The position numbers and the translations under genes were made by a program. DNA of 34,904 nt from an uncultured Deinococcales bacterium (GTDB taxonomy: Bacteria; Deinococcota; Deinococci; Deinococcales; JAAFIG01), in assembly GCA_964244895.1 (NCBI GenBank), contig CAXTKV010000030.1, positions 1 to 34,904 of the forward strand. The letters are read 5' to 3'. Positions 1 through 34,904 of the stretch are shown here, piece by piece. Each line of letters opens with the position of its first letter. The stretch's first letter is position 1. Under the pieces are notes generated by a model. That model was not told where the DNA came from and searched no databases. It saw only the letters and a program-made list of their open reading frames with translations.

Positions 1-1191
1 CACGACCTGCTTGAGTTGATCGGGCGCTCTGGCCTGCTCGCGGAAGACGCGGGCAGCCTCCTGAACCAGGCTGTCCGGCGGGTTGTCGGAAACCAGGCGT
101 CGGCAGAGTTTGCGCGCGATGAACCGCGCCGTTCCAGGGTGCGCCGCCAACGCGTCCAGCACGCTCACACCATCGTTGAAGCCGCCGTCGGAGCGCAGGT
201 ACATTCCCAGCACGGTCTTCTGGAAGCGGTCGTGGGTGGGCACGTAGAACGTGAACAGGCCCGTGTTTTTCATGTTGGATTCGTCGGTGTTGTCGTTGAC
301 GCGCCAGCCGGTGAAACAGCGGCAAGCTTCATAGACATCGTCGTCCACGTAGCCCACAGGTGCGCGCCTGTCGAAGCCGGGCACCTCAGTCTGGCGTTTG
401 ACGCCCAGGTAATTTTCTGCGCCCATGGTGTGCAACTCGAACAGTTCGCGGGCGTAGTTCTCGTTCGGGCCAGCGCGCGTGTTGCTGGCGTTGTCCAGGT
501 AGTACAGCATCGCCGGGTGCTTGGCAACCGCGCCGAGCATCTCTCGGAAGTTCCCGAGCGCGTGCTTGCGGATCACGTCGCGGTCATAGGATGCGAAGAC
601 CGTGGCGATGCGGTCGTCGCGTTCGGGCGTGGTGTTGAAATGGTTGTGCCAGAAATCGATTAGCACTTCCTGAAGCTGGCGTTTGCTGTAAGTCATGCGC
701 GTCAACGTCGCCAGGCGCGTTTCCTGGGCGGGCAGCACGGCGGTGGCGTAATCGTCCTGGTTGCGGTTGACGTGGTGATCCAGCCAGACCTGATCGAGCG
801 GTTTTTGAAGGGTTTTGAAACCCATGGCTTTCAGGCGTTCGTCGCAGTCGGCGTCATCGATGCTGTTCGGGTCGAGTTGCGCCTCGAGGTGGGCGCGAAG
901 TTTCTGCGGCGCATCCTTGCCGGGCAGCGCTCGCCAGGCCGCCAGGTCGCCCGGTCGCGGCCCGAAGGCGAGCCGGTTGAGCGCGATCACCTCCAGCGGT
1001 GGCAGCGTCGGCTTGCCGCGCGTGCCCACGGCCTGCGCCCAGTCCGGCAACGACGCCGGCGCATTCTCGAGCGCGCCGGGCTCCAAACGATCCGCCCGGA
1101 CGGAACCCGCCACGAGGCCCGTACCCAGGAGCGCGCTGCCCCAGCGCAAGAGTTGACGGCGATCCATCGGTCTGGCGTCGAGATCGTCCAT
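1..1191 (-). CDS. DUF1800 family protein with Tat-like signal, 3'-partial (runs off the left edge; absent from the ORF track)
   Basis: Manual translation from ATG 1191 (GGGGG RBS): MDDLDARPMDRRQLLRWGSALLGTGLVAG. It contains DUF1800-type motifs LNRLAFGPRPGD, SKRQLQEVLIDFWHNHFN, HPAMLYYLDN and PNENYARELFELHTMG. Alternative start at 1167. Confidence 0.88.
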   Translation of the reverse strand, partial: MDDLDARPMDRRQLLRWGSALLGTGLVAGSVRADRLEPGALENAPASLPDWAQAVGTRGKPTLPPLEVIALNRLAFGPRPGDLAAWRALPGKDAPQKLRAHLEAQLDPNSIDDADCDERLKAMGFKTLQKPLDQVWLDHHVNRNQDDYATAVLPAQETRLATLTRMTYSKRQLQEVLIDFWHNHFNTTPERDDRIATVFASYDRDVIRKHALGNFREMLGAVAKHPAMLYYLDNASNTRAGPNENYARELFELHTMGAENYLGVKRQTEVPGFDRRAPVGYVDDDVYEACRCFTGWRVNDNTDESNMKNTGLFTFYVPTHDRFQKTVLGMYLRSDGGFNDGVSVLDALAAHPGTARFIARKLCRRLVSDNPPDSLVQEAARVFREQARAPDQLKQVV

Positions 1192-1330
1192 ATTGTCCCC
1201 CACGTCACGATAGACCACCGAATCTGAGCGATGGTGATAAAGCTCGTGAACAACGTGGGAACGAGTGCATCCCAAGTCACATACGGCGCGAACTCGAACG
1301 CGAGGCGTTTTCTCGAGGAGGTGAACACAG

Positions 1331-1378
1331 GAGCACCGTCCAGCACGCAAAAAACAGAATACGTGCTGGACGATGCTC
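1331..1378. repeat. REP-like palindrome copy
   Basis: GAGCACCGTCCAGCACG - AT-rich loop - CGTGCTGGACGATGCTC. Confidence 0.9.
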
Positions 1379-1391
1379 TCGAGATTTAGAC

Positions 1392-2852
1392 TCAGGGTTT
1401 GAGGCTGTAATCTTCCGACCAGCGATCTTTGGTCAGGCCCGAATACGCGCGGTTCGGCGGGTCGAAAGTCTTGCCGGAGAGCGTCGGCGTGATCGTGCCC
1501 GCCCAGGACGATCCGGGCAGCGTACAACCGTAATTGATCGCGTCGGCGGTCTCGCCCCAGGTGACGCAGGCGACTTCCTGCCCGTTGTACTCGATGCCGG
1601 AAAGCATTTTGATCCCGCTCAGGCTCCGGCCATTGCCCCGAATCGTGCCGCCGACGTTGACCTTCGCATCAAATTTCGTTTTGGCGGCATTGACGATGCC
1701 GCTCACGTCGAACCCGAGCGGCTTTCCGGCTTTGATGTTCGCCTTGGCACGATTGATCGCCTCCTCGAGACCCGCCGGAATCTGGACACCCTTGCCCCTG
1801 CGATTCCACCAGTCCGGGTTTTCGGAGTACACCCACACGAATTCATCCGACGTGCGCAGGCCGTGATAGATGTTGTGCTCAAAAAGCTTCAAGCGATCCG
1901 CGTCGGAATTCATGTAGTACCCGAAAAAGCGCGGGCTTTTGTAAAGATCCAGAACGCCGTCCACGAAGGCGGCGCTCGCCACCTTGACCTGGGCGGCATA
2001 TTTGGCGCGATTCTCGGGCGCGACGATCCTGGCGGCATCGCGGATGAACCTGGCCTTGTCGTCGAATTCCTGGGCGTCGGTGTTGTAGTACGTCAACTCG
2101 TTGCCATCAATGATCTGCGCGTCCGGCCCGATCGCGTCCAGCATGCCATTTGAAAACGCCAGCAAGAGCGCGTTGCCGGATTGCTCGAGTTCGCCCGCCT
2201 CGACATCGGCTCGCATGATGGCGACGAAGAACAGGGTCAGCACGCGCACGTCCGGCATTTCCATTTGCAAGGCGCGCATGAAGCTCGCGCCCCTGGTTCG
2301 AACGACCGCACCGACCTGCGCGAAGCTCTTGCCCGGATAGAGCGCACTCGAGTACGCCCATGGGTTCTGACCGTAAGGTTCAGTGTCGAACAGCACGCCC
2401 CGGAAACCCCCCGCTTTCGCCAATCGCGCGAAGCTTCGAGCGTTCGTTTCTGTCACCGCCCAATCCGCATTTGAAAACCAGCTCCAGCCCGGCTCGAGCC
2501 GCGAATCCATCCGCAAGAAATTCTGGGTCAGTTTGGCAGATTTCGCAGCTTCCAGATCCGTGCGGTCGCGGGCCACGTCCGCATCGCTGTAGGGCTTCTT
2601 GTTGAAGATGTTCGTGCTGAAGCTCGGTTCGACCACGACACCATCGAAGCCTTTCGATTCAAACGCGGCCAAGTTCTGCTTCAAGAACCACGGTTGCGGT
2701 TGATCCCAACCCAACTCGATCAGTTTCCTGGTGCCCTGGCTGGCGGGCGGCGGGGATGCGGGCGGCGGGCTCGAGGGCGCTGGGCGCGAGGACGGGGCGA
2801 GGCAAGCCGTCAAACCCAGGGCGAGCAGCACGGTCAAGAAAATCCTGTTCAT
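1392..2852 (-). CDS. Lipoprotein, putative glycoside-hydrolase-like TIM-barrel plus C-terminal beta domain
   Basis: ATG 2852 with GGAGG RBS; MNRIFLTVLLALGLTAC lipobox; Pro/Ser linker. Segments GFDGVVV, GFRGVLFDTEPY and IIDGNE resemble (beta/alpha)8 glycosidase strands; family not assignable. Confidence 0.7.
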   Translation of the reverse strand: MNRIFLTVLLALGLTACLAPSSRPAPSSPPPASPPPASQGTRKLIELGWDQPQPWFLKQNLAAFESKGFDGVVVEPSFSTNIFNKKPYSDADVARDRTDLEAAKSAKLTQNFLRMDSRLEPGWSWFSNADWAVTETNARSFARLAKAGGFRGVLFDTEPYGQNPWAYSSALYPGKSFAQVGAVVRTRGASFMRALQMEMPDVRVLTLFFVAIMRADVEAGELEQSGNALLLAFSNGMLDAIGPDAQIIDGNELTYYNTDAQEFDDKARFIRDAARIVAPENRAKYAAQVKVASAAFVDGVLDLYKSPRFFGYYMNSDADRLKLFEHNIYHGLRTSDEFVWVYSENPDWWNRRGKGVQIPAGLEEAINRAKANIKAGKPLGFDVSGIVNAAKTKFDAKVNVGGTIRGNGRSLSGIKMLSGIEYNGQEVACVTWGETADAINYGCTLPGSSWAGTITPTLSGKTFDPPNRAYSGLTKDRWSEDYSLKP

Positions 2853-2865
2853 CTTGGCCTCCAAA

Positions 2866-2918
2866 GAACATCGTCCAGCACAACGTTTTTACGACTTCAA
2901 AAATGCGTTCGGGACGGT
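2866..2918. repeat. Degenerate REP-like palindrome copy abutting the RBS of the 2852 gene
   Basis: GAACATCGTCCAGCAC...GCGTTCGGGACGGT. Confidence 0.7.
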
Positions 2919-3044
2919 AGGGGATGATCCTGCACCCGCACGCTTTTCGACCCCTGAAAATTCAACCTCGAGACTTCCGAAGGTGCGGCTTGGCTTCGAG
3001 AAGCGCCCGCATTTCCCGCAACGAAAGCCGCGGGATCGATGTCG

Positions 3045-5309
3045 TCACTTGGCAACCTCTTCCCCGCCGACCAGCCGCCCAGCGTCGTAAACAGCGACCT
3101 TTGGGCGAATCTGCATCCTCGAGTCGAGTCCCTCGAGCGACCCCGCATTCAGATCCAAGCCCTTCCCGGAGGCGATATCGATTCCCAGGCTGGCCCCGCG
3201 CCGATACAACGAATCCGTGATGACGTTCCCTTTGCCGGGACGGGTGTTGGCCCGATAAATGAACGAGGGCAGGATCCGCTGACCCGTGAAATCCAGATCA
3301 AAAAAATACGTTTGGCCGGACCATTGCCGCAAAGGTTTCAAGATCGCACCCTCGCTCGAGACGAGATTGACTGCGATATCGCTCGGGTTTGTGCCCGCCG
3401 AAAGCGTGACAAAAAAACGCATCGAAAGTTTATCCGTAACGCGCGGAAACCAGCGGCTGCGGTTATTGATCAAAGTCTCGAGCTTCACCTGACTGGCAGT
3501 TCGTGACACCAGCTTCACCTCACCGAAAAATTCGCGATCCGTCGTGAGCCAGTCCAGACTCGTGTCGCGTTTGGCGTCGTCTGGAGGCGGTAACACGCTA
3601 TCCGTCGTACCAGGGTTGGTTTCCCTCGAGATCAGCGCCGCCAGCGCACCAACCATGCTCGCACTGGCGTAAATCGTGGGTTCGCTGTGCTCGAAATCCG
3701 TCCAGTCGTCGGGAAAACGGTCATCATTTTTGGGTCCAGCGACCAACGCGCCGTACAGCGTGTGTCTGGATTTCGTTTGGTAGCACGCACAATTTTTATT
3801 GGCGTTTTCACCACCCGACCAGAAGCCGCTCGCACTGCCGTGAAGCGGACGCTCTGGCCAGCGATTGCCGTACCCGATCAGGTAGCTCAGTCCCAACGGG
3901 TTTTGGCCCAGCGCGTAATCCATTTGCTTTTTGGCCCACGCGTACAGTTTGTTTTTCCGGTCAGCGTCCGAAGTCCAACTGCTGTACACCATCGCCATGA
4001 AGCTGGTGTGCATGTTTCTCGAGAGCAGGATGCCGTCACCCCACCAGATCCGGTAGCTCAACCCGCCGGGGGTTTTCAAGTGTTCGCCCACCGAGTTGTT
4101 CAACCACGCATCGAAAAGCCCGGCGTCGTACTTGTCGGTCGGGTTGGGAACGTAGAGCGAAGACTCGAGTTGTGCGAAGTCGTTCGGGCGTTTCATCAGC
4201 CACAAAAGCGCGGCGGGACTGGCGTAGGACGTGGGCGATGGATCAGCCCACCAACCCAGGAAGCTGCTCAGGTTTTCGTACCCACCAGCCACGTTGTTTT
4301 TACCCTCAGGATGATCCGACGGATTGCTGATGAAGGTTTTAGCCCAGTTGAAATAAAGATCGGCCCGAGCCTGCCCACCACCCAGAGCGAGTTCGGCCTT
4401 GTACAGCCAGGCCGACGCGAAAAGCTGTTCGTCTGCGGCCTTTGCGCTGCGATAACCCAGCGGGCGCACCTTGCCCCTGGGGTCAATCACCGGGAGTTGA
4501 TCATTGATGGTCAGTCCGCGTTCTTTGGCTCCGAAAGGATAGCGGTCGGCGTACGCAAAAAGTTTGCGGGCGCGTCGCAGCAGAATCCGCGCGTAGTCGG
4601 CCTGGCCGCGTTCAGCAAACACCAGCGCGCTCGAGGCCATTGCCGCGCTCATGGCCGCCGCCACGTCGGGCCCAGCGATCTCGGTGTTGACCTTGGTGGC
4701 TTCGCGCAGCGTGAAACCGTCCGTGACTTCCGGTGCGGCCCACATGCTGTGAACGGATGGTTCGGGTTGTTCATTGCCGGAAGCGTCCGTGTAGGTTCCA
4801 CCCACGTCGACGTAAAGCTCAAACCCACCAAAATTCTGGAGATCATCCGGGGCGGGATCGACGATGCAGCGCAGAAAGTAATCGTTGACGTGCTTGAGGC
4901 TATCGCGCAGTTCTTCCCATTGCCCGGTTCGGTCGTACGCTTCTGGAAACTGCACGGCGGACCAGGCCAACATGCTCGCGGAAAAAGCCATCGTGGAATT
5001 TGATTTCCACAAGTCGCCCGCGTCGTACCAACCCCCAGACAGATCGCGTCCCACGTCTTTGCCATCGTCCAGATGGGCCGGGCCGCGCCAGGGTACGCGG
5101 TTGGTCGCTGAGAGCGAACCCGATTGTTGAGCCTCGAAGAAGTAAAAGCCGAGCTGCAAAGCCCTGGCGTAGCCGCTGCCTTTGACGTAACTGGTACTCG
5201 GGGGATCTGCGGGCATTTTGGTCGTGCCTTGCGTACACGCGCTGCAAATCATCGTGAAGACCACCACGAAAGCGACGCGAAGCCTCGAACCGATAAAATG
5301 GTCTGGCAT
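3045..5309 (-). CDS. GH9 endoglucanase-like lipoprotein with C-terminal CBM3c-like module
   Basis: True start ATG 5309 (GGAAGGA RBS), not 6221. Lipobox ICSAC. GH9 motifs FFEAQQSG, DLSGGWYDAGD, YALGQNPLGLSYLIGYG, LYGALVAGP and DFEHSE (catalytic acid). CBM3c-like INNRSRWFPRVTDKLSMRFF. Confidence 0.88.
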   Translation of the reverse strand: MPDHFIGSRLRVAFVVVFTMICSACTQGTTKMPADPPSTSYVKGSGYARALQLGFYFFEAQQSGSLSATNRVPWRGPAHLDDGKDVGRDLSGGWYDAGDLWKSNSTMAFSASMLAWSAVQFPEAYDRTGQWEELRDSLKHVNDYFLRCIVDPAPDDLQNFGGFELYVDVGGTYTDASGNEQPEPSVHSMWAAPEVTDGFTLREATKVNTEIAGPDVAAAMSAAMASSALVFAERGQADYARILLRRARKLFAYADRYPFGAKERGLTINDQLPVIDPRGKVRPLGYRSAKAADEQLFASAWLYKAELALGGGQARADLYFNWAKTFISNPSDHPEGKNNVAGGYENLSSFLGWWADPSPTSYASPAALLWLMKRPNDFAQLESSLYVPNPTDKYDAGLFDAWLNNSVGEHLKTPGGLSYRIWWGDGILLSRNMHTSFMAMVYSSWTSDADRKNKLYAWAKKQMDYALGQNPLGLSYLIGYGNRWPERPLHGSASGFWSGGENANKNCACYQTKSRHTLYGALVAGPKNDDRFPDDWTDFEHSEPTIYASASMVGALAALISRETNPGTTDSVLPPPDDAKRDTSLDWLTTDREFFGEVKLVSRTASQVKLETLINNRSRWFPRVTDKLSMRFFVTLSAGTNPSDIAVNLVSSEGAILKPLRQWSGQTYFFDLDFTGQRILPSFIYRANTRPGKGNVITDSLYRRGASLGIDIASGKGLDLNAGSLEGLDSRMQIRPKVAVYDAGRLVGGEEVAK

Positions 5310-5320
5310 GGTTCCTTCCC

Positions 5321-6862
5321 TCACGGCTTGACCTCGAGCGTTGCGCCAAGCGCGTTCAAGCCCGTGCTGGCTTCCCAGACGCCCTGGTTGGCCAAGCGGA
5401 CGCTGTACTCGGGACGTTTCAGGAGGCCGGGGGCCGGGTCGGGCAGGTTGAGGAACACGTCGTACTGACCGGGCGGAAGGCTCGCGGGAACCGTCGCGCT
5501 CAGGTTCAGGGCTTTCGTCTGGCCAGGCGCGGGCAGAAACAGCCGCACGTCCTCCGGCGGGTTGACCGCGAGACGGGTTTCCTGGCTGGTGGTTTTCTCG
5601 CGCAGCACGATCTCGAGCGCTCGGGGATTGTAGAGGGTTCCGAAACCGTCGTTGGTCAGGCTCAGGTTGATCTGCAAGACCGCGCCGACCTTGATGTCTT
5701 TGGGCGTCTGCGATTCCAGCAGGCGGTAGCGGTAGCCCGTGCGCCGTTTGACTTCGTCCATGCAGTGCCCAGTGATGCGGTTCAAAGGGAACTGGTTGGT
5801 CGCGTCCGGGTGCGCGATGCTCATTTCCTCGAGCAAATCCGCGCAAGGCACGGCCTTCCAGACGGCGTTGGAGAAATCGAAGCAGCCCGAGTCCATCATT
5901 TCCGCCTGCGGCACGTACAGACCTTCTCGTTGCAAGAACGCCCGGTTCGCCAGGCGGATAGCGCGGACATCCGGGTGGTAGTCGGCCATATAGCATTCGT
6001 CGTGAAAACCGACGCGCGATCTGGGCGATTGACTGAAGGCTTCCTGCGCGGAAAGCGGCGTCCCATCGAAGAACTGGTATTTCAGGCCGGGGTAGCGCAG
6101 CAGCACCGCCCGGTTGGAGGGCAGCGCATCGAGCAGCTTGTTCAGGATGGCTCGGGCGTTGTCGTTGACGCCATCTGTGGCCGTCAGGTTGCCGTTCGAG
6201 GAATGGTGCCATTCGCCCCACGGCCCGATGAACCCCGCGAGCATGAACGCGATCACGTCGGCGTTGCCCTGAAGCACGGGCTTGAGCTGTTCCAGGTGCG
6301 CCACAATCCGGTCTTTCGGCGCGTCGAAACCCGCGTTTTCGTCCAACGGCCAGCTGTACACGAAATACGGCGCGACCTTCAGGCCCAGCTCCCGAGCCAC
6401 GCCAAAATCATTCGCGATCCGATCCAGGAACGCCTGCGGGATGCTGATGTCCTTCCACTGCCCCAGCACGTAGACCAGGCGCACCAGGCTCGAGGGCAGG
6501 TTGGTGGATTCGCGCCTCAGGTAATCCCGGACGCCAGCATCGGAAAGCGGCGGGTTGTTGGCCGGCAAACCGTCGCTCGCGCCGCCCGGCTGATAGCTGA
6601 TGATCTCGCCGCGTTCGGGGTTGCGGAAATTCTCGTCGCTCGGCGCGTAGACGACCCTGGTGACACCGGGTGGTGACGGCGGTGACGGCGGTGATGGCAG
6701 TGGCGCCGGTGATGCGGGTGGCGGGCTCGAGGGTGGTGGGGGGCTCGAGGGAGGGTTCGGTGCGAGGCAAGCGATCGGCCCGACGGCCAGCCCCAGCGCG
6801 AGAACACCGTTCCGCACGGCATTCATCGCTCGCGTCCCCGACGGTCTTTTCGAGTTGATCAT
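5321..6862 (-). CDS. DUF4874/DUF4832 domain lipoprotein (putative glycoside hydrolase)
   Basis: ATG 6862 (GAGG RBS, 8 nt after the GH10 stop); lipobox PIAC and Pro linker. Motifs NFRNPERG, GFIGPWGEWH, RVGFHDEC, GYRYRL, NDGFGTLYNPR and YSVRLAN. Confidence 0.8.
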   Translation of the reverse strand: MINSKRPSGTRAMNAVRNGVLALGLAVGPIACLAPNPPSSPPPPSSPPPASPAPLPSPPSPPSPPGVTRVVYAPSDENFRNPERGEIISYQPGGASDGLPANNPPLSDAGVRDYLRRESTNLPSSLVRLVYVLGQWKDISIPQAFLDRIANDFGVARELGLKVAPYFVYSWPLDENAGFDAPKDRIVAHLEQLKPVLQGNADVIAFMLAGFIGPWGEWHHSSNGNLTATDGVNDNARAILNKLLDALPSNRAVLLRYPGLKYQFFDGTPLSAQEAFSQSPRSRVGFHDECYMADYHPDVRAIRLANRAFLQREGLYVPQAEMMDSGCFDFSNAVWKAVPCADLLEEMSIAHPDATNQFPLNRITGHCMDEVKRRTGYRYRLLESQTPKDIKVGAVLQINLSLTNDGFGTLYNPRALEIVLREKTTSQETRLAVNPPEDVRLFLPAPGQTKALNLSATVPASLPPGQYDVFLNLPDPAPGLLKRPEYSVRLANQGVWEASTGLNALGATLEVKP

Positions 6863-6870
6863 GTGTCGCC

Positions 6871-8646
6871 TCACGGCAGTTTCAATGTCAACGCACTGCC
6901 GGGTTGCTCGAGTTTGAGGCGGGTTTCGACCCTGCGCGAACCCAGGCTGGCGGTGATCACGTACTCGCCCTGGAAAGCGCGCGCGGCGTACCGTCCACCG
7001 ACGTCGCTCTGACCGGTGGCGTCCGTCCACCAGGTCTTGAAGACCAGATCGAGCCAGGCCTGACCGTTGGGTTTCAGGCTCCAGTCTTTGCGCCACAGGG
7101 CCGCATCGGGCAGCCAGTGCTGTCCCTCCCAGAAGCCCCACATCAGGATCCCGGAAACCGCCGGGTGGCTGAAGGCCAGCGTCATCAGGTCGCGCAGGTA
7201 ATCGGCCTGCAGGGCCTCGTTGGCGGTGTTGATGTCCATCTCCGTGATCTCGAGCGGCAGATTGAGTTTGGAGAGGTCAGTCAGCCTGGTGAACAGTTCC
7301 TCCGGCGGCGTCAGGCTGTACCCGAAATGCCCCTGCAAGCCCAGCCCGCCGATGGGCGCGCCCAACTCGAGCATGCGTTTGGTGATGCGTTTGAGTTCAG
7401 TTTCATAGGCGCAGCACTCCCCGAGGTTGCCGTAATCGTTGATGAACAAGCGCGCGCTGGGCTCGAGCTGATGGACGCGTTTGAACCAGGCCGCGATCTC
7501 GTCCTCGCCGAGCACCTTCGCTAGCCGCTTGTTGACGACGGGTTCGTTGATCACGTCCCAGTCCACCAACTGCCCGCGCGTGGCGCTCAGGATGTCCTGA
7601 AAGTGCTGGTCGATGCGCGCCCGAGCCCCGGCAGCATCGTTCTTTTCCAGCATCTTCGAGAGATCATCCGGCACGCAGTACTCCTGCTGGCACGGCCAGA
7701 GCAGGTTGTGTCCTCGAACCTCGATGTGGTTCTCGCGCAAAATCTTCAACGCCTGGAGCGCTTCCTGACGGCGGCAGCATTCCCAGACGGGCCATTTCAG
7801 ATCGTTTTCTAAGACCACGCGGTTGAAACGCTCCAGGATCGTCTTGCGGTAGGTGGCGCTGTCGGCGGAATCGCCCAGGAACATCTTGGCGTCCACAGCG
7901 GAACCGAACGCGAAGGCGTGGCGTTTCATGGCGATGTGAACCAGCGCGTTCGGGACGGGCCGACCGTTTTGATCCACCACGCTGACGCGCAAATCCGCCT
8001 TGCGCCAACGCTCGATGCGCGCGTTGGCCGCCGCGCGCCAGGGCGCGTTTTGATCGCGCCCCGCGTAATCGAAACCCGCGAACGGCAAGTCTTTGAGCTT
8101 GCGCGACTGCTGAAAGTTCTTCAGGACGAACCCACCCAACTCGAAGCGCTGACCCGCGTAGCCGAGCCTGAACCTCGCGCCCGCGCCGCCGACCGGGAAG
8201 TCCTGAGCGGCGTGAAACGGCACGCTGTAGAAGGTCCAATCGGGCTTGAGCTTGATCTCGAACCCCACGGATTTGTCCCACGGGTCGCCGTTTTTCTCGA
8301 ACACGAACTCCGTTCTGGCCGCGCCACCGAGCGCGTGCGCCCAGAATTGCACCAGCATCGCGTCGCCTTTTGCGATGCTGGTTTTGTTGCTCGCATTCAG
8401 TTGCGCGAAGTACGGCTGCTCGAGCGGCTTGAGCCCCGCCACGCGCCAGGCCCGGTCGAACGCTTGACCTTGCGGCGCGAAGACCTGGACGCTGACATCC
8501 TTCGAGTTCTGCGGGTATTCAAAAGCCGCGAATGCGTCCGCACCCAGCACGTTCACGCCGCCCTCGGGCTGAGCGCGTCCGGTCGTGAGTAAACCGAGCC
8601 CGAGTGCGAACGCCAGCAATCCGGCAGCGATGCTTTTTGTGGTCAT
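6871..8646 (-). CDS. Secreted GH10 endo-1,4-beta-xylanase-like enzyme with N-terminal CBM4/22-like domain
   Basis: ATG 8646 with GGAGG RBS; signal peptide. GH10 motifs ENDLKW, RGHNLLW, WDVINEP (acid/base), LFINDY, GLQGH, EITEMD (nucleophile) and MWGFW. Confidence 0.9.
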   Translation of the reverse strand: MTTKSIAAGLLAFALGLGLLTTGRAQPEGGVNVLGADAFAAFEYPQNSKDVSVQVFAPQGQAFDRAWRVAGLKPLEQPYFAQLNASNKTSIAKGDAMLVQFWAHALGGAARTEFVFEKNGDPWDKSVGFEIKLKPDWTFYSVPFHAAQDFPVGGAGARFRLGYAGQRFELGGFVLKNFQQSRKLKDLPFAGFDYAGRDQNAPWRAAANARIERWRKADLRVSVVDQNGRPVPNALVHIAMKRHAFAFGSAVDAKMFLGDSADSATYRKTILERFNRVVLENDLKWPVWECCRRQEALQALKILRENHIEVRGHNLLWPCQQEYCVPDDLSKMLEKNDAAGARARIDQHFQDILSATRGQLVDWDVINEPVVNKRLAKVLGEDEIAAWFKRVHQLEPSARLFINDYGNLGECCAYETELKRITKRMLELGAPIGGLGLQGHFGYSLTPPEELFTRLTDLSKLNLPLEITEMDINTANEALQADYLRDLMTLAFSHPAVSGILMWGFWEGQHWLPDAALWRKDWSLKPNGQAWLDLVFKTWWTDATGQSDVGGRYAARAFQGEYVITASLGSRRVETRLKLEQPGSALTLKLP

Positions 8647-8827
8647 ACAGAACCCCTCCTGGATCACGGATCGCCCACACTTCCTTTCGACCCTACGCAT
8701 TCCGATGCGTGCTTGACGTGAAATAACCGTGAAACCCCGTTATACACACCAGCATCGCGAGCCAAAAACAAATCGAACATTTTTGGTCGGCAAACGAGGA
8801 CGGCTCGAGCGGGATCGAGCCTCGAGA

Positions 8828-8871
8828 ACACCATCCAGCACGCAATATTGTTTACGCGTGCTGGATGGTGT
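8828..8871. repeat. REP-like palindrome copy
   Basis: ACACCATCCAGCACGC / GCGTGCTGGATGGTGT; perfect 16-bp arms. Confidence 0.9.
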
Positions 8872-8978
8872 CCGTGCGAGCTCGACGAGGGTCTCGTCTG
8901 GTTCAGTTCAGGACTCGACCAACGCCACACGACAACCGCGAACCGCAACCAAAGAGGTGCATCTCATCGCTTCGAGGC

Positions 8979-9014
8979 TAAAATCGGATCATGTTTGACG
9001 AGGTGGCATCCTGA
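8979..9014 (+). promoter_or_regulatory. -10 box plus leaderless 7-aa uORF (MFDEVAS*) overlapping the AraC start
   Basis: TAAAAT 8979-8984, 6 nt, then ATG 8991; TGA 9012-9014 overlaps CTG 9011-9013. Confidence 0.55.
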
Positions 9015-9685
9015 TTTTCAACTTCGAGGAAAAACCTTCCAGCTCGCTTTTCGTTGAGAAGATCTGGCGAAGCGAAAGCGAGCGAGCTGGCTCGTTCGCC
9101 TCGATCGCCGTGAGCCACTGCGAAATCGTCGTGACGAGGCTCGAAGGCAGGACTTCCTTGGCGGTGCGCGGCCCCGAGACCAGAGCTACGCCCGCAGACG
9201 CCCCTGCGCAGGCAGAGTTCTTCGGCATTCAGTTGAGCCTCGGCAGTTTCATGCCGCATCTACCGCCCGGTCATCTCGTGGATCGGCACGCGGCGTTGCC
9301 TGGGGCGACGAATCGCTCGTTCTGGCTCAACGATGTCGCCTGGCCGTTCCCGGAATTTGATGACGCTGAAGCCTTCGTCGAGAAGCTGGTGCGCGAGGGA
9401 TTGCTGGCTCGAGAACCCGTGGTTGAGGCCGTGTTGCAAGACCGACTGGACGACCGAGAACGCTCGTTGCGCACCGTTCAACGCCGCTTTCTCCAGGCGA
9501 CCGGACTGACCTGCCGCGCCGTGCGTCAAATCGAACGCGCCCGACGAGCGGCAGCGCTGCTGGAACGCGGCTCGAGCATTCTCGATGTCGTGTACGAACT
9601 GGGCTACACCGATCAGCCGCACCTGACCAAATCGCTCAAACACCTGATCGGACGGACGCCCGCCCGGATTGTGGCCGCGGTCTAA
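9011..9685 (+). CDS. AraC-family HTH transcriptional regulator (DUF6597-like N-terminus); probable CTG start
   Basis: C-terminal AraC HTH (SLRTVQRRFLQATGL; ELGYTDQPHLTKSLKHLIGRTP). The frame is open from 8999 and reads (L/M)IFNFEEKPSSSLFVEKIWRS, with GAGGT upstream of CTG 9011. The ORF track starts at GTG 9110. Confidence 0.8.
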   Translation: MIFNFEEKPSSSLFVEKIWRSESERAGSFASIAVSHCEIVVTRLEGRTSLAVRGPETRATPADAPAQAEFFGIQLSLGSFMPHLPPGHLVDRHAALPGATNRSFWLNDVAWPFPEFDDAEAFVEKLVREGLLAREPVVEAVLQDRLDDRERSLRTVQRRFLQATGLTCRAVRQIERARRAAALLERGSSILDVVYELGYTDQPHLTKSLKHLIGRTPARIVAAV

Positions 9686-9771
9686 ATTCTCGTCGCTGGA
9701 ATCGGCTCGAGTCAGGGACGCACCTCGAACTCGAGCCGATGCTTGAGTGCTCGAGTTCGGCGTTTGGTTGC

Positions 9772-9815
9772 TTGTCGTTTCAGTACAAGACAATTTTTTT
9801 CATCACGATTACGAT
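9772..9815 (+). promoter_or_regulatory. Putative AraC-activated promoter of the DHFR-like gene
   Basis: TTGTC-N12-GACAA inverted repeat (9772-9793) overlaps a -35-like AAGACA that lies 17 bp from a -10 TACGAT (9810-9815). Confidence 0.45.
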
Positions 9816-9885
9816 TCGTGGCGTGGTTGAGCGCGAACGCGACGAACACGTCCAGGAAAGACGTTTCAACCATAAGGAGCACACG

Positions 9886-10425
9886 ATGCGAAAAGTCATT
9901 GCCGCCGAGTACCTGAGCCTGGATGGTGTGATGGAAGAACCCCGCTGGACCGGATCGTACTGGAACGACGAACTGGCCACACTTCAGCGCGACCTCCTGT
10001 TCTCGAGCGACGCGCTCTTGCTCGGGCGCGTGACCTACCAGGGCATGTCCCAAGCCTGGCCGTCCTCGAGCGACGAACAAGGATTCGCGGACCGGATGAA
10101 CAGCTTACCCAAGCACGTCGCCACCACGACATTGACGAACCTCCAGTGGAACGCCAGCCCGATTCAGGGGGATGTAGCTGAGGAAATCCAGAAACTCAAG
10201 CAGCAACCCGGTCAGCACATTCTGATCTACGGCAGCGCCGCGCTCGTGCAATCGCTGATGCAGCGCGGCTTAATTGACGAGTACCGGTTGATGGTTTGCC
10301 CGATCGTCATCGGCAAGGGAAAGCGTTTGTTCGCGGATAGCAGCGAGGCCAAGCTCAAGCTGGTGGACACGAAAACGACGGGTGCAGGCGTGACGATCCT
10401 TTCTTACCAACCGGATAAAAACTGA
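9886..10425 (+). CDS. Dihydrofolate reductase-like (RibD C-terminal domain) protein
   Basis: ATG 9886 with AAGGAG RBS; MRKVIAAEYLSLDGVME, LLLGRVTY, GLIDEYRLMVCPIVIGKGKRLF. Confidence 0.88.
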   Translation: MRKVIAAEYLSLDGVMEEPRWTGSYWNDELATLQRDLLFSSDALLLGRVTYQGMSQAWPSSSDEQGFADRMNSLPKHVATTTLTNLQWNASPIQGDVAEEIQKLKQQPGQHILIYGSAALVQSLMQRGLIDEYRLMVCPIVIGKGKRLFADSSEAKLKLVDTKTTGAGVTILSYQPDKN

Positions 10426-10479
10426 CGACGCTCGCTCGAGCCTCCCTTTCCCGATCGCGTATCGCTCGGGGGTTCTCGA

Positions 10480-10527
10480 GAGCACCGTCCAGCGCGCAAT
10501 TTTAGATATGCGCGCTGGACGGTGTTC
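10480..10527. repeat. REP-like palindrome copy
   Basis: GAGCACCGTCCAGCGCGCA / TGCGCGCTGGACGGTGTTC. Confidence 0.9.
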
Positions 10528-10565
10528 GATTCAATCCGCAACCGACACGCCTCGTGGGAAGCGAC

Positions 10566-10592
10566 AAAAAGAGGTGGCTCGAGACCACCTCT
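10566..10592 (-). terminator. Intrinsic terminator of leuS
   Basis: AGAGGTGG-loop-CCACCTCT hairpin 17 nt past the leuS stop, followed by a T-run on the minus strand. Confidence 0.75.
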
Positions 10593-10609
10593 CCCCTGCC
10601 GTTCGCGTC

Positions 10610-13123
<2,514 letters not shown>

Positions 13124-13161
13124 GGCGTACCTCGGAAGTGCGAAAGAAATCTCGAGGGGAC

Positions 13162-13190
13162 AATAAAAATCCCCGGCGATGGGCCGGGGA
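13162..13190 (-). terminator. Attenuator terminator in the leuS leader
   Basis: Minus strand TCCCCGGC-CCATC-GCCGGGGA followed by TTTTTATT. Confidence 0.8.
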
Positions 13191-13206
13191 ACGTGACGCG
13201 CAAGAT

Positions 13207-13251
13207 TTACGCGGCGTGCGTTCCCGAGTTGTTTAGGCCAGAGCGGATCAT
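13207..13251 (-). CDS. leuS leader peptide [14 protein letters not shown] (leaderless)
   Basis: TAGACT (13258-13263), 6 nt, then ATG. A single Leu codon (CTA). Overlaps antiterminator arm GGGAACG (13219-13225), which pairs with CGTTCCC (13187-13193). Confidence 0.7.
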
Positions 13252-13321
13252 GCTCAAAGTCTAGCGGCTCGAGCGGGGTGGGTCAATAACGCGTTCGGCT
13301 CAGGGCGGGTTGATGGATAAA

Positions 13322-13367
13322 AACACCGTCCAGCACGCATTTTCTGATTCGCCTCCCGGACGGTGTT
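13322..13367. repeat. REP-like palindrome copy (hybrid arms)
   Basis: AACACCGTCCAGCACGC...GCCTCCCGGACGGTGTT. Confidence 0.85.
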
Positions 13368-13591
13368 GTTGCCCAAACTCGATGATTTCATCCAGCGCGT
13401 CCGCCCCGGACGCGCCGAAGCCCGCACCCGTTTCTGAATCGGGTCGGTCGGATACGGTGCGGCTTTCAACCGCTCGAGCGATCACCGGGGCGCGTTCCGT
13501 GCCGAAGCTGCCCGCGCTGCCCGAGGCCGTCTCGAGGCGTTCGTCGGCTGGAGCGGGCACTTATGAACGCGAAATGGGCGAGCACCATCCG

Positions 13592-14029
13592 TCAGTCGCC
13601 GCTGGGGACTCGAGTGGAAGCGAAGCGGGTCGTGTTCCAACCGGTCAATCCGCGCGCGAGAACATAGGCAGCGACGGTCATGGCCGCGAGAACACCGTCT
13701 ACGATGGCGATGGTGGCGGCCTCGGGGACGGCCCCGCCGATCAGCGTTGCGGCGGTGATGGCGCTGGCCAGTTTGTGAAAGATCACCAGCTCCCACACGC
13801 CCACCAAGCGCCGTAACCGGAGGGCCAGCAGCGCGAAGAGTCCCGCGAACACCAAAAATCCGTACATGCGCCACATTTCTGCCAAGACGGTCGTGGGTTT
13901 TGCGGATTGAACGGAACCGATGGCGCCGACGAAAGCGAACATCGCGCCCGACGCGGCGACAAGGAGTAAAACCCTGGCGATCTGGTCTCGAGATTTCAGG
14001 GACAGCAATGCCTCAGTTTGTCGCCTCAT
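13592..14029 (-). CDS. Hypothetical integral membrane protein (~4 TM)
   Basis: AAGGAA RBS; four hydrophobic segments; EMWRMYGFLVFAGLFALLA and WELVIFHK. Confidence 0.7.
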   Translation of the reverse strand: MRRQTEALLSLKSRDQIARVLLLVAASGAMFAFVGAIGSVQSAKPTTVLAEMWRMYGFLVFAGLFALLALRLRRLVGVWELVIFHKLASAITAATLIGGAVPEAATIAIVDGVLAAMTVAAYVLARGLTGWNTTRFASTRVPSGD

Positions 14030-14314
14030 CGGTTTTCCTTTCTTGAGCAGAAGGTTTCGCAGCGCGGGTTGGGAAATCTTTTCGTGTTCAATACCCTCGC
14101 CTCGAGCTGCTTTGCGCGTTCCGGTCGTTCAGGGTTTCGATCCCGAGCCGCGTACTCAGTATTGACGGCACGCGATCGCGCGTCTTGCGACCAAAGGACG
14201 AAGCGACGATCCACGACGATGCTCGAAGTCGCTGGGTTCGGGGTTCACATCAGTCTGAAACGGTGAACGGGCGGCGTTTCAAACTGACGAGAACCCGAGG
14301 CCGACGATTCGAGA

Positions 14315-14358
14315 ACACCGTCCGGGACGCAGATCAGAAGATGCGTCCCGGACGGTGT
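14315..14358. repeat. REP-like palindrome copy
   Basis: ACACCGTCCGGGACGCA / TGCGTCCCGGACGGTGT; perfect 17-bp arms. Confidence 0.9.
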
Positions 14359-14465
14359 CCAGGTCAGTCTCGCCGTGGCTCAGTCGCGGAAACGAATCTC
14401 GAAATGCGCGACGGGTGCGAACGTTCTGTGGCGCGTATTCTCGAGCAAGCAGTCCGGCCCGTCCT

Positions 14466-14687
14466 TCAGGCGCGTTCAGCGAAGCGAGCCGCACCGCGTT
14501 GGGCGACCGGGCTGGAGACTGAAGCCAGAATGCGTTTATTGATCTCGAGGTCGCGTTCCTCGTTCAGAACTTCGACCCATTGCTCCAGGGTGCGCCGTCC
14601 ACGCATGACGGCTTCGACGGGCACGCGGTAACTGGTGCCCTCGAGGAATCGTTTCTTGGCCCGCGTGATGTACGTGCTTTTGGGCAT
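14466..14687 (-). CDS. Small hypothetical protein (73 aa)
   Basis: Strong AAGGAGGT RBS 5 nt before ATG; basic N-terminus; plausible helical sequence. Confidence 0.65.
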   Translation of the reverse strand: MPKSTYITRAKKRFLEGTSYRVPVEAVMRGRRTLEQWVEVLNEERDLEINKRILASVSSPVAQRGAARFAERA

Positions 14688-15041
14688 GCCTGACCTCCTT
14701 GAATCGCCATTGAATCCACCTGCGCCAATCGCGTACCGTTCAACCTCGATTTCTCGAGGTTCCTCCGAACGATGCTTTCCCCTCCCCAGCGCCCGGACTG
14801 AATCCCCCGATTGCGTCCGTATCGAGTTCGTTCCAAACGGTTTCGAACCCCTTATTTCAAAATGAGTGTGCGCGGATTTCGTCGACTGAACGTCGCCTGG
14901 TGAAAAGCGTGTTCAGCTATGTCAGGAAGTTTGAGCGCGATTGAATCAACTCGGGCGGCGTCTGTCCGGCCCGTCAACATCAGCGCGCTTCAGCCCGCGA
15001 GCGAACCACGACGATGTGAATCGCATGGACACCTCGAACGA

Positions 15042-15090
15042 CCGGGACGGCATTCTCAGGGCTCAGGAATCACCGTCTGGAACGGTGTTC
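15042..15090. repeat. Degenerate REP-like copy
   Basis: CCGGGACGGCATTC...GAATCACCGTCTGGAACGGTGTTC resembles the 16965 copy. Confidence 0.55.
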
Positions 15091-15145
15091 CCGAAATCTC
15101 GAGCATTCCTCACGAGCGGTTTCGGTTTTGAGCCCTGATCAACCC

Positions 15146-16900
15146 TCAGCCGCGCTTGAACGGCAGGTAGTTCGGATACCAGAACCGGGCGCGAGCGAAG
15201 GCTTCCAGGCCAGCCGAGTCCATGCCGCGAATCTGGTATTCGGCGGCCACGCCGTCCGCCACGGCTTGGGCCATCACGCGGGTGGCCACGCGGATCGAGA
15301 CTTCGCGCAGCGTGCGGATCGGCGGGTAGACGCAGCCCGCTTCCAGGGTTTCAGCTTTGGTTTCATCGCAGAGCGTGTAGGCGGCTTCCATGACCATGTT
15401 GTCGGTGATTTCGCGGGCGCGAGAGAGGACAGCGCCGAAACCCAATCCGGGAAAAATGAAGGCGTTGTTGCCCTGCCCAATCCTGATTTTTCGACCGCGC
15501 ACGGTCGCGTCCGGGAACGGGCTGCCGGTGGCGACGATGGCCTGACCGTCCGTCCAGTTCAGCACCGCGTCCGGCGTGGCTTCGGCGTGGGCGGTCGGGT
15601 TGGACAGCGGGAAAATGATCGGTCTGGCGCGGTCGGGATCGGTATGGTGCGCGACGTTGGCGTGGACGGCGCGCACGGTGGGTTCGTCGAACAATCCCGC
15701 CTGACCGGACAGGCCCAGCAGCACGGTCGCGCCGGAATTGCGCACCGTCTCCAGGAGGTTCGGGGCGCGGTCAGAATACGTCCAGCCCGCCACGCGTTCA
15801 GGCGTTTGCGCGTAGGGGCGCTGGTGGTCCTCTAAGGTCTGATCGGTCATCAGCAGGCCCGGTTTATCCACCACGAAAACGCGGGCTTTGGCCTCGGCGG
15901 GCGTCAGTCCGGCGCGCTCCAGTCCGGTGCGGATCGCCCAGGCCACGCCGATGCCGCCCGCGCCCGCGCCGACGACCGCGAAGATCTGATCCTCGAGCCT
16001 TTCGCCTTTGAGCTTGGAGGCGTTCAGCAGTCCGGCCAGCACCATCGCGCCCGTGCCCTGAATGTCGTCGTTGAAGGACGGCACGATCTTGCGGTAGCGA
16101 TCCAGCACCTTGAAGGCCGTGCCGCGCGCGAAGTCCTCCCACTGGATGATGGCTTTCGGGTAGCGCGCCACGGTGGCCTCGACGAAACGATCCAGGAAGT
16201 TCTCGTAGGCCGCACCTTCGAGGCGTTTGTGGTGGACGCCCAGGTAGAGGGGATCGCGCACCAGTTCCTCGCGGTCCGTGCCGACATCGAGTTCCACCGG
16301 CAGGGTCTTGTCCGGCCCGACCCCACCGGCCAGCGTGTAGATGCTGAGCTTGCCGATGCTGATCGCCATGCCGCCGAAACCCTGATCGCCCAGCCCCAGG
16401 ATCGCGCTGGAATCGGTGGCCACGATCATGCGCACGTCCTCCAACGGGACGTTGGCGAGCGCCTGCTCGACGTTGTCCACGCAGGCGGTCGAGAGCGTCA
16501 GACCGCGCGGGAACCGGTAGATCTGGCTGAAGAGTTTGACGGCCTCGCCGACGGTCGGGGTGTAGATGATCGGCAGCATCTCCTCGAGGTGATCCTCCAG
16601 GAGCGCGAAGAACAGCACCTCGTTGCGGTCCTGCAGGTTGCGCAAGAAGATGTGTTTCTCGAGGTCGTTGTGCTGCAGGCCGAAGCGCCGGTACTGGCGG
16701 AGTTTTTGTTCTTCGATGGTGCTGACGTGCGGCGGCAGCAGCCCGTCGAGTTCCAGGGTGACGCGCTCCTCGCGGGTGAAGGCGGTGGATTTGTTCAGCA
16801 GGGGCAGGCGCAGCATCGGGAAACCCGTGACCGCGACCTCGAGAAACCGTTCGCCGTTGGCGTCGCGTCGGACATCGTAGTAGCGGGAAACTTTGGCCAT
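15146..16900 (-). CDS. maeA: NAD-dependent malic enzyme
   Basis: ATG 16900 (AGGGAG RBS); [61 protein letters not shown]. Confidence 0.93.
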
Positions 16901-16964
16901 GTCGCTCCCTAAAAAATGGAATGGATCGAGCATACTCTGGGCGGTCTTCGAGGCGCCACAATCA

Positions 16965-17025
16965 AGAACACCGTCCCAGACAGTGTTTTCCGTATCTCAA
17001 GGAATGCCGTCTGGGACGGTGTTCT
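16965..17025. repeat. REP-like palindrome copy (long variant)
   Basis: AGAACACCGTCCCAGAC / GTCTGGGACGGTGTTCT; perfect 17-bp arms, between divergent maeA and aat. Confidence 0.88.
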
Positions 17026-17063
17026 CTCAGCCGCGACGACTGGGCGCGAGATAAGCTCAGTCC

Positions 17064-17657
17064 GTGCCCGCCAACTTCCCGATTCAAGAGATCGTGTCCG
17101 GTTACCTGAACGGGCATTTTCTGATGGACAACGGCGCGGGGCTGGCCTGGTACTCGAGCCGACGGCGCGCGCTGATCCCGCTCGATGATCGGTTTCACAC
17201 GCCGCACAGTTTGCGCCGCGCGCTCAACGCGAATCGTTTCGAGGTGCGCATCGACGCGGATTTCGCGGGCGCGATCCAGGGTTGCCGATCCGGCGGTCGG
17301 GCCACGCGGGACGGCGAGTGGATATCGAATGAACTTTCCGATATCTACCTGGAGTTGCACCGCGCTGGCGTGGCTCACAGCTATGAAACCTGGGCGGACG
17401 GTCGGCTGGTGGGCGGCGTGCTGGGGCTAGCGTTGGGTGGCGCATTCATCGGCGAGAGCATGTTTCACGCCGTCACGGACGCATCCAAGGTGGCGCTGGT
17501 GTGTCTGGTCGATCACCTGCGGGCGCGCGGTTTCGCGCTGTTCGACGCCCAGATTCAGAACCCGCACCTGGCGCGTTTCGGCGCGTTCGAGGTGACGGAG
17601 CGCGAGTACGGGCGGCTGCTCGAGAAGGCCGTGCGGCTCGAGGCGCGTTTCGACTGA
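17064..17657 (+). CDS. aat: Leucyl/phenylalanyl-tRNA--protein transferase (leaderless GTG start)
   Basis: WIS, LHRAGVAHSYETW, LVGGVLG, GGAFIGESMFH, DASKVAL, DAQIQNPHLARFGA; TAAGCT (17052-17057), 6 nt, then GTG. Confidence 0.93.
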   Translation: MPANFPIQEIVSGYLNGHFLMDNGAGLAWYSSRRRALIPLDDRFHTPHSLRRALNANRFEVRIDADFAGAIQGCRSGGRATRDGEWISNELSDIYLELHRAGVAHSYETWADGRLVGGVLGLALGGAFIGESMFHAVTDASKVALVCLVDHLRARGFALFDAQIQNPHLARFGAFEVTEREYGRLLEKAVRLEARFD

Positions 17658-18027
17658 ACGTGGCGCGCGCAGGCTCGCTCGAGGTGTTCGCTCGGGTTTT
17701 TTTCGTGCCCATTTTCGAGGTCTCTGACCCGATCCTCCGGCGACAAAATATGAGCAATCAATGAAGGTAGCTGCTGTACCATCTGAGAGTTTTTGTGGAT
17801 GACGCGAAAAAGCCGCAAACTTGCGCTTTCGATTTTTGCGTCCCTGACAGGCTTTGTGAATTTTTCGATAAAACAGCACGGGAAGCGTAAAAAATTCGTG
17901 CGTCACCTCACATCGTAAAGTCTAACCTCCTGACAAGTACCGGATTCGGCCCCATACCTATATAGGCCGGGCGGTGCGGTCGTTGCGCATTGCGCCACAA
18001 GGCGCGCGCGCACCGGGGGGATGCACT

Positions 18028-19332
18028 ATGCCAAAAATCAGCACCGTCGGATTGGTTCTCTTCTTCGCCCTCGCGCTCGCGGCGTGCAGCACCACGCCGA
18101 CCCCAGGGTCCGCAGGAACGACACCGCCACCCGCCACAGCACCCGCGACCCCAGCAGCCACACTGGGCTTCGTCAACATTCAAGACGGCCAGACGATTCA
18201 GGGCATCCTGACGCAAGCACCGGGCGCGAGCGTCAAGGGCGCGGCAGTATCAAACTTGCGGATCGAACTGTATAGACCCGACGGAAGCCAGTGGTGGACG
18301 CGCGAAGAAAAAGGCGCGCTGTCCTGCCTGACCGGGCTGACCGGCAACGTCTGCAACACCTGGACGACCACCGCCGCGCCCGACAACGAATACCGATTGC
18401 GGGCCGTGGCGACCCTGACCGACGGCTCGAGCCTGAGCGCCGAACTGCGCTTCAAGATTCGAAACCAGAACCTGCCCCCAGCGACCACCCCACCCGCGAC
18501 CACACCGCCCGCCAGCCCATCGAACCGTCCCGCCTGGAACGACGTGCGCTCCTGGATGCGCGAGGATGTCGGCTGCAACCTCAACTCGGTGCTGGCCTCG
18601 AAACTTCAGATGGTCACGATGAGCGTCAAATGCACCGGAAAGTACCTCGAGCGGGCCGACACGGATCAGCTCAAGGCCAGCGGCAAGTGGGTGCTGGCCT
18701 ACGAGGACGTGGCCGTGGCCGCGCCGTGGGACGACCGCGTCTGGCCGTCGATGGTCAACGAAAGCTCGCCCGCCATCAAGTTCAAGACCAGCTGGGGTTC
18801 GTATCTGGCGGACGTGACCAGCGACGCCTGGTTCCGCGCCGTGGAAAAAGTCGTGCGCGACGACCTGGCGCGCGGTTACGACGGCATCTGGCTGGACGAT
18901 TGCGCGGCCTTCTGGTTCGAGGGCGGCCCGACCGACGAGCGGGTATTGAAATACTCGAACATCGTCAAGCGCGTGCGCGCGCTGGTCGATTCGATCCAGC
19001 CCGGCGTCAAACTGATCTGCAACACAGACGCCAACCTGATCATCGGTAGCGTCCAGCGCAGCACGGGCTTCCTGGGGGCGCTGGACGGCATCACCATCGA
19101 AGGGTTCACTTTCCACTGCTTCGCGCCCGGCGATTGCCGCCAGAACGACCCGACCCGACGCGCCGAAGAGGAAAAATGGGCGCTCGAGGCGCAGAAACTC
19201 AGCGCTAAGATCTTCACGCTCGATTACGCCTTCAACGCCGCCGATCAACTGTTGGCCTGGACGGAATCGCGCAAACGCAGCTGGACGCCCGCCGTCAACC
19301 AGGGCAGTACGGTCGGCGTGTACATCGATTAA
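18028..19332 (+). CDS. Lipoprotein with Ig-like domain and GH114/TM1410-like (alpha-1,4-polygalactosaminidase-like) barrel
   Basis: ATG 18028; lipobox LAAC; Pro/Thr linkers; Ig-like WTTTAAPDNEYRLRAVAT; barrel motifs VLAYEDV, RGYDGIWLDD, LICN, LDGITIEG and IFTLDY. Confidence 0.68.
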   Translation: MPKISTVGLVLFFALALAACSTTPTPGSAGTTPPPATAPATPAATLGFVNIQDGQTIQGILTQAPGASVKGAAVSNLRIELYRPDGSQWWTREEKGALSCLTGLTGNVCNTWTTTAAPDNEYRLRAVATLTDGSSLSAELRFKIRNQNLPPATTPPATTPPASPSNRPAWNDVRSWMREDVGCNLNSVLASKLQMVTMSVKCTGKYLERADTDQLKASGKWVLAYEDVAVAAPWDDRVWPSMVNESSPAIKFKTSWGSYLADVTSDAWFRAVEKVVRDDLARGYDGIWLDDCAAFWFEGGPTDERVLKYSNIVKRVRALVDSIQPGVKLICNTDANLIIGSVQRSTGFLGALDGITIEGFTFHCFAPGDCRQNDPTRRAEEEKWALEAQKLSAKIFTLDYAFNAADQLLAWTESRKRSWTPAVNQGSTVGVYID

Positions 19333-19381
19333 ATTGGGTGGCGTATCCCGTACTGCGGATGCTCGAGGCTCGAGACAAGCA

Positions 19382-19640
19382 GAACACCGTCCAGCACGCA
19401 AGATTGAATTCGAGTGCTGGACGGTGTTCGTCGAGATCAAACTTTTGGCGAACCTCGAGACGATCGCAGCCATCGAGGGTTTTTGAAGTGGCGAACGCTC
19501 TGTTCGCCCCCGGTGGGAACGGTGTCCCTGGATCGAGGTTCAGTCGCACGAGATGCTCGAGCGTTGCGCCATCATTTCGCACCAGACTCAGGAACACCGT
19601 CTGGTACACGAATTCAATCTTGCGTGCTCGACGGTGTTCC
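19382..19640. repeat. Inverted REP doublet (copies at 19382-19429 and 19591-19640)
   Basis: The loops are reverse complements of each other: GCAAGATTGAATTCG and CGAATTCAATCTTGC; a half-site lies near 19512-19527. Confidence 0.85.
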
Positions 19641-19645
19641 CGCCA

Positions 19646-20806
19646 TCACTTCGCGCCCGAAACATCGAAGGCGTAGACGCGCGACTCGCCCTCGGAAATC
19701 GCCAGGGTTTTGGCCGCCAGATCATTCGGCAGCGTGAAATACACGCGGAATCGGTACTCCTCGCCCGGTTTCAGGCTGCCGTCCGCGTGCTCATCGCGAG
19801 AAGCTTTGATCAGGTAACCGTTGAAGACCTGTTTTTCACCCTCGGCATCGCGCAGTTCGATCTTGAAATTGCCGTAACTGAAGCTGACGGGATTCGCGGT
19901 CGCACCCGTCAGGTTCTTGATGGTCAACGCAGCGATCAGGTAACGCTTGCCATCAGCGGGCGCTTTGCCATCCATCTTGTCCGTCGAGAACGCCGCACCC
20001 TCGAGCTTGATGCCCAGATTGAGGCCCGGATAGAAGGTTCCGGCTTGGGCTGGAACCTCCGGCAACGCGCTCGCGCCGCTCCCGTCGGCGGGGTCAATAA
20101 ACGGCGCGACCAGAGGCTTGACCTTGCCGCGCAGATCGAAGCGCACCACGGGCGCACCATCCTTGGGTTCGAGGATCAATTTGGGAATCTGGCCCGCCGC
20201 CGGAACCGCGAAGGCGGCGTACAGGCTGACCTTCTGCGCGGGCTTGAGGGCCGTGTTGTAGATCTCGGTCGTGCCCTCTCGAGCGACGTAATTGTCGAAG
20301 ACGTGGTTGACATCCTTGGCGTCCACGGCGGTGATCTTGAAGCTGCCGTAATAAACGGTCACATCGCGCTTTTGCGGATTCTGAACGGTGTAATGCAGCA
20401 CCAGGAGCTTCTCGTTGGCCTTCGGCGCGTAGACGTACGTGCCCATCGTCACGGGCGAGAGGCTGTACTCGAGGCTCGTCAAGGTGAAGTTGAGCGCGTT
20501 GTCCGCCTTGCCCAGCGCGTACGTCTTGCCGATCGCGCCTTCGCCGCCCGCCAGTTGCGCGGTTCCTTGCAGGTCGGCGGGTGCAGTGCCGCTCGAGACG
20601 ATCACGAAACTTCTCCTGGCCGCGTCAAAGGTCACGCTCGCGCCCAGCGCCTTGGCGAAGCTTTGCGCTTCGACGTAGACCTTGCCGCTTTTCTCGAGCG
20701 CGTCCAGTTTGGCGGGCTTGCCGTTGATGGTGAAGCTGTAGGTCGCCTGGGCCAGCGCGAGGCCGAGCAAGGCGAGCAGACCGATGAGGGCGTACCGTTT
20801 GTTCAT
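19646..20806 (-). CDS. Secreted protein: copper-amine-oxidase-N-like domain plus two DUF4352-like Ig domains
   Basis: ATG 20806 with GGGAGGT RBS; signal peptide; KVYVEAQSFAKALGASVTFD. Internal repeat: LLVLHYTVQN...LKPAQKVSLYAAFAVP versus YLIAALTIKN...LKPGEEYRFRVYFTLP. Confidence 0.7.
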   Translation of the reverse strand: MNKRYALIGLLALLGLALAQATYSFTINGKPAKLDALEKSGKVYVEAQSFAKALGASVTFDAARRSFVIVSSGTAPADLQGTAQLAGGEGAIGKTYALGKADNALNFTLTSLEYSLSPVTMGTYVYAPKANEKLLVLHYTVQNPQKRDVTVYYGSFKITAVDAKDVNHVFDNYVAREGTTEIYNTALKPAQKVSLYAAFAVPAAGQIPKLILEPKDGAPVVRFDLRGKVKPLVAPFIDPADGSGASALPEVPAQAGTFYPGLNLGIKLEGAAFSTDKMDGKAPADGKRYLIAALTIKNLTGATANPVSFSYGNFKIELRDAEGEKQVFNGYLIKASRDEHADGSLKPGEEYRFRVYFTLPNDLAAKTLAISEGESRVYAFDVSGAK

Positions 20807-20848
20807 AGTGACCTCCCGAAGTGAAAGACTCGAACTTAGATTACTCGA

Positions 20849-20896
20849 GAACACCGTGCTGAACGCGAACGAGAGAGTCTGCTCCGAACGGCGTTC
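20849..20896. repeat. Degenerate REP-like copy
   Basis: GAACACCGTGCTGAACGC...CCGAACGGCGTTC. Confidence 0.6.
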
Positions 20897-20935
20897 CGGT
20901 GACGCGAAGTCCGCAACTGCGGATTGACGCGACCA

Positions 20936-22621
20936 TCAGCAGAGGGGCTTGATGATGTCTTCTTTTGGAAAGCTCGGCGGTACGGGCTTGAATTGGGGTG
21001 ACGATGGGGCGAAAGGAAGCGGTAGAGGCAAGGAATTGCCGTTTCCGGCATCCGGCGCGTAATCAAAATACCAATCGCTGACCACGGTGGCCTTGACGGG
21101 TTTGCTCGGGCCGCTCGGCAGACTGTCCGGCAAGTGGACATCCAGGTACGACGTGTCCGTTCCCGTGATCCGATCTGGCCCCTGGGGTTTGACGGTTCCC
21201 TGCCCTTTGACCTCTCCGTAGATCCAAGCGGTGTCCTCACCGCTGTCGTTGGTATCAGATGGCTTGTCGCCGCAGTCATTGGTCTGATGGACGGTCAGGG
21301 TGTAGGTGCCTTTCAGTTGCAAGAAGATGGTGTCATCAAACTGGTACGCCCCTGAAGCTGTGATGTTCACAAAACCTGTCGTCATGGCCTCCTGTATGGT
21401 GATGGGTGGAGCGGCAGCGGTGAACTCGTAGGTGGTTTCGGTCTTGATTTTCCCCGGCTTCGGTGTGCAGATGCAGTCCTCGTAGGTGGTGCGGGTGTAC
21501 TTGATGGACAACGTACCGGTGCCGCCGGGATCGAGCTTCGGGTTAAACCTGATGCTGCCGTCGTAGTTGGTGTTCGGGCCAAACGAGAACGGCGCGCGGA
21601 CGAGGAAGATTTCCGCGTCGAATTTGGCTTTCATGGCGCCGTTGATTCGCAACGAACTGGAACCGCCCGAAGGCAGACTGCGGTCTTCGTTGTGCGTCAC
21701 GTCGGCGTAAACGTTGAACCAGCCCTTTGAATCCTCGACGCGCACCCTCGAGGTCAGCGTCACCGTCTTTCCAGCGTCGTTGACGGTCGCGCTGACCCGC
21801 ACCGGGTTGGGACTGGGCGCGGCGGCGGGCGCTTTGAAAATGCGCTGCGCGTTGCTGCCCGCATCCAGCAGTTGTCCCGCGCTGGCGTTCCAGGACTGGG
21901 CGGGCACCTGGGTGACATTGAACGGGAAGTACCCGGTGGTCGAATCGGGGCTCGAGGGAGCAAATTTCAGTATGGTCATCAAGAGTTTGTCGTTGATCCG
22001 GACGGAAGCACTGGCGGGGTTCAGCTTGTAGAAGGTGGCGACCGCGTAATCTCCGGCTTTTTTGAGTTTGGCCGTGATTTTCGTACCGCTCCCCTGAGGA
22101 CGGATACCGGACTGGACCGCGGGAAGCGGCGCACTTTGTGCGTCGGGACTGCCCTGCCATGCACCACCAGCGCCCTGGTACGCGACCGTCAGGTTTTCCG
22201 AAGTGACATCGTTATCGGTCAGTTCCGTATCGGGTAGCGTGAACTCGAGCTTGAGGGGCTGAGCCAGCGCCGCGTCCTGCTGAGTGATCGCGTCTTTCAG
22301 CGTGACGCGGTAGCCCAAACCTAGCCCACTGGGCATTTTGTTTTCGATCAGTTGAACGCCGACGTTGGTGCTACTCGCCAGCGCACCGGGCGGCACGACC
22401 AACGCCAGCCGCCCATCCTGACTGGTGACTGAACCTCCGTTCTGATCAATCACCACGGGTGCGAGATCACCGACAGGGTTGCCCACTGCCGTCGTCGCGG
22501 TCGGTAACGGGTTCGCAATCGGATCGGGGTTCACGCCGCCACCCCCGCCCCCGCCATTGTTCTGGTTACCGCATCCAGTCATCAGTAACACGGTCAGCGC
22601 GAATATCGCTTTATGGTTCAT
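20936..22621 (-). CDS. Lipoprotein with ZU5-like N-terminal domain (paralog of 23847-25277)
   Basis: GGAGGA RBS best spaced to ATG 22621; lipobox LMTGC; NGGSVTSQDGRLALVVPPGAL. Confidence 0.75.
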   Translation of the reverse strand: MNHKAIFALTVLLMTGCGNQNNGGGGGGGVNPDPIANPLPTATTAVGNPVGDLAPVVIDQNGGSVTSQDGRLALVVPPGALASSTNVGVQLIENKMPSGLGLGYRVTLKDAITQQDAALAQPLKLEFTLPDTELTDNDVTSENLTVAYQGAGGAWQGSPDAQSAPLPAVQSGIRPQGSGTKITAKLKKAGDYAVATFYKLNPASASVRINDKLLMTILKFAPSSPDSTTGYFPFNVTQVPAQSWNASAGQLLDAGSNAQRIFKAPAAAPSPNPVRVSATVNDAGKTVTLTSRVRVEDSKGWFNVYADVTHNEDRSLPSGGSSSLRINGAMKAKFDAEIFLVRAPFSFGPNTNYDGSIRFNPKLDPGGTGTLSIKYTRTTYEDCICTPKPGKIKTETTYEFTAAAPPITIQEAMTTGFVNITASGAYQFDDTIFLQLKGTYTLTVHQTNDCGDKPSDTNDSGEDTAWIYGEVKGQGTVKPQGPDRITGTDTSYLDVHLPDSLPSGPSKPVKATVVSDWYFDYAPDAGNGNSLPLPLPFAPSSPQFKPVPPSFPKEDIIKPLC

Positions 22622-22704
22622 GCCCATTCCTCCACGGCGGTTCCCTCGAGACTCGCTTTAGGCGTTGGTTTCCTCGAACCCCCAGCGTTTACTTGTCCCA
22701 GCGT

Positions 22705-23640
22705 TTACTGGCTGAAACTCAGCCCGATTTGCATCATCGGTGTGCCCGCGCAGGTGAGGGCCGCGCCCGAACGATCACCCGCGAATTTGCCGATTGCAGA
22801 CTCCGCGTATGGGTTGTTCTTGCCGTCGTCCAGGTTCACAAAAACCTTGTAGAGCGTGGGATCGTTCGGGAATTGAATGGCCGCGAAGACCTGATACTTG
22901 CCCAGTGGAATCCCGTTCAGTTCTGGGGTGCTCGAGGTCTGGTAGCGTTGCCCCCAAGGAATTTGAATCAACACGTCCTTGCCTTGAGAACCGTCGATCA
23001 GTGGTGCGATGGGTTTCAACACGATGCTCAAGACCGCCTCGGGCGGCGCTGAAACCGTGTCGTTGAGGTTCGGCGAAAGCCACAGACTGCCGCCGTAATA
23101 CTGCCGATTCCCAGGTTTGGAGTCGGGGCGTTCACCGCTGACGCGCCAAACCAGATTTTGGACGGCACCGTCTTTGCTGGCGAACGAGGTTGAACCGTCG
23201 GAGGGTCGCACCCACAGGCAGTAATCCGTGCCCTCATAGGTCGTGGCGACCTCGCCGATGGCTTGAAACACCGAGGCGTTCGCCGAGGGGGGCGGCAAGT
23301 TCTGAGCGTAAAAGCCGTCCGCTTTGGGAACGACCGTGAACGGCGTGTCCGTGGTGGACGCAAAAGCGTTGCGCACGATCACTCGAGCGCCGGGAATGGG
23401 TTGTCCGCAGGCGTTGACAAAATAGCCTTTGACCTTCTGGGCTTCGGGGGTCAACTGGTTTGGCGTTGGATTGTCGCAGCTTCCGGTGACTGGCGGCGGC
23501 GTGCTCGGACTGGGCGGTGGCGGCGTGCTGGAACCTGGCGGTTGTGGCGTTCCGCCACCTGGGCAGGATGCCAAGCCCACCACCAACGCCAGCGCCATAC
23601 CGAGCACCCGCAGCCTCGAGTTCACCCGTGATCGCAACAT
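22705..23640 (-). CDS. Lipoprotein with carboxypeptidase-regulatory-like beta sandwich
   Basis: ATG 23640 with AAGGAG RBS; lipobox LASC; Pro linker; VKGYFVNACGQPIPGARVIV. Confidence 0.75.
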   Translation of the reverse strand: MLRSRVNSRLRVLGMALALVVGLASCPGGGTPQPPGSSTPPPPSPSTPPPVTGSCDNPTPNQLTPEAQKVKGYFVNACGQPIPGARVIVRNAFASTTDTPFTVVPKADGFYAQNLPPPSANASVFQAIGEVATTYEGTDYCLWVRPSDGSTSFASKDGAVQNLVWRVSGERPDSKPGNRQYYGGSLWLSPNLNDTVSAPPEAVLSIVLKPIAPLIDGSQGKDVLIQIPWGQRYQTSSTPELNGIPLGKYQVFAAIQFPNDPTLYKVFVNLDDGKNNPYAESAIGKFAGDRSGAALTCAGTPMMQIGLSFSQ

Positions 23641-23666
23641 TCTCGCTCCTTTCGCATCTGGTGCGG

Positions 23667-23714
23667 AGCCTAAAAAAGGAGGCGTGACTGGGGCGTGACT
23701 GGGGCGTGACTGGG
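23667..23714 (-). promoter_or_regulatory. Promoter with triple 11-bp direct repeat (putative SARP operator)
   Basis: Minus strand (CCCAGTCACGC)x3 at 23682-23714, then 9 nt, then -10 TAGGCT at 23667-23672. Confidence 0.8.
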
Positions 23715-23783
23715 ACTCGGCCTCACAACCAGCGATCTGATTTCCGTGATCCAGACCTGGTTCGCGTCTTCCCAGATTGAAGC

Positions 23784-23835
23784 ACACCGTCCTGCACGCA
23801 TGCTCGAGAACACCGTGCAGAACGGTGTTCTCGAG
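23784..23835. repeat. Nested REP-like copy
   Basis: ACACCGTCCTGCACG pairs with CGTGCAGAACGGTGT; alternatively CTCGAGAACACCGT / ACGGTGTTCTCGAG. Confidence 0.8.
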
Positions 23836-23846
23836 ATCTCAGCGTC

Positions 23847-25277
23847 TCATTGCGCCTTGAAATTCCAGTCGGCGGTGGTGGTGTTGAACTGGCACGCCCA
23901 CGTACCCGAACTCGTCAGCAGCGCGATGTCCGCGTACTTCGGCGCGTCGGGCAGGGTCGGCACTTCGGGGCAGGCCGTGAATGCCGTGAAAATGACTGCA
24001 ACCTGCGTGGGTGTGGGCGGGTTGCCACATTGCACGGTCACGACCACGTTCGCGCCCTGAGTCAGTGCGAACCAGTACTTGCTGGCGAAGGTATCCCCTG
24101 GCCCGCTACGCACCGGATCGAAGACGATCATCGTGCCGTTCACAGGCACGCTGCTAGTAGCGGGCGTGCATTCCGGGTAGTTCGTGGTGGCCTGCACCGA
24201 CCCCGAAGCCTCGTACTTGTTGAGGTCGCCAGGAAGGTGTTCGACCAGGTTCCAGGTCAGGTTGCCCTGACCGCTGTAGCTGATGTTGCTCACGTTGGAG
24301 CCATTGAAGTTCAGCGATCCGGTGTACGTCTGGATCACGTCGTCGGTGATCTTGACGCTGGCCTTGAGGGTTACGCTGTCCAGGGTGTCCGTGTTGATGC
24401 TCTGGAAGGTTACGGTCACAGTATCCGGGCTGGGTTTCTTGTCGGGCGCGGTGTAGGTTGCGCCGCTCGAGCTGGATCTGCTGATCGTGCCGACCGTGCC
24501 GTTGCCGCCAAACGCGCCATTGACATACCAGTTACGTGCAAAGCCGTCCTTGTCGTTGGTGAAGGGGTACTCGCGCGTCACCTGACGAAGCGGGCAGAGC
24601 GGCGCGAGACCTTCGGGATCGTTCGGGTCAGGTGCGCCGCAGTTGGGGTCTTTTTTCTCGTTCTGGATGACCTGAGCGTATGGGGTGAAGCTCTTCGTGC
24701 CCTTGACCTTAACGGTAGCGCTCGAGGGCTTGAGGTAAAAGCGTTTGAACTTGACGACGCTCCTGAGGTTCAAGCCCGCTTGGGCACGCAGGCCAGGGGT
24801 TCCGAGCGCGGCAGACAGCCCCGCCGTGACCGTACCTGCCGCCGTGTCCACCTTGACCGGATCGAGCGAGCGCCACGATCCATCCGCCTGCTGTACCGCC
24901 AATCCCAGACCCTCGGGTGCGTCGTCGCCTGGGTCGATCGGGAAGGTGATCTTGGCGTAGTTGCTCCAGGCCACATCGCTCGAGATGGCGATGCCCTGAC
25001 CCACACCATTCAGCGTGTCAGTGATCGGTTGCAGCGTGACGTTGGCGCTCGAGACCGTGCCTGACAGCACCTCGAGCTTGATGCCGCCCGCCGCGATCGT
25101 GCCACCCGTCGCGGTGACGGTTTGCGTGACGGGACTGCCGACGTTCGTGCCGACGGGTGTGGTCAAGGGCGGTGGCGGTGGGGGTGGCGGCGCAGGTGGT
25201 ACAGGAACCGTATTGCCGCCGCACGCACCGAGGGTGATAGCCAGCCAAATAATTCCGAGGGTTTGGATGCGCTTCAT
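23847..25277 (-). CDS. Lipoprotein, paralog of 20936-22621
   Basis: True start ATG 25277 (AGGAGG RBS), not 26384; lipobox LGAC; poly-Pro linker; shared blocks such as LAVQQADGSW / VAYQGAGGAW and YTAPDKKPSP / FKAPAAAPSP. Confidence 0.78.
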   Translation of the reverse strand: MKRIQTLGIIWLAITLGACGGNTVPVPPAPPPPPPPPLTTPVGTNVGSPVTQTVTATGGTIAAGGIKLEVLSGTVSSANVTLQPITDTLNGVGQGIAISSDVAWSNYAKITFPIDPGDDAPEGLGLAVQQADGSWRSLDPVKVDTAAGTVTAGLSAALGTPGLRAQAGLNLRSVVKFKRFYLKPSSATVKVKGTKSFTPYAQVIQNEKKDPNCGAPDPNDPEGLAPLCPLRQVTREYPFTNDKDGFARNWYVNGAFGGNGTVGTISRSSSSGATYTAPDKKPSPDTVTVTFQSINTDTLDSVTLKASVKITDDVIQTYTGSLNFNGSNVSNISYSGQGNLTWNLVEHLPGDLNKYEASGSVQATTNYPECTPATSSVPVNGTMIVFDPVRSGPGDTFASKYWFALTQGANVVVTVQCGNPPTPTQVAVIFTAFTACPEVPTLPDAPKYADIALLTSSGTWACQFNTTTADWNFKAQ

Positions 25278-25293
25278 GCCTTCCTCCTGAAAA

Positions 25294-25341
25294 GAACACC
25301 GTCCAGCACGCATTCTCGAGTTCGTGTCCTGGACGGGGTTC
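25294..25341. repeat. REP-like palindrome copy abutting an RBS
   Basis: GAACACCGTCCAGCACG...GTGTCCTGGACGGGGTTC. Confidence 0.85.
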
Positions 25342-25399
25342 CGAAAATGGTTGCCCTGGGATTCGGGGGGATGAAATCCTCGGGCGGGACGCGGCGGGT

Positions 25400-28087
25400 T
25401 TACTTGGTGACCGAGATCGTCGCGCCCGAAATGGGCAGGCCGGAAACCGGGATGGTCGCGTTGCTCGAGTCCTTCAGGCTGACCGCGGTGATCGTAACCT
25501 GGTAGGTGCGCGTCGTACCAACGGGCGTGACCGTGACCGGGCAAGCGGTCAGGGTCGCGGCCAGACCCATCAGCGCGACGATCACCAGACGCCGTCTGGA
25601 GCGCCAGCCGAGCAGCAGCGCCAGCGCCGCCGATCCGAGCGCCGCCTTGAGCGGCATGCCCGCGATGCTCGAGTTCAGATCGAGCGTCACCAGCAGCCTC
25701 GAGGTCGAGTTCGCGGTCAGGGCTTTTGGCGCGGTCAGGGTCAGTGTGGCCGCGCCATCGTTGGCGTTGAAGGTTCCCTGCGCCAGCGCGGTTTCCCCGG
25801 CATCCACCGCACCGTTGCTGTTGGCGTCCAAGTACAGCCTGACGCCGGTGATGTCCAGTTGATCGTTGCCCGTGCCGGACGCGCTCAGGCTCACGGATTG
25901 CAGCGTGCCCGCGCTCGAGCCGAGGCTCAGATCGACGCCCAGCGCGGCGTTGTTGCTCGAGCCTTTGATGGCGGTGGCGGTGGAAGGCGTGTTGCTCGAC
26001 TTGGATGCGCTGGCGGTCGCGCCCGCTGGCGGAGGCGGTGGCGTGACGCCAGAGGCGGTAAAGGTTGCAGTCACGGATTTTGCGCCGCTCATCGTGACGC
26101 TGCACGCGCCCGTCCCGCTGCACGCGCCCGACCAGCCCGCGAAGGTGGAGGCTGCGTCCGGCGTGGCCGTCAGGCTGACGCTGCTGCCCTGCGCGAAGTT
26201 CGCCGTGCAGGTCGCACCGCAGTTGATGCCGCCCGGATTGCTGCTGACCCCGCCCGTGCCCGTGCCGGATTTCGTGACCGTCAGGGCAACATTCGTGCCG
26301 CCGACGGGGACGGTATTGAAGGTCGCCGTGACGGATTTGGCGGCGCTCATCGTGAGCGTGCAGGTCGTGACGGAACCGCTGCACGCGCCGCCCCAGCTTG
26401 CGAAGCTCGAGCCTGCGGCGGGTGTCGCGGTCAGCGTGACGGTGGCGTTCTGGTTGAAATTCGCCGTGCAGCTCGCGCCGCAGTCAATCCCGGCGGGGTT
26501 GCTGCTGACCGCGCCCGTGCCCGTTCCAGCCTTCGTCACCGAGAGCGGGAAGGTCGGGGTGGAGCTGAGGGTGTAGACCACACCGACAGTCACCGTCGCG
26601 CCGAAGCTGACGTTGGCGGTCTGAGATGCGGCGTTCGGCGCGTAGACGCTCGAGCCGACCGTGACGTTCGGTGCGGTGACCGTGTACGTTCCGACCGTCA
26701 CATCGCTCAGGTTCTGGCCCGTGCCCGTCAGGATCGTGCGGGTGGTGTTGAACCCGCCCGGCCCCGCGATGCCCAGCGCGGCGCTGGAACCCGACGGCAA
26801 GCCCGTCACCTCGAGCGACAACGAGCCGACCTGCGGCACGGTATTGAAGCTCGCGGTCACGGATTGAGCGGCGTTCATCGTCACGTTGCACGCGCCCGCG
26901 CCGCTGCACGCGCCACCCCAGCCCGCGAAGCTCGAGCCGCTGGCGGGCACCGCGGTCAAGGCCACGTTCGTGCCGGACGTGAAATTGGCGCTGCACGCCG
27001 CACCACAATTGATTCCGGCAGGTGCGCTGCTGACCGTACCCGAACCCGCGCCGTTCTTGGTCACGCCGAGCGCGAAATTCTGCGCTGCGCCCGTGCTGAA
27101 GGTTCCGGTGCTCGAATAGAACGTGCCCTTGCTGGTGACGTACTTGAAGCGGTACGAGTACGACGTGCCTGGGTTCAACCCGCTCAGCGCGATGCTGGCT
27201 GGCTGCGATTCGTTGTTCCCCGAGATCGTGCTGCTGGCTGAAGTCAGCCCGAAGCTGGCGGTCGTACCGTAATCCACGGACAGCAGACCGCCCTGGAAAT
27301 AGCTGTAGAGCGTCGTGGATACGGTCACGCCAGTCCCGGAGGGCGCACCTGCGCTCGGTGCAGCCAGCAGGGCGCGGTACGGCACGTTGATCCAGGTAGA
27401 GGCGTAAGCGGGGTCGGGGCTCAACCCCGCCGTGTCGAAGATGAACTGAACCTTATCGCCACCGTTGGGGCCAGCCGCCCCGAGCAATTCCTTGGAGAAA
27501 CGAACCGGGACTTGAATCTCGAGCCAGCTCGATCTGGGGAAGTACTGAAGGCCGAGCGCGATACCGCCGTAGGTTCCACTCGGGCCAATTTGGAAAGGCG
27601 TACCGACGCCGCCGCCCTGGCCGTCTGGGCAGATCGGGCCAACCCTCAACCCCGTTCCCTGAGTGCTGATGACGCCGATCTGAGTCCCGGTGAATGGCGT
27701 GAACGCCTGGTTGTTGATCTTGTAAAAGCACTTGACCGGAGTTTGGGCGGTGATGTTCAGGCTCGCACCGGGCGGCAACACCAGCGATGGCACGAAACCC
27801 ACGCTCGAGTCGGGGTTGCAGTTCAATCCCGGTACGGTCATCAGCACGTCCACGTAGGTGCCATCCCCCGTCAATGGCGCGCTCAGATCGGTGTAGCGCA
27901 AGTAAGATGCCGTCCCCGTCAGCATCGTTTCCGTATACGGCTGCCCGAGGATCGAGCAGTTCGTGCCGGTCATGTTGGTGGTCACGCCGGACACGATCTC
28001 CAATGATTGCGCTCCGACCCAATTGCTCAGGGCAAAACTCGCGCTCACGACCAGCGTCAGCAGGTTCCACGTGGCTCTGGGATTCAT
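25400..28087 (-). CDS. Exported surface protein with three divergent InlB B-repeat-like domains, an FN3-like domain and an internal TM-hairpin/lipobox
   Basis: ATG 28087 with GAGGAGGA RBS; signal peptide; 3x VTKxGxG(T/S)GxVSSxPxGIxCG..C...F...WxGACSG...C..TM..A.SVTA.F; LSGLNPGTSYSYR; C-terminal LLLGWRSRRR...AATLTAC. Confidence 0.82.
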   Translation of the reverse strand: MNPRATWNLLTLVVSASFALSNWVGAQSLEIVSGVTTNMTGTNCSILGQPYTETMLTGTASYLRYTDLSAPLTGDGTYVDVLMTVPGLNCNPDSSVGFVPSLVLPPGASLNITAQTPVKCFYKINNQAFTPFTGTQIGVISTQGTGLRVGPICPDGQGGGVGTPFQIGPSGTYGGIALGLQYFPRSSWLEIQVPVRFSKELLGAAGPNGGDKVQFIFDTAGLSPDPAYASTWINVPYRALLAAPSAGAPSGTGVTVSTTLYSYFQGGLLSVDYGTTASFGLTSASSTISGNNESQPASIALSGLNPGTSYSYRFKYVTSKGTFYSSTGTFSTGAAQNFALGVTKNGAGSGTVSSAPAGINCGAACSANFTSGTNVALTAVPASGSSFAGWGGACSGAGACNVTMNAAQSVTASFNTVPQVGSLSLEVTGLPSGSSAALGIAGPGGFNTTRTILTGTGQNLSDVTVGTYTVTAPNVTVGSSVYAPNAASQTANVSFGATVTVGVVYTLSSTPTFPLSVTKAGTGTGAVSSNPAGIDCGASCTANFNQNATVTLTATPAAGSSFASWGGACSGSVTTCTLTMSAAKSVTATFNTVPVGGTNVALTVTKSGTGTGGVSSNPGGINCGATCTANFAQGSSVSLTATPDAASTFAGWSGACSGTGACSVTMSGAKSVTATFTASGVTPPPPPAGATASASKSSNTPSTATAIKGSSNNAALGVDLSLGSSAGTLQSVSLSASGTGNDQLDITGVRLYLDANSNGAVDAGETALAQGTFNANDGAATLTLTAPKALTANSTSRLLVTLDLNSSIAGMPLKAALGSAALALLLGWRSRRRLVIVALMGLAATLTACPVTVTPVGTTRTYQVTITAVSLKDSSNATIPVSGLPISGATISVTK

Positions 28088-28116
28088 TCGTTCCTCCTCG
28101 GGTGGTTCTGGGATGG

Positions 28117-28320
28117 TCAGTCGGATGGGGGCGGTTCGTCGGGGTCGAAGGGCCAGTTCAGATCGAATTCCTGAAGAAACTGCGACAGGGCTTGAGGGTC
28201 GGTAAAGTAGCGTCTTCGCTTGCTCTGCGGGTTGAGAACGCTGGCGCGCCACGCGCCCGAGCCGTCGGCTCGGGGTTCGAGCCACAGCCGCACCACGAAG
28301 ACCTGAGCGGTCGCGTTCAC
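28117..28320 (-). CDS. Small conserved-looking protein (67 aa; VRLW...WRASV...RYF...L..FL)
   Basis: GTG start. The motif pattern resembles small proteins I recall next to BTAD/ATPase regulators in Chloroflexota and Deinococcota (from memory, not searched). First gene after the operator. Confidence 0.7.
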   Translation of the reverse strand: MNATAQVFVVRLWLEPRADGSGAWRASVLNPQSKRRRYFTDPQALSQFLQEFDLNWPFDPDEPPPSD

Positions 28321-28373
28321 TCGGGCGTCCTGGGGGGTTGTCGCGCGGAATCTGGGCGCACCGTGGCTGGCAT
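28317..28373 (-). other. Leaderless 18-aa uORF (MPATVRPDSARQPPRTPE*) whose TGA overlaps the GTG of the 67-aa gene
   Basis: TAACCT, 6 nt, then ATG 28373; GTGA overlap at 28317-28320. Confidence 0.5.
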
Positions 28374-28379
28374 GTCCGA

Positions 28380-28422
28380 AGGTTATTCAGCCGTGCGTGA
28401 CTGGAGCGTGACTGGGCGTGAC
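28380..28422 (-). promoter_or_regulatory. Promoter with triple GTCACGC direct repeat (putative SARP operator)
   Basis: Plus-strand GCGTGAC at 28395, 28406 and 28416 (11 and 10 bp periods), then 9 nt, then -10 TAACCT at 28380-28385. Confidence 0.8.
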
Positions 28423-28425
28423 CAT

Positions 28426-28487
28426 AAAAAGAGCACCGTCCTGGACGGTGCTCTTGAACATCAAATTCGTTCGTCCGGGACGGTGTT
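28426..28487. repeat. REP-like copy, probably also the terminator of the BTAD regulator gene
   Basis: AAGAGCACCGTCC-T-GGACGGTGCTCTT perfect palindrome (28429-28455) followed by a T-run on the minus strand; extra right arm at 28472-28487. Confidence 0.8.
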
Positions 28488-28498
28488 TTGAGGGGCGC

Positions 28499-31400
28499 TC
28501 AGCCCAGCCCGATCCCCAGATCGGCGGCAGCTTCGAGCATCTGGCGGTTGACGGGGTTGCGGTTCAGGAACGATTCTCGAAATTCTGCCGGGACGTGATG
28601 ATCCGCCGTCGAGAGCACCCACTCAAGGGCGCGCTCGAGGGCGGTTCGGGCCGCAGGATCGCCGAGAGCCGAGAGCACCCGATAGCGCACCAGAAGCACA
28701 TTGCCCCGGTAGGCCAGTTCCGGCGTGACCCCTGGGAGCGCTTCGACGGCCAGCGCGCTGGGTTCGAGCGCCCGCTCGGGTTGACCGAGCGCCAGGTGCG
28801 CCTGGGCGCAACGAAGTCGGGCCGCCATGACGCCTCCATCGCTTCCCCGGCTCGAGAAGGCCTCGAGGCAGCGCTCGGCCAGCCGCAAGCCCTCCTCGGG
28901 CTCGAGCAGCGGGCTCTTGACGAGGAACAACCTGAAAAGCGCCAGGGGACGAGAGACGGTCTGAAGTAACGCTTCGGCCTCCAAGATCGGTTCGAGGGCG
29001 CGCGAAGCGGGGTTGATGCGGCTCTGCGCGATCAAAGCGTGGACTCGGCTGCCCGCGCGCAGGTTCGGCAAGGCCAGCAGTTCATCGATCGCGGGTTGCG
29101 CGCGATCGATGATTCCGAGGTCGGGGTAGATCTCGAACTGGCGCTGAAGAAGATAAGGCCGCACCCACGACTGGTACGTCTCGAGCAAGCGTTTGAGGGT
29201 TCCGAGCGAATCCAGGGCTTCCGTGTAACGCCCGAGCTGGTGCAGCATGGCGCTGGCATTGACCACCATGTGGATGGCCACGTCGGTATCCTCGCCGATC
29301 TCGGCGTGCAGGGTCTCAGCTTCGCGAATCAACCAGAGCGCTTCCTCGTGGTGACCGATGCTGGACAGACCCGCAGCCAGGTTCAGGCGCACGTGGACGC
29401 GCGCCTGCGGATCGGCTAGCTTCCCATCACTGTGCAGGTTCTCGAACAGCACCAGGGCGCGTCGGTCGTGTTCGAGCGCCTTGTGGAACTCGTCCTTGCG
29501 TTCCACGAGCACACCCAGATCGCTTTCCAAACCCGCCAGCGCTTCCTTGTCCTCGAGCCGTTCGGCCATGATTCTGGATTCGTGCGAGAGCGCGATCAGG
29601 TCGTCGGTTCGTCCGCCCTGAACGTAGATGGCGTGAATCAAGGCGCTCTGCGCGCGGAAGCTCAGGCGTTCGTGCTGCGCCAGGCGCGCGTACTCGAGCG
29701 CCTGGCGGGCGGCTGCCTCGGCCTGCGTCCCCTCTCCGCGCAGGTGCAGCCGTTCCGCGCGGCGCGTCCAGGCGGCGGCGGTTTCTTCAGGGGTTCCAGC
29801 CAGGCGCATCAGGTGTTCGACGAGGGCTTCGCAGCGTTCCGCGGTGTCCACCCGGCAGAGCGCCGCGAAACCCTGCTCGAAAGCCGCAAACGCCTCGCGT
29901 GGACGGTTCAACAGCTCAAAATTTCGGCCCGCCAGCTCCAGCAGGTCGGCCTCGGCGCGCAACTCGAAGGTCGCGTGGGCGCGCCGCGCGGCCTCCATCA
30001 GGAACGGCGCGGCGCGTGCGGGATCGGAAGCCCCGAGCCAGTGCGCCGCGATCCGGGCTGGCTGCGCGTCTGCACCTTCGAGGTATTCGGCGGTGCGGCG
30101 GTGCAAGAGCGCGCGGATCGGTGCGGGCACGCTCGCCAGGGCGGCTTCAGCCAGCAGATCGTGCGCGAAGTTTGCGGCGCGCATGACCTGCGCGGCCTCG
30201 AGTTCCGCCCACGGTTCGGCCAGATCCAGAATGGGGGTTTCCAGCACGCGCGCGCCCAACTCGAGATCGAAATCCGCGCCGGCCACCGCGACCGAGCGCG
30301 CCAGGCGTTGCGCCGCCAGCGAGAGCCGCTCGAGGCGTCGAGCCACCAGCAACCCGAGCCGATCCGGCACGGGCAGGCGCGCGGGCAGGCCGCGTTCCAG
30401 ATCGCCGGATTCGATCAGGCTGCGCAGCGTTTCCAGCGCGAACAACGGGTTGCCGCCCGTGTGACGCTCGAGGCTGGCGGCCAGTTCGGGCGCGTGTCGC
30501 AACGAGAGGCTCTCCAGAAGCGCCTTCAGGGCTTCGGGCTCGAGCCGTTCGACCTCGATGGGCGCGGCCACGCCAGCCTGGATGCTCTGATGAACGATCG
30601 CTTCGAATTCGGGTCGCAGTTCGCCGGAACGGTAAATCGAGATGCAGACGACCCGACCGCTTTCGGGCTTCGAGAACCTGGCCGCCAGGTACTGCGCGGC
30701 CTCGAAGCTGGCGGCGTCCATGTATTGCAGATCGTCGATCACGATGCTGCGCAGTCCGCCCCCGATCAACCGCTCGATGGCGCTGGCCATGGCCTCGAAG
30801 AAGCGCAGGCGTTCCGCGTCGGAGGTGATCGGCGGCGGCGCGTCGGCGTGCAAGCTGGGCACCAGCCTGGAGAGTTCCCGGCTCGCCCACGGCTCGAGGC
30901 GCAGCTCGGGATGCCGACCGAGGGTGTTGCGCAGGCTGCGCGCGAAGGTCGAGTACGGCAGGCTTTCGTCGCCGGGGCGACCCTCGATCACGGCGTATTC
31001 GCCTTTGGTGCCCACGAATTCCTGCACCAACCGGGTCTTGCCGACGCCCGGTTCACCGCTGACGCTGATGCCCAGACCCGCGTCCCAGGCGGACTCGAGC
31101 TTCGCCCAGACAGCCCCGCGTCCGACCAGCACGGGCGGGCGTTGCACCGAGAGCGGAATCTCGCGGCGGGTGGGCGGCGCGCTTTCGGTGACGCGCGCGC
31201 CGCCTTCGATCTGGGTGGCCAGCGCCAGCGTTTCCGGCATCGGCGCAACGTTCAACTCGTGCATCAGCACGGCCCGGCAGCGCTCGAAGGCGCTCAATGC
31301 CGCACCCCGGTCGCCCAGCAGGTAGTGCAGGCGCATCACGCGGCGGTGGGCGGATTCTGAAACCGGGTCGGTTTCCAGCAGCCGTTCAGCGTGCACCAGG

Positions 31401-31903
31401 GCGGCGCGGTAATCGCCCGCGCGCTCGCTGGCCTCGATCAACCGAGCGCGCGCCTCTCGGCGCAGGCCGTAAATGCGTTCGCGTTGCACCAGCAACCAGT
31501 CCATGAATTCCTGGCAGTCGTCGAACTCGTAACCGCCCAGCAGTTCACCCTCGCGCTCGATCACGGCGGCATCGCGTCCTGCGAAAGCCTCGAGTTCGAG
31601 TTGCGCGGCGTCCACGCTGACCTCCGACGCGAGCGCCAGCGGGTCGTCGCCCGCGATCAATTCCGCGCCCGCAGCGTCGCGCGAGCGCCTGAGCATCTGG
31701 CGCAAGTTGTTGCGCGCGGTGGATTCTGGCGATTCCGGCCAGAGCAATCCCGCCAGCGTGGTGCGCGACGTTGCGCCCTCGAGCGCCAGGTAAGCCAGCG
31801 CGCCCGCCGTCTTGCGCTCGAGCCGCCAGGGCTCGCGCTCGCTCCTGATGAGCTTCGCACCGCCCAGAAGTTCGAGCGCGATGGTGGTCGAGGAGAGCGT
31901 CAT
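28499..31903 (-). CDS. SARP/BTAD transcriptional activator with STAND-type ATPase and TPR-like C-terminus (AfsR/large-SARP-like)
   Basis: N-terminal wHTH (LAYLALEG..SRTTLAGLLWPE...ARNNLRQ); BTAD (DPVSESAHRRVMRLHYLLGDRGAAL); Walker A GEPGVGKT; Walker B IVIDD; GGNPLF; helical repeats. A -10 TAGAAT lies at 31915-31920. Confidence 0.9.
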   Translation of the reverse strand: MTLSSTTIALELLGGAKLIRSEREPWRLERKTAGALAYLALEGATSRTTLAGLLWPESPESTARNNLRQMLRRSRDAAGAELIAGDDPLALASEVSVDAAQLELEAFAGRDAAVIEREGELLGGYEFDDCQEFMDWLLVQRERIYGLRREARARLIEASERAGDYRAALVHAERLLETDPVSESAHRRVMRLHYLLGDRGAALSAFERCRAVLMHELNVAPMPETLALATQIEGGARVTESAPPTRREIPLSVQRPPVLVGRGAVWAKLESAWDAGLGISVSGEPGVGKTRLVQEFVGTKGEYAVIEGRPGDESLPYSTFARSLRNTLGRHPELRLEPWASRELSRLVPSLHADAPPPITSDAERLRFFEAMASAIERLIGGGLRSIVIDDLQYMDAASFEAAQYLAARFSKPESGRVVCISIYRSGELRPEFEAIVHQSIQAGVAAPIEVERLEPEALKALLESLSLRHAPELAASLERHTGGNPLFALETLRSLIESGDLERGLPARLPVPDRLGLLVARRLERLSLAAQRLARSVAVAGADFDLELGARVLETPILDLAEPWAELEAAQVMRAANFAHDLLAEAALASVPAPIRALLHRRTAEYLEGADAQPARIAAHWLGASDPARAAPFLMEAARRAHATFELRAEADLLELAGRNFELLNRPREAFAAFEQGFAALCRVDTAERCEALVEHLMRLAGTPEETAAAWTRRAERLHLRGEGTQAEAAARQALEYARLAQHERLSFRAQSALIHAIYVQGGRTDDLIALSHESRIMAERLEDKEALAGLESDLGVLVERKDEFHKALEHDRRALVLFENLHSDGKLADPQARVHVRLNLAAGLSSIGHHEEALWLIREAETLHAEIGEDTDVAIHMVVNASAMLHQLGRYTEALDSLGTLKRLLETYQSWVRPYLLQRQFEIYPDLGIIDRAQPAIDELLALPNLRAGSRVHALIAQSRINPASRALEPILEAEALLQTVSRPLALFRLFLVKSPLLEPEEGLRLAERCLEAFSSRGSDGGVMAARLRCAQAHLALGQPERALEPSALAVEALPGVTPELAYRGNVLLVRYRVLSALGDPAARTALERALEWVLSTADHHVPAEFRESFLNRNPVNRQMLEAAADLGIGLG

Positions 31904-31953
31904 GGGGTACGCCGATTCTAGCCGAGATCACATCGCTCGAATGAGAAAAAGTC

Positions 31954-31994
31954 CCGTCCAGCACACGGGTTTACCGACGCGTGCTGGACAGTGT
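31954..31994. repeat. REP-like copy
   Basis: CCGTCCAGCAC...GTGCTGGACAGTGT. Confidence 0.75.
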
Positions 31995-32015
31995 CGGCCT
32001 TCGGGCTTGAATTCT

Positions 32016-32042
32016 TGAATTGATATGTGATATATCAATTCA
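32016..32042 (+). promoter_or_regulatory. Putative GntR autorepressor operator
   Basis: TGAATTGATAT-N5-ATATCAATTCA inverted repeat containing TGATATATCA, running into the gntR ATG. Confidence 0.7.
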
Positions 32043-32740
32043 TGCCGTTACCGGATGCGCCCCGAATCCCCGAAAAACGCCTGATGCGCGACGACGTGTA
32101 CGCGCAGTTGCGCGACTGGATCATCGAAGGAACCCTGACCCCGCTCGAGAAATTGCGCGATATTGAATTGGCCGAACGCCTCGGCGTGTCCCGCACGCCC
32201 GTGCGAGAGGCCCTGCGGCGGCTCGAGGACGAGGGATTGATCGAAACCAAGCAGAACGCCTGGACGCGAGTGGCGGGCGTGGACGCGTCGCTCGCGGCGC
32301 GGATCTACCCGATCCTGCGCGTCCTCGAGCCGCTGGCGCTGGAAGTCTCTTTCCCTGATTTCACAGCGGAAGACATTCTCGGCATGCGCGCCCTCAACGC
32401 CCGCGTCGAAGCCGCCCTCAGGCGCGGCGATGCCCGGATCGCCGCCATCCAGGACACCGAACTGCACGACACCTGGACGGGCGCGTGCGGCAACCCCGAA
32501 TTGATCAACATCATCCGCGACCTGAAAACCCAGCACATCCGCCTCGAGATCGCGTACTGGGGCGGCCAATCCGCGCTGGAAAGCGTCGCGGAGCACGCCC
32601 GATTGATCGCCGCGCTCGAGGCGCGCGACCTGAAATCTGCCCAGCGCGCGCTCGAGGTCAACTGGACGCGCGCACTGTCGCGCTTTCAATCGCAGCCCCC
32701 ATCAGAAACGAAACCCCTCCAGGCAAAGGAGAACCCATGA
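32042..32740 (+). CDS. GntR/FadR (FCD) family transcriptional regulator
   Basis: [36 protein letters not shown]-like D..LH, GNPEL, EH..LI.AL..RD; no RBS (likely leaderless ATG 32042). Confidence 0.92.
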
Positions 32741-33741
32741 AGCTCTCGAAGTTCCCGCGTTACCCGTTGACCTTCGGCCCGTCACCGATTCACCCGCTCA
32801 AACGGCTTTCAAATCACCTGGGGCTGGAGGTCTGGGCCAAGCGCGACGATTGCAACAGCGGTTTGGCCTTCGGCGGCAACAAGATCCGCAAGCTCGAGTA
32901 CCTCGTGCCGGAAGCCATCGCGGCGGGTTGCGATACGCTGGTTTCGATCGGCGGCGTGCAATCGAACCACACCCGCCAGGTCGCGGCGGTCGCCGCCGCC
33001 ATCGGCATGAAGGCCGTGCTGGTGCAGGAACACTGGGTCAACTGGAACGACACCATTTACGATCGCGTCGGCAACATTCAGCTCTCGAGGTTGCTCGGCG
33101 CTGAAGTCGAACTCTCCCCGTCCGGTTTCAGCATCGGCAAACGCGAAAGCTGGGAGAACGCCTTAGAGCGCGTGCGCGAGCGCGGCGGCAAACCTTACGC
33201 GATTCCCGCCGGAGCGAGCGATCACCCGTTGGGCGGGCTGGGTTTCGTGGGTTTCGCCGAGGAAGTGGAAGCCCAGGAGCGCCAGCACGGCGTGTTCTTC
33301 GATCACGTGATCGTCTGCAGCGTCACCGGCAGCACGCACGCGGGCATGATCGTGGGTTTTGCCGCGCAGGACAGGCCGCGCAGGGTCATCGGGATCGACG
33401 CTTCGGCCAAGCCCGATGAAACGCGGGCCGCCGTCAAGAAAATCGCGCAGTTCACCGCCCTCGCCGTCGAACTCGGGCGCGAGATCACCGACCAGGACGT
33501 GATCCTCGAGACCGCCTACGCGGGCGAGGAATACGGCGTGCCGACCGAGCAGACGCTTTCAGCCATGCGGCTGGCGGCCCGGATGGACGGCATGATCACC
33601 GATCCGGTCTACGAGGGAAAATCTGTGCATGGGCTGATCGATCTGGCGCAATCCGGCGCGATTCCCAAAGGATCAAAAGTGCTCTACGTGCATCTGGGTG
33701 GCGTGCCCGCGCTTTCCGCTTACGCCGCATTGTTCAAATGA
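32737..33741 (+). CDS. acdS: 1-aminocyclopropane-1-carboxylate deaminase
   Basis: ATG 32737 (AAGGAG RBS, ATGA overlap with gntR); [21 protein letters not shown] (PLP Lys); DPVYEGKS and HLGG carry the Glu/Leu pair that distinguishes AcdS from D-cysteine desulfhydrase. Confidence 0.93.
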
Positions 33742-33765
33742 AATCGCTCGAGCGAGGAGTCCGCC

Positions 33766-34716
33766 GTGAACCACCGCATTTCCTTTGAAAACATCCAGCA
33801 CGCGATGGGCGCGATCGATCCCGTCTTTCTGAACTCGCCGCAGTACCGATCCGAGGCGCTCGAGGCGGAACTGGGCTGCCGTCTGGTGGTCAAGCTCGAG
33901 ACGCTCAACCCGATCCGTTCGTTCAAGGGTCGCGGCCCGTCGTATTTCGTCAGCCTGCTGCCGAAGGGTGCGCGGATCGTCTGCGCCAGCGCGGGCAATT
34001 TCGGGCAGGGATTGGCCTACGCCGTCCGTTCGCGCGGCGACGTGGAATTGACGGTCTACGCCAGCCTCAACGCGAACCCGTTGAAGCTGGCTCGGATGCG
34101 AGCCCTGGGTGCGAAGGTCGTGCTGGAGGGCGAGGATTTCGATGCGGCCAAACTCGCCGCCAAAGGCTACGCGGCGGCATCCGGCGCGATGATGGTCGAG
34201 GACGGGTTGATCCCGTCCATCTCCGAAGGCGCGGGCACGATGGCGCTCGAGTTGACGCGCTGGCACGAACCGATCAGTGCCGTGCTGGTGCCGCTCGGCA
34301 ACGGCGCGATGCTCGGCGGCGTCGGATGCTGGTTCCGGCACGCCAGCCCGCAGACGCAGGTGATCGCCGTGCAGGCCGAAGGTGCGCCCGCCATGATCGA
34401 ATCGTGGCGCTCCGGGCGGATCGTCGAACACGAGCGCATCTCCACCATCGCCGACGGCATCGGCGTGCGCGTCCCGATCCCGGAGGCCGTGGACGACATG
34501 AAAGACCTGGTGAACGACGCGATCCTGGTGACGGATGAAACCATCATTCAGGCCATCAAGCTGGCTCACCTGCATCTGGGTGTGGTTCTCGAGCCGTCCG
34601 GCGCGGCGGGACTGGCCGCGATCCTCGAGAACCGGGATCGGTTTGCGGGCCAGTTGGTCAGCACGATCCTCTGCGGTGGGAACTTGACGGCAGAACAGAT
34701 GCGGGACTGGCTGTGA
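33766..34716 (+). CDS. PLP-dependent threonine/serine dehydratase family protein
   Basis: GTG with GAGGAG RBS; KLETLNPIRSFKGRG, ASAGNFGQG, VPLGNGAMLGG, TIADGI, EPSGAAG, LCGGN. Confidence 0.88.
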   Translation: MNHRISFENIQHAMGAIDPVFLNSPQYRSEALEAELGCRLVVKLETLNPIRSFKGRGPSYFVSLLPKGARIVCASAGNFGQGLAYAVRSRGDVELTVYASLNANPLKLARMRALGAKVVLEGEDFDAAKLAAKGYAAASGAMMVEDGLIPSISEGAGTMALELTRWHEPISAVLVPLGNGAMLGGVGCWFRHASPQTQVIAVQAEGAPAMIESWRSGRIVEHERISTIADGIGVRVPIPEAVDDMKDLVNDAILVTDETIIQAIKLAHLHLGVVLEPSGAAGLAAILENRDRFAGQLVSTILCGGNLTAEQMRDWL

Positions 34717-34717
34717 G

Positions 34718-34765
34718 GAACACCGTCCCAGACGGCGTTCTCGAGGTGCGTCCGGGACGGTGCTC
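34718..34765. repeat. REP-like palindrome copy
   Basis: GAACACCGTCCCAGACG...CGTCCGGGACGGTGCTC directly after the stop codon. Confidence 0.85.
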
Positions 34766-34904
34766 TCGAGCCATACCCCGTGCGACTCGAGGTGATGGAT
34801 CGTTGTGACGGTCGTTCCCGTCTCACCATCGACGCCGCGCGAAGGGCAAATTCAGGCTTCGCTCCCGCCAGGCAGCGGTTTTCGTAGCGGCGATCCCTGT
34901 GATC

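Follow-up and report, generated by a model that had tools for sequence, protein, structure and literature searches.

Organization of the regulator locus

We analyzed a window of 34,904 nucleotides, the whole stretch of DNA under study, from an uncultured Deinococcales bacterium. Own-genome counts were taken from its 5.1-Mb genome, which is 91% complete. A gene for a large regulator of SARP type, a family known from Streptomyces for activating antibiotic production, is followed by six genes in the same orientation, encoding a 67-aa ORF, an InlB B-repeat protein, three lipoproteins, and a DUF4352 protein, and the signals ascribed to them were present. An earlier sequence-only reading had described a wHTH-BTAD-ATPase-TPR gene with six co-oriented followers, and the gene order and domain searches bore this out. 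The features are as follows.

28499..31903, minus strand: large SARP-type regulator, 1134 aa, with wHTH and BTAD (about 1-235), STAND ATPase and TPR superhelix (~630-1128)
28429..28455, minus strand: hairpin and T run after the regulator stop (12-pair stem, T tail), predicted terminator
28380..28422, minus strand: box 1, GTCACGC at 28422-28416, 28412-28406 and 28401-28395 (periods 10 and 11), N9, TAACCT at 28385-28380
28317..28373, minus strand: putative leaderless upstream ORF of 18 codons, beginning at the predicted +1; its stop overlaps the GTG of the small gene (GTGA)
28117..28320, minus strand: 67-aa SARP-companion protein, three strands and a helix, no Pfam family
25400..28087, minus strand: 895-aa exported protein with signal peptide, weak fn3 and three divergent InlB B-repeats (PF18998, 7.8e-25)
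23847..25277, minus strand: 476-aa lipoprotein (LGAC), same family as the 563-aa lipoprotein by clustering, ZU5-like by association
23667..23710, minus strand: box 2, GTCACGC at 23710-23704, 23699-23693 and 23688-23682 (periods 11 and 11), N9, TAGGCT at 23672-23667
22705..23640, minus strand: 311-aa lipoprotein (LASC) with a weak CarboxypepD_reg-like domain (PF13620, E 0.001, below the cut-off)
20936..22627, minus strand: 563-aa lipoprotein (LMTGC), ZU5-like by language-model features
19646..20806, minus strand: 386-aa secreted protein with two DUF4352 domains (PF11611, 1.8e-12)

Pfam matches of the regulator were BTAD (9.5e-14) and AAA_16 (5.9e-15), both above the cut-off, and a weak TPR_12; its ATPase matched AAA_16/AAA_22, and no NB-ARC match was obtained at E 0.01. 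The STAND motifs, namely Walker A (GEPGVGKT, 283-290), Walker B (IVIDD, ~387-391), GxP (484-486), and the FAHD latch (579-582), were invariant or nearly so across 46 homologues. A profile of the N-terminal part (positions 3-226/236) matched EmbR (2fez, E 5.6e-16) and AfsR (8hvr, E 3.8e-15), and the full profile matched AfsR (8k60, E 3.5e-33). Profiles were needed for these SARP matches, as phmmer of the single sequence against the PDB retrieved designed TPR proteins only. The structure model (pLDDT 91.8) gave the STAND-TPR protein 6mfv as its best fold match, and its topology fits an N-terminal OmpR-type wHTH and BTAD, with a C-terminal helical repeat that has TPR matches. Judged by sequence and model, the regulator has the features of a large SARP of the AfsR type, with an N-terminal wHTH and BTAD, a central STAND NTPase with the F/Y-HD latch, and a putative C-terminal TPR sensor.

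An NCBIfam search (E 0.01) that included the AfsR model NF053617 gave no match to the regulator, which is thus not an AfsR orthologue by the family cut-off. The gene is outside any biosynthetic gene cluster and is not a cluster-situated SARP; its neighbours encode exported proteins, GntR, PLP enzymes, and a GH114-like lipoprotein, in agreement with the sequence-only reading on this point.

Repeat boxes and predicted promoters

Both promoters had been proposed to carry three GTCACGC repeats at a period of about 11 bp, followed by 9 nt and TAnnnT. Both boxes were found, but the first spacing of box 1 is 10, and conservation does not extend to the third repeat. Single heptamers are frequent in the genome (1,760 copies), and the proposed genome scan for the triplet with N9 and TAnnnT found the exact triplet twice, both times at this locus. 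When one mismatch per heptamer was allowed, five sites were obtained: the two window boxes and one site each on contigs C134, C206, and C27. TAnnnT stands at exactly 9 nt behind all four terminal exact doublets of the genome. Among 60 loci carrying the small gene, TAnnnT stood at N9 behind 49 of the 133 doublets of 11-bp period and at most two at any other offset, and behind none of 295 at control periods of 9, 10, 12, and 13; these loci are kin, and several metagenome matches are near-identical (L158/159/160/162 and L153/155). For family-heptamer doublets of the own genome the counts were 8/68 at N9, three at N8, and one or fewer elsewhere; in these register tests the heptamer class was drawn from boxes already seen, and offset and period alone are independent. 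The conserved operator unit is the doublet at 11-bp period. A chance origin of the repeats was rejected based on the rarity of the exact triplet, the fixed N9 register, and the 11-bp period.

TAACCT and TAGGCT both occur at mapped start sites of Deinococcus deserti in the start-site table of PMC4007540, which gives about 8 nt upstream of the hexamer, so that the heptamers are beyond its reach. Based on the spacing in this table (Table S5, hexamer starting 12 nt before the start site), transcription from box 1 is predicted to start at 28373. With the hexamer at -12, the heptamers fall at -39..-33 and -28..-22, and the doublets would cover the -35 position, as placed by the hexamer spacing. The repeats of the afs box are located at -40..-30 and -29..-19, the first 8 bp being contacted (PMC10936776). 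No sigma-70 consensus promoter was found at either box. The promoter motifs were also sought in PMC11301090 and were not found there.

Of 13 boxes that immediately precede a small gene, six have a start codon 6-7 nt past the hexamer, and the window shows this too, as expected of leaderless transcripts. The upstream ORF at the predicted start of box 1 is possibly coupled to the small gene in translation, and its arrangement is similar in two other loci (L136 and L144). The hairpin between the regulator and box 1, a copy of the common CACCGT..ACGGTG palindrome (295 genome copies), is predicted to be a terminator insulating promoter 1.

These data suggest that the 1134-aa regulator likely binds the GTCACGC repeats, by analogy with AfsR. 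We considered whether it would repress these promoters. The mutant of GSU1771, a SARP-family regulator of Geobacter, has thicker biofilms according to the portion of PMC10599522 consulted, which suggests that activation is not universal in the SARP family. However, the boxes occupy the activating position of AfsR, and the lack of a sigma-70 consensus promoter at either box would leave little basal activity to repress. Repression is therefore highly improbable.

Distribution of the module, its companion and its exported proteins

The window regulator is one of three close paralogues among 36 SARP-domain genes of the genome; they have a common heptamer, and the same box is located 97-145 nt downstream of each. 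The C134 and C206 boxes are each directly behind one of the two other paralogues, and the one on C27 faces a regulator that carries its SARP domain at the C-terminus. A dedicated regulon confined to the two operons of this locus was rejected, as the same box lies behind paralogous regulators elsewhere in the genome. With three paralogues sharing one box, cross-talk is likely. Recognition of the boxes could even fall mainly to the C134 or the C206 paralogue acting in trans, or be shared by all three, with the adjacent regulator redundant or weakened. The common heptamer and the Arg-Gln helix start of the three paralogues are consistent with this, as are the different architecture of the C27 regulator and the window's recognition helix (LRQMLRRSRD), in which residues 74 and 76 depart from the family consensus. 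However, the window gene is intact with all ATPase motifs kept, every paralogue retains a box directly behind it, and changes of helix type and of box type tend to coincide between loci, which makes reading mainly in trans improbable.

A box was present in the locus of 30 of the 46 full-length homologues and absent from 16. In the window's clade, 13 of 15 homologues had a GTnACGC-type box. The correlation of helix and box has exceptions (L123 and L014), and Arg68 also occurs with GTCACAG. A search for related loci with the single regulator sequence gave no relative among 239 candidates in genome contigs, and a DNA-only metagenome search gave 12 loci, eight with a homologous regulator (seven ending 8-82 nt before the box, one at 2.9 kb) and some with PEP-CTERM targets. 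Cultured carriers are Thermus oshimai JL-2 (pTHEOS01) and Deinococcus aetherius (pDAETH-2). Regulator, box, small gene, and exported genes stay linked among homologues. This conservation and a geometry equal to that of the AfsR box support the SARP regulon that had been proposed. The layout recurs in numerous related bacteria and also in groups at greater distance; the locus would be one of several interchangeable modules per genome, in which divergence of the recognition helix appears to go with divergence of the heptamer.

The 67-aa companion belongs to a family of 2,377 clusters outside Pfam (no Pfam family common to 133 members) with conserved R11, W13, E15, W24, R25, F39, and L45, and was found in 106 of 251 genomes of the phylum. 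Of 60 loci with the small gene, 39 had a SARP gene within ~7 kb of it and 25 had one within 600 bp (random own-genome points, 8.7% and 0.9%, respectively); the other 21 had none within ~7 kb. All eight Chloroflexota loci with the small gene had a SARP gene, within ~1.2 kb in seven. The companion tracks the SARP domain and not the STAND ATPase, as it is present even beside SARP neighbours that have no ATPase (L131, L134, and L143) or a propeller instead (L145, L147, and L148). In two loci (L141/L142), a nitrate-reductase-like operon lies behind the small gene.

Fold searches with the companion gave no significant match (none with Z >= 5 or E <= 0.001), and no fusion within longer proteins was found, which is weak evidence. 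Our tentative suggestion is that it acts as a feedback modulator on the SARP domain or the promoter complex, most likely as an inhibitor. A DNA-binding co-regulator with an MBD/AP2-like sheet is a less probable role. The three strands and a helix, and the conserved Arg and Trp on the strands, would suit it, and methyl-CpG-binding domains recur among the weak fold matches (E 0.3-1.3; 7fef, Z 3.8, rmsd 1.8 over 41 residues). The best fold scores, however, were Z 3.8-3.9 with E >= 0.3, the topology is common, and no second conserved DNA motif was apparent beside the boxes in an informal look.

Homologues of all five exported genes lie under boxes in other genomes. The first unit was confirmed by ORFs and signals as the small protein, the InlB-repeat protein, and a lipoprotein. 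The 895-aa protein, with 12 homologues under boxes, has a conserved C-terminal membrane hairpin that contains a lipobox-like motif (LTAC), and a paralogue of the 476-aa lipoprotein adjoins a small-gene paralogue on contig C207. For the second unit, the two lipoproteins stood; the DUF4352 gene, proposed as a possible member, lacks its own box, and the 129 nt that separate it from the preceding gene contain a weak hairpin. It is probably the last gene of this unit, as its homologues (45% identical) occupy the first to third places behind boxes in two loci (L137 and L116). The top Atlas matches of the 563-aa lipoprotein scored 0.93, with ZU5 on 11-41% of members, which is a lead only.

A lipobox or signal peptide was detected in 51 of 77 first ORFs behind boxes by a crude rule without background control. 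Their domains include Ig/fn3/PKD, propeller, subtilase, and InlB-repeat. The 26 first ORFs without an export signal include small genes, miscalled starts, and real enzymes (FAD oxidase, cupin, and O-methyltransferase). Antagonism, one of the outputs put forward in the sequence-only reading, found little support, as no toxin, nuclease, or immunity domain was detected in the window's targets or in 50 scanned representatives. The same result weighs against a defence module, in which an NLR-like sensor would detect an invader and induce toxins or surface remodelling. The STAND-TPR architecture, Avs3 among the fold matches, the many diverging paralogues, the ZU5-like lipoproteins, and one RHS/YD-repeat protein under a box (L156) are compatible with such a module, which we regard as quite unlikely.

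Proposed mechanism and comparison with known systems

What was seen directly comprises the repeats, spaced at a fixed 11-bp period and lying 9 nt from TAnnnT, together with the domain architecture and the linkage, which is conserved. On this basis and by analogy, we propose, with a probability of roughly 80%, that the regulator, an AfsR-like SARP and the likely binder of the repeats, switches on two promoters for the companion and the exported proteins. Promoter 1 would drive the companion and two exported proteins, and promoter 2 two lipoproteins and probably the DUF4352 protein. As modelled on AfsR, the STAND-TPR part would keep the SARP domain inactive at rest via the FAHD latch, and a cytoplasmic ligand on the TPR helix, together with ATP, would release it. 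Two or three SARP domains would then bind next to each other, around -39..-33 and -28..-22, substitute for the missing -35, and recruit RNA polymerase. The output would be surface-displayed adhesin- or matrix-like proteins. The companion would be made early from the same promoter and accompany SARP domains whatever their sensor. The ligand-driven STAND oligomerization of the sequence-only reading is not assured; for AfsR, ATP left oligomer state and DNA binding unchanged in the account consulted (PMC10936776).

The input may be a short peptide that is exported, returns to the cell interior, and is bound by the TPR helix, as in RRNPP-like quorum sensing, which concerns the input only and is compatible with our proposal. 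Short exported peptides containing Cys are encoded under boxes in L035 (45 aa) and L039 (47 aa), and a search with the family profile retrieves RapF and further TPR receptors (E ~5e-14) amid many generic TPR matches. However, these are the only two convincing cases among the loci walked, the window's intergenic gaps contain no such ORF, and the two peptides have no homologue in the 91% complete genome (tblastn best E 0.46). Peptide input is thus rather unlikely.

More broadly and with less confidence, a modular signalling system across phyla may combine NLR-like or other sensors, SARP activators with their own heptamer code, a microprotein modulator, and interchangeable surface-protein cassettes using the host's export route. 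These would be lipoproteins in Deinococcota, YLPLV-tailed proteins in Anaerolineae, and PEP-CTERM proteins elsewhere.

A 2024 review stated that SARPs are 'exclusively found in actinobacteria' (PMC10972967). In a 2026 preprint, 58% of AfsR-like proteins are 'ectopic' and targets are unknown for most (bioRxiv 10.64898/2026.09.02.748808). Here, targets, operator, and a partial helix-to-heptamer code become readable from sequence in another phylum, cultured carriers included, and a large Pfam-less microprotein family gains a defined partner domain. Two questions become testable: how bacterial STAND-TPR transcription factors are activated and how SARPs turn off. Orthogonal SARP-box pairs are possible inducible parts for thermophiles. 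If the broader cross-phylum reading is true, SARP regulation outside Streptomyces would be mainly cell-surface rebuilding on cue, and thousands of microproteins an unrecognised brake. The mechanism would be of the known SARP type; the cross-phylum surface-protein regulon and the unnamed partner family appear undescribed. A literature search of mostly open-access coverage found the operator, regulon, and small-protein family nowhere described; the supplements of the AfsR preprint could list such proteins.

The closest known system is AfsR-afsS of Streptomyces coelicolor, as described in the parts of PMC10936776 and PMC10972967 consulted. Common to both are the SARP-NOD-TPR order, the F/Y-HD latch (FAHD here), direct repeats of 11 bp that lie equally far from the start site (predicted here), an adjacent small gene as direct target (predicted here), and no need for a biosynthetic cluster. 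The companion is a folded three-strand domain, whereas AfsS is described as sigma-factor-like, which sets them apart. The present regulator also differs from AfsR in its Deinococcota host, an ATPase that scores as AAA_16 and not NB-ARC, its position below the NCBIfam AfsR model, its predicted exported targets, and the many paralogous modules per genome.

In the MalT layout, a C-terminal LuxR helix is the output. MalT-like STAND-TPR proteins (6mfv; MalT and GutR as cited in PMC10936776) similarly have a STAND ATPase followed by a TPR sensor, whereas the output domain here would be the N-terminal SARP. GSU1771 (Geobacter), which affects biofilm (PMC10599522, as far as consulted), Deide_19260 (D. 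deserti), and DR0724 likewise have a SARP domain outside Actinomycetota. The accounts of GSU1771 and Deide_19260 consulted mention no operator of this kind and no partner protein, and describe these two as receiver-SARP response regulators without STAND-TPR. The operators of PimR/SanG/PolR (SARP-LAL) and DnrI/ActII-ORF4 have, like the boxes here, two or three heptamers spaced by 4 nt (at times 3 nt), with a minimum of two repeats; their heptamer differs, they serve pathway-specific antibiotic regulators, and the PimR operator does not overlap the -35 region (PMC5930380, PMC10972967).

Operators and box geometry

Inspection of the sequence had suggested two triple-heptamer operators, and both were found at the proposed positions.

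28422-28380, minus strand: operator 1, GTCACGC three times, 9 nt, TAACCT
23710-23667, minus strand: operator 2, GTCACGC three times, 9 nt, TAGGCT

The single heptamer GTCACGC was in mild excess in the window (21 copies vs 10.9 expected; 3 of 100 shuffles reached that number) and occurred 1,760 times genome-wide. In the genome scan proposed by the sequence-only reading, exact triplets numbered two, both in the window, and all four terminal exact doublets carried TAnnnT 9 nt downstream. At one mismatch per heptamer, five sites were detected.

The conserved unit, hereafter the box, is a heptamer doublet at 11-bp period, N9 and TAnnnT. Among 68 heptamer-class doublets of the own genome, TAnnnT lay at N9 in 8, at N8 in 3, and at each other offset in at most one. 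We also analyzed 60 loci selected via the gene for the 67-aa companion of the regulator (small gene), one per genome, from the top of a list of 106 matching genomes. In these loci, 49 of 133 doublets of 11-bp period had TAnnnT at N9 and at most two at any other offset, compared with 0 of 295 at N9 for periods of 9, 10, 12 and 13; because the heptamer class was derived from boxes already seen, only offset and period count as independent evidence in both register tests.

According to the accessible part of PMC10936776, AfsR binds 11-bp repeats at −40 to −30 and −29 to −19, contacting the first 8 bp of each. In Deinococcus deserti, the available text and start-site table of PMC4007540 give a −10-like motif upstream of 94% of start sites, no conserved −35, and a hexamer mostly beginning 12 nt 5′ of the start, with TAACCT and TAGGCT both present. 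This spacing places the heptamers at predicted positions −39 to −33 and −28 to −22, matching the AfsR footprint. PimR is described in an excerpt of PMC5930380 as needing at least two heptamers, with an optimum of three. Judged by its layout, the operator behaves as a putative SARP box.

When the box was immediately 5′ of the small gene, a start codon followed the hexamer by 6-7 nt in 6 of 13 cases, as in the window. There (28317-28373, minus strand), a short ORF begins at the predicted +1 with a start codon, and its stop overlaps the small-gene start; related loci L136 and L144 are similar, and these ORFs have 13-18 codons. By the predicted +1, the small gene itself is leaderless in L133, L139, L141 and L142.

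A palindromic intergenic repeat, CACCGT-N5-7-ACGGTG, occurs 295 times in the whole genome, with more than 1,000 related half-sites; it often lies immediately upstream of boxes and gives false ORF starts (window 15071, 23811, 28434). Elsewhere in this genome (G000), an exact GTCACGC doublet (L004; contig C27:30181-30208) is predicted to drive a gene for a small SMR-like membrane protein; it faces a regulator of the STAND type whose SARP domain is C-terminal. Further modules use other heptamers: contig C213 (~3900-6300, minus strand) mirrors the window, with two GGAACGC boxes, a small-gene paralogue and lipoproteins downstream of a regulator fragment, and contig C41 (~3559, minus strand) has a CCTACGC/CTTACGC box upstream of a possible remote small-gene paralogue.

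A DNA-only metagenome search returned 12 loci, four of one lineage and two of another. A homologous regulator ended 8-82 nt upstream of the box in seven and lay 2.9 kb upstream in one; three had less than 1 kb of upstream DNA. One locus had no regulator in 6 kb, yet the 563-aa lipoprotein of the window had a homologue there with 41% identity.

Regulator and companion small protein

BTAD and AAA_16 were above the Pfam cut-off in the regulator, TPR was weak, and NCBIfam gave no match. A profile from 38 N-terminal domains matched SARP domains lengthwise (EmbR, E 5.6e-16; AfsR, E 3.8e-15), and the full-length profile matched AfsR at E 3.5e-33. The structure model was confident (pLDDT 91.8) and had the STAND-TPR protein 6mfv as top fold match. 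Walker A, Walker B, GxP and F-x-HD were invariant or nearly so among 46 homologues; the AfsR preprint, in its accessible part, describes F/Y-HD as the activation latch. Homologues (E <= 1e-60) occurred in 26 of 41 genomes searched, including 18 of 18 of the own family. The own genome has 36 SARP-domain genes; the three closest paralogues each have a box 97-145 nt past the stop, and the box heptamer was absent from that position in the other 33. The best plasmid matches, with 55-56% identity, came from Deinococcus and Thermus, which points to a probable Deinococcota host.

Thirty of the 46 full-length regulators had a box in the locus, and GTnACGC-type boxes accompanied 13 of 15 in the window's clade. 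Where the recognition helix has Arg68, heptamer positions 5-6 are mostly CG. With Ala or Val they read T[CG] (L102/L103, sister to the Arg-bearing L086; L115, L019, L015); Ser occurs with ATCAYGG, and other helices with CTAACGC, CTAGACG and GCAACGC. Named plasmids conform; L123, L014 and an Arg68 with GTCACAG are exceptions. As read from sequence, helix and heptamer appear to covary, imperfectly, with labels common to kin.

The small protein belongs to a family of 2,377 clusters (50% identity), and no Pfam family was common to its members among 133. Its closest Atlas clusters are Chloroflexota hypotheticals (0.87-0.88). It is present in 106 of 251 phylum genomes, with four copies in the own genome. 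The model has three strands and a helix (pLDDT 81); fold searches with it gave a weak MBD/AP2 likeness and no significant match.

The proposed linkage of regulator and small gene proved to be conserved: of 60 loci, 39 had a SARP gene no farther than ~7 kb away and 25 had one inside 600 bp, vs 8.7% and 0.9% of random points in the SARP-rich own genome. A box was located at most 130 nt upstream of the small gene in 13 loci, and 35 had one at up to 5 kb; the opposite strand gave 2 and 6 loci, respectively. All eight Chloroflexota loci had a SARP gene, mostly divergent, and in four the small gene was preceded by a box of the doublet-N9-TAnnnT form. The SARP neighbor lacks the ATPase in L131, L134 and L143, and a beta-propeller replaces it in L145, L147 and L148, indicating that the SARP domain is the small protein's constant partner. 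Being both target and companion, the small protein may exert feedback; we regard a role as feedback modulator as tentative. Tandem two-domain forms in Anaerolineae-type sequences (P0033, P0062, P0084, P0096, P0148; L145) suggest that it acts as a pair. In L141 and L142, where no SARP gene lay closer than ~7 kb, the small gene stands under a TGGAAGC box and immediately precedes an operon labeled nitrate-reductase-like from its sequence.

Predicted target genes

Each of the window's five exported genes has homologues downstream of boxes in other genomes. These include the DUF4352 gene, earlier listed as a possible target, with 45% identity homologues behind boxes in L116 and L137. A crude rule, applied with no background control, assigned an export signal to 51 of the 77 first ORFs downstream of boxes (lipobox 37, signal peptide 14). 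Domains in 50 scanned representatives comprised Ig, fn3, PKD, DUF11, InlB B-repeats, CarboxypepD_reg, a subtilase and RCC1/FG-GAP/DUF5122 propellers; 22 had no family, and a few were cytoplasmic enzymes or a transporter. Outside the phylum, targets in L153, L158 and L159 have PEP-CTERM-like tails (Pfam score slightly below cut-off), and that of L156, a single case, is an RHS/YD-repeat lipoprotein. Anaerolineae targets have a C-terminal YLPLV tail in common, which may be a sorting signal. Adhesion or surface-matrix building fits the targets best; antagonism, also among the roles first proposed, has little support.

A conserved module forms the end of the InlB-repeat protein (window 25400-25990, minus strand; L086, L093-L104, L046): a hydrophobic helix, W-R-x-R, a second such helix inside which lies a lipobox-like motif (LTAC/LAAC/LVSC), and a ~45-aa beta-rich tail. 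Aligned by eye, it was present in 14 of 14 proteins, with the cysteine motif changed in two; the end region occurs in 19 of 151 phylum genomes and has no Pfam match. It is possibly an undescribed C-terminal lipid anchor. Short exported two-cysteine peptides are encoded under boxes at L035:3987-4121 and L039:13883-14023, with apparently decayed copies behind boxes in L040 and L046; no peptide gene was found at the window locus. The window also holds a glycan-active exported cluster (1-8700, minus strand) of GH10, a DUF4874/DUF4832 lipoprotein, a GH9-CBM3 lipoprotein, an unannotated lipoprotein and another exported protein, and a GH114-like lipoprotein gene (17974-19332) converges on the DUF4352 gene.

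Comparison with known SARP systems

The locus is real, conserved and mechanistically interpretable. We put the probability of regulation as an AfsR-type SARP system at roughly 80%. The regulator would activate promoters without a −35 in the AfsR manner, the output would be the cell surface, and the small protein might feed back on regulation. In the accessible part of PMC10936776, ATP activates AfsR with oligomer state and DNA binding unchanged, and no inducer is known; oligomerization of the window's regulator is therefore not to be assumed. The earlier proposal of a SARP regulon without a biosynthetic cluster is supported.

We found no published description of the regulon or partner family in a search of mostly open-access papers. 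The available text of PMC8195603 does not mention BTAD or SARP, and that of PMC7662524 and PMC11301090 holds nothing bearing on the regulon. The regulator fits the large-SARP definition as worded in the accessible part of PMC10972967. It is not an AfsR orthologue, nor one of the cluster-situated SARPs. The earlier non-actinobacterial SARP-domain proteins GSU1771, Deide_19260 and DR0724 are, in the accessible parts of their sources, of other architecture or without known targets. The system would be a new form of SARP regulation: its target class is new, its range is wide, and its companion family has no name.
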